Shown: positions 1 through 26,564 of the stretch, in pieces
Position numbering within the stretch: the first letter of the stretch is position 1
Layout of the letters: the number at the start of each line of letters is the position of its first letter
Virus record (IMG/VR): IMGVR_UViG_3300005859_000008
Coordinates: 1 to 26,564 of that record
Reading direction: 5' to 3' (one strand)
DNA length: 26,564 nt
Program-made: the position numbers and the translations under genes
The notes under the pieces: model-generated
Databases searched by the model: none
What the model saw: only the letters and a program-made list of their open reading frames with translations
Told to the model about the DNA's origin: nothing

Positions 1-22
1 AATATGAATATTGTGGTCTAGG

Positions 23-142
23 AAATTCCTAAATTCCTAAATTCCTAATTTCCTAAATTCCTAAGTTCCTAAATTCCTAAATTCCTAATTTCCTAAATTC
101 CTAAATTAGGAAGTTCCTAAATTAGGAAATTCCTAAATTCCA
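23..142. repeat. Rudiviral terminal 8-bp tandem repeat array (AAATTCCT)n, part of the inverted terminal repeat
   Basis: 15 in-phase 8-bp units (AAATTCCT with variants AATTTCCT, AAGTTCCT, AAATTAGG, AAATTCCA). Contains AAATTCCTAAATTCCTAAATT, the reverse complement of the conserved rudiviral terminal motif AATTTAGGAATTTAGGAATTT. Confidence 0.9.
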
Positions 143-1160
143 ATTTTGCTCCTTTTTTGCAAAAATTAATTAAATTTCGCACTAAAATTAATAAATTGGA
201 AATTCCTATTTTCCAAAATTCCAAAATTCCAAATAATTGTACATCTTGGAATAATATTCCTAAATTGAGAAATATTGGAAATTGCTAACTTCCAATTAAT
301 CTGTCATTTTGCAATAAAAAGTTAAAAAATTGGAAATTCCAAAATTTGGAATAATTTATCATCTCCAAATTTAAATTGGAGAAGTTTATAATATTGGAAA
401 ATTGGAAATTTGGAATAATTTGTCATCTGGAGATATTAATAGTTAATAGCTTTTAATTTGAAAATTAATAACTTTCCAGAACCAAAACTCCAATTAAAAG
501 CTGCAAAGTTACTAAACATATTTGAGAGTTCTTTAAATTAGAGAGTTATAAGTTATTAAATTTTATAGCTTTCGGGAACCAAAACTACAGTTTAAAGTTA
601 TATAGTTACTAAACATATTTGGAAGTTATTATATTTCTCCAGTTAGGATTTTTTGCGTTTGGAGCTGGAGAAATTGGAAGTTTAGAAAGAAAGATTTAAA
701 TAGCAGGAGAAAGCATTTTTTATATGTAGTGAGGAGTATCTTTCTCCTTTTTATTATTTTTTTATTTTTATTATTACCATTATAGAAAAAATATATTAAT
801 ATATTATTATAGTTTGTTAATTTATAAGTTTGTAAATTATGCAGCTATGTAATTTGCATATTATATAATTTGTTAATTATCATATTGCATAACTATGTAG
901 TTAGTAAATTATTATATTATAAGTTATAAGTTAATAGTTATAGTCAGATCCAAAATAGGTTATTTTACGCAATTTTACCGTTCGTAAACAATTTTTCTCT
1001 TCTAGAACGAGATAAATTGGAGGAATAAAAATAAGTTGTTTTTATGAACCATAATTTGCATATTTTAAAAATTTCAAGTTATGTAATTACAATTTTCAGT
1101 TTTATTTAGCAGGAGCTAAAGAAATTGGAGTAAAAGGATCAGAAATAAAAGTCACAAAAC
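143..1160. repeat. Non-coding terminal/ITR region with degenerate direct repeats
   Basis: No credible ORF. Many GGAAATT/AATTCC motifs. ~60-bp direct repeat with a 97-bp period (exact core AGTTACTAAACATATTTG at 507-524 and 604-621). AAATTTGGAATAATTT(A/G)TCATCT occurs twice (~342, ~406). The ITR extent cannot be set without the other genome end. Confidence 0.6.
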
Positions 1161-1163
1161 TAC

Positions 1164-1194
1164 AAAGATAAAAAGACAAAGAAAACTTTAAATA
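1164..1194 (+). promoter_or_regulatory. Early-type BRE/TATA promoter with no ORF downstream
   Basis: AAAGATAAAAAGACAAAGAAAACTTTAAATA, nearly identical to the promoters at 1512, 1981 and 3421. Confidence 0.65.
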
Positions 1195-1511
1195 TAGGTT
1201 TTGACATACATTAATTTGAGAAAGAAAGAAAGCCCGCACTCTGGCTCGTTTTTCTCCTTTTCCAAATAAAAATACAAAGCTTAGCCAATTTGGAATTATC
1301 TCGTTTTTCTCATAAAAATGTAAAAAACAATAATTGCGAAAAAAATGTAATTTTTGAGAAATTTGAAATTTGTAAATTTTTCCAAAAAAACGAAATAATT
1401 CATATTTGTGAAAAAAATGAAAAAATGAAGAAAATTGGAATTTTCAGATTTTCTATGCAGGTTTGAGAGAAATTGGAAATGATGTCGAAAGTTTGAGATT
1501 TTTAAAAGTAT

Positions 1512-1542
1512 AAAGATAAAAAGCTAAAGAAAACTTTATAAA
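1512..1542 (+). promoter_or_regulatory. Early-type BRE/TATA promoter
   Basis: AAAGATAAAAAGCTAAAGAAAACTTTATAAA, ~35 nt before ATG 1577, followed by a GGGG SD-like site. Confidence 0.75.
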
Positions 1543-1576
1543 GGAGGAGATGTACAAAGTATAATTGGGGAAAAAT

Positions 1577-1822
1577 ATGATAACACAAAGTTTAAAAATT
1601 TCACAAGAACAAGCTAAGTCAATAAAACAATTAGCCCAGTTTTTTGGTAATTGGGCCGAATTTGAATATGCAGGTATAATATTTGAGTTTTGGATAATGA
1701 AGATGCCGATAAACAATGATAATGAAAAAATTGGTGAAGAAAATGTTTATGGGATAATTTGTAAGAGTTCTTGTAACAATTCGTTATGGTTTGAAATACA
1801 ACATCAGAGTTACTTTGATTAA
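1577..1822 (+). CDS. Small early hypothetical protein (81 aa), anti-defence candidate
   Basis: ATG 1577 follows TGGGGAAAAAT and a strong promoter, so it is preferred over the track TTG at 1565. T-tract after the stop. Confidence 0.75.
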   Translation: MITQSLKISQEQAKSIKQLAQFFGNWAEFEYAGIIFEFWIMKMPINNDNEKIGEENVYGIICKSSCNNSLWFEIQHQSYFD

Positions 1823-1875
1823 ACTATTTTTTTTATTTTTTCTTATTTTTCTCCATACTATTTCTTATTTTACAA

Positions 1876-2012
1876 TTTAGCCAAGATTATCGGTATTTTT
1901 TTTCAGTTTTATGATAAAAATACAAAGCAGGTTAAAATTGTAAGATATTGTTAGTAACATTAAAGAAAATGAAAGATAGAGATGTAAAAAGCTAAAGAAA
2001 AATTTATATATG
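1876..2012 (+). repeat. Early-gene upstream cassette block, copy A (includes BRE/TATA)
   Basis: Aligns without gaps to 3316-3452 (offset 1440). Related copies at ~1231, ~2441, ~2895-3030 and ~3797. Confidence 0.85.
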
Positions 2013-2045
2013 TGTTTTGACATAATGTATATTGGGGAAAACAAA

Positions 2046-2363
2046 ATGAACGTGCAAAACAAACAAGAAAAAGAATTAAATGAAAAGGTAAATCAAATAT
2101 TGGAAAAGGTAAAGGAGGAGGGTGAAATTTTTTTAGTTACCCTTACTCCTGAGCAGTTGAGAAGTACTGGATTTGAAGAAGATGAGGACTTCTGGAATTT
2201 CGAATATGTATTCATATATGTTCAATATGACGGAGTATACAAGATAAAGTACGAATTTAACGGTGACCCGTCAAATGTACTGTATGAAACTATAGACGAT
2301 ATAGGAAGTTTCAAAGATTTTGTAGAAGTTTTGAAGAAATATCTTAGTTTCAGAAAATATTGA
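2046..2363 (+). CDS. Small acidic early hypothetical protein (105 aa), anti-defence/Acr candidate
   Basis: ATG 2046 follows GGGGAAAACAAA; the track start at 2010 sits at the 3' edge of the TATA box. E/D-rich. Long T-tract after the stop. Confidence 0.8.
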   Translation: MNVQNKQEKELNEKVNQILEKVKEEGEIFLVTLTPEQLRSTGFEEDEDFWNFEYVFIYVQYDGVYKIKYEFNGDPSNVLYETIDDIGSFKDFVEVLKKYLSFRKY

Positions 2364-2569
2364 TTTTTTTATTTTCTCCAATTTTTTTTAGCTTATTTTT
2401 TTCTTTTTGAGTTTCTATTTCCCCAATTTCATTTTCCAAATTAGCCTAAACTCTGGAAAATTTTTCTCAGTTTCCAAATACTAATTGTAAATGTATAAAA
2501 ATTGTAGACACAAAGATAAAGATGTCTTTAAATTTGTCGTAAGATATATTTTGTTTTTAGTGATTTTAG

Positions 2570-2827
2570 ATGGTCTTAACTAAAAAGATAGAAAAAGTTG
2601 AGACATATTTTTGTGAAAAATGTGGTAAAAAATTATTAGAAAAATTGTCAAACAAAAATAATATAATTTATAACGGTTGTGACCATTACATTTGGTATAT
2701 TCTTCCATATGATTATTATCAACAACAATCGATTGTGGAAGGTAAGAAGTATGTGGAATGGCTGAAGAAAAATAAAGAGTTAATGGTCCAAAGTGGAAAA
2801 GAAGTATATTTTCTGATGAAAAAGTAA
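2570..2827 (+). CDS. Putative Zn-ribbon protein, CxxC...CDHY (85 aa)
   Basis: CEKC and GCDHY motifs; paralog of 3482 and 4791; TTTAAATTTGTC promoter at ~2527. Confidence 0.8.
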   Translation: MVLTKKIEKVETYFCEKCGKKLLEKLSNKNNIIYNGCDHYIWYILPYDYYQQQSIVEGKKYVEWLKKNKELMVQSGKEVYFLMKK

Positions 2828-3063
2828 TTATAGTTTTTTAATTTCTAATTTGTAAATTCAGAATTTGCATATTTGCAGTTGTTAATTTCCTAATTTTGGA
2901 AAAATTGTATAGAGTTTTTCTCAGTTTACAATTCGAAATACAAAGCAGGTCAAAATTGTTCATTAACGTTAATGACGTTAAAAATAACGAAAGATAAAAA
3001 GGTGAAAAGATAGAGATAAATTTATAAAGGGGCAATTACATATGTTATATTGGGGATAAAAAA

Positions 3064-3231
3064 ATGAAAACAATAAATGTGAATGGGACAAAATATTACA
3101 TACAAACAAAAGATGATTTAATAAGTTTAGTTCATCAGTTGGTAAAACAAGGCTATTCGGTACAACAGATTGCAAAATTATTAGATGTAACCGAAAGAAC
3201 CGTAAGAAAATATTTAAATGACTGCTGGTAA
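3064..3231 (+). CDS. HTH DNA-binding protein, SIRV2 Gp1 (ORF83a)/SIRV1 ORF56a-like (55 aa); absent from the ORF track
   Basis: Hand translation: MKTINVNGTKYYIQTKDDLISLVHQLVKQGYSVQQIAKLLDVTERTVRKYLNDCW. Classic HTH (GYSVQQIAKLLDVTERTVRKYL), GGGGA SD, early promoter at ~3005-3028. Confidence 0.88.
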   Translation: MKTINVNGTKYYIQTKDDLISLVHQLVKQGYSVQQIAKLLDVTERTVRKYLNDCW

Positions 3232-3315
3232 GTTAGTTATTTTTTTATTTTCCAAATTTCAAGTTATCAATTTTTTATTTTCTAGTTCTACTTTTTCTCA
3301 TTTTTCAATTTACTA

Positions 3316-3452
3316 TTTAGCCAAGATTATGGAGAATTTTTTTCAAGTTTGAGATAAAATTACAAAGCAGTTAGAAAATACAAGATAACGACAGTAATGT
3401 TAAAGAAAACGAGAGATAGAGATGTAAAAAGACAAAGAAAAATTTAAATATG
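3316..3452 (+). repeat. Early-gene upstream cassette block, copy B (includes BRE/TATA)
   Basis: Ungapped match to 1876-2012. Confidence 0.85.
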
Positions 3453-3481
3453 AGAGAAGGGATAATATAAATTGAGGAGAA

Positions 3482-3745
3482 ATGATAGAAAGGGTAAGAA
3501 CAAAAGATTCAGTTATATATAAATGTGTAGGTTGTAATAAAGTTCTAGGAGAATTAACTGACGTTGGAGAGGTAATTGTAAAGCCAAGTTGTGAACATTA
3601 CAGATGGATAGAAAGTTCAAGCGAATGTTATTATTATATGCTTCCTGGATGTGGAAGAAGTTATATAAGATGGTTAAAGGAGAATTATGTTTTAAAGCTG
3701 GAGTCTCCAGGAACTGTTTTTCTTTTAATTCCAAGACAAAGTTAA
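3482..3745 (+). CDS. Putative Zn-ribbon protein, CxxC...CEHY (87 aa), SIRV ORF90-like
   Basis: CVGC and SCEHY motifs; GAGGAG SD; early promoter; T-tract terminator. Confidence 0.82.
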   Translation: MIERVRTKDSVIYKCVGCNKVLGELTDVGEVIVKPSCEHYRWIESSSECYYYMLPGCGRSYIRWLKENYVLKLESPGTVFLLIPRQS

Positions 3746-4035
3746 TTTTTTTATTTCAAGTTTTCAATTTCTAGTTCTTAATTTTTAATTTATAAATTAG
3801 CTAAGATTATGGACAATTTTTCTCCTTCTCCAAATAAAAATACAAAGATGATAAAAACTAATTTACAATATGAGTAATATTGCATATTGGACGTTTGAAA
3901 ACTGTAAAACTGCAGTTTTTTGGGTCTTTTTGATAATTTTCTTCTAGATACAAGGAGGAGAGAAAGTGGAGATGAAGAGATAAAGAGAGTTTTATATTTG
4001 TCATAAAGAATATGTAATTTTAGGGGGATAAAAAG

Positions 4036-4599
4036 ATGGGAAATTTAAGAGTTCAAGTTCAATATAAAGATGGAAAATACCCTTACTTTTTCGATAAGGA
4101 ACTAAATATAACTGGAATAGGTTCTAGAAATAAAGGTAGAGCTATTTATACGAGTGGAAAATTGGTTAAAGAAGAAAATGGAAAAAGTTATATGGATTTT
4201 GAACAGATTAGTCCAATAACAGTAAAATTACAAAATGCTAAAATAACGGTTACACAGTCAGGAACTTTAGTAATAAAACCAGAAGAAAGTTCAACACTTT
4301 ATGTTGTAGAAATTCCAGGCGGATATAGGGGAAGTCCTACTACTGAAATTCTATATGGAGATTGCCAAAAGACTAGTATATTAATGTCTCCTGCTGGAAG
4401 TTTAGGCGTTATAGAACATCTTTGGTGTAATGGAAATGCAGAATTTTTGTACAGTATTTCTGGTAGAACTAGAACTGCTGGATTTGAAAATTTAATTGAA
4501 TTATTTGGAGAAAATTTGAATGGAAGAATAATGATAAAAGATGGAAATGTTAAAGTAATTTATGATGAGGAATTAGATAAATTACTAAACGATTCTTAG
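4036..4599 (+). CDS. Hypothetical beta-rich protein (187 aa)
   Basis: Long ORF, AGGGGGA SD, TTTTATATTTGTC promoter at ~3989; Gly-rich motifs GGYRGS and SPAGSLG. Confidence 0.85.
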   Translation: MGNLRVQVQYKDGKYPYFFDKELNITGIGSRNKGRAIYTSGKLVKEENGKSYMDFEQISPITVKLQNAKITVTQSGTLVIKPEESSTLYVVEIPGGYRGSPTTEILYGDCQKTSILMSPAGSLGVIEHLWCNGNAEFLYSISGRTRTAGFENLIELFGENLNGRIMIKDGNVKVIYDEELDKLLNDS

Positions 4600-4611
4600 G
4601 AGGGGAAGAAA

Positions 4612-4791
4612 ATGACATTAACAAAAGAACAAAAAGAAATTTTGGAAAGAATGTATAATAGGATAGATTATATTATTCAAAAGTATAAAGAGTATTTAGA
4701 TGCTTTATCTGAATTTGATAAAAATGGAGTATTGAAAATTCATGGGAAAGTTCTTTATGTAAGAAAATTCGATAAAAAGGTGAATAAATAA
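4612..4791 (+). CDS. Small protein (59 aa), possible viral antitoxin mimic; absent from the ORF track
   Basis: Hand translation: MTLTKEQKEILERMYNRIDYIIQKYKEYLDALSEFDKNGVLKIHGKVLYVRKFDKKVNK. GGAGGGG SD; stop overlaps the next ATG (TAATG). The ORF is well supported; the function is inferred. Confidence 0.8.
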   Translation: MTLTKEQKEILERMYNRIDYIIQKYKEYLDALSEFDKNGVLKIHGKVLYVRKFDKKVNK

Positions 4792-5018
4792 TGAATGTAA
4801 AATTAGAAAATTACGGGAATATGATAATATATAAATGTCCAAGATGTTATAGAGAATTAATAATTAAAGAGAATGGATATTTTGCATTTACTAATAATTG
4901 TGAGCATTATAAAGTTTATATATTACGTTCTAACGATATTATTCCATGCCAAAAAGATAAAAAAGAAGCCGAATTTATAGATGATAATGGATGGATGTAT
5001 GTAATTTGTAAAAAGTAA
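4791..5018 (+). CDS. Putative Zn-ribbon protein, CxxC...CEHY (75 aa)
   Basis: CPRC and NCEHY motifs; AGGTGA SD; translationally coupled to the upstream ORF. Confidence 0.8.
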   Translation: MNVKLENYGNMIIYKCPRCYRELIIKENGYFAFTNNCEHYKVYILRSNDIIPCQKDKKEAEFIDDNGWMYVICKK

Positions 5019-5031
5019 TCATGGTGAGATA

Positions 5032-5343
5032 ATGTTTCTAGATAATGAGGATGATTTACTTGGAAATGTTACAATAGAAAAACATAATGATTATTTTGAA
5101 ATTGTCTTTACGAAAAGTTACAGATGTACAATTTCAAATTATAAGGAAGGATATTGTTTAGTAGAACATATAAATAACGGCTGGCTTTCTGATGTTTATT
5201 TTATATCTTATGAAAAACTTGGAGCCAAAAATCTTGGTGAATTATTTTGTTTGTTAATGAAAAAACCAAGAGAAATTGTAAAATTGCTTACAGAGAATGA
5301 TATACCAATAGACAAACTTATTGTGAAATATTTTGATAACTAG
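5032..5343 (+). CDS. Hypothetical protein (103 aa)
   Basis: GGTGAG SD; last gene of the 4036-5343 operon; T-tract follows. Confidence 0.78.
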   Translation: MFLDNEDDLLGNVTIEKHNDYFEIVFTKSYRCTISNYKEGYCLVEHINNGWLSDVYFISYEKLGAKNLGELFCLLMKKPREIVKLLTENDIPIDKLIVKYFDN

Positions 5344-5384
5344 TATTGATTATTTTTTTAATTGTCATTTTTTAACTTTAATTT

Positions 5385-5579
5385 ATGGAATGTGAAATAT
5401 GGAAATATTTTCTTCATGGAAAGACACATGACCTTTATGGACTAATAATTCTCTTTATTCTATCTTTTATTCTTTATTTTACAGTTCAAACTGAAATTCA
5501 AAAGATAATTACAATCTTTCAGCTTATAATTATAACTGGAATTTTTGTTGATTTATGGTCTCATTGCTTCCATCATTAA
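5385..5579 (+). CDS. Small two-TM membrane protein (64 aa)
   Basis: Two hydrophobic stretches (LYGLIILFILSFILYF; IITIFQLIIITGIFV). TTTAATTGTC promoter upstream suggests a leaderless transcript. Confidence 0.7.
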   Translation: MECEIWKYFLHGKTHDLYGLIILFILSFILYFTVQTEIQKIITIFQLIIITGIFVDLWSHCFHH

Positions 5580-5601
5580 AAAATGAAAAAAATAGATTAG
5601 C

Positions 5602-6321
5602 TTAAAATATCTTTTTTAATCTATCTACAATTTTTTCTATATCTTTTACGAGCGATTTTACAGTACTTACATCACTTTCTGGAAGTTCTAATATTAGTCT
5701 TTGTGTAACAATTTGTCCTAAATTATCTATCAGAAATTGATAGCTTTGAACAATATATGGGTCTGGAGGATAATTCACATAAATTCCAGTCTGATATTCA
5801 TATTCCACAATCTCCGTAAAATCATAAACTACAGTAAATAGATTCTGATTTAATGGAGTTACTTCCAATAATTGTCCAGATAAACTTTGTAAATTATTAA
5901 ATCCGTACTCTGGAGCTATAATTACAGAGTTTGGTGGAATTTGGAAGACAAAAGCTATAGTTCTATTGCTCAATTTATTCCTTACAATTGCTAAAGAATA
6001 AAGTGGAATATTATTCAAATTAGTTATGAAGTTTGACAAATCATTAGCAAAGTAAACCTCAGCAAATGCATTACCAAATAGATATTGTGGAATTGTATAA
6101 GTCTGTCCATTTAATGTTATTTCTGCTCCTCTGAGGAGAGATACAAGTATTGAAGAATTTGTTTTGTTTTGCATTATCCAATCTACTCTTCCTTGTGATT
6201 GATTGTATGTATAATATAGAGTCAATTTTTCATTTTGCCATAGTAAATTGGCATTTTGTGGTATAGATGTATCGACTTTGATTTGTTTTATATCTGTATA
6301 TGTTTTCCTCATTTTTATCAA
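5602..6321 (-). CDS. Rudiviral hypothetical protein (~236-239 aa; possibly SIRV1 ORF241-like)
   Basis: Long ORF. Start is TTG 6321 or ATG 6312. TTTTTAATGTC promoter on the minus strand at ~6339-6349. Confidence 0.85.
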   Translation of the reverse strand: MIKMRKTYTDIKQIKVDTSIPQNANLLWQNEKLTLYYTYNQSQGRVDWIMQNKTNSSILVSLLRGAEITLNGQTYTIPQYLFGNAFAEVYFANDLSNFITNLNNIPLYSLAIVRNKLSNRTIAFVFQIPPNSVIIAPEYGFNNLQSLSGQLLEVTPLNQNLFTVVYDFTEIVEYEYQTGIYVNYPPDPYIVQSYQFLIDNLGQIVTQRLILELPESDVSTVKSLVKDIEKIVDRLKKIF

Positions 6322-6350
6322 AATATAATTTTAATTATGACATTAAAAAG

Positions 6351-6530
6351 TTAATATACTCCTAAATCTTCAGAATTGTATATTCTTATTTTATTTTCTC
6401 TTATTTTTTCTGACAAAATTATTAGTCCGTTAGCTATTATTTCATTAATTTTCTCATTTCCATTTACATTTTCTATTTCAAAAATTACTTTAATAATTAT
6501 TTTATTCCCTTTCTTGGAATAAATTATCAT
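6351..6530 (-). CDS. Hypothetical protein (59 aa); absent from the ORF track
   Basis: Hand translation: MIIYSKKGNKIIIKVIFEIENVNGNEKINEIIANGLIILSEKIRENKIRIYNSEDLGVY. Fills the gap; divergent from 6595 around a shared TTTTAAA box. Confidence 0.6.
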   Translation of the reverse strand: MIIYSKKGNKIIIKVIFEIENVNGNEKINEIIANGLIILSEKIRENKIRIYNSEDLGVY

Positions 6531-6594
6531 AACTTAAAATAAGAATAAAAATGATTTTAAATATGTCATATTTCTAAACAGAATATGATTAGAT

Positions 6595-7116
6595 ATGTAT
6601 ATAGTTTTACGGGAATTGGATAAAGAAAAATTTAGGAAAAATATCATTACATGGTTAGACGGTGATGATGTTATTGAAAGTTGTTTTACTGATTTTAAAT
6701 ATGTTGTTACAGAAACAGTAATCCAAATGATTTCTGAAGTTGTAGAAAAAGATGATTGGAATTTACAATATTTTAACGAAAAGGAATCAGAAAGATTATT
6801 TAAGGCATTTATGGAAAATTCTAAAATTACGATTAGATTAATTAAACAGATTGATGAAGTAAATTATGTATTTGATGAAATTATTGTTGAATTTGATTTT
6901 TCGGAAATTGAGAAAAAAGAAATTGTGGAAATATATCTAGATAATATACTTAATGAATGTCAATATTTAGAAAGATGTATATTTGATAGTTTAGAAGAAT
7001 TAAATATAGATTTAATAACAGAACTTCTTAGTGACCAAATTTATCAATTTTTAAGTCCTGAGGAAATAAAGAAGAAATTTAAAGATAAAATAGAGAAAAT
7101 TGTAAATAATAAATAA
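6595..7116 (+). CDS. Acidic hypothetical protein (173 aa), paralog of 7204-7773
   Basis: Shared blocks ESC(F/Y)T(D/N)FK and LSPEEIKxxFKDKIE; TTTTAAATATGTC promoter. Confidence 0.85.
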   Translation: MYIVLRELDKEKFRKNIITWLDGDDVIESCFTDFKYVVTETVIQMISEVVEKDDWNLQYFNEKESERLFKAFMENSKITIRLIKQIDEVNYVFDEIIVEFDFSEIEKKEIVEIYLDNILNECQYLERCIFDSLEELNIDLITELLSDQIYQFLSPEEIKKKFKDKIEKIVNNK

Positions 7117-7203
7117 TTTGTATTTTTAAAAATTTCTAAATCGAAATTCAAAGATATTTTTATATTTGTCATAAAGGATAAATTGATTCGGGGAAACAAA
7201 AAA

Positions 7204-7773
7204 ATGTCAGGTCAAGTTGAAAAAATAGTTTTAAATAAATTAGATAAATTTGAACTAAGTGAAAATATTGAAGAAAGTTTAAGAGAGGATAACATATCGG
7301 AAAGTTGTTATACGAATTTCAAAGATGCTTTAGCCGATACAATAATTCAAAATGTTTCTGAAATGACAAAAAAAGATTTTTGGAAATTGAAATATTCTGT
7401 GAAAAATATTGAAGAAAAGATATTTGATGCATTTATGAAAAATTCAGAATTCAAGATTTCGATAAAAGAAAAAGATAATAAATTAAATGAAATTGTTGTT
7501 AAATTAGATTTCGCAGAAAATGAGAAAAAGCGAATTGCAGAAACATATATAGATACATTGTTAGAAGGTTATTATTACTTAGATATATGTCTTTTTATTG
7601 AGATAGAAGAAGAAGTAAATGTAGATACAATTTCTAAGATCTTAAGTAATGAGGTTTATGGTCTGTTAAGTCCTGAAGAAATAAAGAATGAATTTAAAGA
7701 TAAAATAGAGGAAGCTATTAAGATTGTTTTTGACTATGATACTGATTATGATGGTGATGATGAAGAAGAATGA
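7204..7773 (+). CDS. Acidic hypothetical protein (189 aa) with D/E tail, paralog of 6595-7116
   Basis: ATG 7204 follows a CGGGGA SD (preferred over TTG 7183); TTTTTATATTTGTC promoter; ends DYDTDYDGDDEEE. Confidence 0.85.
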   Translation: MSGQVEKIVLNKLDKFELSENIEESLREDNISESCYTNFKDALADTIIQNVSEMTKKDFWKLKYSVKNIEEKIFDAFMKNSEFKISIKEKDNKLNEIVVKLDFAENEKKRIAETYIDTLLEGYYYLDICLFIEIEEEVNVDTISKILSNEVYGLLSPEEIKNEFKDKIEEAIKIVFDYDTDYDGDDEEE

Positions 7774-7790
7774 TGTGAAAATATGAATTT

Positions 7791-8726
7791 CTATATCTCA
7801 AGTTCTAATTCATCTTTTTCTTTCTTTATCTTTTTCTTTTCCTTTAAAATTTCATTTACAATTTTGTAATTTCTAATTAATTCAATTGTAAGGCTGTCAA
7901 GACCTATCTTTCTTAATTTGTTAGCATATCTTGTGTATTTATTGTCAATTTGCCATTTATTGTATACTAGAATATAAGCGTTCATAACTTCTAGAATTTT
8001 TCTGTTAGTCAAATCATATTCAAATGGAAAATGAATCTTGTCTAAAAATTCAAAAAGTTGTTCTTTTTCTTCTTCCGTAATTTTATACCTTTCTCTACTT
8101 GTTTTTTGATTTCCTACATATTTTCTTGTTCCATCAAACCAAAAAATCTCTCTATATGCCATAGTTTTGGAATATGTAGCTGTGTCCATACTATCCGCAA
8201 AATCGAAAGCTTGTAGAAAATATGGTGCAGACATTCCAAGGACATGTAGATAAGGGACTTTCCTTCTTACATAATAAACCCATGGAAATGTATAGATTAA
8301 AACTTTTAATTTGCTAGATGCTACAAGTCCTCCTATTGCAAAATAGTAAGTATATTGTTTGTAAAAATCTATAGCTTCATCTACATCTTGAATTGGATAG
8401 ATATGGATAACTGGAATAATTTTTTCTATCCATTCTATTTTTGTATACAAGTATTCAAAATATTGAAAATTTCGTTTGTCTAGAGGAGAAAACATACTTG
8501 CAATATCAAGAGAAAAAAAAGCATATGCATCTAATTTTTTGTATTTTTCTAGAATGTCTTTCACAGAAATATGTAGACCATATAATGCAATTTGGTAACC
8601 TCCGCTATCTATCCAAGTCTCATTTTTCCATGTCTTTTTTCTAAATCTTAACTGATTAATTAGAATCGGAAAGTCAGTCTTCAGAATATATGATGTTGTT
8701 GAACTTAGACCAAAGACAAGTTTCAT
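7791..8726 (-). CDS. tRNA-guanine transglycosylase (TGT)-fold protein, SIRV2 ORF310-like (311 aa)
   Basis: TGT-superfamily motifs IDSGGYQ, FSLD, IPVIH, IGGLV, HVLG, DSMD. Size and pairing with the permease match SIRV. Confidence 0.88.
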   Translation of the reverse strand: MKLVFGLSSTTSYILKTDFPILINQLRFRKKTWKNETWIDSGGYQIALYGLHISVKDILEKYKKLDAYAFFSLDIASMFSPLDKRNFQYFEYLYTKIEWIEKIIPVIHIYPIQDVDEAIDFYKQYTYYFAIGGLVASSKLKVLIYTFPWVYYVRRKVPYLHVLGMSAPYFLQAFDFADSMDTATYSKTMAYREIFWFDGTRKYVGNQKTSRERYKITEEEKEQLFEFLDKIHFPFEYDLTNRKILEVMNAYILVYNKWQIDNKYTRYANKLRKIGLDSLTIELIRNYKIVNEILKEKKKIKKEKDELELEI

Positions 8727-9919
8727 TATTGTTCTCCATTAATCACCTTCTTTCTTAAGACGTATATAATTCCTCCAATTAAAGGCAATAGTAATATTCT
8801 TAATATTGTATATATTAGATTTCCTTCTATTACGAAATTATAGAATATTGGGTTTTGAAGTCCTAGATAAAAGAATATAAATATCTGTAGTGCTAAACTT
8901 ATTATTACACTTAAAAATAATAATTTATTATTTGTTAATTTTAAAAATGTTAAACTTACAATTAAGAAATTCCAGAAAATGAACAATATACCAGTAAATC
9001 CAAATGAAATTGAAAATCCTAAAAGATTTTCTAAAACGTTAGCGATTGTATCAACAGTAAAGATTAACAATAAAATGTTAGGCGTAAGTTTTGTAAATTT
9101 TTCTGGGAGAATTCTATCAAATGTAAAGTTTTGAATTAAACGACTTTGAATTATAGCATTCACAAAAAGATAGCTTAGATACCAGATTGGAAATAAAGCA
9201 AACAATATATTCAAATTAGAAAAGCTATCTAATATTGATAATATTGTAACTACTAAATAACTTCCAAAATATCCAATTTTTATTGCTTTATTTACGTTCT
9301 TTACTTCTCCAGCTATATAACTAATTGCATTTATGAATAGAAACATAGACAAGTCAAATAGTAAGGCTGAAAGTAAGGTATTCGATATTGTGAAGTTTTG
9401 TATCTGGAAATGAAAATTTGAGACTGGGAGAAATATTGATACAAGTATCTGTAGAATAGCTAATCCGTCTACTATATAAGCATAAATTGATTTTCTAATT
9501 ATACTAATTATAGTTATTATAAATAATAATTCTGAAATTAGAAATTTATCAATTAGTGAAATATTAAAATTCATAAGTACTAAATTTGTTAGGACTGGAG
9601 CTGAGAATATATACGTTAGCCATAACGAGATTCCGAAAATTGTGTAGAATTTCGGGGAAAATGTATTTCTAATGTAAGCATAATCCCCACCGTTTAATGG
9701 AATTTTCTTGGTTAGAATATAATACATTACTAATAATGGAATTTCAAATATTGCTCCTAATATTACAGCAATTAACAAGTTTACATTTTTCATCATTTGA
9801 GAGACAAAAATTGGATAACTTATTCCGCTCAAAATTCCCATGTAAAGAAGATTGATAGAAAAAATATCTAATGAATTGAAATTTTTTATAATTCCTGAAC
9901 TTTGTCTTTTGAATTCCAT
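8726..9919 (-). CDS. APC-family amino acid permease-like membrane protein, SIRV2 ORF399-like (397 aa)
   Basis: Many TM segments; APC motifs PLNGGDYAYIRNTF and SYIAGEVKN; stop overlaps the TGT start (TAATG). Confidence 0.88.
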   Translation of the reverse strand: MEFKRQSSGIIKNFNSLDIFSINLLYMGILSGISYPIFVSQMMKNVNLLIAVILGAIFEIPLLVMYYILTKKIPLNGGDYAYIRNTFSPKFYTIFGISLWLTYIFSAPVLTNLVLMNFNISLIDKFLISELLFIITIISIIRKSIYAYIVDGLAILQILVSIFLPVSNFHFQIQNFTISNTLLSALLFDLSMFLFINAISYIAGEVKNVNKAIKIGYFGSYLVVTILSILDSFSNLNILFALFPIWYLSYLFVNAIIQSRLIQNFTFDRILPEKFTKLTPNILLLIFTVDTIANVLENLLGFSISFGFTGILFIFWNFLIVSLTFLKLTNNKLLFLSVIISLALQIFIFFYLGLQNPIFYNFVIEGNLIYTILRILLLPLIGGIIYVLRKKVINGEQ

Positions 9920-10039
9920 ATCTCAGTTCAAGTTTTATGACTAATTTAAGCCTTTTCAAAAATTTAAAGAAATACATTAATTATGAATTTTTTATTATAA
10001 TGATAATGGATATTTAATATTTAAAGTTTATAATTTCAT

Positions 10040-10465
10040 TTAAGAAAGAAATTTTAAAATGTCATTTGTATCTTTTAACAATTCTATTTTTTGTCTGGAA
10101 TAATTTTTCAGATGATAAAGTGCATGTGGAAATTTCGCATTTCCCATTCTATTCATAAATATCATTATTAAAGAATTTTGTTCATATAACATTCTAAACC
10201 AGGAAGGAGTAGGGTCAAATGGTAGATATAATAAAACTTCACTTCCATTTTTATTACTTTCTATAGCTTTTATTATAAATGGTTTTTTAATAGAAAATGG
10301 TGGGTTACAATAAGAATGATTTGGCCATAATTTTTCTACTGCATTGAATTTAGTTTTATCTAAACAAACGTCTATAAATTTTAATTCATTTGTAATAATA
10401 TTATAAACTGCTTCAGGTGTTGGTTTATTGTCATGTATAGCCCTTTTCGGATATTTAAGTGTCAT
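10040..10465 (-). CDS. Phage-type DNA N6-adenine methyltransferase (Dam-like, PF05869-type; 141 aa)
   Basis: PTPEAVY, IDVC, catalytic YCNPPFS, KA, then LYLPFDPTPSWF, in the order typical of the small phage Dam family. Own TTTAATTTGTC promoter. Confidence 0.82.
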   Translation of the reverse strand: MTLKYPKRAIHDNKPTPEAVYNIITNELKFIDVCLDKTKFNAVEKLWPNHSYCNPPFSIKKPFIIKAIESNKNGSEVLLYLPFDPTPSWFRMLYEQNSLIMIFMNRMGNAKFPHALYHLKNYSRQKIELLKDTNDILKFLS

Positions 10466-10554
10466 GGTTCTATTACATTTTTATTTTTATGACAAATTAA
10501 AACGTTATTTAAAATTTAAAGAAATAAAAATGTCCTAAAACATATATAATATTC

Positions 10555-10923
10555 ATGATAAGGGAATATAAACTAAGGAATAATGTAATTGTGAAGATAA
10601 ACGATAATAAGGCTGAGATAAATGTTAAGAACGAATATAAACTTTTTTTAACTTTATACAAAAATAATGTTATTGCAAAATATAAAGATGTTTCTTTAAC
10701 AATAAATTATGATAAATTTGATAGTGAAAAATTAGCTAAAAAAATACATGTTATAGTTAAACAGTCTCATAAATTTTCGATATCTCTAATTAATGAAGTT
10801 TTGGACTTAATTGTAATTGATAATTTATATAGTGATATTATTGAAGAAATTAAGGAATTAAAAGAGAAAAAAGATATTAATAAATTAAGGAAAGTTTACG
10901 ATTATTTAAGAGAGATGGAGTGA
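10555..10923 (+). CDS. Rudiviral hypothetical protein (122 aa; SIRV ORF94/95-like position)
   Basis: Clean ORF, Lys-rich, next to the GT4 gene as in SIRV. Confidence 0.75.
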   Translation: MIREYKLRNNVIVKINDNKAEINVKNEYKLFLTLYKNNVIAKYKDVSLTINYDKFDSEKLAKKIHVIVKQSHKFSISLINEVLDLIVIDNLYSDIIEEIKELKEKKDINKLRKVYDYLREME

Positions 10924-10927
10924 GATT

Positions 10928-11149
10928 ATGACAAGTTTTCAGGAACAACATTTCTATATAATTGTCAAGGAAGAATTAGGGATAATTTTAGCAGAATGTG
11001 TTAGGCATAGTCCGCCAGATTATGCTATTGGTATCAGAAATACTGAATATATAGATATTGTAGAAAAATTTACAGACAAAAAAGAAGCTGAGAAATTGTA
11101 TAGGAAAATGGTCTTTGAAAAACAAAAGGATAGTTTAAGAAATACTTAA
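10928..11149 (+). CDS. Hypothetical protein (73 aa)
   Basis: GGAGTGAG SD; coupled to the upstream ORF; convergent overlap with the GT4 stop. Confidence 0.7.
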   Translation: MTSFQEQHFYIIVKEELGIILAECVRHSPPDYAIGIRNTEYIDIVEKFTDKKEAEKLYRKMVFEKQKDSLRNT

Positions 11150-12210
11150 AGTCCGTCTAACGATTTAAAAAGTTGTTTTTTTACAGCTTCATAACTGAAG
11201 TTTTCTATCCAAAAGTTATAATTTTCCTCAATTTTTGCTTTATAATCATCTAAGTTATCCAGAACGTTAAGTATTTTATCTACAGCTTTTTCAACACACA
11301 TTTCCACGCCTTTTCCAATATGAATGGAATTATCTGGAAAAATTATCGGAAATTTACAGGAATCTACAAGTAAGTCTTGTAATTGTGGAGGAAAATATTC
11401 TTGCCATGCCCCGCCTTTTGTAGCTACAACCGGGATTTTTGATACAAAAGCTTCCAGACCATTTAACTCGAAACTTCCACCTCTACTAGTTAGTAGATAC
11501 AAGTCAGATATTCTATACATCTTCACAATATTGTCAAAATCTGTATTTCCAGTTATGTTAAACATTCTGAGGTCTTGAAAATCTGTCCTAGTCCATCCTG
11601 ACTTTACAAGAAAATAGATGTCATTTCTTTCTTTCTGAAGTTGTTGAGCAATTTTATGGAATATATCAGCTCCTTTTCTAAAATCTGAATGCCAAAGCGA
11701 GATAAAGATTAGTTTTATTTTCTTCTCATTTTTGATTTTCTCGATATAACGTATTTGTTCATCCACTTTTAGTTCTTCATCTTTAGCTAAAAGTCTTTCG
11801 TTAAAATTATGGACAACTTTGTAGATTGGAATTTTTAATCCAGAGTTCTTGAAAGCATTTACAGACCATTTAGAATTCACAATTATTCTATCTGCATAAT
11901 TATTTGCATAATCTATAAATTTCTCCGAAATTCTATCACTATCAGCTACTTCAACTCCTACAATTGCACTTGTTTTAGCCCTATATTGTTCAAAAAATGA
12001 AAATTCTACTTTTGTCCATTTCCACATAGAATAGAAAAAGGGGTGAATTATAGAAATTGGATGACGGAAAGGGGTAAATTGATAGAATGATAACGCTGGA
12101 ATTTCGTAAACTATATACTTTTCTTTTAGCATTTTTACATGTTCTTTTGCTACAAATTTGAAAGAAACGTCGTGATGTTGTGGATAAACGTAATAAATTG
12201 GAACTGTCAA
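11146..12210 (-). CDS. GT-B (GT4-like) glycosyltransferase, SIRV ORF356-like (354 aa)
   Basis: RKGAD, DLYLLTSRGGSFELNGLEA (E-x4-E variant of the GT4 motif), PVVAT; TTG start after GAGGA. Confidence 0.92.
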   Translation of the reverse strand: MTVPIYYVYPQHHDVSFKFVAKEHVKMLKEKYIVYEIPALSFYQFTPFRHPISIIHPFFYSMWKWTKVEFSFFEQYRAKTSAIVGVEVADSDRISEKFIDYANNYADRIIVNSKWSVNAFKNSGLKIPIYKVVHNFNERLLAKDEELKVDEQIRYIEKIKNEKKIKLIFISLWHSDFRKGADIFHKIAQQLQKERNDIYFLVKSGWTRTDFQDLRMFNITGNTDFDNIVKMYRISDLYLLTSRGGSFELNGLEAFVSKIPVVATKGGAWQEYFPPQLQDLLVDSCKFPIIFPDNSIHIGKGVEMCVEKAVDKILNVLDNLDDYKAKIEENYNFWIENFSYEAVKKQLFKSLDGL

Positions 12211-12217
12211 TTTGTCC

Positions 12218-12823
12218 TCACCAAGCTATTAATACAAATTCTGGAATATGTTTGAAAATTTGTGGAATATCTTCAAGTGTAAATTCCATTCTTTTTTCTC
12301 CACATGGAGTTTTTACATAATGTATAGTCCCTAATTTCAGAACGTTAAGATGTAGAATATGATCATGGATAAATATATCAATTGGAAATTCTTTGTAATA
12401 TTCTTTATCAAGATATGTATTTAATATAATTTCTAATATTGGAATTTGATTTTTCCTAAATATGTAATTTGTTCCAGAGCAAAACGGTCTAATTTCGTTA
12501 GCCCAACTATAATAAAGCCAATAACATAAAGTTATTATTCTATTTCCGGGATCAATTTCTCTAATTTTTGGGACTATTAAATCGCTATCTATAATTGCAA
12601 GGACGTCATCATCTTGATTTTGTGCAATTTCTAGAATTTTTAATAATTGTTTAGCTATTCTAACCCATCTAATTTCACTATTTGTTTCATTCCAAATTAT
12701 CTTATCATGAAATTTTTGTTCTAATTGTGGAGTTAAATCGTTAGACGTTTTATCGACAATTACGTAATCAAAATCTAGCTCTGGTAAATGTTTTGTATAT
12801 CCAACAAATGTAAAGACTTTCAT
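12218..12823 (-). CDS. GT-A-fold glycosyltransferase, SIRV1 ORF209/SIRV2 ORF176-like (201 aa)
   Basis: VIVD and LAIIDSDL (DxD) motifs; operonic with GT4; TTTAAAATTGTC promoter. Confidence 0.8.
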   Translation of the reverse strand: MKVFTFVGYTKHLPELDFDYVIVDKTSNDLTPQLEQKFHDKIIWNETNSEIRWVRIAKQLLKILEIAQNQDDDVLAIIDSDLIVPKIREIDPGNRIITLCYWLYYSWANEIRPFCSGTNYIFRKNQIPILEIILNTYLDKEYYKEFPIDIFIHDHILHLNVLKLGTIHYVKTPCGEKRMEFTLEDIPQIFKHIPEFVLIAW

Positions 12824-12880
12824 AATTACTTCTCAGTTTCATGACAATTTTAAATATTTTCAAACAAATGTGAAAGTGAC

Positions 12881-13029
12881 AACAATATGCTATATTAATA
12901 ATATAAGGAATATTGTGTTGTTTACATGTTTCCATGGGAATTTAAGAACAATAAGGGCAATTAATATACATAATATGATATATGAGATATATGGTTTTAT
13001 TTATGTCATTTTAGAAATTTACACTTATG
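12881..13029 (+). repeat. Left arm of a 149-bp inverted repeat (promoter region of the 265-aa gene)
   Basis: Ungapped reverse-complement match to 17710-17858; hand count 113/149; 22-bp exact core at 12962-12983. Confidence 0.85.
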
Positions 13030-13824
13030 AGTGTAACATATACATCTATATCGGAATTATTAGCCTCACCATTTCAAAGACTTACATCATCTATGTGGAA
13101 CACGGCAACACTTCTTCTAATACAACTTTACGAAACAGGAGGAAATGCTGTGACATCAATTCTAAAAAACGGAAACTTGACAATTCCAGGGTCAATAATT
13201 GCTAGTTCTGGAAATTTCTACGAAGAAATTTATGTAGATGGACAGCCAGTTCTTACAGAACAAGACCCAATATACATTGCTGGATTTATAGCTACAGCTA
13301 ATGAACAAATAAATCAAATTGTCTATTCAAATCAACAACTTTATTATGCAATTTTGAAACTTCCTGAAGAAATTTATAATATAATTTCACAAAATTTTGA
13401 TAATATTTCTAATTCAATTTATTCTGCAATTAATTCAATTTCTGAAAAAATAAGTTTTCCATTTGAAGATGCAATTTATTCTGTAATTTATGCTTTAACT
13501 TATTTCTATTTAGCTACAGTTAGTTTAGCTAAAACATTTAACAAACTTTCATTATATTTATCCCCTCCAACAATAGAAGGACTACAATTAGATATAGATA
13601 CAATACCTTCTCCACTTTATTCAGGCCCAACAATTGAAACTGTAAGAATAATCTTACAAAATTTAAGTAATCAAATAGTTTATATTGGAAATCAATTGTA
13701 TAATAATTTCCCAATTTTTCCTAATGACAGTATAGAATTACATGTTAATAATCCAAGTAATATTTACGCTTGGGCAACTGGAAAATGTAAAGTTTACGCT
13801 CTATTCGAAGTAGTACAGAGTTAG
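13027..13824 (+). CDS. Conserved rudiviral protein, SIRV ORF268/269-like, probably virion-associated (265 aa)
   Basis: Size and synteny with the methyltransferase; shares N- and C-terminal motifs with the ORF564-like protein. Confidence 0.85.
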   Translation: MSVTYTSISELLASPFQRLTSSMWNTATLLLIQLYETGGNAVTSILKNGNLTIPGSIIASSGNFYEEIYVDGQPVLTEQDPIYIAGFIATANEQINQIVYSNQQLYYAILKLPEEIYNIISQNFDNISNSIYSAINSISEKISFPFEDAIYSVIYALTYFYLATVSLAKTFNKLSLYLSPPTIEGLQLDIDTIPSPLYSGPTIETVRIILQNLSNQIVYIGNQLYNNFPIFPNDSIELHVNNPSNIYAWATGKCKVYALFEVVQS

Positions 13825-13832
13825 GTGATATT

Positions 13833-14375
13833 ATGCCTATAAATTTCAAAGATTATTTCTGTAAGTTAGAATGTTGTTATTGGCATGAATTTGAACAAGC
13901 TTATGGAAAATTAAATGTAAAAGATAGAACAGTTACGATAATTGGTAATGATTGTGGAAGTACAGTGTTATACTTTTTACTAAAAGGTGCTAAAAGAATT
14001 GTTGGATTTGAAAAAGAAGAAAAACTAAATCAGCTGTTCAAAGAAAAAGTTTGTAAAGACTTCAATATCTGTGACAAAGTTGAGATTCATGGGGAATGGA
14101 CTGGAAATCTATACCCAGACACTGACGTTCTAGTTATGGATTGTGAGGGTTGTGAGGCCAAGTTACTTGAAGTTAAGGCCGAACGAAGTGATGAACAAAG
14201 TTCATCACGAAGTGAGTCAAAACTTGATATTTCACAACTTCAAAAGTATAAACAGTATTGCATAGCCGTACATGATTGGACAGAAAATAGATTCGAATTA
14301 ATGAGAAAACTTTACGGAACAACTTTAACTTTTATAAGTGAAGATAATAGGGAATTTGTATTTTGTAAATTATGA
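13833..14375 (+). CDS. SAM-dependent FkbM-like methyltransferase, SIRV ORF158b-like, with a 20-aa insertion (180 aa)
   Basis: Motif I IIGNDCG, RIVGFE, VMDCEGCE (cf. FkbM KIDxEGxE); AGGTGA SD. Confidence 0.88.
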   Translation: MPINFKDYFCKLECCYWHEFEQAYGKLNVKDRTVTIIGNDCGSTVLYFLLKGAKRIVGFEKEEKLNQLFKEKVCKDFNICDKVEIHGEWTGNLYPDTDVLVMDCEGCEAKLLEVKAERSDEQSSSRSESKLDISQLQKYKQYCIAVHDWTENRFELMRKLYGTTLTFISEDNREFVFCKL

Positions 14376-16028
14376 AGAACAATAATTGTTTATAACTTTT
14401 GCATTTCCAGAAATATATATACCACCAGAATTCTTTTTACAAATTAAATTTTTAATTATTGCATAATCGTTAATTTTAATAATTCCAGAATTATTTTGAA
14501 TTTTTAATGTTATAATGTTTGAATTCCCATTTATATTAATAGTTCCAAGATTTTGATTAATTAATAAATTGTTTACATAAGAATTATTATTGATTTGAAT
14601 TGTTCCTAAATTATATTGTAAAATAAAAGAATTTACAGAACTAAAGTCTTGTAATTTTATAGTTCCATTATTAATATTCATTATAAGATTTGCAATTGTT
14701 CCATAAATAGTAATTGTTTGAAAATTATTATAAATTAGAAGATTTTTAACATAAACATTATTTTGAATTGGAATATCATCCATCAAATTTGCAATTAAGA
14801 CATTTAAAAATGTAGTTGTAGATTTTAATAAATTATTAAATTCATTACCATAACAACTTAACAAGAAATATTGATTATAATTAAAAGTTAAGAGTTGATT
14901 AACGTTATATACTATATTATCAAATTGTAAAGATTTTACGATTTCATTTGACTGGACATACGACATTCTTTTTTGTAATTGCATTATTGAAAAATTCGCT
15001 AATTCTATAATTGCATCAATTAGAGAATTGAAATAATCTGTAGTTAAAGGAAGTCCCTTTCTAGCTTTAATTAAAGGTGTAAATGCATATGGCTGAAAGT
15101 TTTCATAGAAATTATAGAAATCAAGAATTGCATTATATATATTTTGTGGGTATTGAAATTGAGACAAATAATTTATGTATTTATAAACACTGTATGCTAG
15201 ATAAAGGTCTTGTACAATTTCATTCCATAATTTTGATGAAATTAAAGAATATTTTTTTGGCGGAATTAATAATTTTGTAATTTGATAAAACGGTTTACAT
15301 AAAATAAATTTATAAGATATTTTACATTCATTTGGGAAAAGAATTGAATATGGCAAATGATTATTTTCTAAAAAATCTATAACTTGTTGATTTGCAAGAA
15401 ATTTTATATCTGTTGAAAAAAACGCACCGAAAAGGTGGCAATTACACGGTGTTATAAATTGTACAGACGTGTTATTCTGGATAAGAAATGCTTGACAAGT
15501 AGTAATTACTAAATAATTATTTAAATTGTCTAATGAAATAATTGAATAAATGGTATAATTACTACAACATGGTTGTGGTGTTGTAGATTGGATATTGTAA
15601 CCTTGACAAAACCCAGTTTTTTCTTGTTGATCATAATTACTTTGTATAGTCATATTTTGAACTGGGGAAATTGTAGTATTCTGAAAAGTCATAGTTAAAT
15701 TTGGAACAATTTGACAAGTTCCAACATTATAAAATTCAATTCCCTCAGGATAAATCAAAATTAACATATAATATCCTTGATAAAGTGATAAATCTACAAT
15801 AAAATTTTGTCCGACTTGAGCAAATCCAAATTCATCTGGATTTACACAAAAATAATGTCCATAACCAAAATTAAATGGATATTTTGAGAATAGAAATATA
15901 ACTAAAGAATTTACAGATAATGAAAATTGTAAAACATTAAAATTTACAGGATTCGATGTAAACATGGCTATTACTTCAAGAGATTGTACTGAAGGTAAAT
16001 TTAATTGTACACAATAATTTGAAGACAT
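14370..16028 (-). CDS. Probable virion/fibre-associated protein, SIRV ORF309/417-like, with C-terminal beta-solenoid (552 aa)
   Basis: Synteny downstream of the ORF564-like gene; GGTGA SD; five consecutive 20-aa-period NxGxIxI repeats at the C-terminus; Cys-rich. Confidence 0.8.
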   Translation of the reverse strand: MSSNYCVQLNLPSVQSLEVIAMFTSNPVNFNVLQFSLSVNSLVIFLFSKYPFNFGYGHYFCVNPDEFGFAQVGQNFIVDLSLYQGYYMLILIYPEGIEFYNVGTCQIVPNLTMTFQNTTISPVQNMTIQSNYDQQEKTGFCQGYNIQSTTPQPCCSNYTIYSIISLDNLNNYLVITTCQAFLIQNNTSVQFITPCNCHLFGAFFSTDIKFLANQQVIDFLENNHLPYSILFPNECKISYKFILCKPFYQITKLLIPPKKYSLISSKLWNEIVQDLYLAYSVYKYINYLSQFQYPQNIYNAILDFYNFYENFQPYAFTPLIKARKGLPLTTDYFNSLIDAIIELANFSIMQLQKRMSYVQSNEIVKSLQFDNIVYNVNQLLTFNYNQYFLLSCYGNEFNNLLKSTTTFLNVLIANLMDDIPIQNNVYVKNLLIYNNFQTITIYGTIANLIMNINNGTIKLQDFSSVNSFILQYNLGTIQINNNSYVNNLLINQNLGTININGNSNIITLKIQNNSGIIKINDYAIIKNLICKKNSGGIYISGNAKVINNYCSS

Positions 16029-16038
16029 TTTTTCACCA

Positions 16039-17712
16039 TTAGGTTAAAATTGTTATTTCTTGTGGTTGAGAATTTATAGGCATTAAATTATTTGGCGGAT
16101 AAGTCCTTACTCTCAACCAATAAACTATCATTCCATTTGGAGCATAAGATGCCTCATTATTTCCTACCATGATTTCAAAAGGCAGAGATGCTGTATTTGA
16201 CGCCTCAACGATATATCCAGTAGTAATTTGATAGTTTTGAAAAGTATAATATAATGTTGAAGTATAGATATGTGACCAAATTGAAACAGGAAATAAATTG
16301 TTAGAAGGTGTAGAAAGATTTCCGTAAAAAGAATTTCCACCTTGATTTGACCTTACTTCTGCATTATTTCCACCTTCAAAATCTAGAAGTGTATATGTCC
16401 CTCCTTGAGAAGGAAATCCGTAACTAGAAGATAAATAATTGCTAAATCCCACCATATTCCAGCCCCAAGAATCTCCTGATGGACTTGTTGATTGTGTTCC
16501 ATAATATTCAATTATAATTGGTGGAGAATACGAATTTACAGTAGCTATACCGTTTTCTCCTCCAGCTTCTGTAGTTCCGCCCTTTATTGTCACACCGTTA
16601 TTAAATGTTACAGTTCCGTTGCTCTGATATACATTTATTCCATTTGGAGATGAATTACCAACAAAATTCCAATAATCTACAAATACATTTTCACCATTAT
16701 CATATTGTGCATATACAGAAGTTAGTTGTGGTGCCATCCCAGTGTAAGGATATTGTATAGAATTTCTAACAAACATATATATAGTCAATGAACCATTAGC
16801 TGGAATTGAAATTGGTAAATTAATCCAAATATAAACATTTGTTAAATTAGAATTATAGCTTTCTATCCATGAATAAAGTGAAGTATTACAATTAATATCT
16901 AGACAAAATTGTAAATTTAAAAGTTGAGATGGATTGGATAAAATATTAGATAAATCTAGTTGTAATAATTGTTGAAATGGAGTTGGAGTTGGGTCTGATT
17001 GGTTGTTTGTTATAGTAATTGTATAAGCAGTTGTTGGACTTTGAATAAACCCAATCTCTAGACTTAATAAAGTTGGATCAGTAGCATTTAATTCAATTTC
17101 AGATGGAGAACTTGTTGTTATTTTTAAACAATTTTTAGGCATTAAATAAATCGCGTTATTTATCTGAACTGTAGAATTTCCTAAATTCTGAATTTGTATT
17201 TCTCTCCAAGTTTGTAGATAAGACGGGTCAAGATAATTCTTAATAAGTTCTTCAATAGTTGAAGTTCCAGAAAATGTAAATTGTGTTCCAGCAATTTGTG
17301 ACGGAGTTACAATTTTTGAAATTACTTTTGGAATCAAAAGTTGTATTTGTCTATATATTTTTGACAATTGTATTTGAAAATTTGGAATTTGTGTTATAAC
17401 ATTTTGTAATTCTATAGAAGGTTTAATAGACATATCTAGAAATGGTTGTTGTTTCCCCTGACCAAAAGTATAAGCTTGAGGTTGAGATAAATTATGTAAA
17501 ACGTTATATCCATTTACTTTTAAAGCTGAAACGTATAACATTTTTGCAATTATTTCATTTAGATTTTGTAAATTGTAATTTTGATAATATTGAAGAAGTT
17601 TTGCGGAACCATATTGATCCAAAAACAGAAGATTTTTGACAAAGTTATTCCAGTCCTGAAGTGTTAGATATTCTAATGGAAGTTTAAACTTGACTGGATA
17701 TGGTGTAGGCAT
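16039..17712 (-). CDS. Minor structural protein, SIRV2 ORF564-like, with DUF2341-like/beta-sandwich C-terminal region (557 aa)
   Basis: ITITNNQ..PTPFQQLL..YSWIES..IWINLP..IPAN..TIYM..YDNGENVF signature. Start placed at ATG 17712 because it is the exact mirror of ATG 13027 in the inverted repeat (the track gives TTG 17736). Confidence 0.85.
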   Translation of the reverse strand: MPTPYPVKFKLPLEYLTLQDWNNFVKNLLFLDQYGSAKLLQYYQNYNLQNLNEIIAKMLYVSALKVNGYNVLHNLSQPQAYTFGQGKQQPFLDMSIKPSIELQNVITQIPNFQIQLSKIYRQIQLLIPKVISKIVTPSQIAGTQFTFSGTSTIEELIKNYLDPSYLQTWREIQIQNLGNSTVQINNAIYLMPKNCLKITTSSPSEIELNATDPTLLSLEIGFIQSPTTAYTITITNNQSDPTPTPFQQLLQLDLSNILSNPSQLLNLQFCLDINCNTSLYSWIESYNSNLTNVYIWINLPISIPANGSLTIYMFVRNSIQYPYTGMAPQLTSVYAQYDNGENVFVDYWNFVGNSSPNGINVYQSNGTVTFNNGVTIKGGTTEAGGENGIATVNSYSPPIIIEYYGTQSTSPSGDSWGWNMVGFSNYLSSSYGFPSQGGTYTLLDFEGGNNAEVRSNQGGNSFYGNLSTPSNNLFPVSIWSHIYTSTLYYTFQNYQITTGYIVEASNTASLPFEIMVGNNEASYAPNGMIVYWLRVRTYPPNNLMPINSQPQEITILT

Positions 17713-17858
17713 TAAATACATTTTATAAATTGACAAAAATAAAGTGACATAACTTATATATCATATTATGTATATTACTTGTCATTACTATTCTTAACTT
17801 TTTACGTTAAATTAGAAACAACACAATATACCTTATATTATATATATGGCATATTGTT
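17710..17858 (-). repeat. Right arm of the 149-bp inverted repeat (promoter region of the ORF564-like gene)
   Basis: Mirror of 12881-13029 (paired coordinates sum to 30739). Confidence 0.85.
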
Positions 17859-17865
17859 AGTCTTT

Positions 17866-18681
17866 TCAAGTTTTGAAATTTTTCATATATTCTATAACTT
17901 TCATAATATCAAGATGTGTATCTTTTTGGATTTGTAATATGTAATTTTGGTCTTGTAAAATCTGTAATATTTTATCTTTGTTTTGTACAAAGAAATTATA
18001 AAGTTCTGGATGATTTTGATACCAATCATTTTTTCCATTTTTTAAATCATTATCAATTTCTCCAAGAAGAAACGCTAATTGTCTAACATCAATTTCTTTT
18101 CTAACTGATTTAAATATTACTCCTAGTACAGAGAAATAGGGTTTATACTTATAGAGACACATGTTAAAATTTCTTCCTTCTTTACAACTTACTTTCTTCG
18201 GATTATAAATTTTAGCTACTAAACCCTCAAGTCTTTCTTTAGTTATAATTTCAATTAAATCATCTATGTCAAGATAAAATTCTGGAAACCAATTCCAAAT
18301 TGTACTATCTAATCTTAAGGGATGTACATATTTTCCAAGCTCTTTGTCAAAGACATCATATATGATAAATTGTGGAATTTCATTTGTATGGATTTGTAAT
18401 GCTGACGTCTTTTTATGTACAAGTTCCCCATGAATTATATATTGTGAATGTTCTTTTAAATAATTTACAACTTCCTCAATTCCTGGAACTTTCATAAAGA
18501 GTTCTTGAAAAGATTTGTCATGAGGTATATCTTTTCTAGTATTTATTTCTAATATTCCTTGATATTTCAAACAAATATGTGTTCCGTCATATTTTATTTG
18601 ATAATATACATCTTCTTCTAGATTTTTTAAATCTTGATAACTTATATTTTCAGCTTCGTAATGACATAGATTTGTTTGCAT
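17866..18681 (-). CDS. ATP-dependent RNA-ligase-type nucleotidyltransferase (271 aa)
   Basis: Motif I KYDG, Ia TR, III HGELV, IIIa FIIYDV, IV EGLVAK, V YKYK. Short helical-looking C-terminus with no obvious OB fold. Own TAAATAAATTTGTC promoter. Confidence 0.85.
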   Translation of the reverse strand: MQTNLCHYEAENISYQDLKNLEEDVYYQIKYDGTHICLKYQGILEINTRKDIPHDKSFQELFMKVPGIEEVVNYLKEHSQYIIHGELVHKKTSALQIHTNEIPQFIIYDVFDKELGKYVHPLRLDSTIWNWFPEFYLDIDDLIEIITKERLEGLVAKIYNPKKVSCKEGRNFNMCLYKYKPYFSVLGVIFKSVRKEIDVRQLAFLLGEIDNDLKNGKNDWYQNHPELYNFFVQNKDKILQILQDQNYILQIQKDTHLDIMKVIEYMKNFKT

Positions 18682-18712
18682 GGATAAGAATAAAAAATTA
18701 CGACAAATTTAT

Positions 18713-21700
18713 TTAATAATTACTTCTTAACTGCCAATTTAATAGAATTAATTGTATCTCCTCATCTGTAAGTCCATATTTTTTCAGTTGTTGTAGATAT
18801 GATTGAGCTGTATTTAGATCAATTTTATGTTTCTCAAACAACAAATTGATTGTTTCTATAATTTGACTTACATATCTACTAACTCTTCTATTTCTAGCAT
18901 ATTCCATATAAGTATTCTGTAAATCTGATGGAATTTGGAATTCTGAAAATACTTTTTGTAGAAGTTGATTCGGATTTGATATATATTCAGAAATTTCTAA
19001 AGCTTTGGAAGGTGTAATATAAAGTTCTTGGTAACCCATTATTATTTTCTTAATTTGGGCTGATAATTTCAAAACACCAAGAAATGTCTCAGTAAATCCA
19101 TATTGTTTCATTAGATTTTCTAATTGTGTATTCTGGATTCCATAAATTAGAGTATCTATATATTCCGTCTTTAAAGTATGTACATAAACGCCTATAAGTT
19201 CATGTTGATAAACATCTAGATATAGATTTATAAATTCTGAAGGAATAAATGATAATTCTACAAGTTTCTGAATTGGATAATTATACTTAAATGCCTTTTC
19301 TATTTCTTCAATTTTCGGGATATATCTTTTCCAAAGTTCTAGACCAAAACTAGTTACATATTGGTCTAACAAAATCTTTATTTGATTGTCTGGAATTCCT
19401 AATTTTTTCAATTCAGATTCTGCATTTCCTAAGTTTACGGGAATTTTCCCGACTCTGTAAAGTTGTCCTTCTATAATGTTTGAAATTATTGTATGTATAT
19501 TGTAGAATGTTGGAGTATAAGTTTGTACAAACAAATTAGCTACATTTTTTTCCATTCCTAATTTCTCAAGTTCTTTAACGGCATTATCTGGCTTAATTTC
19601 TAGATTTCTTAGTAATGATTTTATATACTCAAGTCCTATTTCAAGTTGGTAAATTTGAGTTTCTGGAATAATCTCATAATCTACAACTTCCTTCGGTAAT
19701 TTCTTGATATCTGTAACTATACCATGTCTTGCTAAAGTTCTATAATAATCCACAATTTTTGGAAAAACATATTCAAAGTAGAACTTTTTACTATACAAAT
19801 CAACAGCTGTATTATCCTTAAGAATCTTTGATAATTCTGTAGCTAATTGTTTCTCATCATAATACAAATTCTTAGCTAAAGTTTCTATATAAGATAAATG
19901 TAATTTAGTAATTGGAATATTATAATCATTTTGTATTATCTCATTTACAAGATAATCGTTAATTTTCAATTTTCTTAATTCAGAATCAACAACTTTTGAG
20001 TCAACTAAGAAGTTTCTCAATTGTTCTTTTATAACTGATAATGTTGTAGATATTGTAATTTCTTGATTTACATAATTGGAAAATATATCTTCAAATTCCT
20101 TAATTACGCCAATTGAATGTAATTGTTTTTTAATCTCATCAAATGACAGATATCCTTTCTTTCCAAGATTTTCTATCTGTGAAATCTGGTATTTTATTAA
20201 ACGTGATGTTTGATATTCAAAAATTACTTCAGAAATTATAGATGAATCAAATCCAATAGTTTTTAAATCTTTTTCAGCATTTCCAGGAGTAATAACAAAG
20301 TTTTCTAGTTTAAATTGAAATTCCTTTAGGAGATATTGTAATCTAATATATTCTAATTCAAAGTCAAGAACTTCTAGAGCTACCTTTTCGTTAAATTTAT
20401 TAGCTTTTAACGTTTCTTTTATTTTCTTTTCGTCAAAAATTCCTAATCTAGTAATTTGTTGTAATTGTCTAAGTAAAAGTTCATTAGCATATACAAGTTG
20501 TGATTGTTCTATCATTACGTCAAAAACGTCTTGGACTTCTTTAGGATAATTTAACTCCTTAAATAATTTCTTGATTGTGGATTCTAAATATTTTAAGTCT
20601 ACATATGGTCTTCCGAAATTTGATAAGGCACGTGATAATAGACTTCGTAAAAATTGTCTCACAATTCTTTGTACAGCATATTTATACTCAAGAGAGAAAA
20701 CTTTTAGAAATAAATCTCTACCAGCTAAATTAACATTCTGTATAATCTCGTTATAAGCGTCTTCTGGAGAAACTACAAATTGTCTTATTCCTTGTTCTAC
20801 AGCTCTTTGTAGAAGTTTAGCTGTCTGATTTTGATACATTAATTTAGCAGTTTTTGGAGTTATTAAGTTATTAAATGCATATTGAGAAACTGAAGAAATA
20901 TCTAAAATTCCATATTGAGAAGCTTGAATAACATCGCGGATATTTACAGATTTAAATAATGGATTTCTGGGTACAAAATCATCTATTGGAGATTCAAGAT
21001 AAGCGTTAGTAAACCATGCTGGATAACCTGTCAGAAGTATTGTTTCCCTAAGGTGGTCTTTAATCTCATCAAATGATCTTACAGCTACCCAATTCGCAAT
21101 TAATTGGAAAGGCGGGTCTGCAAACGGTAAATCCCCAAGTCCAATTTCGTTAAAAATTTCTCTAGCCGAAATCTTGAAATCCGAAACAAAAGGTTCCTTA
21201 ATAAATTCTCTAAGTGTTTTTTCAGCCTCTTCTCTAACTTCTTTTAAAAAATCAACAGCAGAATCAGCAAATGCCTCTACAATTTCTCCAAATTTTATCG
21301 GGACTTTCCCGCCCAATCCAACTGGAGATAAGTCAATTTCAATTTCTGGAAGAATTTTTGACAATTTTTCCGTAATTTTTGGTAAAAACTTTCCAATTAC
21401 AATTGGTGTAGCAAAAGGTGTAATAAATTGTGCAATTTGAGAAATTCCAGCTCCAATATGACTCATATTCTGTCCAAATCCAGTTAGAAAATCTACAGCA
21501 ATTCCAGCTAATATTCCTGAAAATGCATTAGCTATACCAGTGAAAAATCCGTAAGCGTCATTAACGAACTGAGACGCTATATTTGCCAGGTCTTGGAATA
21601 TGCCTACAATTTGTTGTTCTAGCCATGTTAGAAATCCAGTTATTGCGGGAATTGCGGTTTGTACAAAATTTTGTAGAACTTGTAAGAAATTGTTAGCAAT

Positions 21701-21889
21701 TTTTTGCATAAATGTTGGAATATCTGAAATTGCTTGACCTAAGAAACTTGCAATATTTTCAATATCTTTAACAATTGTATTAAAAAAGTTTATAAAGTCA
21801 GAAGCTAAAAAATTTGTAAAATTTTCGAGAGCTGACAATTCATCTGAAAAAAATGTTCCTAAATCTCCTAAATCCAATATGAAACTCAT
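18713..21889 (-). CDS. Large terminal (tail) fibre structural protein, SIRV ORF1070-like (1058 aa)
   Basis: Size, amphipathic helical N-terminus, repeated helical xLKxLG units, synteny with the resolvase and ORF564. Confidence 0.92.
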   Translation of the reverse strand: MSFILDLGDLGTFFSDELSALENFTNFLASDFINFFNTIVKDIENIASFLGQAISDIPTFMQKIANNFLQVLQNFVQTAIPAITGFLTWLEQQIVGIFQDLANIASQFVNDAYGFFTGIANAFSGILAGIAVDFLTGFGQNMSHIGAGISQIAQFITPFATPIVIGKFLPKITEKLSKILPEIEIDLSPVGLGGKVPIKFGEIVEAFADSAVDFLKEVREEAEKTLREFIKEPFVSDFKISAREIFNEIGLGDLPFADPPFQLIANWVAVRSFDEIKDHLRETILLTGYPAWFTNAYLESPIDDFVPRNPLFKSVNIRDVIQASQYGILDISSVSQYAFNNLITPKTAKLMYQNQTAKLLQRAVEQGIRQFVVSPEDAYNEIIQNVNLAGRDLFLKVFSLEYKYAVQRIVRQFLRSLLSRALSNFGRPYVDLKYLESTIKKLFKELNYPKEVQDVFDVMIEQSQLVYANELLLRQLQQITRLGIFDEKKIKETLKANKFNEKVALEVLDFELEYIRLQYLLKEFQFKLENFVITPGNAEKDLKTIGFDSSIISEVIFEYQTSRLIKYQISQIENLGKKGYLSFDEIKKQLHSIGVIKEFEDIFSNYVNQEITISTTLSVIKEQLRNFLVDSKVVDSELRKLKINDYLVNEIIQNDYNIPITKLHLSYIETLAKNLYYDEKQLATELSKILKDNTAVDLYSKKFYFEYVFPKIVDYYRTLARHGIVTDIKKLPKEVVDYEIIPETQIYQLEIGLEYIKSLLRNLEIKPDNAVKELEKLGMEKNVANLFVQTYTPTFYNIHTIISNIIEGQLYRVGKIPVNLGNAESELKKLGIPDNQIKILLDQYVTSFGLELWKRYIPKIEEIEKAFKYNYPIQKLVELSFIPSEFINLYLDVYQHELIGVYVHTLKTEYIDTLIYGIQNTQLENLMKQYGFTETFLGVLKLSAQIKKIIMGYQELYITPSKALEISEYISNPNQLLQKVFSEFQIPSDLQNTYMEYARNRRVSRYVSQIIETINLLFEKHKIDLNTAQSYLQQLKKYGLTDEEIQLILLNWQLRSNY

Positions 21890-22411
21890 ATTATTATTAT
21901 ATTCGTTTTGTTAATATTAATTTTTTAATGTCAAAGTAAAAATTTGTAAATGTCAAAAAATACAAAATTGTCTTTTCTTTTAATTCTACATATGATATTT
22001 TTTCTTAGATTAGAGGTAAAAAATTGTAATGGTAAGTATATAAATCACCTTTTAAACTTTTACCAAAATATTTTTAAACCCTTATCTCTCGTTATTTTTG
22101 TTTTTGTAAACGTTAATTTACGTAAAATAACGGCGTAAAAAGGTTTTTAAAGAAAAAAATTTTAGTTCGAAAGGTATAACCCAAATTTGTTATCTCTTTA
22201 AACTGAAATTTTTCCAAAATATCTTATCATTTGAAAAATTAACCCAAAATTGAAAAAAATTGAAATTGTTTTTATTATCAATTAAAAATTGTAAGAAATT
22301 AAAACAAGTAAATTTTGTTGATTACCCATATAATAAACATTATGAATATGTCTTTTAGGTCAATATTTAACTTAAAAATTATAATGTTAAAAAAATGAAA
22401 AAAATTTAAAT

Positions 22412-22621
22412 TTAGGATTTTTCTTCTTCCTCTACTTTCACTTGCATTTTTCTCATTTCTTTAACAATTTTTACAACTTCTAAAGCTTTTTGGAAAACTT
22501 CAGATTTTCTAACATTTTCATCATCACATGTCGCTAAAGCCATAGTCAAATCGTCAAGAGCTAGATATAGTTTAGCTATTGTCTCTGTATTCGAATTTGA
22601 CTTTCTTTTGTTTTCTGACAT
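22412..22621 (-). CDS. Conserved rudiviral helical protein, SIRV ORF69/70-like (69 aa)
   Basis: Overlaps the 3' end of the resolvase gene, as in SIRV; size match. Confidence 0.75.
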   Translation of the reverse strand: MSENKRKSNSNTETIAKLYLALDDLTMALATCDDENVRKSEVFQKALEVVKIVKEMRKMQVKVEEEEKS

Positions 22622-22937
22622 CTTGAGTCAGATTATAAATTATGACACTTTTATGTTTTTTATAATGTACAATTACTAACGGTCTACATGAACAAAAACT
22701 AAACATCTCACAAAATTCAAACAGTTTTTCTATTTGAAAAATATCTACAATAACGAAATCTTTAGATGTGGATTTTACTTCGATTGGAAAAATTGTATTA
22801 TCTTTCGTAGCTATGATATCTGGAATAGCCTGTTTTCCAGTTCCAGATACTGGTATTCTGATAGCGTTATAACCATTTTTATCTAAAAACTCTAATGTTT
22901 TATATTCATAATATTTTCCAGATTGTCTAATATTCAT
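22572..22937 (-). CDS. hjc: Archaeal-type Holliday junction resolvase (Hjc/Hjr, SIRV ORF121-like; 121 aa)
   Basis: GKYYE, RIPVSG, PDIIA, IEVKST (PD-(D/E)xK) motifs; ATG 22937. Confidence 0.95.
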   Translation of the reverse strand: MNIRQSGKYYEYKTLEFLDKNGYNAIRIPVSGTGKQAIPDIIATKDNTIFPIEVKSTSKDFVIVDIFQIEKLFEFCEMFSFCSCRPLVIVHYKKHKSVIIYNLTQDVRKQKKVKFEYRDNS

Positions 22938-22956
22938 CAAAACAAATTTAGAAATT

Positions 22957-22985
22957 ATGACATATTTATGTTTAAATTTGTCATA
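22957..22985. promoter_or_regulatory. Bidirectional TATA-GTC promoter
   Basis: TATGACA...TGTCATA inverted arms enclosing AT boxes, between the divergent hjc and 23010 genes. Confidence 0.65.
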
Positions 22986-23009
22986 AAGAAATTTTTATAA
23001 TGATTGGAC

Positions 23010-23291
23010 ATGAATAAGGATTTGGAAAAAATTATAGAAACTTTTAAAGAAACATTTAGTTTAAGTGAGAAAGAAGTAGAAGAAATAAGAAAACAAGTCA
23101 GTTATCTTGACTATTCATTTTTTGATATATTGTCAAATTATAAAGAAGAAAGAATGAGATTATCATCTATAATTATTTATTTTGGATATGTTTTAGGTTC
23201 CCTTTTAGATGATGAGAAATCACTTGAAATATTTCTAGCAATTTTAGAGGCTGTATATACAGTTAAAAAAATTAGAGAAGAAATGAAATAA
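23010..23291 (+). CDS. Hypothetical helical protein (~93 aa)
   Basis: ATG 23010 (track TTG 23004) downstream of TTTAAATTTGTC. Confidence 0.75.
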   Translation: MNKDLEKIIETFKETFSLSEKEVEEIRKQVSYLDYSFFDILSNYKEERMRLSSIIIYFGYVLGSLLDDEKSLEIFLAILEAVYTVKKIREEMK

Positions 23292-23295
23292 TTTT

Positions 23296-23574
23296 TTATT
23301 TCTGTACACATAACTTATATTTTCCGTCTTTATAAACAAAAATATAAATTGCATTTTCTATGTAACGTTTAAAGTCTTCTTCATTTAAAGTTAATCTTTT
23401 TATATGTTCATCTTCTATTTCTTCCCATGTTTTATCATCTAAATTTATAGCAAACTCATCTACAATATCATCATCTGTTAGTACGCTTATGACATCTAGA
23501 TATAAATCATAATTTCCTTCCTTAAAACATTCTAAATTCTCAACTTCTTTATCTATAATTACTACAGATGTCAT
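23296..23574 (-). CDS. Acidic hypothetical protein (~92 aa)
   Basis: ATGA overlap with the GNAT stop favours ATG 23574; D/E-rich. Confidence 0.72.
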   Translation of the reverse strand: MTSVVIIDKEVENLECFKEGNYDLYLDVISVLTDDDIVDEFAINLDDKTWEEIEDEHIKRLTLNEEDFKRYIENAIYIFVYKDGKYKLCVQK

Positions 23575-24032
23575 TTTAACCATTTCACGAAAATTGGATG
23601 TCCAGTCCTGTTTGTCTTTCCTACTTCTTGAAATCCAGCTTTCTTGTACAAAGCGTTAGAATGACCTGGAAATCCCAAAGTCCATAGGACTTCAAATCCG
23701 TCATTCTTAAGTTTTTGTGATAAGTCAATTAGAAAATTTACAGCATAATCTCCTGGAGCTGTTTTCGTAACTCTTCTAATAAAATATGATCTGTCAGATG
23801 GAATATTATGATGTTGAGCTATATAACGGAAAGGAGTGTTGTCATGAAGCCAAGCTACAGCTACAATAAAATCTTGTTCTCCGTCGTTAGCTATATACAT
23901 GAAATATCTAGAATTTTTTCCAGCTCCCCCTCCCATTGGCATTTTTTGAGAATGATAATAGTTTATTAACATTCTAACAAATTTTATAGTTTTTTTATCT
24001 TCTGCCTCTTCAATTCTAAACTTAAGTTCCAT
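23571..24032 (-). CDS. GNAT-fold acetyltransferase, SIRV ORF154-like (Mom-like features; 153 aa)
   Basis: VAVAWL, FIRRV and NALYKKAGF GNAT motifs; size and synteny; TATATATTTGTC promoter. Confidence 0.85.
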   Translation of the reverse strand: MELKFRIEEAEDKKTIKFVRMLINYYHSQKMPMGGGAGKNSRYFMYIANDGEQDFIVAVAWLHDNTPFRYIAQHHNIPSDRSYFIRRVTKTAPGDYAVNFLIDLSQKLKNDGFEVLWTLGFPGHSNALYKKAGFQEVGKTNRTGHPIFVKWLK

Positions 24033-24142
24033 ATATTTTCAAAACAAATTATGACAAATATATACTTATTGTTGTGAATATAATTAGGACAAATTATGTT
24101 TTCTCTTTAAAATTTATGTAAGTTTTCAATAATATTTCAATT

Positions 24143-25555
24143 ATGGGAAAGAGAAGAGGTAATAGAAATATAGCATCTATGAAATATCATCTATACAATA
24201 AAGTGTTAAATAGAAAAAATTTCCCAGCTTTTTCTGTAATGTTTAACGCTGGAGTTGAATCTGTTCTTCCAACTCCGTTAGAGAATATTCAAGTTCCTCC
24301 TGGAATAAATACTAATTATGGAATTGCTTACGCTACAATTATTTCATCTTTACTTTCTGCATTAAACAATCTAGCAATTTCTACGTTTAACAAAAATACA
24401 AATGTGCAAAGTTTTCTAAAATTAGGACAAAGTTCAATATTCTATTCAAATTTTGGACAGATGTCTGGAATTGATTTCGTTAATAAATTCACACAGCTTT
24501 ATGATGATTATGTAGACCTTTGTCATGTCTTATATCAGCCAGCTGTATTTGATGAGACATATTTTGACCTCTCTGTCTTCCAGCCAGCTTTTGCTATTGA
24601 AAATAGAAATGAGGCATGTAAAAAGATAGAAAAATATTTTGATAGTTTAACACATTCAAATGTTTCTATAGATTTAACGACACTTGGTTTTGGATATACT
24701 AATATTCCAAATGTAGACAATTACTCATTTTCAAATATTCAAAATACTGGAATTTCAGATTTGTTAAATGCACTTAATTTAAATTTTAATCAACTTCCAG
24801 ATTTAGCTAAATTTATAGTCTCATTTATTCCAAATCTAAACGACATAATAAATAGTGGATTTGCTTTAGACGTCGGATGGTTAGACAGATGTGTTTTAGC
24901 TCCAGAAATCAAAGAAACTTCAAGTTACAAAGTACAACTTAGAAACGGCATGATTTTGCAAAACTTTGCTAATGTTTTCGGTATGGTTTTAGATTATGTT
25001 CCTCTTGACTTAGCAATTTTAATTCCAGAATTTAATCCAAATGATGTAACTCTTGACAATTTAATTTCTATATTAACAGCTGATAAAACTGTTATTTCTA
25101 TTTTCGGAAACCTATTCAAACTACATTTATATGACCCATCTCCTGGCGGAGTAAACATAACTTACAGTTCAGAAATTGAAAATTATGCTGTTTCATACCA
25201 ACAATATCTTCAAATACAAAAAGTTGTAAATAGAAAATATTCAAACGTTTGGTATGCTAAAATGATAGCCTCAGCAATTTTAGAAATTGCCAGATATCCG
25301 TATCAACAAAACTACAGTTATTCGACTGGAAAAAGGACACTTCCATATTCTGAGTTTTTGAATTATTGGAAAACAAAATGGAAATTCTACGGAGTTACAG
25401 ATGAAGATTTACAATTTGCTCAACAATATGGTGAGAAAATACAAGGACAAGCCAAAATAGAAAATTCCTTAAAATTAGCTCAAAAAAGTGCAAAAGCTAA
25501 AGAATATAAGCCAATCTTTTACTACAAAAACTTTAAAAATATAGCTCAGAGATAG
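24143..25555 (+). CDS. Minor structural protein, SIRV ORF486/488-like (470 aa)
   Basis: Basic N-terminus; repeated FD...D motifs; divergent from the GNAT gene as in SIRV. Confidence 0.88.
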   Translation: MGKRRGNRNIASMKYHLYNKVLNRKNFPAFSVMFNAGVESVLPTPLENIQVPPGINTNYGIAYATIISSLLSALNNLAISTFNKNTNVQSFLKLGQSSIFYSNFGQMSGIDFVNKFTQLYDDYVDLCHVLYQPAVFDETYFDLSVFQPAFAIENRNEACKKIEKYFDSLTHSNVSIDLTTLGFGYTNIPNVDNYSFSNIQNTGISDLLNALNLNFNQLPDLAKFIVSFIPNLNDIINSGFALDVGWLDRCVLAPEIKETSSYKVQLRNGMILQNFANVFGMVLDYVPLDLAILIPEFNPNDVTLDNLISILTADKTVISIFGNLFKLHLYDPSPGGVNITYSSEIENYAVSYQQYLQIQKVVNRKYSNVWYAKMIASAILEIARYPYQQNYSYSTGKRTLPYSEFLNYWKTKWKFYGVTDEDLQFAQQYGEKIQGQAKIENSLKLAQKSAKAKEYKPIFYYKNFKNIAQR

Positions 25556-25568
25556 AAAAAGTGAGATT

Positions 25569-25805
25569 ATGATAGTTAAAAAGAAAAAAGGTTGGAATTT
25601 TGACCCAAATACTTATAACAGAAAATTTTATATCCCTTACAAAATTAACAAGAAGAAGATTTTAGAAATATTAACTAGTTAGTTAAAAAAGATGATAGTC
25701 ATGAGAATTATAAAAGATGGAGAATAATACTATTTAGAAATAGAAAATAAAGATGATTTTGAAAAGTTAAAAAAAGATTTACTTAAGAAAATTGAGGAAA
25801 AATAA
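25569..25805 (+). pseudogene. Single reading frame with two in-frame stops (or two mini-ORFs)
   Basis: MIVKKKKGWNFDPNTYNRKFYIPYKINKKKILEILTS*LKKMIVMRIIKDGE*YYLEIENKDDFEKLKKDLLKKIEEK*. TAG at 25680 and TAA at 25725; GTGAG SD-like site. Confidence 0.5.
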
Positions 25806-25932
25806 AAAAGAAAAATAAGTTAAGATTTTTCAATTTTTATCATAAATAATTCACAAAGCAATATTCATTATATCATCAATATGACATATTAGATTTGTCT
25901 CTTTTTATTACAGATTTTGCAAAAAAATAATT

Positions 25933-26301
25933 ATGTCTATGAAAGATGAATTTTCAAATATTTTCGGAGCCGTAAGAATTGCAATAGACAAAATTAGAGA
26001 ACTAGAAAATAGAGGTCAAATTTACGGTCTATCTCGTTATCTATCACATTCAATTATTGTCCTAAAAAATGCAGAAATTCCTATGATAGTCGATATGTAT
26101 ATCCCAGGATTTACTTTCTATTTCCAGTTTCTTATAGCAAAAGATAAAAAAACTAACACAATCTTTATAGCAGATTTTCGTGTAGTTTATCCACAACCTT
26201 ACGCTAAACAAGTAGAATCAACAAATCAAAAATTCAAGGAAGATGAAAATCTTGATTTAGATAGTTTGAGAGATGAGATGGAGGGATTAGGGGATGAATG
26301 A
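25933..26301 (+). CDS. Conserved rudiviral protein, SIRV ORF110-like (122 aa)
   Basis: Synteny after the ORF488-like gene; upstream element shared with the 13027 and 17712 genes. Confidence 0.8.
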   Translation: MSMKDEFSNIFGAVRIAIDKIRELENRGQIYGLSRYLSHSIIVLKNAEIPMIVDMYIPGFTFYFQFLIAKDKKTNTIFIADFRVVYPQPYAKQVESTNQKFKEDENLDLDSLRDEMEGLGDE

Positions 26302-26515
26302 GATAACTCTTATTCTCACAGTAATTTCTACATTTGTAACTACATTATTCGCAATTGTTCAACTTTATATAAAGATAAAACAAGCTTTAAAAGATGCTGT
26401 AAAAGAAATAGTAAATTCTGAATTACAAAACTTAAAAATCCAGATTGAGGAGTTAAAGATAAATCAGAATGAGTTAAAGAAACAAATAGAAGAAATTAAA
26501 AAGAAATTGGACTAA
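26294..26515 (+). CDS. Small membrane-anchored coiled-coil protein (73 aa)
   Basis: N-terminal hydrophobic helix plus heptad repeat (LKIQIEELKINQNELKKQIEEIKKKL); overlaps the upstream ORF; GGAGGG SD. Confidence 0.8.
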   Translation: MNEITLILTVISTFVTTLFAIVQLYIKIKQALKDAVKEIVNSELQNLKIQIEELKINQNELKKQIEEIKKKLD

Positions 26516-26564
26516 AATCTCAAAATATTTTTTATTTGTCCTATTTTATTTTTTTATTTAAGTG

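What the first reader, a model, noticed from the sequence alone, without database searches (positions are those of the whole stretch)
1160..4035. Modular early-gene cassette array built on a repeated ~140-170-bp upstream block
Seen: unrelated small ORFs (1577, 2046, 2570, 3064, 3482, 4036) mostly sit between a related upstream block and a T-tract. The block reads TTAGCC..ATT(A/C)TGG..TTTTTCTC..TACAAAG..AAGATA..AAAGAAAA(A/C)TTTA(T/A)A plus a GGGG/GAGG SD; it is complete for 2046 and 3482 and partial for the others. Copies 1876-2012 and 3316-3452 align without gaps, far beyond the core promoter. Known: anti-CRISPR and other anti-defence genes of Sulfolobales viruses cluster at genome ends behind a shared strong early promoter. 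Inference: the long blocks double as homologous-recombination platforms, giving an integrase-free, integron-like swappable anti-defence array. Every cargo ORF is an anti-defence candidate.
Basis: partly seen in the sequence, partly recalled or inferred. Interest (0 to 1): 0.7.

Follow-up and report, generated by a model that had tools for sequence, protein, structure and literature searches.

The report
Repeated terminator-promoter blocks, swappable early genes
At one end of this archaeal rod-shaped virus genome, each small early (mostly anti-defence) gene is framed by the same ~150-bp block made of a terminator-like module and a strong promoter, and related viruses show that genes were gained, lost and swapped by recombination inside those blocks.

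Summary
Window 1150-4035 is an array of small inward-pointing genes separated by a repeated composite block. Copies 1876-2012 and 3316-3452 are 81% identical without gaps (chance 31±4%). The window is the left end and core of a new SIRV-like rudivirus (IMG/VR UViG_3300005859_000008).

The block has two modules. P is the known strong BRE/TATA early promoter plus leader of rudiviral anti-defence genes (Bhoobalan-Chitty 2024). D is a ~60-bp module about 10-40 bp upstream of P, with an invariant AATTTTTCTC core that matches the Sulfolobus TTTTTYT termination motif. D follows the stop of the preceding gene in 50 of 53 copies, so it is probably that gene's terminator.

The cargo is not all unrelated. 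ORF3064 is the regulator Aca8. ORF2046 is ADG.07. ORFs 2570, 3482 and 4791 are ADG.20-type paralogues. ORF4036 is ADG.06 and ORF4612 is ADG.17, a viral antitoxin.

The recombination idea is supported. Isolate genomes and sister contigs show cassette gains, losses and swaps whose junctions are hybrid D or P copies. One is the window's own D at 3791-3850.

"Integron-like" does not fit: no integrase or att sites, and each cassette has its own promoter. The closest analogue is the PeSL terminator/promoter cassette of T4-type phages.

The parts
1..720 (.). Terminal tandem-repeat region (inner part of the inverted terminal repeat); context only
   Evidence: 65-77% similar to positions ~1-1100 of both ends of SIRV genomes. 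No ITR partner in the window, so the right end is missing.
1150..1229 (+). Orphan P module: aca8-type promoter plus leader with no ORF ('empty cassette')
   Evidence: 80-83% identical to the promoter and leader of aca8 in SIRV8, SIRV10 and SIRV2 up to their ATG, but runs straight into D (A2). Conserved at 95.7% in L016.
1223..1328 (+). Two tandem D modules (1223-1282, 1275-1328). The first has a GC-rich mini-hairpin (1230-1247) before TTTTTCTC.
   Evidence: nhmmer E 1.7e-11 and 1.3e-4; hairpin.
1371..1452 (+). Degenerate D-like stretch (1371-1405) and an ITR-derived fragment (1404-1452). Left junction of the two-cassette indel against L016.
   Evidence: A9; 86% match to ITR positions of all relatives.
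1498..1548 (+). P module of ORF1577
   Evidence: nhmmer E 7e-6. 1433-1543 repeats 1085-1195 (D11/D2).
1577..1822 (+). ORF1577, 81 aa, ORFan cargo
   Evidence: No PHROG, Pfam or tblastn match. Absent from L016.
1871..1930 (+). D module after ORF1577
   Evidence: nhmmer E 7e-12.
1966..2045 (+). P module plus leader/SD of ORF2046
   Evidence: 84-87% identical to promoters in SIRV4/5/11.
2046..2363 (+). ORF2046, 105 aa, ADG.07 family
   Evidence: phrog_15508 E 1e-35. DNA homology to SIRV10 gp01 and SIRV8 gp06, which are listed as ADG.07 in PMC11065993 Suppl. Data 1.
2435..2540 (+). D (2435-2494) abutting P (2490-2540). Right junction of the indel against L016.
2570..2827 (+). ORF2570, 85 aa, CxxC...CxHY zinc-finger protein, paralogue of ORF3482 (ADG.20-type)
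2889..3034 (+). D (2889-2948, 5' half degenerate), 36-bp spacer, P (2984-3034) of aca8
3064..3231 (+). aca8: 55-aa HTH regulator
   Evidence: phrog_7067 E 6e-28 over full length, HTH_7 E 6e-8. 44% identity to SIRV2 Aca8 (true start at 1222) and 60% to SIRV8 gp09, which is listed as Aca8.
3311..3456 (+). D (3311-3370), 36-bp spacer, P (3406-3456). The best-conserved composite block.
   Evidence: Orthologous block in L012 carries a 108-bp insert between D and P (A5).
3482..3745 (+). ORF3482, 87 aa, ADG.20 family zinc-finger protein
   Evidence: 47% identity (E 5e-19) to V65 32221-32484, which is listed as ADG.20.
3791..3850 (+). D module that is itself a recombination junction (hybrid copy)
   Evidence: Left half matches L021 D_first and L016. 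Right half and everything downstream matches L021 D_second at 99.75%. The switch lies at the AATTTTTCTC core.
3954..4035 (+). P module plus leader of the ORF4036 operon. Homology to L012 resumes at 3975, inside P.
4036..5343 (+). Four-gene operon behind one P: ORF4036 (ADG.06), ORF4612 (ADG.17, Phd-like viral antitoxin family), ORF4791 (zinc-finger paralogue), ORF5032
   Evidence: phrog_13554 and phrog_12592; ADG cluster lists.

Best explanation
Window 1150-5343 is the left-arm early anti-defence regulon of a new SIRV-like rudivirus. It is built of cassettes of the form P - leader/SD - small ORF - T-runs - D.

P (about 95 bp to the ATG) is the strong BRE/TATA early promoter with conserved leader. 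All cassettes share it, including the gene for the regulator Aca8, which presumably shuts the set off later.

D (about 60 bp; consensus ..TTATG(N4-5)AATTTTTCTCA(N2)TTT(N3)ATA(N2)A(N1)T(N1)C(N1)A) is the last element of the preceding cassette. It is most likely a transcription terminator or insulator built on the Sulfolobus TTTTTYT signal, placed 10-40 bp before the next promoter.

Six or seven near-identical copies lie in direct orientation within 3 kb, in a virus that replicates recombinogenically and encodes an Hjc resolvase. Ordinary homologous recombination (unequal crossing-over, or exchange between co-infecting genomes) between D or P copies deletes, duplicates, inserts and exchanges whole cassettes while leaving each survivor with a working promoter and terminator.

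Shown: the block anatomy, its conservation across genera, cargo identities, and hybrid junctions. Inferred: early timing, terminator activity of D, Aca8 control, and the recombination mechanism itself.
For: Anatomy: A1, HMM scans and logos from 54 D and 77 P copies.

Distribution: D and P occur only in the terminal arms of the window and 10 SIRV genomes. They always point inward and alternate as P-gene-D-P.

P is the known early regulatory sequence (PMC11065993). P is 80-95% identical between viruses whose cargo is 65-72% identical or unrelated.

D as a 3' element:
- 50 of 53 unique D copies lie within 130 nt (median 50) after an inward ORF stop. 28 also have a P (median gap 22). 22 have no P. 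None has a P without an upstream ORF end.
- D-like modules sit right after the stops of ARV1 gp15 and gp36. The gp36 case is convergent, with nothing to promote.
- TTTTTCTC fits the TTTTTYT termination motif (PMC9608457). It occurs 14 times against 4.4 expected, and 8 of these lie on the + strand at 992-3824.

Cargo: Aca8, ADG.07, ADG.20, ADG.06 and ADG.17.

Recombination in isolates:
- SIRV8/9 carry a 712-bp gp10 cassette between two blocks, while SIRV10 has one hybrid block (113-bp overlap).
- SIRV5 vs SIRV4: 564 bp, crossover just 3' of the P core.
- SIRV8 vs SIRV9 and V3 vs V60: overlaps of 39-41 bp inside P.

Recombination at the window's own blocks:
- Identity to L021 jumps from 83.7% to 99.75% inside D3791. 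L021 has two D copies around an extra cassette. L016 diverges at the same core.
- L016 lacks the ORF1577 and ORF2046 cassettes, with the junction in D-like sequence.
- L012 has different cargo between the conserved P/leader at about 3481 and P at 3975.

Other: Hjc resolvase at 22572-22940. Breakpoints avoid coding DNA, 26/99 against 58% expected, p 9e-11.
Against: - No transcript data for this virus. Early timing and termination at D are inferred from SIRV2 and SSV1 literature and from position.
- T-runs directly after each stop could already terminate transcription. That leaves the conserved flanks of D unexplained; it may bind a factor.
- Within intergenic DNA, breakpoints are not significantly concentrated in the HMM-defined modules (33/73 against 39% expected, p 0.18). 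Purging of events that break genes explains the bulk statistics.
- Some exchanges do not use blocks. ORF4612 homology to relatives is confined to the CDS. The ORF4791 <-> L012 [D+P+242-aa ORF] swap has junctions at gene edges. One event lies inside paralogous CDS.
- The window, L012, L016 and L021 are metagenome contigs. L021 is 99.6% identical to L012 on one side and 99.75% to the window on the other. It could be an assembly chimera formed at the shared repeats rather than a natural recombinant.
Confidence: 0.7

Rival explanations
1. Purely regulatory conservation. The blocks are alike only because every early gene needs the same strong promoter, leader and terminator. Cassette differences between relatives arise by illegitimate recombination anywhere, and only intergenic events survive. 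The blocks play no special part in recombination.
For: The intergenic-only null removes the enrichment (p 0.18). Coding depletion alone (p 9e-11) is what survivorship predicts. Several swaps lack block junctions.
Against: Illegitimate events would not leave one hybrid copy opposite two flanking copies with 39-113 bp of overlap, as seen in at least four isolate pairs and at D3791. Three genomes diverge at the same 10-nt D core.
Confidence: 0.15
2. Duplication remnant. The array arose by tandem duplication of one promoter-gene-terminator unit. The blocks are simply the slowly diverging non-coding parts, and the cargo diverged beyond recognition.
For: ORF2570, ORF3482 and ORF4791 are paralogues. 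SIRV4 has a 249-bp tandem duplication containing P. 1085-1195 and 1433-1543 are direct repeats.
Against: Most cargo families are unrelated and have their own orthologues in different positions or ends in other viruses: ADG.07, ADG.06, ADG.17, Aca8. D and P are shared with Icelandic SIRV2, and D with ARV1 and SIFV, so they are older than this array. Blocks are better conserved than coding DNA, which points to selection.
Confidence: 0.08
3. Site-specific, integron-like system. An unknown viral or host recombinase recognises the D core (AATTTTTCTC) as an attachment site and moves cassettes.
For: Window, L016 and L021 diverge exactly at the D core. D is conserved across Ligamenvirales.
Against: No integrase or recombinase domain was found in 33 window ORFs, and none is annotated in the fetched SIRV genomes. 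Crossovers also lie in P, in the leader, in T-runs and in CDS. Each cassette has its own promoter, unlike integron cassettes. The D core is also the longest identical stretch, which is where homologous exchange is expected to resolve.
Confidence: 0.04
4. Assembly artefact. The mosaic relations of the window to L012, L016 and L021 come from metagenome assemblers switching between co-occurring strains at shared repeats.
For: L021 is 99.6% identical to L012 on its left and 99.75% to the window on its right, with junctions at P/leader and the D core.
Against: The same junction type is seen between genomes of plaque-purified isolates (SIRV4/5/8/9/10, V3/V60/V65). The middle of L021 and much of L016 are unique sequence. 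The repeat itself is within one contig and is not an artefact.
Confidence: 0.1

Closest known systems
Early anti-defence regulon of rudiviruses with consensus regulatory sequence and Aca8 (Bhoobalan-Chitty et al. 2024, PMC11065993)
   Same: Terminal clusters of small single genes, each behind the same strong BRE/TATA promoter and conserved leader. aca8 is under the same promoter. Cargo belongs to their clusters ADG.06, ADG.07, ADG.17 and ADG.20.
   Different: That study analysed only 100 bp upstream of each ATG, genome by genome. It does not describe the D module or the D-P composite, and its main text never mentions recombination. This virus is not in their set.
PeSLs (promoter-early stem-loops) of T4-type phages (Arbiol 2010, PMC2839356; Comeau 2014, PMC4122927)
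   Same: Small composite terminator/promoter motifs repeated in hyperplastic regions. They flank non-essential ORFs of unknown function. Indels and replacements between close relatives are bounded by the motifs and are attributed to homologous recombination between them.
   Different: The PeSL terminator is a stem-loop and the promoter is sigma-70-like. Here the terminator-like part is a T-run motif without a conserved hairpin and the promoter is archaeal BRE/TATA. The host is archaeal and the genome linear with arrays at the termini. PeSL mini-circles have physical evidence; nothing comparable is known here.
Integrons
   Same: An array of small, exchangeable adaptive genes in one orientation.
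   Different: No integrase and no attI/attC. Each cassette has its own promoter and terminator rather than one Pc. Junction positions vary.
Sulfolobus/SSV1 TTTTTYT terminators placed close to the next promoter (reviewed in PMC9608457)
   Same: The D core TTTTTCTC fits TTTTTYT and sits shortly before the next promoter.
   Different: D has about 50 further conserved positions around the T-run, shared by rudiviruses and a lipothrixvirus. A bare T-run signal does not explain these.

Membership tests
Rudiviral Aca8-type early anti-defence regulon | Several single genes in one genome share a regulatory sequence with purine-rich BRE and a TTTAWATA TATA box | tested here: met
   7 P copies, nhmmer E 1e-5 to 9e-7. 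Consensus ..TAGAGAAAA.TTTAaATA.. is shared with 77 copies in 11 genomes.
Rudiviral Aca8-type early anti-defence regulon | Genes lie at the terminus of the linear genome and point inward | tested here: met
   The array follows the ITR-like repeats at 1-1100. All modules are on the + strand.
Rudiviral Aca8-type early anti-defence regulon | aca8 (55-aa HTH) is present and preceded by the same regulatory sequence | tested here: met
   ORF3064: phrog_7067 E 6e-28, 44-60% identity to listed Aca8 proteins, P at 2984-3034.
Rudiviral Aca8-type early anti-defence regulon | Cargo belongs to predicted or validated ADG families | tested here: met
   ADG.07, ADG.20, ADG.06 and ADG.17. ORF1577 and ORF5032 have no listed family. 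Only the ADG.17 family has an experimentally tested member, SMV1 gp44.
Rudiviral Aca8-type early anti-defence regulon | Transcription immediately after infection, later repression by Aca8 | not testable with these tools
   Requires infection time-course RNA data. Inferred from SIRV2.
PeSL-like composite terminator/promoter shuffling cassettes | Motif combines an effective terminator with a strong early promoter | tested here: inconclusive
   The promoter part matches by sequence. The terminator part is inferred from the TTTTTYT core and its position after stops. There is no conserved stem-loop and no activity data.
PeSL-like composite terminator/promoter shuffling cassettes | Many dispersed direct copies confined to the plastic regions of the genome | tested here: met
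   Copies occur only in terminal arms of the window and 10 SIRV genomes, none in core regions.
PeSL-like composite terminator/promoter shuffling cassettes | Indels and replacements between close relatives are bounded by the motifs, with hybrid motif copies at junctions | tested here: met
   isolates; window and sister contigs. Not all events use motifs.
PeSL-like composite terminator/promoter shuffling cassettes | Excised cassette mini-circles | not testable with these tools
   Needs outward-facing PCR or long reads on infected cells or virions.
Integron | Tyrosine-recombinase integrase (IntI) adjacent to the array | tested here: not met
   No recombinase or integrase Pfam hit in 33 ORFs of the window. 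The contig lacks the right arm, but none of the fetched SIRV genome records carries an annotated integrase.
Integron | attC-type imperfect palindromic sites at cassette 3' ends; promoterless cassettes read from one Pc | tested here: not met
   D has no conserved inverted repeat: a palindrome is seen only in some copies in the sequence list, and the consensus shows none. Every cassette has its own P.

The most novel reading that the evidence does not exclude
The D-P composite is an archaeal counterpart of the T4 PeSL. It would be a portable regulatory 'adapter' shared by rudiviruses and at least one lipothrixvirus of the same hosts (D/P alternation also occurs in the SIFV cluster at 8.2-10.3 kb). 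It would let whole anti-defence cassettes move between arms, between co-infecting strains and even between virus families by homologous recombination, possibly via excised circles. The conserved non-T-run part of D would then be a bound site, for example for a termination or recombination factor, rather than passive sequence.
Probability: 0.2. Interest if true: 0.75.

Novelty: new variant of a known kind. Interest (0 to 1): 0.55.

Why it matters
Rudiviruses are the main model for archaeal anti-CRISPR and anti-defence biology. Their anti-defence genes are known to sit at the genome ends behind a common early promoter, but how that repertoire turns over so fast has not been explained.

The results here give a concrete, testable mechanism. 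Each gene is a self-sufficient promoter-ORF-terminator cassette, and the repeated terminator-promoter junctions are where cassettes are cut and pasted.

There are three practical uses:
- Searching for D as well as P should sharpen cassette boundaries and anti-defence gene prediction in metagenomic Ligamenvirales.
- D is a candidate compact terminator or insulator for Sulfolobales genetics.
- The parallel with T4 PeSLs suggests that viruses of two domains arrived at the same way of keeping accessory genes both expressible and exchangeable.

Tried and rejected
- Known RNA family in the blocks: none in 1-6000 at E<=1.
- Small ORF in D: the ATG in 'GATTATGGA' is not conserved and gives at most 7 codons (reading). 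Rejected.
- D as the Aca8 operator: rejected as the main role. D-like modules occur in ARV1 and SIFV, which the 2024 paper lists among viruses without Aca8.
- D as a second promoter for the downstream gene: disfavoured. 22 of 53 D copies have no detectable P or gene arrangement downstream, and none lacks an upstream ORF end. In ARV1 one copy faces a convergent gene.
- Conserved hairpin in D (bacterial-type terminator): the generic scan found only two weak hairpins in 1000-5500, no more than in shuffles. A TCTCAA..TTGAGA palindrome exists in some Yellowstone copies but not in the window or SIRV2 copies.
- Breakpoint enrichment statistics: significant against a whole-arm null (69/99 within 40 bp against 27% expected) but not against an intergenic-only null. 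I do not use it as proof.
- Distant rudiviruses SRV and SBRV1: only weak or isolated D/P hits. The full composite is a SIRV-clade feature.
- The first metagenome scan failed and was repeated.
- No structure predictions or large protein searches were run. Cargo function was not the question, and published cluster assignments sufficed.

Full report
**What the window is.** The window has 25% G+C. Its core (about 5.3-25 kb) is 77-79% identical to Yellowstone Sulfolobus islandicus rod-shaped viruses SIRV4-11 and isolates V3/V60/V65, in inverted orientation. Positions 1-1100 resemble the inverted terminal repeats of those viruses. The window has no ITR partner, so the right arm is missing. It is identical to IMG/VR contig UViG_3300005859_000008, also known as Ga0080003_1000484. 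It encodes an Hjc-type Holliday-junction resolvase at 22572-22940.

**The observation.** The repeated block is real. 1876-2012 and 3316-3452 are 111/137 (81%) identical without gaps. Random pairs from the same region average 31% (sd 4%, maximum 53%). The repeat finder reports 211-nt copies at 1831, 2849 and 3271.

Aligning all intergenic regions (A1) and scanning with profile HMMs built from the copies shows two separable modules.
- The proximal module P runs about 51 nt, plus a conserved leader to the ATG. It contains a purine-rich BRE, a TTTAWATA box, a conserved GTTTTTACATAT stretch and a GGnGA Shine-Dalgarno sequence (logo of 77 copies).
- The distal module D is about 60 nt. Its core AATTTTTCTCA is almost invariant, and it has conserved flanks (..TTATG.. 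upstream..ATA..A.T.C.A downstream; logo of 54 copies).

In the window, D and P alternate seven times (coordinates under 'parts'). Before ORFs 2046, 3064 and 3482 the D-P gap is exactly 36 bp. Each gene is followed by a T6-T8 run within 10 nt of the stop.

**Corrections to the observation.**
- The cargo is not all unrelated. ORF2570 and ORF3482 are paralogous CxxC...CxHY zinc-finger proteins (BLASTP 2e-10), and ORF3482 is more weakly similar to ORF4791 (5e-4).
- There is an additional 'empty' unit. 1150-1229 is 80-83% identical to the promoter and leader of aca8 in SIRV8, SIRV10 and SIRV2 up to their start codon. It has no ORF and runs directly into two tandem D copies (A2). This arrangement is conserved at 95.7% in contig L016.

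**What P is.** P is the regulatory sequence described by Bhoobalan-Chitty et al. (2024, PMC11065993). It is a strong BRE/TATA promoter with conserved surroundings that precedes the early-expressed small genes at rudivirus termini, including acrID1, acrIIIB1 and aca8. The authors used it to predict anti-defence genes (ADGs).

The cargo fits that picture:
- ORF3064 is Aca8 (phrog_7067 E 6e-28; 44% identity to SIRV2 Aca8 from its corrected start; 60% to SIRV8 gp09, which the paper lists as Aca8).
- ORF2046 is homologous to SIRV10 gp01 and SIRV8 gp06 (ADG.07).
- ORF4036 is homologous to SIRV5 gp50 (ADG.06).
- ORF4612 is homologous to SIRV8 gp05 (ADG.17). This is the Phd-like viral antitoxin family, whose member SMV1 gp44 was shown to bind the host Doc toxin.
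- ORF3482 is 47% identical to the V65 protein listed as ADG.20.
- ORF1577 is an ORFan.
- ORF5032 has one homologue, in V3, where it is a P-driven single gene.

P copies are 80-95% identical between viruses whose coding sequences are 65-72% identical or unrelated. This indicates selection on the regulatory DNA.

**What D is.** The 2024 study analysed only the 100 bp upstream of each ATG, so D was outside its view. D is not peculiar to this virus.
- With window-derived HMMs it is found in the terminal arms of all ten SIRV genomes fetched, including Icelandic SIRV2 (E down to 1e-6). It always points inward and never lies in the core.
- D-like modules alternate with P in the SIFV (lipothrixvirus) gene cluster at 8.2-10.3 kb. 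They also occur in ARV1.
- They are weak in SRV and SBRV1.

Position argues that D belongs to the 3' end of the preceding gene.
- Of 53 unique copies, 50 lie within 130 nt (median 50) downstream of an inward ORF's stop. 28 are also followed by a P (median gap 22 nt). 22 have no P. None has a P without an upstream ORF end.
- In ARV1 the two significant copies sit directly after the stops of gp15 and gp36. The gp36 copy faces a convergent gene.

The invariant core TTTTTCTC matches TTTTTYT, the termination motif of SSV1/Sulfolobus transcripts (PMC9608457). It is over-represented in the window (14 against 4.4 expected), with 8 copies on the + strand of 992-3824.

This is an inference. T-runs already follow each stop. 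The roughly 50 conserved positions around the T-run suggest an additional bound factor. There is no conserved hairpin and no Rfam match. ARV1 and SIFV lack Aca8, so D is unlikely to be the Aca8 operator.

**Test of the recombination idea in isolate genomes.** I cut 7-kb inward-oriented arms from ten SIRV genomes and compared them at >=85% identity.

Gene content and order differ. For example, the aca8-containing group is on the left arm in SIRV8/9/10 and on the right arm in SIRV4/5/11.

Several indels have the signature of unequal homologous exchange between block copies: two copies flank an insert in one genome, opposite one copy in the other, with the alignments overlapping in the single copy.
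- SIRV8/9 against SIRV10: 712-bp gp10 cassette, with a 113-bp overlap from just before D into P.
- SIRV8 against SIRV9: 420 bp, with a 39-bp overlap in P.
- SIRV5 against SIRV4: 564 bp, with a 63-bp overlap in P and leader.
- V3 against V60: 408 bp, with a 41-bp overlap in P.
- V65 against V60: 589 bp, with the overlap just downstream of D.

Alignments show the single copies to be hybrids. The SIRV10 block matches SIRV8 block A on its left and block B on its right (A7). The SIRV4 promoter matches SIRV5 P(gp01) up to the leader and P(gp02) from the Shine-Dalgarno on (A8). One event lies inside paralogous coding sequence (SIRV5 gp03/gp04 against SIRV11 gp02).

**The same test at the window's own blocks.** Four related contigs were found.
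- L012 (UViG_3300005859_000005, same sample) is collinear with window 2501-3377 at 84%. The D-spacer-P block after aca8 is conserved up to the ATG, with a 108-bp insert between D and P (A5). The cargo then differs: the window has ORF3482, while L012 has three ORFs of 113, 150 and 131 aa. Homology resumes at 3975, inside the P of ORF4036 (A6).
- L021 matches window 3366-3847 at 83.7% and 3801-7000 at 99.75%. It has two D copies around an extra 77-aa cassette. The window's D at 3791-3850 equals the left half of the first copy joined to the right half of the second, with the switch at the AATTTTTCTC core.
- L016 has an identical aca8. It shares the left half of that D and diverges at the same core into other cargo (a 236-aa ORF, another zinc-finger ORF, and an ADG.07-like ORF in a different position). 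It also lacks window 1386-2482, the ORF1577 and ORF2046 cassettes. That junction lies at TTTCCAA, inside D2435 and a degenerate D-like stretch at 1371-1405.

**Limits.**
- Breakpoints (99 deduplicated alignment ends) are enriched near modules against a whole-arm null (69/99 within 40 bp against 27% expected), and they avoid coding DNA (26/99 against 58% expected, p 9e-11). Within intergenic DNA they are not significantly concentrated in the HMM-defined modules (33/73 against 39% expected, p 0.18). The statistics are therefore what survivorship alone would give. The argument rests on the hybrid junctions.
- Not every exchange uses a block. ORF4612 homology to relatives is confined to the coding region, and the gene sits in different contexts. 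The ORF4791 <-> L012 [D+P+242-aa ORF] replacement has junctions at gene edges.
- L021 is 99.6% identical to L012 on one side and 99.75% to the window on the other, with a unique middle. It is either a very recent natural recombinant or an assembly chimera formed at the repeats. The isolate comparisons are free of that doubt.
- Whether the blocks are selected for recombination, or merely recombine because they are repeated, cannot be told from sequence.

**Comparison with known systems.** The array is a member of the published rudiviral early anti-defence regulon; all sequence-testable features are met.

It is not integron-like in any defining respect. No recombinase domain was found in 33 ORFs. 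There is no att-type site. Each cassette has its own promoter and terminator. Crossover positions vary.

The closest mechanistic analogue is the PeSL of T4-type phages. PeSLs are small composite terminator/promoter cassettes repeated in hyperplastic regions, whose homologous recombination causes the indels and replacements that distinguish close relatives (PMC2839356, PMC4122927). The differences are the archaeal promoter type, a T-run rather than a stem-loop terminator, the terminal location on a linear genome, and the absence so far of evidence for mini-circles.

The two SIRV population papers I read for these terms describe variable genes at the termini but say nothing about promoter or terminator blocks as junctions, and the main text of the 2024 ADG paper never mentions recombination.

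**Verdict.** The promoter half is already known. The D module, the D-P composite and the junction evidence extend it. The recombination reading is supported as 'has repeatedly happened at these blocks', and the integron label should be replaced by 'PeSL-like'. I rate it a new variant of a known kind, with interest about 0.55.

Noticed in passing
window 1150-1330: An aca8-type promoter and leader with no ORF runs straight into two tandem D modules. The first D carries a GC-rich mini-hairpin (AGCCCGCACTCTGGCT) that is unusual in a 25% G+C genome. The unit is conserved at 95.7% in contig L016, so it may make a very short transcript or act as a decoy or insulator rather than being a mere scar.
   Followed up: partly
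window 4612-4791: ORF4612 belongs to ADG.17, the Phd-like viral antitoxin family. Here it is the second gene of a four-gene operon, whereas in SIRV8/9/10 and L012 it is a single gene in other contexts. It is 82-91% identical at DNA level to those copies, well above its neighbours.
   Followed up: partly
L012 866-975 (between D and P downstream of aca8); same in L021 589-686: A 108-bp, relatively G+C-rich insert separates D from P in the sister contigs but is absent from the window. Origin unknown.
   Followed up: no
L026 (ARV1) 4114-4154 and 22307-22260(-); L027 (SIFV) 680-2294(-): D-like modules with the same ATTTTTCTCA..TTTGGATAATA core occur after gene stops in ARV1 (39% G+C, Italy). They alternate with P-like promoters in the SIFV cluster SIFV0018-0021. 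The element is therefore shared across Ligamenvirales families.
   Followed up: partly
window 12866-13044 and 17695-17873: A 179-nt inverted repeat (73% complementary) lies 4.65 kb apart in the structural-gene region.
   Followed up: no
window 17866-18681 (-) and 10040-10465 (-): A 271-aa ORF has weak RNA-ligase/ATP-dependent DNA-ligase domain hits (E 4e-6, 2e-5). A 141-aa ORF has a Dam-type methyltransferase hit (E 2e-8). Neither was examined further.
   Followed up: no
L021 whole locus: This contig is 99.6% identical to L012 over 1-790 and 99.75% identical to the window from 1613 on, with a unique middle. It is either a very recent three-way natural recombinant or a chimeric assembly at the shared blocks.
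   Followed up: partly

What the first reader, a model, noticed from the sequence alone, without database searches (positions are those of the whole stretch)
7791..10465. TGT-fold enzyme + coupled permease + Dam methylase: candidate base-modification locus with its own precursor importer
Seen: three co-oriented genes. The permease stop overlaps the TGT start. The TGT-fold protein keeps the DSGG and second-Asp catalytic motifs but has no Cys residues, so it lacks the Zn site of canonical tRNA TGTs, and it is too short for the PUA domains of archaeal TGT. Known: viral TGT paralogs (DpdA) exchange guanine in DNA for 7-deazaguanines as anti-restriction, and archaea make preQ0/archaeosine. The TGT-permease pair exists in SIRV1/2, but to my knowledge its function is unresolved. 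Inference: the enzyme acts on viral DNA, the APC permease supplies a base or amine precursor, and Dam was recruited beside it as a genome-protection island.
Basis: partly seen in the sequence, partly recalled or inferred. Interest (0 to 1): 0.72.

Follow-up and report, generated by a model that had tools for sequence, protein, structure and literature searches.

The report
Rudivirus DpdA-like transglycosylase, permease, inserted methylase
A Yellowstone-type archaeal rod-shaped virus carries the permease plus guanine-swapping enzyme pair already catalogued in its relatives as a probable DNA-modification gene, and this strain alone has gained an adenine methylase beside it; the pair is known but untested, and the permease's role remains open.

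Summary
Three co-oriented minus-strand genes lie at 7791-8726 (TGT-fold, 311 aa, no Cys, DSGG), 8726-9919 (12-TM APC permease, TAATG overlap) and 10040-10465 (PF05869 Dam, NPPF). The window is a new SIRV-like rudivirus, about 78% nt identity to SIRV5/8.

The TGT-fold protein is a DpdA-family enzyme:
- It is 40% identical to STSV2 DpdA, whose virion DNA carries dCDG.
- hhalign gives 93% probability against the genetically validated phage CAjan DpdA.
- Its SIRV orthologues were listed as "DpdA-only" viruses by Hutinet et al. 2019.
- The missing Zn site and PUA domain are traits of the whole family, not of this virus.

The host S. islandicus makes preQ0 itself, so an importer is not required.

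The permease belongs to the amino-acid/amine APC family, not to any known nucleobase or preQ0 transporter. It sits next to the TGT gene in three different arrangements, and every TGT-bearing rudivirus has it. It also occurs without TGT (SSRV1, ARV2), and TGT occurs without it, paired instead with DUF5591/ArcS2. The functional link is plausible but unproven.

Dam is a strain-specific insertion. It is absent from 25 related loci, it is flanked by a duplicated 42-nt promoter core, and its nearest relatives are in fuselloviruses.

Verdict: a new member of a known kind, of moderate interest.

The parts
7791..8726 (-). DpdA-family, TGT-fold guanine transglycosylase. 311 aa, Zn-less, no PUA domain. 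Catalytic residues D40 (DSGG), D74 (LDI), H108, G132, H161-x-L-G164 and D181.
   Evidence: ORF and motifs. Profile hit to ArcTGT 1iq8, E=1.5e-4. AF2 pLDDT 92, with Foldseek top 50 all TGT. phrog_887 at 1e-63. 40% identity to STSV2_15 (DpdA). hhalign against CAjan DpdA, 93.3%, E=2.6e-7. Invariant residues across 30 sequences.
8726..9919 (-). Compact 12-TM permease of the APC (amino acid/polyamine/organocation) family. Translationally coupled to the TGT gene by a TAATG overlap.
   Evidence: PF13520 at 25.5 bits. phrog_8289 at 1e-187. Family profile hits GkApcT 6f34 at E=2e-15 and other APC transporters. TM count. Only 59 representatives at E<=1e-3 in 1.84 billion proteins. Immediately upstream of TGT in all 24 SIRV-like loci.
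8733..8736 (-). GGAG Shine-Dalgarno-like motif 7 nt upstream of the TGT ATG, inside the end of the permease ORF.
   Evidence: Junction sequence read (AATGGAGAACAATAATG). The function is inferred.
9920..9975 (-). Permease promoter/leader, the proximal copy of the duplicated 42-nt core (TATTTCTTTAAATTTT...GTCATAAAA) that carries a TATA-like box.
   Evidence: Alignment with the single intergenic region of the nearest relative L016.
10040..10465 (-). Orphan DNA N6-adenine methyltransferase of the phage Dam family (PF05869), 141 aa, NPPF motif. A strain-specific insertion.
   Evidence: Pfam 34.6 bits (cutoff 28.1). phrog_111. PADLOC orphan MTase. Absent in SIRV8 and in 25 other IMG/VR loci. Best relatives are fusellovirus SSV NL01B at 68% aa and Sulfolobales virus YNP1 at 61%.
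10466..10554 (-). Dam upstream region, the distal copy of the duplicated promoter core plus the ancestral upstream half of the intergenic region.
   Evidence: 34/42 identity between the two copies, with 0 of 1000 shuffles reaching the score. Both copies align to the one intergenic region of L016.

Best explanation
This is the accessory permease-DpdA module of SIRV-like rudiviruses, plus a recently inserted orphan Dam methylase.

The 311-aa protein is a Zn-less, PUA-less TGT-fold enzyme of the DpdA family. Inference: after replication it exchanges a fraction of the guanines in viral dsDNA for a 7-deazaguanine base. That base is most simply preQ0, or a derivative made by the host's own archaeosine pathway. 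The modification would blunt host nuclease-based defences.

The APC permease is transcribed from the same promoter and is translationally coupled to the transglycosylase. It is a real transporter of the amino-acid/amine family. Its link to the transglycosylase is suggested by conserved adjacency only, and its substrate is unknown.

Dam is an independent, horizontally acquired m6A methyltransferase. It landed in the permease leader and is now driven by a duplicate of the permease promoter, so in this strain all three genes are probably expressed together.

Shown: gene structure, fold, catalytic residues, family relationships, co-occurrence pattern and insertion anatomy.

Inferred: DNA as the substrate, the identity of the base, the anti-defence role and any permease-enzyme cooperation.
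For: Fold and catalytic residues.

DpdA membership:
- 40% identity over 87% of the length to STSV2_15. Cui et al. 2023 (PMC10516641) call this protein DpdA and found dCDG in STSV2 virion DNA.
- hhalign gives 93.3% probability, E=2.6e-7, over columns 21-253 against CAjan DpdA. Hutinet 2019 showed this protein is essential for preQ0 insertion into phage DNA.
- The CAjan alignment extends through the C-terminal helical region, past the point where the ArcTGT alignment stops.
- phrog_887 at 1e-63.
- SIRV and SRV orthologues are listed as DpdA in Hutinet 2019 Supplementary Data.

Host supply: the S. islandicus FolE, QueD, QueE, Gat-QueC and Arc-TGT accessions are given in Hutinet 2019 Supplementary Table 2. 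No preQ0 genes or DUF5591 were found among 28 window ORFs scanned.

Coupling:
- TAATG overlap plus a GGAG motif.
- The permease lies 0-6 nt upstream of TGT in 24 of 24 SIRV-like loci.
- The two genes are convergent and overlapping in SRV.
- TGT precedes the permease with overlap in metagenomic contig L011.
- Every rudivirus with TGT also has the permease.

Dam.
Against: - No nucleoside analysis of any rudivirus DNA was found in the searchable literature.
- STSV2 carried only 0.04% of its G as dCDG, so the modification may be sparse or may differ here.
- Pfam, NCBIfam and PADLOC models for TGT/DpdA do not hit the protein.
- The permease occurs without TGT in SSRV1 and ARV2.
- TGT occurs without the permease in STSV1/2/4 and in 11 cellular loci.
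- In SBRV1 the two genes lie 4.6 kb apart.
- A tRNA substrate has not been excluded.
Confidence: 0.6

Rival explanations
1. Dedicated importer model. The permease imports the base or amine that the transglycosylase installs, so the two genes form an obligate two-step pathway. It would be analogous to the YhhQ preQ0 transporters encoded in some phage DpdA clusters.
For: - Adjacency is kept in three different gene arrangements, with translational coupling in two of them.
- All TGT-bearing rudiviruses, across four genera, carry the permease.
- Within this TGT clade the partner is either the permease or DUF5591/ArcS2, never both. This hints that the two partners are alternative ways of providing or processing substrate.
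- There is a precedent: CAjan gp41, a 'putative preQ0 transporter', lies inside its dpdA/que cluster.
- The APC TM1 and TM6 signature residues are invariant in the viral permeases.
Against: - The nearest solved and cellular relatives are amino-acid/amine carriers, with no nucleobase carriers among them. There is no similarity to YhhQ.
- The host makes preQ0 itself.
- SSRV1 and ARV2 keep the permease without any TGT. At the TGT position they have an unrelated 207-aa gene.
- Free 7-deazapurines in hot acid springs are undocumented.
Confidence: 0.2
2. Two unrelated accessory genes. The permease is an auxiliary metabolic gene that boosts amino-acid or amine uptake, or alters the membrane, during infection. 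The transglycosylase acts independently. Adjacency reflects shared ancestry of a variable genome arm rather than function.
For: - Each gene is found without the other.
- The genes are unlinked in SBRV1.
- The region is a hotspot for accessory-gene gain. It holds the Dam insertion and two paralogous phrog_12570 ORFs that SIRV8 lacks at this place.
- Both genes are missing from the small-genome rudiviruses ARV1, ARV3, MRV1 and SMRV1.
Against: - Adjacency survives an inversion (SRV) and an order swap (L011), with overlapping ORFs. This is unexpected for unrelated genes in ~30-kb genomes of ~50 genes.
- No rudivirus has TGT without the permease.
Confidence: 0.3
3. tRNA-directed enzyme. The viral TGT-fold protein modifies host or viral-stage tRNA, for example by adding extra preQ0/archaeosine, to tune translation of the AT-rich viral genes. 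DNA is not its substrate.
For: - RefSeq annotates the orthologues as queuine tRNA-ribosyltransferase.
- The best PDB sequence hit is ArcTGT.
- The catalytic triad is the same as in tRNA TGTs.
Against: - The protein lacks the Zn subdomain and the C-terminal/PUA domains that ArcTGT has.
- The host already has ArcTGT.
- The C-terminal half aligns with phage DpdA, not with ArcTGT.
- The STSV2 homologue is associated with modified DNA.
- Cellular homologues sit in operons with HerA- and NurA-like DNA-processing proteins.
Confidence: 0.1

Closest known systems
DpdA of Sulfolobus virus STSV2 (STSV2_15) with ArcS2 (STSV2_16); Cui et al. 2023, PMC10516641
   Same: - Same protein family: 40% identity over 87% of the length.
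- Same invariant catalytic residues and no Zn site.
- A virus of Sulfolobales.
- No preQ0 synthesis genes in the virus.
   Different: - STSV2 pairs DpdA with a DUF5591/ArcS-core protein and has no permease.
- The rudiviruses pair it with an APC permease and have no DUF5591.
- The two groups form separate, well-supported clades.
- STSV2 DNA has been analysed (dCDG at 0.04% of G). Rudiviral DNA has not.
Phage DpdA1 (Escherichia phage CAjan gp35, Enterobacteria phage 9g); Hutinet et al. 2019, PMC6884629
   Same: - Remote but significant homology: hhalign 93%, E=2.6e-7, 222 columns including the post-barrel helical region.
- Similar length, 306 against 311 aa.
- No CxCxxC Zn motif.
- Same PHROG.
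   Different: - About 22% identity only.
- The phages carry their own FolE/QueD/QueE/QueC and a YhhQ-type transporter.
- The rudivirus carries none of these and has an APC permease instead.
Archaeosine tRNA-guanine transglycosylase (ArcTGT, P. horikoshii 1iq8)
   Same: - TIM-barrel TGT fold.
- The DSGG, LDIP, HxxGxG and D..DSA.Y motifs align.
   Different: - No Cys3His Zn subdomain and no C1/C2/PUA domains. The protein is 311 aa against 582 aa.
- By the alignment, the Gln of the ArcTGT 'IQGS' stretch is replaced by an invariant His108, which CAjan DpdA also has.
- Pfam PF01702 is not matched.
YhhQ/COG1738 preQ0 transporters encoded in phage 7-deazaguanine clusters (e.g. CAjan gp41)
   Same: A virus-encoded membrane transporter sitting beside a dpdA gene.
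   Different: - An unrelated family and fold. The rudiviral protein is a 12-TM APC-family permease whose relatives carry amino acids and amines.
- No evidence was obtained that it transports a deazapurine.
Phage T1/HP1-type orphan Dam methyltransferases (PF05869)
   Same: - Pfam hit above threshold, with the NPPF catalytic motif and a small single-domain size.
- No cognate endonuclease gene is adjacent.
   Different: - Shorter than the model, 141 aa against 169 positions.
- It belongs to a Sulfolobales mobile-element subgroup: SSV, Sulfolobales virus YNP1, an S. acidocaldarius chromosome copy and many hot-spring contigs.
- The target sequence is unknown.

Membership tests
TGT superfamily (tRNA-guanine transglycosylase fold) | (beta/alpha)8 TGT barrel | tested here: met
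   AF2 model pLDDT 92. The Foldseek PDB top 50 are all TGT/QTRT1 at probability 1.00, TM about 0.5.
TGT superfamily (tRNA-guanine transglycosylase fold) | Catalytic Asp in DSGG, base-binding Asp, nucleophile Asp | tested here: met
   D40, D74 and D181 align with the corresponding ArcTGT motifs. All three are invariant in 30 sequences.
TGT superfamily (tRNA-guanine transglycosylase fold) | Match to Pfam PF01702 at the curated threshold | tested here: not met
   No Pfam or NCBIfam TGT hit even at E<=0.1-1. Homology is detectable only with a family profile or by structure.
Canonical tRNA TGT / ArcTGT | Cys3His zinc-binding subdomain | tested here: not met
   The window protein has 0 Cys. No member of the family has more than 3 Cys.
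Canonical tRNA TGT / ArcTGT | C-terminal tRNA-binding domains (C1, C2, PUA) in ArcTGT | tested here: not met
   311 aa against 582 aa. The alignment to 1iq8 ends at chain residue 270. The C-terminus is a helical region shared with phage DpdA.
DpdA (DNA 7-deazaguanine transglycosylase) | Homology to an experimentally validated DpdA | tested here: met
   hhalign against CAjan DpdA: 93.3%, E=2.6e-7, 222 columns. 40% identity to STSV2 DpdA. phrog_887 at 1e-63. Orthologues are listed as DpdA in Hutinet 2019 Supplementary Data.
DpdA (DNA 7-deazaguanine transglycosylase) | 7-deazaguanine nucleoside present in the genomic DNA | not testable with these tools
   This needs LC-MS/MS of virion DNA. No published rudivirus data were found.
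DpdA (DNA 7-deazaguanine transglycosylase) | Source of preQ0, virus-encoded or host-encoded | tested here: inconclusive
   No QueC/D/E, FolE or DUF5591 among 28 window ORFs, but the window is a partial genome. The host S. islandicus pathway is listed in Hutinet 2019 Supplementary Table 2, but the host of this metagenomic virus is not known.
DpdA (DNA 7-deazaguanine transglycosylase) | Match to the bacterial Dpd-system DpdA model | tested here: not met
   PADLOC-DB gives no hit at E<=1. The protein is not a bDpdA.
APC family permease (TC 2.A.3; PF13520/PF00324) | Sequence homology to APC transporters over the whole 12-TM core | tested here: met
   The window protein alone scores 25.5 bits, below the gathering score of 27. 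The family profile A3 hits GkApcT at E=2e-15 over profile positions 23-451, and also xCT, CAT1, LAT2 and AdiC. Cellular relatives pass the Pfam thresholds. There are 12 hydrophobic segments.
APC family permease (TC 2.A.3; PF13520/PF00324) | LeuT/APC fold shown by structure | tested here: inconclusive
   The AF2 model failed (pLDDT 36), so no fold search was run.
preQ0/queuosine-precursor transporters (YhhQ/COG1738, QueT, QrtT) | Sequence membership in one of these families | tested here: not met
   The only Pfam, NCBIfam and PHROG hits are amino-acid or ethanolamine permease models.
Phage Dam N6-adenine methyltransferase (PF05869) | Pfam match above the gathering score, plus the (D/N)PP(Y/F) catalytic motif | tested here: met
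   34.6 bits against a cutoff of 28.1. NPPF at residues 54-57.
Phage Dam N6-adenine methyltransferase (PF05869) | m6A deposited at a defined DNA motif | not testable with these tools
   This needs SMRT or nanopore kinetics, or a methylation-sensitive digest.

The most novel reading that the evidence does not exclude
The rudiviral APC permease is a new type of precursor importer dedicated to DpdA-mediated DNA modification. It would bring in a 7-deazapurine, or an amine or amino acid that becomes part of a hypermodified guanine. In that case 'permease + DpdA' in rudiviruses and 'ArcS2 + DpdA' in bicaudaviruses and Sulfolobales cells would be alternative two-gene solutions to the same substrate problem. 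A corollary is that the cellular DpdA-ArcS2-HerA-X-Y-NurA operon seen here is an archaeal Dpd-like modification/restriction system, which the viral DpdA mimics or evades.
Probability: 0.15. Interest if true: 0.75.

Novelty: new member of a known kind. Interest (0 to 1): 0.42.

Why it matters
Rudiviruses such as SIRV2 are the main laboratory models for crenarchaeal virus-host conflict: CRISPR, anti-CRISPRs and pyramid egress. Even so, whether their DNA is chemically modified has not been reported in the literature I could search.

This locus predicts sparse 7-deazaguanine modification, and in this strain m6A as well. Such modification could affect restriction, CRISPR interference and sequencing-based studies.

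The conserved coupling to an amino-acid-type permease is the unexplained part. If the two are functionally linked, it would reveal a new transporter class for DNA-modification precursors, or a new hypermodification chemistry. If they are not, the permease is a rare case of an archaeal virus encoding a nutrient transporter.

The comparative data also point to an undescribed cellular operon in Sulfolobales that may be the archaeal counterpart of the bacterial Dpd system.

Tried and rejected
- Pfam, NCBIfam and PADLOC scans of the TGT-like protein gave nothing. A family profile and a structure model were needed.
- The AF2 model of the permease, built from a 14-sequence shallow alignment, failed (pLDDT 36). 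No fold search was possible, so I fell back on a profile search against PDB sequences.
- The word-indexed homologue search for the permease returned only close viral copies. The exhaustive profile search was used to reach SBRV1, SSRV1/ARV2, SRV and cellular relatives.
- I tested whether the 207-aa gene that follows the permease in SSRV1 and ARV2 is a degenerate TGT. It is not: hhalign gives 0.4% probability, and it has no Pfam hit and no homologue in the window.
- The gapless repeat finder missed the promoter duplication around Dam because of an indel. A gapped local alignment with a shuffle control showed it.
- Literature searches for rudivirus plus DpdA, transglycosylase, permease or deazaguanine found no main-text treatment. 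The rudiviral entries are only in the supplementary tables of Hutinet 2019.
- phmmer of Dam against PDB sequences gave no meaningful hit.
- I considered that Dam is a conserved part of the module. This was rejected.
- I considered that the missing Zn site is a viral novelty. This was rejected.
Full report
**What the window is.** GC content is about 25%. The region 7791-10465 matches SIRV4-11 (Usarudivirus, Yellowstone) at 76-80% nt identity over its first ~2.2 kb, and SIRV1/2/3 at ~71%. The window is IMG/VR contig UViG_3300005859_000008. It is therefore a new, fairly divergent SIRV-like rudivirus.

**Observation.**
- The 311-aa protein has no Cys and has DSGG at residues 40-43.
- The permease stop and the TGT start overlap as TAATG, with a GGAG motif 7 nt upstream of the ATG.
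- The 141-aa protein has NPPF.

**TGT fold and family.** Curated models miss the protein. Three other lines of evidence establish the fold.
- A 20-sequence family profile (A1) hits P. horikoshii ArcTGT at E=1.5e-4. It aligns DSGG, LDIP, HxxGxG and the D..D(S/T)A.Y motif.
- An AF2 model with pLDDT 92 retrieves only TGTs in its top 50 PDB matches.
- Across 30 family members, N24, D40, S41, G42, G43, D74, H108, G132, H161, G164 and D181 are invariant, and none has more than three Cys.

The missing Zn site is therefore a trait of the whole family.

Three results place the protein with DpdA rather than with tRNA TGTs.
- It is 40% identical to STSV2_15 and to the STSV1 homologue. Cui et al. 2023 treat STSV2_15 as DpdA, next to ArcS2 (STSV2_16, DUF5591), and report dCDG at 0.04% of G in STSV2 DNA.
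- It falls in phrog_887 at 1e-63.
- hhalign against phage CAjan DpdA gives 93.3% probability, E=2.6e-7, over columns 21-253. Genetics showed CAjan DpdA to be required for preQ0 in phage DNA (Hutinet 2019). This alignment runs through the helical C-terminal region, whereas the ArcTGT alignment stops before it.

Hutinet 2019 already lists SIRV1, 2, 4-11 and SRV among viruses that encode DpdA only. The paper counts '12 members of the Ligamenvirales'. [quoted passage not shown] Its Supplementary Table 2 gives S. islandicus FolE, QueD, QueE, Gat-QueC and Arc-TGT. The usual host can therefore supply preQ0.

**Permease.**
- The window protein scores just below the PF13520 threshold.
- An exhaustive profile search of 1.84 billion representatives finds only 59 relatives at E<=1e-3. 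These are the SBRV1, SSRV1/ARV2 and SRV proteins plus longer (466-554 aa) cellular permeases that pass the Pfam AA_permease thresholds.
- A profile of this wider set hits GkApcT, xCT, CAT1, LAT2 and AdiC at E=1e-15 to 1e-8.
- The viral proteins are compact versions with 12 hydrophobic segments in 397 aa. They lack the loops and the C-terminal EIPPE tail of the cellular ones, but keep the invariant TM1 (GxxSG), PxxGGDY and TM6 (AGExKN) signatures.
- Every recognisable relative carries amino acids or amines. None carries nucleobases, and nothing resembles YhhQ.

**Co-occurrence.** The conserved glycosyltransferase served as a marker for which rudiviruses are in the collection. Combined with tblastn of each gene, the pattern is as follows.

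| Gene content | Viruses or loci |
|---|---|
| Both genes | SIRV1-11 and three OM4017xx isolates (permease then TGT, 0-6 nt apart in 24 of 24 IMG/VR loci); SRV (convergent, overlapping); SBRV1 (4.6 kb apart); metagenomic contig L011 (TGT then permease, overlapping, next to a dUTPase) |
| Permease only | SSRV1, ARV2 (an unrelated 207-aa gene follows the permease) |
| Neither gene | ARV1, ARV3, MRV1, SMRV1 |
| TGT without permease | STSV1/2/4 and 11 cellular Sulfolobales loci, almost all with an adjacent DUF5591 |

A maximum-likelihood tree separates a rudiviral, permease-linked clade (support 100/99) from a cellular plus bicaudaviral, DUF5591-linked clade. L011 branches at the base of the latter.

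In summary, no rudivirus has TGT without the permease, and adjacency persists through rearrangements. Each gene can nevertheless exist without the other. This fits a facultative functional link and does not prove one.

**Dam.**
- It matches PF05869 above threshold.
- It is absent at this position in SIRV8 and in all 25 other IMG/VR loci, including the closest relative L016, which is ~90% identical in the flanking genes and comes from the same metagenome.
- Its best matches are a Yellowstone fusellovirus (68% aa, 72.6% nt), Sulfolobales virus YNP1 (61%), a copy in an S. acidocaldarius chromosome (70%) and many short hot-spring contigs.
- Alignment with L016 shows that the single permease-ORF122 intergenic region of the relative is split by the Dam cassette. 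A 42-nt core containing the TATA-like TTTAAATTTT box is present on both sides, at 34/42 identity, and 0 of 1000 shuffles reach that score.

Dam is thus a recent insertion that acquired a copy of the permease promoter. Co-expression with the module is likely, but the 'island' is specific to this strain.

**Mechanism, with confidence.**
- Most likely (0.6): a host-preQ0-dependent DpdA installs a low level of 7-deazaguanine in viral DNA. An independent Dam adds m6A. The permease is co-expressed and has an unresolved role.
- Dedicated importer reading: about 0.2.
- Unrelated neighbours: about 0.3 for the permease question.
- tRNA target: about 0.1.

**Comparison and novelty.** The gene pair is annotated in RefSeq, and the enzyme is already catalogued as DpdA. 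The new points are:
- this divergent virus;
- the explicit permease/DUF5591 partner dichotomy;
- the anatomy of the Dam insertion;
- the cellular operon noted in passing.

I rate the finding as a new member of a known kind, with moderate interest.

Noticed in passing
L012:3706-10587; L045 and L046:8001-15734; L048, L051, L053 (cellular Sulfolobales contigs): Cellular homologues (35-42% identity) of the viral TGT-like protein sit in a conserved six-gene operon: TGT-like, DUF5591/ArcS-core, HerA-like DUF87 ATPase (~535 aa), a ~1010-aa protein with no Pfam hit, a ~222-aa protein with no Pfam hit, and a NurA-like nuclease (~335 aa). The operon appears in 6 loci. The TGT-like/DUF5591 pair alone appears in 11 of 12 loci. 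This is a candidate archaeal counterpart of the bacterial Dpd 7-deazaguanine modification/restriction system. No description was found in the searchable literature.
   Followed up: partly
L042 (Streptomyces gamaensis), L043 (Planomonospora alba JCM 9373, 31,951-bp contig), L044 (Paenochrobactrum glaciei JCM 15115), L047 (Nocardioides koreensis JCM 16022): SIRV2/3-like rudivirus sequence (TGT 66-71% aa identity, with the permease upstream) occurs in genome assemblies labelled as mesophilic bacteria. This is almost certainly contamination of those assemblies. It explains the NCBI name 'MULTISPECIES: tRNA guanosine transglycosylase family protein [Bacteria]' on P0074.
   Followed up: partly
window:6595-7116 (+) and window:7183-7773 (+): Two tandem paralogous ORFs (173 and 196 aa, both phrog_12570, function unknown) lie convergent to the TGT gene. 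SIRV8 has no ORF at this position between its TGT and its ORF53 homologue. This genome arm therefore gains accessory genes repeatedly.
   Followed up: partly
L008:4764-5387 and L009:4764-5387 (SSRV1 ORF28-207, ARV2 gp33): In the two hoswirudiviruses that have the permease but no TGT, a conserved 207-aa protein with no detectable family follows the permease by 10 nt, at the position TGT occupies in SIRVs. It could be a functional replacement or it could be unrelated.
   Followed up: partly
L005:1107-1919 (SBRV1 ORF23-270): SBRV1 encodes a 'phosphoadenosine phosphosulfate reductase'-family (PP-loop ATPase) protein about 2 kb from its TGT gene. QueC and DndC are PP-loop enzymes too, so this could be another DNA-modification gene.
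   Followed up: no
L006:3941-4825 (SRV ORF294): The SRV TGT homologue sits on a very long branch (2.04 substitutions per site) yet keeps all catalytic residues. This suggests rapid evolution under retained function.
   Followed up: partly
window:17866-18681 (-), window:22572-22940 (-), window:16039-17736 (-): Other annotated content of the window: an ATP-dependent ligase-like protein (PF09414/PF01068), an Hjc Holliday-junction resolvase (PF01870) and a 565-aa protein with DUF2341. This is consistent with a rudivirus core genome.
   Followed up: no

What the first reader, a model, noticed from the sequence alone, without database searches (positions are those of the whole stretch)
12881..17858. 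5-kb virion-gene block bounded by a 149-bp ungapped inverted repeat
Seen: 12881-13029 is the reverse complement of 17710-17858 (hand count 113/149). It includes 39/43 at the distal end and an exact 22-mer TAATATACATAATATGATATAT at 12962-12983/17756-17777. Each arm ends on the ATG of an inward-pointing gene, and the distal part is itself quasi-palindromic (AACAATAT...ATATTGTGTT). The non-coding arms look better conserved than the paralogous coding sequences they feed. Inference: (a) a long co-regulatory element kept alike by selection or gene conversion, or (b) recombination arms that let the 265-aa/MTase/552-aa/557-aa block invert, changing which fibre-type gene follows the ORF1070-ligase transcript. 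No invertase is visible, so host recombination plus viral Hjc would be the route.
Basis: partly seen in the sequence, partly recalled or inferred. Interest (0 to 1): 0.75.

Follow-up and report, generated by a model that had tools for sequence, protein, structure and literature searches.

The report
Twin promoters facing each other
The 149-base inverted repeat is real, but it is two copies of a standard rod-shaped-archaeal-virus promoter, with its regulator-binding palindromes, driving two gene pairs that point at each other; it is not a DNA flip switch.

Summary
12881-13029 is the reverse complement of 17710-17858 at 113/149, with an exact 22-mer and 39/43 at the distal end. It is by far the best inverted match in the window.

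The window is a partial rudivirus contig, about 75% identical to the Yellowstone SIRVs. Each arm is a complete upstream region. It carries a distal 43-bp palindrome, a GAACA box, a 20-bp near-palindromic operator (the 22-mer), a TATA box followed by the rudiviral GTC, and the ATG about 20 nt later.

The proximal ~90 nt of this module sits upstream of both orthologous genes (SIRV2 ORF269 and ORF564) in every SIRV-type genome examined. In SIRV2 it also sits at the capsid, ORF399, ORF335 and ORF110 promoters.

The unusual length in this window comes from a distal operator-like element. That element is normal on the right side and was copied to the left side only in this lineage.

About 30 related genomes and contigs all show the same gene orientation. 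No recombinase is present, and a flip would not change which promoter feeds which gene.

So co-regulation is supported and inversion is not. The 265-aa and 557-aa proteins are not detectably paralogous. The binding factor is unknown; host Sta1 is a positional lead only. This is an ordinary feature, a new instance of a known kind.

The parts
12881..12923 (+). Left arm, distal 43-bp quasi-palindrome (a second, operator-like element)
   Evidence: It matches the right copy at 39/43. It contains 1-mismatch matches to the operator core at 12892 and 12901. On the left side it is present only in the window, L024, L036 and L040.
12946..12950 (+). GAACA box upstream of the operator
   Evidence: This column block is conserved in the 20-promoter alignment A2.
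12962..12983 (+). Left arm, proximal operator (the exact 22-mer). It is a 20-bp near-palindrome. The ATATACATAATAT core starts at 12964, 63 nt before the ATG.
   Evidence: Exact duplicate of the right copy. The palindrome pairs at 7-10 of 10 positions in 28 distinct variants, with symmetric double changes. It is conserved upstream of every ORF269 and ORF564 homologue.
12995..13008 (+). TATA-like box (12995-13004) followed by GTC(A) (13005-13008), centred about 27 nt before the ATG
   Evidence: Read from the sequence and alignment A2. The GTC element downstream of the TATA box is described for SIRV1/2 promoters (PMC5569661).
13027..13824 (+). 265-aa gene, homologue of SIRV2 gp42/ORF269, first gene of the left-arm operon
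   Evidence: tblastn 68% to gp42; phrog_7221.
13833..14375 (+). SAM-dependent methyltransferase (SIRV2 gp41/ORF158a homologue)
   Evidence: phrog_5108; tblastn 69%. Its stop overlaps the stop of the 552-aa gene tail to tail.
14370..16028 (-). 552-aa gene, related over its C-terminal part to SIRV2 gp40/ORF309, second gene of the right-arm operon
   Evidence: phrog_10791; tblastn. It is replaced by a divergent allele in the otherwise 99% identical contig L036.
16039..17712 (-). 557-aa DUF2341 protein (SIRV2 gp39/ORF564 homologue; homologues are annotated as structural). Its C-terminal half is hypervariable.
   Evidence: Pfam DUF2341; phrog_7548; identity profile against L024.
17731..17744 (-). 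Right arm TATA-like box (17735-17744) and GTC(A) (17731-17734)
   Evidence: Mirror position of the left arm (coordinates sum to 30739).
17756..17777 (-). Right arm, proximal operator (the exact 22-mer)
   Evidence: Here it has the variant that is typical of the left locus in the Yellowstone SIRVs.
17816..17858 (-). Right arm, distal 43-bp palindrome, starting 8 nt after the stop of the ligase-like gene
   Evidence: The right-side copy is conserved in L024, L020, L017 and L041. The similarity to SIRV1/2/3 is weak: the SIRV1 local alignment scored within the range of the shuffled controls. Hairpin z = -3.6. Start-to-start spacing to the proximal operator is 72 nt in both arms.
12842..12857 (-). 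Divergent promoter of the 201-aa/glycosyltransferase operon (TATA plus GTCA on the minus strand). It lies next to the left arm but is not part of the repeat.
   Evidence: Sequence. The block is conserved in all left intergenic regions.

Best explanation
The two arms are two copies of one rudiviral promoter type, placed head to head around two convergent operons. The left arm drives the 265-aa gene and the methyltransferase. The right arm drives the 557-aa and 552-aa genes.

Each arm carries, in order:
- a distal 43-bp palindrome;
- a GAACA box;
- a 20-bp near-palindromic operator (the 22-mer);
- a TATA box followed by the rudivirus-specific GTC;
- the ATG about 20 nt later, which implies a leaderless or short-leader mRNA.

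A dimeric DNA-binding factor is inferred to recognise the palindromes and give both operons the same timing and level. In SIRV2 the capsid, ORF399, ORF335 and ORF110 genes carry the same operator, so they would belong to the same set. The factor is not identified.

What is shown: the anatomy, the conservation at both loci, the reuse of the module at other promoters, and the fixed orientation of the block.

What is inferred: promoter activity, protein binding and co-regulation.

The repeat is inverted only because the two transcription units point at each other. In SRV the same two promoter types are in direct orientation. The repeat is unusually long here because the distal element, normally found only on the right side, was copied to the left side in this lineage.
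For: Gene map and conservation:
- Gene order and strands are identical in all SIRV-type genomes.
- The proximal ~90 nt shows the same blocks at nearly fixed distance from the ATG upstream of both genes in 18 genomes.
- In SIRV2 the same blocks occur at gp14, gp26 (capsid), gp28 and gp32. In the window they occur at the gp32 homologue, at 25861.

Operator:
- The core ATATWCATWATAT, with up to 1 mismatch, is found 19 times in SIRV2 against 3.5 expected, and 13 times in the window against 2.1 expected.
- Palindromy is kept in 28 variants, with symmetric double changes at two pair positions.

Core promoter:
- The TATA plus GTC arrangement fits the published SIRV promoter description.

Left-right similarity:
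- It is about 0.66-0.70 in all genomes, while orthologous left-left and right-right comparisons reach 0.8-1.0. This points to an old duplication under constraint.

Distal element:
- It is conserved on the right side in several lineages and is present on the left side only in the window's lineage.

Wider context:
- In SRV, the homologues of the 557-aa and 265-aa genes each have an operator-plus-TATA promoter on the same strand.
- Repeated promoter modules are common in this genome; five early-type copies lie at 1156-3486.
Against: - No transcription start sites, footprints or expression data exist for this virus, and Kessler 2004 (the SIRV transcription map) could not be read.
- The binding factor is unknown. 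The published SvtR consensus has at least 3 mismatches in each arm, and the aCcr1 box is absent.
- The Sta1 consensus does match the arms, but it is loose, at about 10 matches per kb.
- The window's homologue of ORF399 lacks the operator, so the set of regulated genes is not identical between viruses.
- Palindromes would also fit a DNA or RNA hairpin role.
Confidence: 0.8

Rival explanations
1. The arms are recombination substrates. Host homologous recombination, with viral Hjc, flips the 4.7-kb interior and switches which gene follows the 1058-aa/ligase transcript.
For: An inverted repeat with a 22-nt exact core flanks the block. An Hjc resolvase gene is present at 22572-22940. Inversion between inverted gene-length repeats (pilA1/pilA2) is reported for S. 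islandicus chromosomes (PMC9319562). Gene orientation in this region does differ between rudivirus genera.
Against: - Every contig examined has the parental junctions (ligase or 1058-aa gene, arm, 557-aa gene; and 201-aa gene, arm, 265-aa gene). This covers about 25 genomes and four more contigs with the distal element, among them three contigs from the same metagenome.
- The arms are only 76% identical, and in relatives they shrink to 31-100 nt.
- No invertase or integrase is found.
- The promoters lie in the arms, so a flip leaves each gene behind an equivalent promoter and there is no on/off logic.
- The difference between genera is an inversion of the 265-aa/MTase unit plus a swap of the 552/557 order, with breakpoints that are not the two arms.
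Confidence: 0.03
2. The similarity is kept up mainly by gene conversion between the two arms (concerted evolution), not by selection on binding sites.
For: - The window's left-right identity (0.77 over 88 nt) is the highest of 18 genomes.
- Its right operator carries the variant that is typical of the left locus elsewhere, giving the exact 22-mer.
- The distal element was copied to the left arm in this lineage.
- Other upstream modules also move between these intergenic regions, for example SIRV11 left against L013 right.
- Within-genome left-right identity slightly exceeds between-genome identity (0.68 against 0.66, permutation p about 0.01, genomes not independent).
Against: - Left copies group with left copies and right with right. 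Window and L024 are 0.97 identical left-left and 0.83 right-right, against 0.77-0.80 left-right. The distal and middle segments also sort by locus.
- Conservation is patchy: operator, TATA and GTC are conserved and the spacers vary. That is the pattern of a binding-site footprint.
- The same motifs are kept at four further promoters that are not part of any inverted pair.
Confidence: 0.15
3. The palindromes act as nucleic-acid hairpins. The distal element would be a terminator or RNA-stability hairpin for the 1058-aa/ligase transcript, or a cruciform, rather than a protein-binding site.
For: The right distal element starts 8 nt after the ligase stop and folds better than all 200 shuffles (z = -3.6). 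Palindrome arms show symmetric double changes.
Against: - The left copy lies in a divergent intergenic region, where no upstream transcript ends, and it folds no better than chance (z = -1.6).
- The proximal operators have no fold signal (z about 0.2).
- No T-run follows the hairpin.
- The best pairing register differs between the window and L017 while the central sequence is conserved.
- No Rfam family matches.
Confidence: 0.07

Closest known systems
SIRV1/SIRV2 promoters 134 (capsid) and 399, the promoters used to isolate the host activator Sta1 (PMC1635249)
   Same: The architecture is the same: a palindromic ATATACATWATAT... element starting about 70 nt before the ATG, then the TATA box, then a short leader. 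The published Reg2 oligo maps to -40..-11 of the SIRV1 capsid gene. The second footprint is described as about 30 nt upstream of that, which is where the palindrome lies.
   Different: Those are single promoters, not an inverted pair. Sta1 binding to the palindrome is my inference from the spacing, because the figure is not held. The Sta1 consensus ATNT-N8-WNAT is too loose to be diagnostic.
Rudiviral TATA-plus-GTC core promoter (Kessler et al. 2004, as summarised in PMC5569661)
   Same: Both arms have a TATA-like box immediately followed by GTC.
   Different: That description, as far as I could read it, covers the core promoter only. It does not cover the upstream palindromes or the pairing of the ORF269 and ORF564 promoters.
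Repeated early-gene / anti-defence regulatory sequence of rudiviruses (PMC11065993)
   Same: The principle is the same: one long regulatory module reused in front of many genes of one temporal class. The window has five such copies at 1156-3486.
   Different: The sequence, the genes (small terminal genes) and the presumed regulator (Aca8) are all different.
Invertible DNA segments (Mu G segment with Gin, Salmonella Hin; recombinational inversion between pilA1/pilA2 in S. islandicus, PMC9319562)
   Same: An inverted repeat brackets a gene block that includes a likely receptor-binding protein.
   Different: There is no recombinase, no second orientation in any relative, no promoter or alternative coding end inside the block that a flip would reconnect, and the arms are short and 76% identical.

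Membership tests
Rudiviral TATA-GTC core promoter | TATA-like box about 25-30 nt upstream of the transcript or gene start | tested here: met
   12995-13004 and 17735-17744 are centred about 27 nt before the ATGs.
Rudiviral TATA-GTC core promoter | GTC trinucleotide directly downstream of the TATA box | tested here: met
   13005-13007 and 17732-17734. The feature is described in PMC5569661.
Rudiviral TATA-GTC core promoter | Experimentally mapped transcription start | not testable with these tools
   No transcript data exist for this contig, and Kessler 2004 is not held.
Invertible DNA segment / phase-variation switch | Inverted repeats flanking the segment | tested here: met
   113/149.
Invertible DNA segment / phase-variation switch | Recombinase (invertase or integrase) encoded in or next to the segment | tested here: not met
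   Pfam scans of 28 ORFs found none; only Hjc is present.
Invertible DNA segment / phase-variation switch | Both orientations present in populations or relatives | tested here: not met
   Every SIRV-type genome and contig shows one orientation. Reads could not be examined.
Invertible DNA segment / phase-variation switch | Inversion changes expression or the coding sequence | tested here: not met
   The promoters lie in the arms and the coding sequences start at the arm ends. A flip would put equivalent promoters in front of the same genes (anatomy).
Sta1-activated viral promoter (PMC1635249) | 16-bp ATNT-N8-WNAT sites in the core promoter and about 30 nt upstream | tested here: inconclusive
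   Matches occur at 12964 and 13003 on the left and at 17775 and 17740 on the right. They are positionally equivalent to -70 and -31 of SIRV1 promoter 134. The consensus occurs about 10 times per kb.
Sta1-activated viral promoter (PMC1635249) | Sta1 binding and activation | not testable with these tools
   Needs EMSA, footprinting or in vitro transcription.
SvtR operator (PMC5569661) | ATnnTTCAAnAnnnnnAAAATG | tested here: not met
   The best match in either arm has 3 mismatches out of 13 specified bases.
aCcr1 / gp21 box (PMC9976892) | AGTATTA | tested here: not met
   No exact match in either arm.

The most novel reading that the evidence does not exclude
The 20-bp palindrome, with a second operator-like palindrome 72 bp upstream, may define a morphogenesis regulon shared across the SIRV/SRV clade. 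It would cover the capsid, glycosyltransferase, ORF399, ORF110, ORF564 and ORF269 genes, under a regulator not yet assigned. That regulator could be host Sta1 bound at two sites on the same DNA face, or an unknown viral factor. The conserved promoter arms may in addition serve as homology anchors for swapping the hypervariable 557/552 receptor-type cassette between co-infecting viruses. A swap of this kind is seen in contig L036.
Probability: 0.3. Interest if true: 0.45.

Novelty: new member of a known kind. Interest (0 to 1): 0.25.

Why it matters
The finding removes a tempting but unsupported idea, a fibre-gene flip switch in an archaeal virus. In its place it gives a usable promoter map: a conserved palindromic operator that links six rudiviral genes, the capsid gene among them.

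That operator is a concrete target for pull-down and footprinting in the SIRV2 model system, where regulation of middle and late genes is still poorly understood.

The work also shows how this region really varies. The 557/552 genes are exchanged as a cassette, and whole transcription units have been reoriented between genera. Reversible inversion is not seen.

Tried and rejected
- **Paralogy of the genes fed by the arms.** BLASTP and profile-profile comparison of 265 aa against 557 aa, and of 552 aa against 557 aa, show none.
- **Solved structures.** There are no sequence relatives for the 265-aa or 557-aa families.
- **Rfam.** Nothing relevant in 12000-18800.
- **Known operator motifs.** SvtR and aCcr1 do not fit. 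The Sta1 Reg2 oligo does not contain the palindrome; it maps to the core promoter.
- **Papers not held.** Kessler 2004 and Guilliere 2009 could not be read. Okutan 2013 was not found in the library. Published start sites and SvtR targets for ORF562/ORF268 could therefore not be checked.
- **Polarising the rearrangement between genera.** Outgroups (SMRV1, ARV1, ARV3, SSRV1) were tried, but their gene order is too scrambled and they lack the operator module. Which arrangement is ancestral stays open.
- **Expression timing of gp39 and gp42.** Several SIRV2 papers were searched and nothing usable was found.
Full report
**1. The observation**

The repeat is real. 12881-13029 matches the reverse complement of 17710-17858 at 113 of 149 positions without gaps. 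The repeat finder extends it to 179 nt at 73%, 12866-13044 against 17695-17873.

Over all inverted diagonals of the window, the best 149-nt score per diagonal averages 62.6 (sd 4.3). This pair reaches 114.

The exact 22-mer (12962-12983 / 17756-17777) and the distal 43-mer (39/43) each occur only at these two places, with none expected in shuffles. Both arms end on the ATG of an inward-pointing gene.

**2. Context**

The window is the whole contig IMGVR_UViG_3300005859_000008. It is a partial rudivirus genome, about 75% identical in DNA to the Yellowstone SIRVs.

Genes, with their SIRV2 counterparts where there is one:

| Window coordinates | Strand | Product | SIRV2 counterpart |
|---|---|---|---|
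| 11146-12210 | - | glycosyltransferase | ORF356 |
| 12218-12823 | - | 201 aa | ORF176 |
| 13027-13824 | + | 265 aa | ORF269 |
| 13833-14375 | + | SAM methyltransferase | ORF158a |
| 14370-16028 | - | 552 aa | ORF309 (C-terminal part only) |
| 16039-17712 | - | 557 aa, DUF2341 | ORF564 |
| 17866-18681 | - | 271 aa, ligase-like | none |
| 18713-21889 | - | 1058 aa | ORF1070 |

The left arm lies in the divergent intergenic region between the 201-aa and 265-aa genes. The right arm fills the space between the ligase stop and the 557-aa start. The two operons they feed converge, and their stop codons overlap at 14370-14375.

**3. What the arms are**

I compared the upstream regions of the ORF269 and ORF564 homologues from SIRV1-5 and SIRV8-11, from isolate V60 (left region only), and from 15 further metagenomic contigs. 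The same layout recurs at both loci at nearly fixed distance from the ATG:

- a GAACA box;
- a 20-23 bp element ATATACATWATAT.AT.TATWAG;
- a short TnTG;
- a TATA box of the form TTTATTTWT;
- GTC(A);
- about 20 nt, then the ATG.

The GTC directly after the TATA box is the virus-specific promoter element reported for SIRV1 and SIRV2 (PMC5569661).

In the window these parts sit at 12946-12950, 12962-12983, 12995-13004 and 13005-13008. The mirror positions on the right are 17731-17793.

The 20-bp element is a palindrome. In 28 distinct variants, 7 to 10 of the 10 symmetric pairs are complementary. Two pair positions show symmetric double changes: A:T to T:A at pair 4/17, and A:T or T:A at pair 8/13. 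That pattern is expected for the site of a dimeric protein.

**4. The module is not specific to these two genes**

In SIRV2 the operator core is found 19 times, with up to one mismatch, against 3.5 expected. The same module lies upstream of gp14 (ORF399), gp26 (ORF134, major capsid protein), gp28 (ORF335 glycosyltransferase), gp32 (ORF110), gp39 (ORF564) and gp42 (ORF269).

In the window the count is 13 against 2.1 expected, and the module also precedes the gp32 homologue at 25861. The inverted repeat is therefore two members of a promoter family that happen to face each other.

The window also holds a second repeated promoter family. Five copies of a 75-nt module lie at 1156-3486 in front of small ORFs. 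It resembles the repeated early-gene regulatory sequence described for rudiviruses (PMC11065993).

**5. Why the repeat is so long here**

In most relatives the inverted match is shorter: 31 nt in SIRV2, 85 nt in SIRV11 and 100 nt in V60. In the Yellowstone SIRVs the right intergenic region is only 81-84 nt.

The distal 43-mer is a second, operator-like palindrome. Its central sequence is conserved on the right side in L024, L020, L017 and L041 (28/30 with L017) and only weakly with SIRV1/2/3.

On the left side it exists only in the window and its closest relatives (L024, L036, L040). Their left intergenic region is about 72 nt longer than in other SIRVs. The simplest reading is a lineage-specific copy from right to left, anchored in the shared proximal module.

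In both arms the distal and proximal elements start 72 nt apart.

**6. Selection or conversion**

Over the proximal 88 nt, left-right identity is 0.66-0.70 in nearly all genomes. Orthologous left-left and right-right comparisons reach 0.8-1.0 within clades. Window against L024 gives 0.97 left-left and 0.83 right-right, against 0.77-0.80 left-right. Copies therefore sort by locus.

Within-genome left-right identity is only marginally higher than between-genome identity (0.68 against 0.66).

Conservation is concentrated in the operator, TATA and GTC blocks. This fits an old duplication held by selection on binding sites, with occasional patch transfer. Three traces of such transfer are:

- the window's right operator carries the variant typical of the left locus in the Yellowstone SIRVs, which produces the exact 22-mer;
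- the distal element moved to the left arm in this lineage;
- a different 96-nt module is shared between the left region of SIRV4/5/11, the region upstream of the ligase gene in SIRV11, and the right region of L013.

**7. The inversion hypothesis**

A tblastn map of eight window proteins on all fetched loci shows one arrangement: 1058 > (ligase) > 557 > 552 > <MTase <265 | 201 > GT. It holds in every SIRV-type genome or contig long enough to tell. These include two other contigs from the same metagenome.

A scan of the viral and metagenome collections for the distal element found four further contigs. All have parental junctions.

No recombinase is encoded; Pfam finds only Hjc at 22572-22940.

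The promoters lie in the arms and the coding sequences begin at the arm ends. A flip would therefore put an equivalent promoter in front of each operon and change nothing except which gene receives read-through from the ligase transcript.

I could not examine reads, so rare inversion by host recombination over the 22-nt core is not strictly excluded. There is no evidence for it and no functional logic.

**8. How the region actually varies**

*Cassette exchange.* Contig L036 is 99% identical to the window from 3801 to 14441. After that point it carries 552- and 557-type genes only 30-38% identical in protein. Against L024, the flanks are about 90% identical while the C-terminal half of the 557-aa gene drops to 45-51%.

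*Rearrangement between genera.* In SRV and SBRV1 all these genes lie on one strand, in the order 1058 > 552-like > 557-like > 265-like > MTase > 201-like > GT. In SRV the 557-like and 265-like genes each have their own TATA promoter: the 265-like one carries an exact operator core and the 557-like one a related palindrome, both on the same strand. The pair is inverted in the SIRV clade because the promoter-265-MTase unit has the opposite orientation there. The breakpoints of that difference are the 201|265 intergenic region and the MTase|552 junction, not the two arms.

More distant rudiviruses (SMRV1, ARV1, ARV3, SSRV1) have a scrambled order and lack the module. Which arrangement is ancestral could not be decided.

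**9. Who binds**

This is not known. The SvtR consensus and the aCcr1 box do not fit.

The host activator Sta1 was isolated with SIRV1 promoters 56, 134 and 399. It protects two regions of about 20 bp on promoter 134, one in the core promoter and one about 30 nt upstream (PMC1635249).

I mapped the published Reg2 oligo to -40..-11 of the SIRV1 capsid gene. The palindrome starts at -70 and is one of three upstream matches (-130, -82, -70) to the Sta1 consensus; it is the one whose distance from the core site best fits the reported ~30 nt. Both arms have consensus matches at the equivalent two positions.

The consensus is loose, at about 10 matches per kb, and the footprint figure is not available to me. 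Sta1 is therefore a lead (I put it near 0.35), not a result.

**10. Other checks**

- The 265-aa and 557-aa proteins, and the 552-aa and 557-aa proteins, are not detectably related.
- No Rfam family matches the region.
- The right distal palindrome folds better than chance as a single strand (z = -3.6). The left one and the operators do not. A hairpin role is unlikely to be the main function.

**11. Verdict**

The repeat is real and non-random. It is a pair of homologous, regulated promoters of a family that rudiviruses of the SIRV/SRV clade reuse at several genes. It is lengthened in this lineage by a copied distal operator.

The co-regulation reading is supported and the invertible-block reading is not. 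It is a new instance of a known kind of feature. Interest is modest, apart from the well-defined palindromic operator whose regulator remains to be identified.

Noticed in passing
window 7-247 and 461-654: About 14 tandem 8-nt units (AAATTCCT) lie at the left contig end, with a 97-nt tandem pair nearby. This looks like part of a rudiviral terminal repeat region.
   Followed up: no
window 1156-3486: Five copies of a 75-nt promoter-like module, plus 107-211-nt repeat families, sit in front of small ORFs. They resemble the repeated early-gene / anti-defence regulatory sequence described for rudiviruses (PMC11065993).
   Followed up: partly
window 6595-7116 and 7183-7773: Two adjacent ORFs (173 and 196 aa) share a 106-nt repeat at 75% (6993-7098 against 7608-7713). 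They are probably tandem paralogues.
   Followed up: no
L036 (OGCG01001043.1) against window 3801-14441: This metagenomic contig is 99% identical to the window up to about 14441. Beyond that point it carries 552/557-type genes only 30-38% identical in protein. That is a swap of the likely receptor-binding cassette, with a breakpoint at the convergent gene junction.
   Followed up: partly
window 16100-16700: The C-terminal half of the 557-aa gene is only 45-51% identical to the closest relative L024, while the flanks are about 90% identical. It is a hypervariable domain.
   Followed up: partly
L002 (SIRV11) 2392-2464 and 8337-8409: SIRV11 has a second inverted repeat (73 nt, 71%) between the left intergenic region and the region upstream of the ligase-like gene. 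It lies in a 96-nt insert shared by SIRV4/5/11 and partly by the right region of L013. Upstream modules move between these intergenic regions.
   Followed up: partly
window 22902-22914; L032 (SIRV2) 19330-19342: An exact operator-core 13-mer lies inside the start of the Hjc gene, on the opposite strand, at the same place in both viruses. It may be a coding constraint or an internal site.
   Followed up: no
window 17866-18681: The 271-aa ligase-like gene has borderline Pfam matches (RNA_ligase and DNA_ligase_A_M). It is present in the window and the Yellowstone SIRVs and absent from SIRV1/2/3, L017, L018 and L028.
   Followed up: no
L044 (SRV), L045 (SBRV1), L046-L049: The orientation and order of the large structural genes differ between rudivirus genera. 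The 557-like gene is divergent from the 1058-like gene in ARV1 and SMRV1 and co-directional with it in ARV3 and SSRV1. The 265/MTase unit is co-directional with its neighbours in SRV and SBRV1.
   Followed up: partly
window 9920-10039: The window's homologue of SIRV2 ORF399 (8726-9919) lacks the palindromic operator that its SIRV1 and SIRV2 counterparts carry.
   Followed up: no

Follow-up and report, generated by a model that had tools for sequence, protein, structure and literature searches.

A nested 60-base insert in a rudiviral methyltransferase gene is built from two hairpin-forming mini-repeats that recur elsewhere in related genomes

Related indels and palindromic elements

Indels of 12 bp are a recognised signature of rudiviruses and lipothrixviruses, reported by Peng et al. 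(2004, Mol Microbiol 54:366) and Vestergaard et al. (2008, J Bacteriol 190:6837) and summarised in PMC4390879, and we know of no accepted mechanism for them. These indels have lengths of 12 bp or multiples of it, lie mostly within ORFs and are presence/absence polymorphisms among close relatives. Three further systems offer points of comparison. Rickettsia palindromic elements (RPEs) are MITE-like, multi-copy repeats of about 100-150 bp that are found between genes and also in frame within bacterial protein-coding genes, where they encode hydrophilic peptide segments that the host protein apparently tolerates (PMC10969869). REP/BIME-type palindromes and IS200/IS605-type hairpin ends, which are mobilised or recognised by HUH-family enzymes, are dispersed short hairpins whose structure is kept whilst their sequence varies, but they are mostly extragenic and are not length-quantised. 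Templated (quasi-palindrome) mutation by intra-strand template switching is a mutational mechanism rather than an element family, and accounts for clustered, apparently compensatory changes that perfect a palindrome.

Here, we have examined a 60-bp insert in the 26,564-nucleotide IMG/VR virus record IMGVR_UViG_3300005859_000008 (hereafter the window, meaning this whole stretch of DNA), an uncultured rudivirus about 73-77% identical in DNA to the Yellowstone SIRV isolates. A preliminary description made from the sequence alone had reported nested 60-bp and 24-bp repeats around a hairpin within the methyltransferase gene, the removal of one unit restoring DCEGCESKLD and a 160-aa protein, and that observation proved correct in every detail. 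Its interpretation, that these are stacked micro-mobile elements or a spliced mRNA intron and possibly a switch on enzyme activity, was only partly supported: the nested architecture, the link to the rudiviral 12-bp indels and the idea of stacked elements gained support, the intron did not, and the switch stays a suggestion inferred from position alone. That description also related the 12-bp indels to archaeal intron cores, a link which has reportedly been proposed. The features are collected in Table 1.

Table 1. Coordinates of the host gene, the insert and its component modules and repeats in the window
Feature	Coordinates	Strand	Description
Host gene	13833..14375	+	Rudiviral SAM-dependent methyltransferase (SIRV1 ORF158b family; assignment from predicted fold and annotation of relatives), 180 aa here against 158-160 aa in most relatives
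60-bp insert	14154..14213	+	20 codons in codon register, encoding EAKLLEVKAERSDEQSSSRS; boundary ambiguous by 5 nt because of the GTGAG repeats
36-bp core	14154..14189	+	EAKLLEVKAERS; exists on its own as the +36 allele; forms a small hairpin (GGCC 14156-14159 with GGCC 14177-14180)
24-bp element	14185..14208	+	Dispersed-copy register, GAA plus a 21-bp palindrome (9-bp arm, AAA loop, 9-bp arm); in codon register 14190-14213 (DEQSSSRS)
5' arm of stem	14188..14196	+	GTGATGAAC
Loop	14197..14199	+	AAA
3' arm of stem	14200..14208	+	GTTCATCAC
Direct repeat, first copy	14183..14191	+	ACGAAGTGA, 9 bp; 11-13 bp long in other alleles (GAACGAAGTGA)
Direct repeat, second copy	14207..14215	+	ACGAAGTGA, 24 bp downstream of the first
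Left microhomology	14152..14156	+	GTGAG, bounding the 60-bp insert
Right microhomology	14212..14216	+	GTGAG, 60 bp from the left copy

A natural allelic series within the methyltransferase gene

A tblastn search of the phage collection returned 57 rudi/lipothrixviral relatives of the host gene, all spanning about 158-160 aa and annotated as SAM-dependent methyltransferase. Protein and DNA alignments place a single gap of exactly 20 aa (60 bp) straight after the invariant DCEGC motif, and the nearest insert-less relative (L009; relatives and contigs are referred to here by such L numbers) reads DCEGCESKLD. The insert has a GC content of 0.43, compared with 0.30 for the rest of the gene and 0.265 for the window, and a third copy of GTGAG sits at 14143. 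Taken alone the hairpin is not remarkable, since the window has one perfect 9-bp stem with a 3-6 nt loop whereas shuffled sequences have 2.7 on average, although the single-strand DNA fold of 14150-14220 has z = -3.6. It is the comparison with other sequences that makes the feature significant. The same 60-bp allele also occurs in an independent assembly (L059), so it is not an assembly artefact.

A search of a large protein collection returned 97 rudiviral clusters whose lengths fall into steps of 4 aa. At this site only three states occur: empty, in most clusters; +12 aa (EAKLLE[V/I]KAERS; 36 bp), in 8 clusters; and +20 aa, being the same 12 aa followed by a variable 8 aa, in 3 clusters plus two further contigs. 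At the DNA level the +60 form is the +36 form plus a 24-bp unit lying between the ACGAAGTGA repeats, which confirms the nesting. Near-identical backgrounds differ by a clean gap: L061 (+36) and L062/L063 (empty) show 6 mismatches in 477 bp, L045 (+60) and L047 (+36) differ locally only by the 24 bp, and L008 (+60) matches SIRV9 (empty) around the site. L064 and L065 are identical for 310 nt upstream of the gap and differ at 30 positions downstream, so a recombination junction lies at the indel. Empty, +60 (two kinds) and second-site alleles (see below) all occur in the same sample, 3300005859.

The insert is either younger than the alleles that carry it or constrained. Among ten distinct carriers the 36-bp core differs by 4.5% on average compared with 15-17% for the flanking gene, and at third codon positions the figures are 8.9% and about 30%. 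On a gene tree built with the insert columns removed, the +36 state needs 5 changes and the +60 state 3, which is no more clustered than shuffled labels, and well-supported branches alone force at least 2 changes for each state. Homologous recombination plus repeated precise deletion could by itself give this scattered distribution.

We considered whether the 60 nt (or 24 nt) might be removed from the mRNA by the archaeal splicing endonuclease, given that removing the 60 nt restores a consensus protein. A scan for a bulge-helix-bulge motif whose cuts would remove 24, 36, 48 or 60 nt found no strict hit in the region, although about 1.35 are expected by chance. The best relaxed candidate (14158/14218), with a 4-bp central helix plus a 3-bp inner helix, lacks the outer helix, scores at chance level and its pairing is not kept in L008 or L045. 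The hairpin itself has no bulges, an Rfam search of the region gave only a chance-level hit (E = 0.19), and the core shows a conservative V/I replacement and synonymous changes, as expected for translated sequence. The variation is plainly at the DNA level, with empty, +36 and +60 alleles in genomes, and an RNA-level intron is not supported and seems most unlikely.

In the protein, the insert is predicted to sit beside the presumed active-site loop. The AF2 model (pLDDT 72.9) has a Rossmann-type fold with a strand order consistent with class I SAM-dependent methyltransferases, including the glycine-rich motif I and the acidic residue at the end of beta-2 (IIGNDCGS and (G)[FY]EKE are conserved), and Foldseek returned 490 PDB hits at E <= 0.001 with methyltransferases such as METTL5 and HemK at the top. 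There was, however, no Pfam hit above threshold and no PDB sequence hit, and so the assignment rests on the predicted fold and on the annotation of relatives. Residues 109-125 have pLDDT below 50 and form a loop directly after beta-4 (residues 99-104), which the catalytic motif IV follows in class I methyltransferases. This position, and the fact that the insert is kept in frame in many alleles, may suggest an adaptive change retained by selection with mobility incidental, either by modifying substrate access or regulation of the enzyme or by breaking a protospacer so that host CRISPR no longer matches; a review links genome changes seen on passage of SIRV1, 12-bp indels included, to hosts carrying matching spacers (PMC4390879). 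Against this, most alleles lack the insert and the states coexist in one sample, the inserted peptide is predicted to be disordered, and the same elements occur in non-coding DNA, as described below. We regard such an adaptive change kept by selection as unlikely.

Dispersed relatives of the two modules

The four +60 alleles carry four different sequences at the same place and all form hairpins, with inner stems and loops of TGAAC-AAA-GTTCA in the window, where two further changes extend the stem from 5 to 9 bp, and ACCGC-AAA-GCGGT, ACCGC-GTA-GCGGT and ATCGC-GTA-GCGAT in the others. The window's 19-23-nt palindrome occurs exactly at unrelated places: the C-terminus of a glycosyltransferase in SIRV4/5/11, where it supplies the last residues (DEQSSS) and runs into the stop codon, a gene of SIRV10, and intergenic DNA of contig L072. 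In L072 it is an exact 24-bp insertion, L076, SIRV4 and SIRV8 having the empty site, and the SIRV10 copy is a 24-bp indel against the window's own orthologue. L076 has another exact, intergenic 24-bp insertion in the opposite orientation. A second site in the methyltransferase itself, between GEWxGxx and YP, carries 24-bp variants in four clusters (L051 and L053 being examples), two of which differ by two double-sided, stem-preserving changes that alter the peptide (VEQSSP to VKQSLP). The same imperfect variant, with a T.C mismatch, lies in the N-terminus of another gene (L090/L092), and a further variant lies in L091. Overall, the unit is a precise 24-bp indel at two intergenic sites, the second methyltransferase site and one other gene, and it also occurs in two further genes.

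In the register that fits all copies, the element is RAA plus a 21-bp palindrome (9+3+9). In 486 kb of rudiviral DNA, 9 of 13 contexts with a perfect 5-bp stem closed by C-G around AAA/GTA/GAA share the prefix AAGTG[A/T]. Amongst alleles at the first methyltransferase site 4 of 9 stem pairs change on both sides and 83% of cells are paired, and amongst the dispersed copies 5 of 9 pairs change on both sides and 97% of cells are paired, compared with only 8-44% when the partner is slid by 1-3 columns. The intergenic copies, and the amino-acid cost of keeping the stem, show that the constraint or the generating process acts on the nucleic acid and not on the peptide, though pairing-preserving changes could come from template switching within quasi-palindromes rather than from selection. 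Short flanking repeats are present, namely GTGAR, the 9-13 bp repeats at the first methyltransferase site, GCAC and ACATT at full-length copies of the longer repeat described below, and RAA on both sides of some 24-bp copies, but their length is not consistent. A fixed 3-bp RAA target duplication fits some copies but not L072 and so is not claimed here. As MITEs are defined by a fixed target duplication and a mobilising enzyme, we do not class the element as a MITE.

The 36-bp core is related to hairpin 1 of a larger repeat. Larger 12n insertions found amongst the other indels resemble each other and the core, and define a ~120-nt repeat with conserved ends and two hairpins, for which RNAalifold gives 38 pairs, 11 of them compensated. 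The repeat folds better on one strand (-24.2 against -16.1 kcal/mol). An nhmmer profile search gave 49 hits in the DNA examined, with up to five copies around the methyltransferase gene in L012 and L053, and the repeat commonly lies immediately after the stop codon of that gene. Copy lengths are about 121, 109, 157, 96 and 72 nt, and so differ by multiples of 12 although the copies are non-coding. One full copy is a 120-nt insertion against three empty sites, whilst the window itself has no full-length copy. Rfam has no such family and the paper describing SIRV4-11 does not mention it.

In SIRV11, L072 and L076 the genome-wide best local match to the core is hairpin 1 of this repeat; in SIRV11 the score is 35 against a shuffle maximum of 24 +/- 2, in an alignment needing 12 nt of gaps which remove the T-tract. 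Using only the 36 inserted bases, all ten hairpin-1 modules score above the 98.7th percentile of random genomic segments (empirical p 0.0005-0.0125). A covariance model of the repeat, run over the whole window without filters, puts its best hit at 14150-14214, with both hairpin tops deleted in the alignment so that hairpin 1 matches the core and the base of hairpin 2 matches the palindrome. This support is marginal (E about 0.03), one of three empty control alleles (L009) scored 17.5 bits over the same region, and the link between the 24-bp palindrome and hairpin 2 rests only on position and the GTG...CAC ends. We therefore consider the relationship of the core to hairpin 1 to be supported, whereas the notion that the whole 60 bp is one miniature copy is only suggestive. 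A scan of cellular genomes with the core motif, which did not properly cover host genomes or CRISPR spacers, returned only a chance hit in a Clostridia MAG. A bacterial aroB contig (L056, 50% GC) shares 24 nt exactly with the core, but we judged this to be a chance match rather than its source.

These data bear on a simpler alternative, in which the extra 20 residues arose by local duplication or slippage within the gene and spread only by descent and homologous recombination, the look-alikes elsewhere being coincidences of AT-rich sequence and codon usage. In its favour, a 9-bp hairpin is not beyond chance in this window, the insert starts with EAKL, which resembles the native E[AS]KL, there is a 12-nt periodicity (AERS/DEQS/SSRS), MAFFT offers a register shifted by 12 nt, and rudiviruses recombine (PMC5454432). 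However, the identical palindromes at unrelated coding and intergenic loci, in several cases as exact 24-bp indels, the shared AAGTG[A/T] prefix, the occurrence of the same imperfect variant at two different loci, the similarity of the core to an independent repeat family and the lack of a 48-bp intermediate allele all count against it. This ordinary loop expansion is largely refuted by the dispersed copies and we consider it very unlikely. A two-step 12+12 origin of the nested unit is attractive, in that the 12 nt made of the loop plus the 3' arm in the window is an exact inverted copy of the preceding 9 nt plus a loop, but no 48-bp intermediate allele exists among the 97 clusters. Templated mutation would explain such a block and the lengthened stem, but does not on its own explain identical copies at unrelated loci.

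Length quantisation, origin and significance

Comparing the window with SIRV4, SIRV8 and SIRV11, all 30 cleanly flanked indels are multiples of 3 and 27 are multiples of 12 (12, 36, 60, 72, 96, 108 and 120), including intergenic ones of 72, 96, 108 and 120 bp. The insert thus belongs to the rudiviral 12-bp indel class with respect to its length, its presence/absence polymorphism in near-identical backgrounds and the genome-wide excess of 12n indels inside and outside ORFs. What differs here from the indels as summarised in PMC4390879 is that the inserted DNA is resolved into defined, structured, multi-copy sequences. Compared with RPEs, the insert works in a similar manner but is far smaller (a 24-bp unit and a 36-bp core), lies in an archaeal virus and is quantised in 12 bp, and no autonomous partner element is known. 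Like the REP/BIME and IS200/IS605 hairpins, the copies are dispersed and keep their structure whilst their sequence varies, and the ~120-nt repeat shows a strand preference in folding.

Taken together, we are fairly confident that the 60 bp is a DNA-level insertion made of two stacked hairpin-forming mini-repeats, the core being a miniature relative of hairpin 1 and the 24-bp unit being nested at its 3' end. Our analysis establishes directly the 0/36/60 allelic series, the dispersal of both families, the pairing-preserving changes in the stems, the 12n rule, the scattered distribution of insert states and the low divergence of the insert. The mechanism, by contrast, is inferred, and no transposition event, enzyme or unambiguous target-site duplication has been shown. 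In this view, the apparently mobile elements would arise and move through single-stranded hairpin intermediates, by template switching or an unidentified structure-specific enzyme (the rudiviral Rep and Holliday junction resolvase are only suggestions), during the strand-displacement replication described for SIRV2 (PMC5062984). They would spread between co-infecting genomes by homologous recombination at the highly conserved flanks and be lost by slippage between the short flanking repeats (GTGAR; GAACGAAGTGA). Translation of the insert, as a hydrophilic, disordered loop tolerated in the way that RPEs are tolerated in genes, is likewise inferred, and an effect on enzyme activity is no more than a possibility.

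A more far-reaching possibility, which we hold to be unlikely on present evidence, is that the 12-bp indels, unexplained since 2004, are largely the footprints of a family of hairpin mini-elements. The 24-bp unit, with two 12-nt halves each made of a 3-nt A-rich piece and a 9-nt arm, would then be one of the smallest mobile DNAs known, moving and resizing in 12-nt quanta through single-stranded hairpin intermediates handled by a viral structure-specific enzyme. The quantum may be tied to the 12 bp of DNA bound per capsid-protein dimer in these virions; PMC5517147 reports 12 bp of DNA per capsid-protein repeat in SIRV2 and AFV1 virions, which we mention only as a possible ruler.

This locus provides a complete natural series (empty, +36 and +60) and gives a concrete sequence identity to some of the long-unexplained 12-bp indels. 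It shows that the inserted DNA is not arbitrary, but consists of defined hairpin modules that recur elsewhere, keep their pairing whilst their sequence changes, and vary in length by 12 even in non-coding copies. A descriptive oddity is thereby turned into testable hypotheses about hairpin-mediated insertion, a structure-specific enzyme and a 12-nt ruler. The findings also provide an archaeal-virus counterpart to the in-frame palindromic elements of Rickettsia, and flag a previously unannotated ~120-nt structured repeat in Yellowstone-type rudiviruses.

The ~120-nt repeat and related insertions

A ~120-nt two-hairpin repeat, with ends that read TGAGGTCAAAT...ATTAAGCACAT, is abundant in Yellowstone-type rudiviruses, and up to five copies are present around the methyltransferase gene. 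The repeat has no Rfam family and is not mentioned in the paper describing SIRV4-11, and the lengths of its copies differ by multiples of 12. Insertions related to this repeat are carried by SIRV4, SIRV8 and SIRV11 at three places where the window has the empty site.

Coordinates of the repeats, indels and matches considered here (L numbers denote the comparison sequences)
Sequence and position	Strand	Feature
L012:777-3612, L053:27-2134, L061:779-899, L066:18086-18204, L072:2724-2844	(-) for L066	~120-nt two-hairpin repeat
window 12211, 14379 and 18728		empty sites for 108-, 72- and 120-bp insertions in SIRV4, SIRV8 and SIRV11
window 13818-13829		12-bp insertion relative to SIRV11 and SIRV4
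window 14510-14569	within ORF 14370-16028, minus strand	60-bp indel against SIRV8
window 17771-17842		72-bp insertion relative to SIRV11, SIRV4 and SIRV8
window 24439-24450 and window ~7752		12-bp indels against SIRV8 and SIRV4
L064:1188-1700 against L065:952-1428		methyltransferase alleles with a shared upstream part
L056:1926-1949 (LAHU01052189.1)		24-nt exact match to the 36-bp core
L051:1779-1802, L053:1773-1796 (equivalent to the window between 14112 and 14113)		24-bp unit at the second methyltransferase site
L066:9406-9430 (SIRV11; the same in SIRV4 and SIRV5)		palindrome copy at the glycosyltransferase C-terminus

Other indels in the window

The further 12-bp indels against SIRV8 and SIRV4 are heterogeneous in content and not palindromic, so not all 12n indels belong to the two repeat families, and the content of the 72-bp insertion at window 17771-17842 does not resemble either family. 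The 60-bp indel against SIRV8 lies inside the convergent 552-aa gene, whose C-terminal part is made of repeated ~20-aa units, and is probably repeat-number variation. The 12-bp insertion ahead of the methyltransferase separates its start from the upstream ORF, and contains the stop codon of that ORF together with a GGTGA ribosome-binding-like motif.

The methyltransferase insertion sites and the palindrome

The two methyltransferase alleles from L064 and L065 are identical for 310 nt up to the indel and then differ at 30 positions, so a recombination breakpoint coincides with the insertion site. An exact match to 24 nt of the 36-bp core was also seen at the start of a gene encoding 3-dehydroquinate synthase on L056, a bacterial-type contig of ~50% GC, but we judged this to be chance. 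The same methyltransferase has a second insertion site, which carries a palindromic unit (SVEQSSPQ or SVKQSLPQ) in four protein clusters, whilst the site is empty in the window. A copy of the same palindrome also encodes the last residues of the glycosyltransferase, which ends in ...DEQSSS followed by the stop codon, so the element appears to have reshaped a C-terminus.

Follow-up and report, generated by a model that had tools for sequence, protein, structure and literature searches.

The classes of RNA ligases are defined by the domains that flank their catalytic core. The Rnl3 enzymes, such as Pab1020 (PDB entry 2vug), the Palaeococcus pacificus protein (8uce) and MthRnl (5d1o), possess an N-terminal domain ahead of motif I, a dimerisation domain and an Rnl1-like C-terminal domain; the thermophilic ones act on single-stranded DNA too. 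The T4 gp63 protein is both RNA ligase 1 (Rnl1; 2c5u), which has a Pnkp partner and a tRNA-binding C-terminal domain, and the catalyst of tail-fibre attachment. T4 Rnl2 (2hvq), a virus-encoded stand-alone enzyme classed with the kinetoplastid REL ligases, comprises an N-terminal nucleotidyltransferase (NTase) domain and a small all-helical C-terminal domain, and Rnl5 of Naegleria and Deinococcus carries an N-terminal OB-like domain. The NTase motifs are common to the ATP-dependent DNA ligases (Chlorella virus, ASFV and poxvirus enzymes), all known members of which possess, to our knowledge, an OB domain and motif VI.

According to a 2023 review, the published work on thermophilic viral ligases all concerns phage Rnl1 enzymes, and our searches retrieved no published study of an RNA or DNA ligase from a crenarchaeal virus. 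We analysed a DNA stretch of 26,564 nucleotides (the window), the IMG/VR contig 3300005859_000008, which belongs to a rudivirus with about 77% DNA identity to SIRV5, SIRV6 and SIRV7 (genus Usarudivirus, Yellowstone) and encodes a ligase-like protein of 271 amino acids. The preliminary description of this DNA had supposed that a relative might already be annotated, and this is so: a supplementary table of Bautista et al. 2017 lists the variable cluster v6 as "ATP dependent DNA ligase domain" (from CD-Search), while the main text of that paper never mentions a ligase, and UniRef and BFVD name the SIRV5 and SIRV11 proteins "RNA ligase domain-containing protein". GenBank and RefSeq label the protein as hypothetical, and full-text literature searches found no paper discussing it. 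The ligase domain had thus been flagged, in that supplementary table of 2017 and in UniProt, yet it was never studied.

An intact gene with conserved catalytic motifs

Table 1. Features of the ligase locus, with their positions in the window
Feature	Position	Strand	Basis
Downstream neighbour, ORF564 homologue, structural protein	16039..17736	(-)	Pfam DUF2341; synteny with SIRV2 ORF564
Retained ancestral ORF1070-ORF564 intergenic region with the promoter of the ORF564 homologue	17737..17861	(-)	Aligns with SIRV2 and the V3/V65 empty site
Promoter-plus-ORF cassette, about 850 bp (approximate extent)	17862..18712	(-)	Junctions compared with the empty site of SIRV2, V3 and V65
Ligase ORF, 271 aa, ATG start, TGA stop at 17866-17868	17866..18681	(-)	ORF list
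Lineage-specific all-helical C-terminal domain (residues 183-271, 89 aa)	17869..18135	(-)	Own structural model
Predicted NTase (adenylyltransferase) domain (residues 1-182)	18136..18681	(-)	Alignment A1, Foldseek, profile, hhalign
Codon of Lys30, predicted AMP-accepting lysine of motif I	18592..18594	(-)	Invariant in A1 and A4; aligns with the motif I lysine of Pab1020
Predicted rudivirus-type promoter: A/T-rich TATA-like box over the TAA of the upstream ORF, then GTC	18698..18718	(-)	Sequence, enrichment, conservation
Upstream neighbour, 1058-aa homologue of SIRV2 ORF1070, structural protein	18713..21889	(-)	tblastn, 69% identity
Holliday-junction resolvase	22572-22940	Same strand block as the ligase gene	Pfam Hjc, 3.6e-17

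The ligase ORF, as first described from the DNA letters, proved to be intact and exactly placed (Table 1), and the plus-strand ORFs that overlap it are small (41-56 aa). The protein has 37 full-length relatives in a large protein collection (61-100% identity, 248-279 aa) and matches the PHROG family phrog_12949 ("unknown function") at 2e-141. In Pfam, it scores just over the cut-off of RNA_ligase (PF09414; 27.6 bits for a cut-off of 27) and under that of DNA_ligase_A_M (24.7 bits for a cut-off of 26.2).

The claim that the NTase motifs are complete was borne out by an alignment of 20 sequences with 61-100% identity (A1), in which motifs I, Ia, III, IIIa, IV and V are all present. Motif I reads I-K30-Y-D32-G33, with K30 and G33 invariant and D32 conserved in at least 90% of the sequences (the metagenomic variant P0037 has an Asn in place of this Asp); motif Ia is T48-R49, motif III H84-G85-E86-L87, motif IIIa Y108-D109, motif IV E152-G153-x-x-x-K157 and motif V K178-Y-K180. 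The occurrence, in this order, of motifs I, III, IIIa, IV and V assigns the predicted protein to the NTase superfamily, as judged from its sequence. When the rudiviral sequences were aligned together with three distant relatives (A4, the outgroup part of which consists of these three sequences), K30, D32, G33, R49, E86, D109, E152, G153, K157, K178 and K180 were found to be invariant.

All 18 copies of the gene extracted from their loci are intact (270-272 aa), and the pairwise dN/dS values against the window copy range from 0.19 to 0.37 (17 comparisons), being alike in both domains. These intact copies, low dN/dS values and preserved motifs indicate that the gene is real and evolves under purifying selection, and that its catalytic apparatus is conserved. 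Neither the whole protein nor its C-terminal domain is basic, both being close to neutral in charge. The residues Cys6, Cys37, Cys166 and Cys175 might form a metal site or disulfides.

A catalytic core nearest to Rnl3

The AlphaFold model of the full-length protein (pLDDT 79, pTM 0.71) comprises an NTase domain (residues 1-182) followed by an all-helical part (residues 183-271). The best Foldseek matches of this model in the PDB are the Rnl3 enzymes 8uce (Palaeococcus), 2vug (Pab1020) and 5d1o (MthRnl), together with T4 Rnl1 (2c5u, E 1.6e-7), all at E values of about 1e-7 and with TM-scores that are modest (about 0.49). They are followed by the NTase domains of DNA ligases, including those of ASFV and T4 (E 6e-6 or weaker), T4 Rnl2 (2.6e-5) and Naegleria Rnl5 (3e-5), and the matching viral structures predicted in BFVD are mostly annotated as RNA ligases. 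Searching the PDB sequences with the A4 profile gave a similar ranking, with E values of 3e-7 for Pab1020, 3.5e-7 for Palaeococcus Rnl3 and 2e-4 for Naegleria Rnl5, as against 0.3 or weaker for the DNA ligases; T4 Rnl2 gave no sequence-profile match. Since neither a profile built from the rudiviral sequences alone (hmmsearch) nor the protein itself (phmmer) gave any significant match to the PDB sequences, the Rnl3 assignment rests on the fold and the extended profile. The NCBIfam matches, all sub-threshold, were to DNA ligases and lay on the motif I region.

As judged from sequence comparisons, the family appears very isolated. A phmmer search of 1.84 billion representatives returned its own family cluster, one fragment and, at E values of about 4e-4, two weak but genuine relatives some 277 aa long (P0041 and P0042); the matches P0039 and P0040 were discarded as low-complexity artefacts. 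Both weak relatives, which are RNA_ligase proteins of uncultivated viruses and the nearest ones outside the family, sit on virus-like contigs, and the best match of P0042 in a phage collection is a tailed virus with an assigned Methanofastidiosa host (Caudoviricetes sp. vir521, BK063668). Comparison with the distant relatives by hhalign (97% probability) places the homology over residues 19-162. P0041 and P0042 are similar in length to the rudiviral protein, from which they differ by C-terminal parts unrelated to its own, an insertion of about 15 aa between motifs IIIa and IV and the lack of its Cys166-Cys175 loop. No cellular relative was found in 185,579 species genomes, at the sensitivity of two peptide patterns.

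Together, these data support the proposal that the NTase core is nearest to Rnl3 and, by both sequence and fold, closer to RNA ligases than to DNA ligases. The comparison with Rnl1, Rnl2, Rnl3, Rnl5 and the DNA ligases, which had been suggested as a check, thus ranked Rnl3 at the top by fold and by profile, with the DNA ligases far worse by sequence, in agreement with the earlier reading of the gene as coding for a stand-alone enzyme of the RNA-ligase type, inserted between the ORF1070 and ORF564 homologues. Because thermophilic Rnl3 enzymes also use single-stranded DNA, this nearness is no proof of an RNA substrate.

A C-terminal domain without a fold match in the PDB

Modelled by itself, the C-terminal domain gave a model of higher confidence scores (pLDDT 94.3, pTM 0.86). 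It is all-helical in both AlphaFold models and is hence predicted not to be an OB fold, as the preliminary description had anticipated in noting no OB domain. A Foldseek search of the PDB with this domain, in a library that includes Rnl3 and Rnl1 chains, found nothing at E <= 1, the best match having an E value of 7, and the domain lies outside the region of homology to the nearest relatives, which ends at residue 162. It is likewise under purifying selection (dN/dS 0.15-0.47) and contains an invariant G-E-I-D-N-D-L motif.

The domains by which the known classes are recognised do not occur in the rudiviral protein. As modelled, it has no C-terminal OB domain with motif VI, unlike the ATP-dependent DNA ligases. 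It shares the Rnl3 motifs I, Ia, III, IIIa, IV and V, which align, and the thermophilic archaeal setting, but its chain begins some 65 residues closer to motif I (its residue 26 aligns with residue 94 of Pab1020) and so has no N-terminal domain; it is also about 110 aa shorter, and it has no PDB match corresponding to the dimerisation domain or to the Rnl1-like C-terminal domain of any Rnl3 chain. Its general plan is that of T4 Rnl2, also a stand-alone viral protein, but its C-terminal domain differs from, and taken alone does not match, that of 2hvq. Unlike T4 Rnl1, than which it is 100 aa shorter, it has neither a recognised tRNA-specific C-terminal domain (domain fold search) nor a Pnkp partner (Pfam scan of the window), and with just 29 residues ahead of motif I it has no N-terminal OB-like domain of the Rnl5 type. 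Given that none of the accessory domains of Rnl1, Rnl2, Rnl3, Rnl5 or the DNA ligases was found, and that the predicted chemistry is common to all of them, we call the protein a new variant.

A predicted promoter of its own

The gene was claimed to have its own promoter overlapping the stop codon of the ORF1070-like gene, and the sequence agrees with this. On the minus strand, AAATTTGTCGTAA occupies positions 18698-18710, and the A/T-rich box directly upstream covers the TAA stop (18713-18715) of the 1058-aa ORF, so that the ATG of the ligase gene is preceded by TTATTAAATAAATTTGTCGTAA and then 17 nt. The window contains 10 copies of the motif WWWWWWGTCRTAA, where 1.1 would be expected (none of 100 shuffles reached 10), and all 10 sites match sequences just upstream of listed ORF starts. 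The TAAA-GTC core ahead of the ligase gene is kept in four relatives (SIRV8, V60 and two metagenomic sequences), two of which have an insertion of 12 nt immediately in front of it. According to PMC5569661, which cites Kessler 2004, SIRV1 and SIRV2 promoters are marked by a GTC element that follows the TATA box. From the position of the GTC (-23 to -21 from the ATG), the mRNA is probably leaderless. The ligase gene thus appears to possess a rudivirus-type promoter, with a TATA-like box and a GTC at a leaderless distance.

An optional cassette of Yellowstone-type usarudiviruses

The two flanking genes code for structural proteins, the ORF1070 homologue being entered as such in Table S4 of Bautista et al. 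2017. As had been pointed out, their counterparts are adjacent in SIRV2, where they are separated by a 121-nt gap, and in every copy seen the ligase gene sits between the two homologues. The gene order, Hjc resolvase ... ORF1058 - ligase - DUF2341 ORF - 552-622-aa ORF, is the same in all contigs examined. The genes around that of the ligase code for structural proteins and a Holliday-junction resolvase, and none belongs to RNA metabolism. A homologue of ORF1070 was detected by tblastn in all rudivirus genera of the collection, in 42 records (SIRV1-11, SBRV1, SRV, SSRV1, ARV1-3, MRV1 and SMRV1). The ligase gene was found in only 17 records, from SIRV4-11 and the isolate V60; it is absent from SIRV1-3, SBRV1, SRV, SSRV1, ARV1-3, MRV1 and SMRV1.

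The comparison (by eye) of filled and empty sites showed that in V60, SIRV8 and the window the cassette begins right at the TAA stop of ORF1058, and that the ancestral intergenic region resumes behind it. In the Yellowstone isolates V3 and V65, ORF1058 is directly followed by a 566-aa ORF, which constitutes a clean empty site; V3, V65 and V60 have the same ORF1058 end and identical flanks, and the site is filled in V60. No direct or inverted repeats, as in a transposon-like insertion, were found to flank the cassette. The cassette is polymorphic within one regional population, and is an optional add-on of Yellowstone-type usarudiviruses. PMC9319562 deals with V3, V60 and V65 as its three plaque-forming, lytic isolates, and the lytic growth of V3 and V65 indicates that the cassette is dispensable on the laboratory host.

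The window contains no tRNA gene. In line with the earlier remark that it has no Pnkp or Hen1 healing partner, a Pfam scan of 30 ORFs of this partial genome, at Pfam-level sensitivity, found no kinase, phosphatase, Hen1, RtcB or 2H enzyme, and none figures in the SIRV8 annotation.

Possible functions of the rudiviral ligase

We propose that the protein is an active ligase of the RNA branch, equipped with a helical domain and carried on an optional cassette, and that its substrate is likely to be RNA with 3'-OH and 5'-phosphate ends, a reading that we hold to be somewhat probable. Lys30 would accept AMP from ATP and transfer it to a 5'-phosphate, after which the enzyme would link the adenylylated 5' end with a 3'-OH; the helical C-terminal domain of 89 aa presumably selects the substrate or a partner. 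The gene's own rudivirus-type promoter would give rise to a leaderless transcript, and the product would be accessory, outside the core replication and assembly machinery. During infection, it would most likely seal nicks in, or join or circularise the ends of, viral or host RNA. We infer the catalytic activity, the use of ATP, the RNA substrate and the biological role from the conserved features described above; end joining of RNA, in particular, is favoured by the affinities in sequence and fold and by the missing OB domain, at roughly even chances. Weighing against this reading are the narrow margin of the RNA_ligase score, the dependence of the Rnl3 sequence match on a profile with distant relatives, the modest TM-scores, the near-neutral charge of the protein and the lack of RNA-metabolism genes among its neighbours.

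The possibility that the enzyme instead seals nicks in DNA, either those arising when replicative intermediates are resolved to hairpin-ended unit genomes or those caused by heat and acid in incoming DNA, seems rather unlikely but is a serious rival, and it draws on several observations. The gene shares a strand block with the Holliday-junction resolvase and structural genes, the DNA_ligase_A_M score is near that of RNA_ligase, the weak NCBIfam matches are DNA ligases, and the CD-Search label is that of an ATP-dependent DNA ligase domain. Dispensability would suit an accessory ligase with the host enzyme as a backup, and poxviruses, which in outline resemble rudiviruses by their linear genome with hairpin ends, may offer by analogy a precedent of a non-essential viral DNA ligase. 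This role is nevertheless difficult to reconcile with the absence of both the OB domain and motif VI, with profile matches to DNA ligases that are so much weaker than those to Rnl3, and with the fact that the other rudivirus genera do without the gene; moreover, the rudiviral Rep protein nicks and rejoins DNA unaided. We consider it less likely still that, as the preliminary description had proposed, the enzyme serves a healing-independent RNA-repair counter-defence, re-sealing tRNA or rRNA cut by PIN/VapC-type ribotoxins that leave 5'-phosphate and 3'-OH ends. Its RNA-ligase-like core and the lack of a healing enzyme in the window and in the SIRV8 annotation are consistent with such a role, and, as would be expected of genes in an arms race, the gene is accessory, varies within the population and evolves under purifying selection; Bautista et al. 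2017 argued that variable genes drive coevolution, and usarudiviruses carry anti-toxin-antitoxin genes (PMC11065993). However, the premise about the VapC ends is contested, as VapC products are reported to carry 5'-OH ends (PMC6459853) and VapC expression has been tied to signalling by tRNA fragments with a 2',3'-cyclic phosphate (PMC7790460). An ATP-dependent ligase can seal ends of neither kind unless a healing enzyme (kinase or phosphatase) has acted on them first. The cuts made by the HEPN protein Csx1 and the Cmr complex of the Sulfolobus type III CRISPR systems likewise leave 5'-OH and cyclic-phosphate ends, which speaks against the same role, as do the failure of Foldseek to detect a T4 Rnl1-like tRNA-binding domain in the C-terminal part and the lack of tRNA genes in the window.

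The location of the gene among terminal-structure genes echoes the double role of T4 gp63, and the protein might accordingly act in assembly, by attaching tail fibres or by being packaged as a virion protein. Fold comparison ranks the T4 Rnl1 structure among the top matches, the family phrog_562 (RNA ligase and tail fibre attachment catalyst) weakly matches the distant relatives, and the unique, non-basic C-terminal domain with its invariant acidic motif could bind a protein. We regard such a function as very improbable, because the evidence comes down to gene position, because the full conservation of the catalytic residues implies that selection maintains the chemistry, and because V3, V65 and all other genera make infectious virions without the gene. 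It is even harder to believe that the protein is no ligase in vivo, being either an NTase whose reaction ends once it has adenylylated proteins or nucleic-acid termini, or a remnant devoid of activity: no equivalent is seen here of the domains on which other ligases depend in the later steps, and P0037 lacks the motif I Asp, but motifs IV and V, which serve strand joining, are invariant, and both domains are under purifying selection.

Conclusions

The preliminary description was right about the enzyme class, and the role that it assigned to the enzyme stands as a proposal; it is thus partly supported. A bolder form of the RNA-ligase reading, which we regard as distinctly improbable, would make the protein the founding member of a new class of RNA ligases, in which an Rnl3-like core is combined with a helical specificity domain not seen before, and which would provide hyperthermophilic archaeal viruses with an optional tool for counter-defence or RNA remodelling; its activities may include the healing-independent re-sealing of RNA breaks inflicted by the host, the circularisation of viral or host RNA or a gp63-like contribution to tail-fibre assembly.

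With its 271 aa and its origin in a virus whose hosts grow near 80 C, the protein would, if it is a ligase, be among the smallest known and an evident candidate for a thermostable reagent. Its C-terminal domain, which has no match in the PDB, could reveal a new way of choosing substrates. Cultured isolates that carry the cassette (V60, SIRV4-11) and others that lack it (V3, V65) already exist, so that the role of the ligase in infection is directly testable.

Natural polymorphism of the ligase cassette and properties of its product

The ligase cassette, comprising the ligase ORF and its promoter, is filled at the same site in the window (17862-18712), in the V60 isolate and in SIRV4-11, and this site is cleanly empty in two cultured Yellowstone usarudivirus isolates, V3 and V65. 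The publication on these isolates makes no mention of this natural presence/absence polymorphism.

Within the ligase family, four cysteines (Cys6, Cys37, Cys166 and Cys175) and several histidines are invariant. The Cys166-x8-Cys175 loop, which is lacking in the distant relatives, sits between the nucleotidyltransferase motifs IV and V, and could be a metal site or provide stabilising disulfides.

Coordinates of the features (window positions unless another sequence is named)
Feature	Location	Strand	Remark
311-aa ORF	7791-8726	-	SIRV8 ORF52-like
Permease-like ORF	8726-9919	-	adjoins the 311-aa ORF
141-aa ORF	10040-10465	-	Dam-type methyltransferase match
WWWWWWGTCRTAA motif starts	2530, 3994, 6335, 7162, 9935, 10487, 18698, 22955, 22974, 24049
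Cys6, Cys37, Cys166, Cys175 codons	18592-18666, 18571-18573, 18184-18186, 18157-18159		within the ligase ORF
Empty site, isolate V3	L029 (OM401712) 3640-3760		compared with window 17862-18712
Empty site, isolate V65	L030 (OM401714) 3944-4064		compared with window 17862-18712
Nearest outgroup ligase (~277 aa)	L005 (ENA scaffold, 46.7 kb) 8001-8840
Nearest outgroup ligase (~277 aa)	L028 (BK063668) 7995-8825

Promoter-like motifs and neighbouring structural genes

The window contains 10 copies of the promoter-like motif WWWWWWGTCRTAA versus 1.1 expected, each directly upstream of an ORF, and several further ORFs are preceded by looser variants of it. Two of these copies, at 22955 (-) and 22974 (+), make up a pair of divergent promoters. 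Downstream of the ligase (17700-17745, minus strand), the TTG start (17736) mechanically listed for the ORF564 homologue lies inside the promoter-like element TTTTTGTCAA; the true start is more likely a downstream ATG, at 17721 or 17712.

As to the structural ORF1070 homologue upstream of the ligase, tblastn with the 1058-aa protein of the window returned two separate match places in each of SIRV5, SIRV6 and SIRV7 (KY744233, KY744235 and KY744232), the best of which covers only 75% of the protein. This split and incomplete match suggests that the C-terminal part of their homologue is rearranged, interrupted or highly divergent.

Other predicted nucleic-acid-modifying proteins and possible wider occurrence of small Rnl3-like ligases

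The 311-aa ORF represents a second predicted nucleic-acid-modifying function of the virus. It shares 79% identity with SIRV8 ORF52, a protein of core cluster c27 ('tRNA-guanine transglycosylase') that carries the annotation queuine tRNA-ribosyltransferase; a Pfam search at E <= 0.01 gave no match for the 311-aa ORF. For the 141-aa ORF, Pfam gives a match (PF05869, 1.9e-8) to DNA N6-adenine methyltransferases of the Dam type.

Both nearest outgroup ligase genes, from uncultivated viruses, lie within long runs of small same-strand ORFs, as is typical of the early regions of tailed viruses, and one of the two viruses has Methanofastidiosa as its assigned host. Ligases of this small, Rnl3-like kind may be more widespread among archaeal viruses.

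What the first reader, a model, noticed from the sequence alone, without database searches (positions are those of the whole stretch)
23571..24032. Core acetyltransferase has a Mom-like motif pattern: possible DNA adenine hypermodifier
Seen: LINYYHSQKMP near the N-terminus, FIRRV, and LWTLGFPGHSNALYKKAGFQEVGKT. Known: Mu Mom-family GNATs show xxHY(S/L), ELxRL and SYAD..GH.G.IY.A.NW.Y.G.T, and modify DNA adenines. Inference: this conserved rudiviral GNAT may act on DNA rather than protein. With Dam and the TGT-fold enzyme it would form a three-layer genome-modification system. The similarity was judged by eye only.
Basis: inference. Interest (0 to 1): 0.6.

Follow-up and report, generated by a model that had tools for sequence, protein, structure and literature searches.

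The report
Rudivirus core GNAT, Mom/DruA-like branch
A small enzyme gene found in all rod-shaped archaeal viruses of this family encodes an atypical acyltransferase that resembles the phage DNA-modifying enzyme Mom and its relatives as much as ordinary acetyltransferases, but it lacks several parts Mom needs, so DNA modification is possible and unproven.

Summary
ORF 23571-24032 (-) encodes 153 aa carrying all three quoted motifs. It is a conserved core gene of Rudiviridae (SIRV2 ORF154; PHROG 8069) and folds confidently as a GNAT (pLDDT 92.8).

The Mom likeness is more than an impression:
- Language-model neighbours are all Mom/XF1762 clusters, then DruA.
- The ESM-Atlas shape search ranks DruA (TM 0.82-0.85) and Mom (0.80) above classical Acetyltransf_1 (0.75).
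- hhalign to diverse Mom-like proteins gives 83% (E 9e-6) and to DruA 86%.

Against membership:
- hhalign to classical Acetyltransf_1 is as good (93%).
- The Pfam Mom and DruA models do not match.
- Mom's essential HTH-like insertion is absent.
- Mom-family invariants E108 and D149 and catalytic S124 are not conserved. Only the His after helix 1, Arg111 and Tyr159 are.

Verdict: a separate archaeal-virus GNAT family that bridges classical GNATs and the Mom/DruA/XF1762 branch. It is not a Mom orthologue, and its donor and acceptor are unknown. The "three-layer system" is unsupported: the GNAT is universal, the TGT-like gene patchy, and the Dam-like gene unique to this genome.

The parts
23571..24032 (-). 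CDS of the 153-aa GNAT-fold protein (P0001), stop codon included; orthologue of SIRV2 ORF154, PHROG 8069
   Evidence: AF2 model pLDDT 92.8, pTM 0.87
23937..23969 (-). End of helix alpha1 and start of the loop (LINYYHSQKMP, residues 22-32). Y26 and H27 are invariant; H27 aligns with Mom H58
   Evidence: secondary-structure register
23910..23936 (-). Gly-rich loop MGGGAGKNS (residues 33-41) that takes the place of helix alpha2. Family consensus is PxGGGAG[KR]; this is the part of the model with lower confidence
23790..23852 (-). End of strand beta3 plus an approximately 18-residue, helix-containing connection to beta4 (WLHDNTPFRYIAQHHNIPSDR, residues 61-81). It is highly conserved (W61 H63 D64 T66 P67 F68 A72). 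Mom has a connection of the same length and type; it appears as an insertion relative to classical GNATs
23769..23783 (-). Strand beta4 core FIRRV (residues 84-88). R86 and R87 are invariant and are the only nearly invariant residues of the wider family. R87 aligns with Mom R111; F84 stands where Mom-like proteins have invariant E108
23745..23762 (-). beta4-alpha3 loop TAPGDY (residues 91-96). It stands in place of the classical Q/R-x-x-G-x-G/A pyrophosphate loop, and no member of the family matches that signature here
23613..23687 (-). beta5-alpha4-beta6 block LWTLGFPGHSNALYKKAGFQEVGKT (residues 116-140). H124, Y129, F134, G138 and T140 correspond to GH..Y..(F/W)...G.T of Mom-like proteins. 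F121 stands where Mom-like proteins have invariant D149
24033..24142 (.). 110-bp AT-rich divergent intergenic region between the GNAT gene and the 470-aa ORF (24143-25555, phrog_7238); presumed promoters of both genes
   Evidence: Inference only: no promoter test was run
22572..22940 (-). Holliday junction resolvase (Hjc) gene, a conserved near neighbour of the GNAT gene in SIRV2, SSRV1, SIRV11 and here

Best explanation
The gene encodes a single-domain GNAT-fold acyltransferase that is a core protein of Rudiviridae, with distant relatives on other archaeal-virus-like contigs. It forms its own narrow family. In sequence and structure space the family lies between classical acetyl-CoA N-acetyltransferases and the atypical Mom/DruA/XF1762 branch. 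That branch includes Mom, which transfers glycine from Gly-tRNA to DNA adenine, and DruA-type domains found in the Druantia defence system and fused to transposases. The rudiviral family shares the branch's build: one N-terminal helix ending in an aromatic-His pair and no helix alpha2; an approximately 18-residue, helix-containing connection between beta3 and beta4; a Pro-containing beta4-alpha3 loop instead of Q/RxxGxG/A; an invariant Arg on beta4 at the position of Mom R111; and the GH..Y..F/W...G.T block. It lacks Mom's HTH-like DNA-binding insertion, Mom's basic C-terminal tail, and Mom-like invariants E108 and D149 and catalytic S124. Most likely mechanism (inferred, not shown): an activated acyl group is held in the beta4/beta5 cleft and passed to an amine of a nucleic acid or a nucleic-acid-bound target during infection. 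The donor would be acetyl-CoA bound in a non-canonical way or, as in Mom, an aminoacyl-tRNA 3' end. R87, H27, Y129 and the H63-D64 pair would line the site. It is not a Mom orthologue, and carbamoylmethylation of adenine is not supported.
For: Shown. The gene is real and core. The GNAT fold is confident. The family is isolated: only 34 of 1.84 billion representatives reach E<=1e-3, and none carries a Pfam domain. In the hhalign matrix the wider family A3 scores 82.9% against Mom-like proteins (125 columns), 86.4% against DruA (128 columns) and 93.3% against Acetyltransf_1 (92 columns). Mom-like against Acetyltransf_1 scores 1.1%, and Mom-like against DruA 92.6%. Shuffled controls score <=0.5%. 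Language-model neighbours are 23/30 Mom and 7/30 XF1762; with Mom removed, 16/30 are DruA and 5/30 the phage GNAT-like family PF22559 whose clusters are labelled antirestriction, with no classical family. XF1762 is itself Mom-related. The ESM-Atlas shape search ranks DruA and Mom above Acetyltransf_1. Mom 8BV8 ties for first in the PDB. The order of secondary-structure elements is the same in both models, including the missing alpha2 and the helix between beta3 and beta4. The motif regex counts separate the rudiviral and Mom-like sets from classical sets. The Q/RxxGxG/A signature is absent from the beta4-alpha3 loop. Inferred: a nucleic-acid-linked target, from the branch's known or suspected DNA association (Mom: PMC13219725; DruA-transposase fusions), from the basic pI (median 9.3), and from the conserved position beside the Hjc resolvase gene.
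Against: The best single profile-profile score is to classical Acetyltransf_1. The only sequence-level hits in Pfam and the PDB, all weak, are classical GNATs: FR47, Acetyltransf_1 and Acetyltransf_10, and 3h4q and 2bsw. RimI and a Bacillus acetyltransferase tie with Mom structurally. No Mom, DruA or XF1762 HMM matches. Language-model and shape neighbours are leads, not homology tests. The His after alpha1 is not kept in the most distant relatives. Nothing here shows the donor, the acceptor or even catalysis. No report of modified bases in rudiviral DNA was found, though the literature search was limited.
Confidence: 0.5

Rival explanations
1. Classical acetyl-CoA-dependent N-acetyltransferase, as currently annotated for MRV1, SSRV1, ARV3 and SBRV1. 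It would acetylate a viral or host protein (capsid protein, chromatin protein, defence protein) or a small amine or amino-sugar. The Mom/DruA likeness would then reflect only a stripped-down viral GNAT core.
For: hhalign to Acetyltransf_1 gives 93.3% for the wider family and 89.2% for the rudiviral set. Weak Pfam hits of relatives are to FR47, Acetyltransf_1 and Acetyltransf_10 only. The HMM search against the PDB hits 3h4q and glyphosate N-acetyltransferase. RimI ranks at the top of the structure search. The general-acid Tyr of helix alpha4 (Y129) and the Y...GF motif B are kept. The gene is annotated 'GCN5-family acetyltransferase' in 10.1101/2020.01.16.907410. Three glycosyltransferases are also core rudiviral genes, so a sugar or glycoprotein target is conceivable.
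Against: The Q/RxxGxG/A signature is missing from the beta4-alpha3 loop of all 36 homologues, against 14/19 and 19/21 in the classical sets. No Pfam GNAT model reaches significance for the protein itself. Language-model and Atlas shape neighbours are Mom/DruA, not classical families. The invariant Arg on beta4 and the beta3-beta4 insert are Mom-branch features.
Confidence: 0.28
2. One reading: a true functional analogue of Mom that post-replicatively acylates or aminoacylates adenine (or another base) in viral DNA to block host nucleases.
For: All of the Mom-branch evidence above applies. R87 sits at the position of Mom R111, which is essential and described as specific to Mom among GNATs (PMC7261163). 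The protein is basic. The gene lies beside the Hjc resolvase gene. The genome already carries other nucleic-acid modifiers: TGT-like, Dam-like and SAM methyltransferase genes.
Against: The HTH-like insertion, whose deletion abolishes Mom activity (PMC13219725), is absent. Mom-like invariants E108 and D149 and catalytic S124 are replaced by F, F and V. The protein is 153 aa against about 190-240 aa for Mom-like proteins. No PF25680 match was found. Membership of the branch does not fix the acceptor: the function of DruA and XF1762 is unknown.
Confidence: 0.13
3. A catalytically inactive or non-enzymatic GNAT-like module that binds a ligand, nucleic acid or partner protein, as is possible for DruA-type domains.
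For: Several catalytic residues of both reference groups are missing. The closest shape matches are DruA domains of unknown activity, which are often fused to transposases.
Against: Residues that line the GNAT cleft are strictly conserved (R86, R87, Y129, H27, H63, D64) across viruses that share as little as 48% identity. This is typical of an active site.
Confidence: 0.07

Closest known systems
Mom family (Pfam PF25680; phage Mu Mom, PDB 8BV8) and the wider phage 'Mom-like' proteins
   Different: No HMM match. 153 aa against 190-240 aa. It lacks the HTH-like insertion (Mom 175-209) and the C-terminal extension with invariant Y217. E108, S124 and D149 are not conserved, and the motif reads YH instead of HY. 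hhalign to close Mu-Mom homologues is below 3%. It has a family-specific Gly-rich loop and a WLHDNTPF block.
DruA / DUF4338 domain (Pfam PF14236; Druantia defence protein and transposase-fused forms)
   Same: Best shape matches outside its own cluster: TM 0.82-0.85, 147-148 residues at 2.2-2.4 A. hhalign 86.4% over 128 columns. It is the commonest language-model neighbour once Mom is removed. DruA is itself related to Mom-like proteins (92.6%).
   Different: No PF14236 or PADLOC match. DruA domains are embedded in proteins of about 200 to over 800 aa. The rudiviral set alone gives only 1.1%. DruA's function is unknown, so the match transfers no mechanism.
Classical GNAT N-acetyltransferases (Pfam Acetyltransf_1 PF00583; e.g. 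RimI 5ISV/2CNM, B. cereus 1Y9K)
   Different: The alignment covers only 92 columns, beta2 to beta7. The Q/RxxGxG/A loop is missing. alpha2 is replaced by a Gly-rich loop. There is an extra beta3-beta4 helix and an invariant Arg on beta4. No Pfam model reaches threshold.
XF1762 family (NCBIfam NF045478)
   Same: Short single-domain proteins of about 140 aa in the Mom branch (97.2% to Mom-like). Top language-model neighbour: score 0.95, 189 of 256 features shared. Like the rudiviral protein, they lack Mom's insertion and D149.
   Different: hhalign only 62.5%, with two sequences in hand. No HMM match. XF1762 keeps E..R on beta4 and the T-R-N..S loop; the rudiviral family does not.

Membership tests
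GNAT superfamily (fold level) | Mixed beta-sheet with alpha1, beta2-4, alpha3, beta5, alpha4, beta6-7 topology | tested here: met
GNAT superfamily (classical acetyl-CoA users) | Motif A pyrophosphate loop Q/R-x-x-G-x-G/A between beta4 and alpha3 | tested here: not met
   The loop reads TAPGDY. 0/36 homologues match the signature there; nine match only in the alpha1-beta2 Gly-rich loop. Classical sets match in 14/19 and 19/21.
GNAT superfamily (classical acetyl-CoA users) | Motif B: alpha4 Tyr followed by x3-G-F | tested here: met
   Y129-KKA-G133-F134 in this protein. Y.{3}[GN][FW].{3}G matches 32/36 homologues.
Acetyltransf_1 (PF00583) | Match to the Pfam model above its gathering score | tested here: not met
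   No hit for P0001 at E<=10. 2 of 23 relatives hit weakly at E of about 0.02. hhalign to a 19-sequence set gives 93.3% over 92 columns.
Mom (PF25680) | Match to the Pfam Mom model | tested here: not met
   No hit at E<=10 for the protein, for 23 relatives or for the six-frame genome.
Mom (PF25680) | HTH-like insertion between beta6 and beta7 (Mu Mom 175-209), essential for activity | tested here: not met
   beta6 (135-139) and beta7 (146-151) are joined by 6 residues. The Mom model has residues 180-202 inserted there. The requirement is stated in PMC13219725.
Mom (PF25680) | H58-Y59 after helix alpha1 | tested here: inconclusive
   H27 aligns with H58 and is invariant in rudiviruses. Y59 aligns with variable S28; an invariant Tyr (Y26) precedes the His instead. 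The His is lost in distant relatives.
Mom (PF25680) | E108 and R111 on beta4 (ELNR) | tested here: inconclusive
   R87 aligns with R111 and is invariant. E108 aligns with invariant F84, so half of the motif is met.
Mom (PF25680) | P-R-N-x-E-S loop with catalytic S124 | tested here: not met
   S124 aligns with V98, and the loop reads PGDYAV. The role of S124 is described in PMC13219725 and PMC7261163.
Mom (PF25680) | Invariant D149 after beta5 (S.AD) | tested here: not met
   D149 aligns with F121, a hydrophobic position in the family. The local sequence is W-T-L-G-F/L.
Mom (PF25680) | Transfer of glycine from Gly-tRNA to N6 of adenine in dsDNA | not testable with these tools
   Biochemical property (PMC13219725). 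No tRNA gene is present in the window.
DruA (PF14236) | Match to the Pfam or PADLOC DruA models | tested here: not met
   Searches found no hit. hhalign gives 86.4% for the wider family and 1.1% for the rudiviral set. Atlas TM is 0.82-0.85.
XF1762 (NF045478) | Match to the NCBIfam model | tested here: not met
   Not among the NCBIfam hits at E<=10. hhalign gives 62.5% to two members. Language-model score is 0.95.

The most novel reading that the evidence does not exclude
The core rudiviral GNAT is a minimal, insertion-less member of the Mom/DruA branch that acylates or aminoacylates bases of the viral genome, or of replication intermediates handled by the neighbouring Hjc resolvase. That would give archaeal filamentous viruses a DNA hypermodification not yet seen in archaea, and would provide a tractable 153-aa model for what the whole Mom/DruA/XF1762 branch does.
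Probability: 0.13. Interest if true: 0.8.

Novelty: new variant of a known kind. Interest (0 to 1): 0.5.

Why it matters
This gene is one of about twenty shared by all rudiviruses, yet it carries only a generic 'putative acetyltransferase' label and has no Pfam family. Its nearest relatives turn out to be the Mom/DruA/XF1762 branch. That branch holds a tRNA-dependent DNA-modifying enzyme, a Druantia defence protein of unknown activity and transposase-fused domains. This changes which substrates should be tested first: nucleic acids and aminoacyl-tRNA, not only proteins and acetyl-CoA. The family is detectably similar both to classical GNATs and to Mom/DruA, while those two groups are not detectably similar to each other in the same test. 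It is therefore a useful bridge for tracing how the DNA-directed branch arose. If it does modify DNA, that would bear on how rudiviruses cope with Sulfolobus restriction and CRISPR systems.

Tried and rejected
- hmmscan against Pfam, NCBIfam and PADLOC, and phmmer against the PDB, gave nothing significant for the protein itself. The hits to FIST and the GRB2 SH2 domain are chance.
- hhalign against an alignment of close Mu-Mom homologues (at least 51% identical) gave below 3% with a mis-registered WLHD..P match. This was rejected as uninformative, because low diversity hid the relationship later seen with diverse Mom-like proteins.
- A second word search with the wider alignment found no Pfam-labelled bridge.
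- Genomic context of distant relatives was uninformative: virus-like contigs with glycosyltransferases and one archaeal MAG contig.
- Literature searches for SIRV2 ORF154, Rudiviridae plus GNAT, DruA plus Mom, and rudiviral DNA modification found nothing specific.
- The search for related loci with the diverse Mom alignment failed for lack of a conserved stretch.
- Not run: complex prediction, because no binding claim is made; read mapping, which cannot show base modification here; and any residue-level structural superposition, because coordinates are not exposed. Residue equivalences therefore rest on hhalign plus secondary-structure register.
- The idea that Dam, TGT and the GNAT form one system was rejected on gene distribution and distance.

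Full report
**1. What is there.**
The window is an IMG/VR virus record of 26,564 bases, about 85% complete. Its genes identify it as a rudivirus close to the North American SIRV4-11 group.

The minus-strand ORF 23571..24032 encodes 153 aa (P0001).

tblastn finds the protein in 38 phage-collection records, all Rudiviridae: SIRV1-11, MRV1, ARV2, ARV3, SSRV1, SBRV1 and SRV. Identity is 55-86% over at least 90% of its length. It is the orthologue of SIRV2 ORF154 and belongs to PHROG 8069, 'unknown function'. Some records call it 'putative acetyltransferase', and Baquero et al. list a 'GCN5-family acetyltransferase' among core rudiviral genes (10.1101/2020.01.16.907410).

An alignment of 36 homologues shows invariant Y26, H27, G34, P67, A72, F84, R86, R87, P93, L108 and F134.

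**2. Fold.**
AlphaFold2 on that alignment gives a confident model (pLDDT 92.8, pTM 0.87). Its elements are beta1 4-10, alpha1 13-26, beta2 42-49, beta3 54-63, a helix at 66-74, beta4 82-90, alpha3 97-110, beta5 115-119, alpha4 127-131, beta6 135-139 and beta7 146-151. Every structure search returns GNAT proteins.

Two departures from the textbook GNAT topology are visible. Helix alpha2 is replaced by a Gly-rich loop (residues 27-41). An approximately 18-residue connection containing a helix separates beta3 from beta4.

**3. Is it Mom-like? Evidence against family membership.**
- Pfam, NCBIfam and PADLOC give no significant hit. In particular there is no hit to Mom (PF25680), DruA (PF14236) or XF1762.
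- Mu Mom itself scores 2e-75 on PF25680.
- hhalign of the rudiviral alignment against close Mu-Mom homologues gives below 3%.
- The exhaustive profile search finds only 34 proteins in 1.84 billion representatives, and none carries a Pfam domain.
- Relatives hit Pfam only weakly, and only classical families: FR47, Acetyltransf_1 and Acetyltransf_10.
- A profile search of PDB sequences touches only classical GNATs: 3h4q at E 0.023 and 2bsw at 0.16.

**4. Is it Mom-like? Evidence for a relationship.**

(b) Structure against viral models. In BFVD the fourth hit is the 'Mom' of Salmonella phage FSL SP-031. Several other top hits are phage proteins of about 190-215 aa, mostly unnamed or labelled only NAT_SF domain.

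(c) Structure against the ESM Atlas. After the protein's own cluster, the shape search lists DruA-domain clusters (TM 0.81-0.85) and a Mom cluster (0.80). These rank ahead of the only classical Acetyltransf_1 cluster (0.75).

(d) Language-model features. All 30 nearest named clusters are Mom (23) or XF1762 (7), with scores 0.94-0.95 and 180-189 shared features. With Mom excluded, the neighbours are DruA (16), clusters without a common Pfam family (6) and the phage 'GNAT-like antirestriction' family PF22559 (5). No classical family appears. XF1762 is itself a short Mom relative.

(e) Profile-profile comparison with diverse sets. I built three kinds of alignment:
- A5: 19 diverse Mom-like proteins from phage records, including the archaeal virus HGTV-1.
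- A 16-sequence DruA set.
- Classical controls: Acetyltransf_1 and FR47.

The wider rudiviral family (A3, 23 sequences down to 21% identity) gave these hhalign results:

| A3 compared with | Probability | E-value | Columns |
|---|---|---|---|
| Mom-like (A5) | 82.9% | 9e-6 | 125 |
| DruA | 86.4% | 5e-6 | 128 |
| Acetyltransf_1 | 93.3% | 3e-7 | 92 |
| FR47 | 22.9% | 9e-4 | 44 |

In the same matrix, the reference groups compare as follows:

| Pair | Probability |
|---|---|
| Mom-like vs DruA | 92.6% |
| Mom-like vs Acetyltransf_1 | 1.1% |
| DruA vs Acetyltransf_1 | 11.3% |
| Acetyltransf_1 vs FR47 | 99.6% |

Reversed and column-shuffled controls never exceed 0.5%. The rudiviral family is therefore detectably similar to both sides, while the two sides do not detect each other. 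It behaves as a bridge.

**5. Residue map.**
The hhalign alignment agrees with the secondary-structure register of the two AF2 models.

| Rudiviral residue | Mom residue | Status |
|---|---|---|
| H27 | H58 | kept |
| S28 | Y59 | lost; an invariant Tyr precedes the His instead |
| A58 | G81 | small residue kept |
| F84 | E108 | lost |
| I85 | L109 | kept in type |
| R87 | R111 | kept; the most conserved position of the whole family |
| V98 | S124 | lost |
| F121 | D149 | lost |
| G123-H124 | the GH of Mom-like proteins | kept |
| Y129 | Y159 | kept |
| G138 | G168 | kept |

Mom's HTH-like insertion (175-209) has no counterpart. Its deletion abolishes Mom activity (PMC13219725). In the rudiviral protein beta6 and beta7 are joined by six residues.

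Both proteins lack alpha2, and both have an 18-19-residue, helix-containing beta3-beta4 link.

The classical Q/RxxGxG/A loop is not present between beta4 and alpha3. The loop reads TAPGDY, and 0/36 homologues match the signature there. Nine homologues match it only in the family-specific Gly-rich loop after alpha1.

**6. Function.**
Nothing here shows the donor or the acceptor.

What is known of the branch: Mom takes glycine from Gly-tRNA(Gly) and puts it on N6 of adenine in dsDNA (PMC13219725). DruA and XF1762 are uncharacterised. DruA domains occur in Druantia and fused to IS4-, ISAs1- and IS66-type transposases, which suggests DNA association.

The rudiviral protein is basic (family median pI 9.3; Mom-like 10.0). 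Its gene keeps a place next to the Holliday junction resolvase gene in SIRV2, SSRV1, SIRV11 and this window.

I therefore favour an atypical acyltransferase acting on a nucleic acid or a nucleic-acid-bound target, with the donor open (confidence 0.5 for the whole statement). The rivals are:
- a classical protein or small-molecule acetyltransferase (0.28);
- a true Mom-type DNA adenine modifier (0.13);
- a non-catalytic module (0.07).

**7. The 'three-layer system'.**
The window does encode the following:
- a TGT-like protein at 7791-8726 (phrog_887, E 8e-63);
- a Dam-like protein at 10040-10465 (PF05869, E 2e-8);
- a SAM methyltransferase at 13833-14375.

These are not a unit with the GNAT. 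The TGT-like and Dam-like genes lie more than 13 kb from the GNAT gene. The TGT-like gene is missing from MRV1, ARV2, ARV3 and SSRV1, which all have the GNAT. The Dam-like gene has no homologue in any other rudivirus record; its nearest relatives are in a Sulfolobus spindle-shaped virus and in Sulfolobales virus YNP1.

**8. Novelty and limits.**
The gene and its generic annotation are known. New here are its placement beside the Mom/DruA/XF1762 branch, the missing CoA-loop signature and the bridging behaviour.

Limits:
- Residue equivalences rest on hhalign and secondary structure, not on a coordinate superposition.
- The control sets are samples from one bacterial phylum.
- The XF1762 set has two sequences.
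- Language-model and shape neighbours are leads, not tests.

Noticed in passing
window 23296-23583 (-): A 95-aa, very acidic ORF overlaps the GNAT stop codon by 13 nt and so looks co-transcribed. It has no PHROG or significant Pfam match. It is absent from this position in SIRV11, where the GNAT gene is followed directly by the small antisense ORF and the Hjc gene. It is an accessory insertion of unknown role.
   Followed up: partly
window 17866-18681 (-): A 270-aa ORF with weak Pfam hits to RNA_ligase (E 4e-6, at the cut-off) and to the ATP-dependent DNA ligase adenylation domain. It belongs to phrog_12949 (unknown function). It may be a nucleotidyltransferase or ligase of rudiviruses.
   Followed up: no
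window 10040-10465 (-): The Dam-like N6-adenine methyltransferase (PF05869) has no homologue in any other rudivirus record of the phage collection. Its nearest relatives (61-68% identity) are in a Sulfolobus spindle-shaped virus and in Sulfolobales virus YNP1, which suggests exchange between unrelated archaeal viruses.
   Followed up: partly
window 7791-9919 (-): A TGT-like gene (phrog_887) is directly followed by a 397-aa permease-like gene (phrog_8289 'aminoacid permease'). SIRV4 and SIRV11 annotate the same pair. The TGT-like gene also occurs in STSV1, STSV2 and a Sulfolobus tengchongensis spindle-shaped virus, but not in MRV1, ARV2, ARV3 or SSRV1.
   Followed up: partly
window 23910-23936 (-), residues 33-41: The family-specific Gly-rich loop PxGGGAG[KR] follows the YH motif. 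In 9 of 36 homologues it reads RGGGAG/A and so matches the Q/RxxGxG/A pyrophosphate-loop signature, but in the wrong place in the fold. It may be a phosphate-binding loop; this is unexplained.
   Followed up: partly
L022 (Microbacterium phage Appa) 495-1228; L019 (Arthrobacter phage Sicarius2) 1-1064: In actinophages the Mom-like gene (annotated 'acetyltransferase') sits directly after a ParB-like nuclease-domain gene. In Appa it is also followed by a tRNA-Gly(ccc) gene. That is a striking neighbour, given that Mom uses Gly-tRNA(Gly).
   Followed up: no
L010 (Halovirus HGTV-1) 492-1474: An archaeal tailed virus carries a Mom-like gene (31% identical to Mu Mom over the core) two genes upstream of an RNA ligase gene. 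Mom-branch enzymes are therefore already present in archaeal viruses.
   Followed up: no
L006 (archaeal MAG contig WAOI01000044.1) 6694-7170: A distant relative of the rudiviral GNAT (P0199, 158 aa) lies at the end of a contig whose other genes look cellular (MarR-type HTH, YdjM, NTP transferase). The family may not be strictly viral.
   Followed up: no
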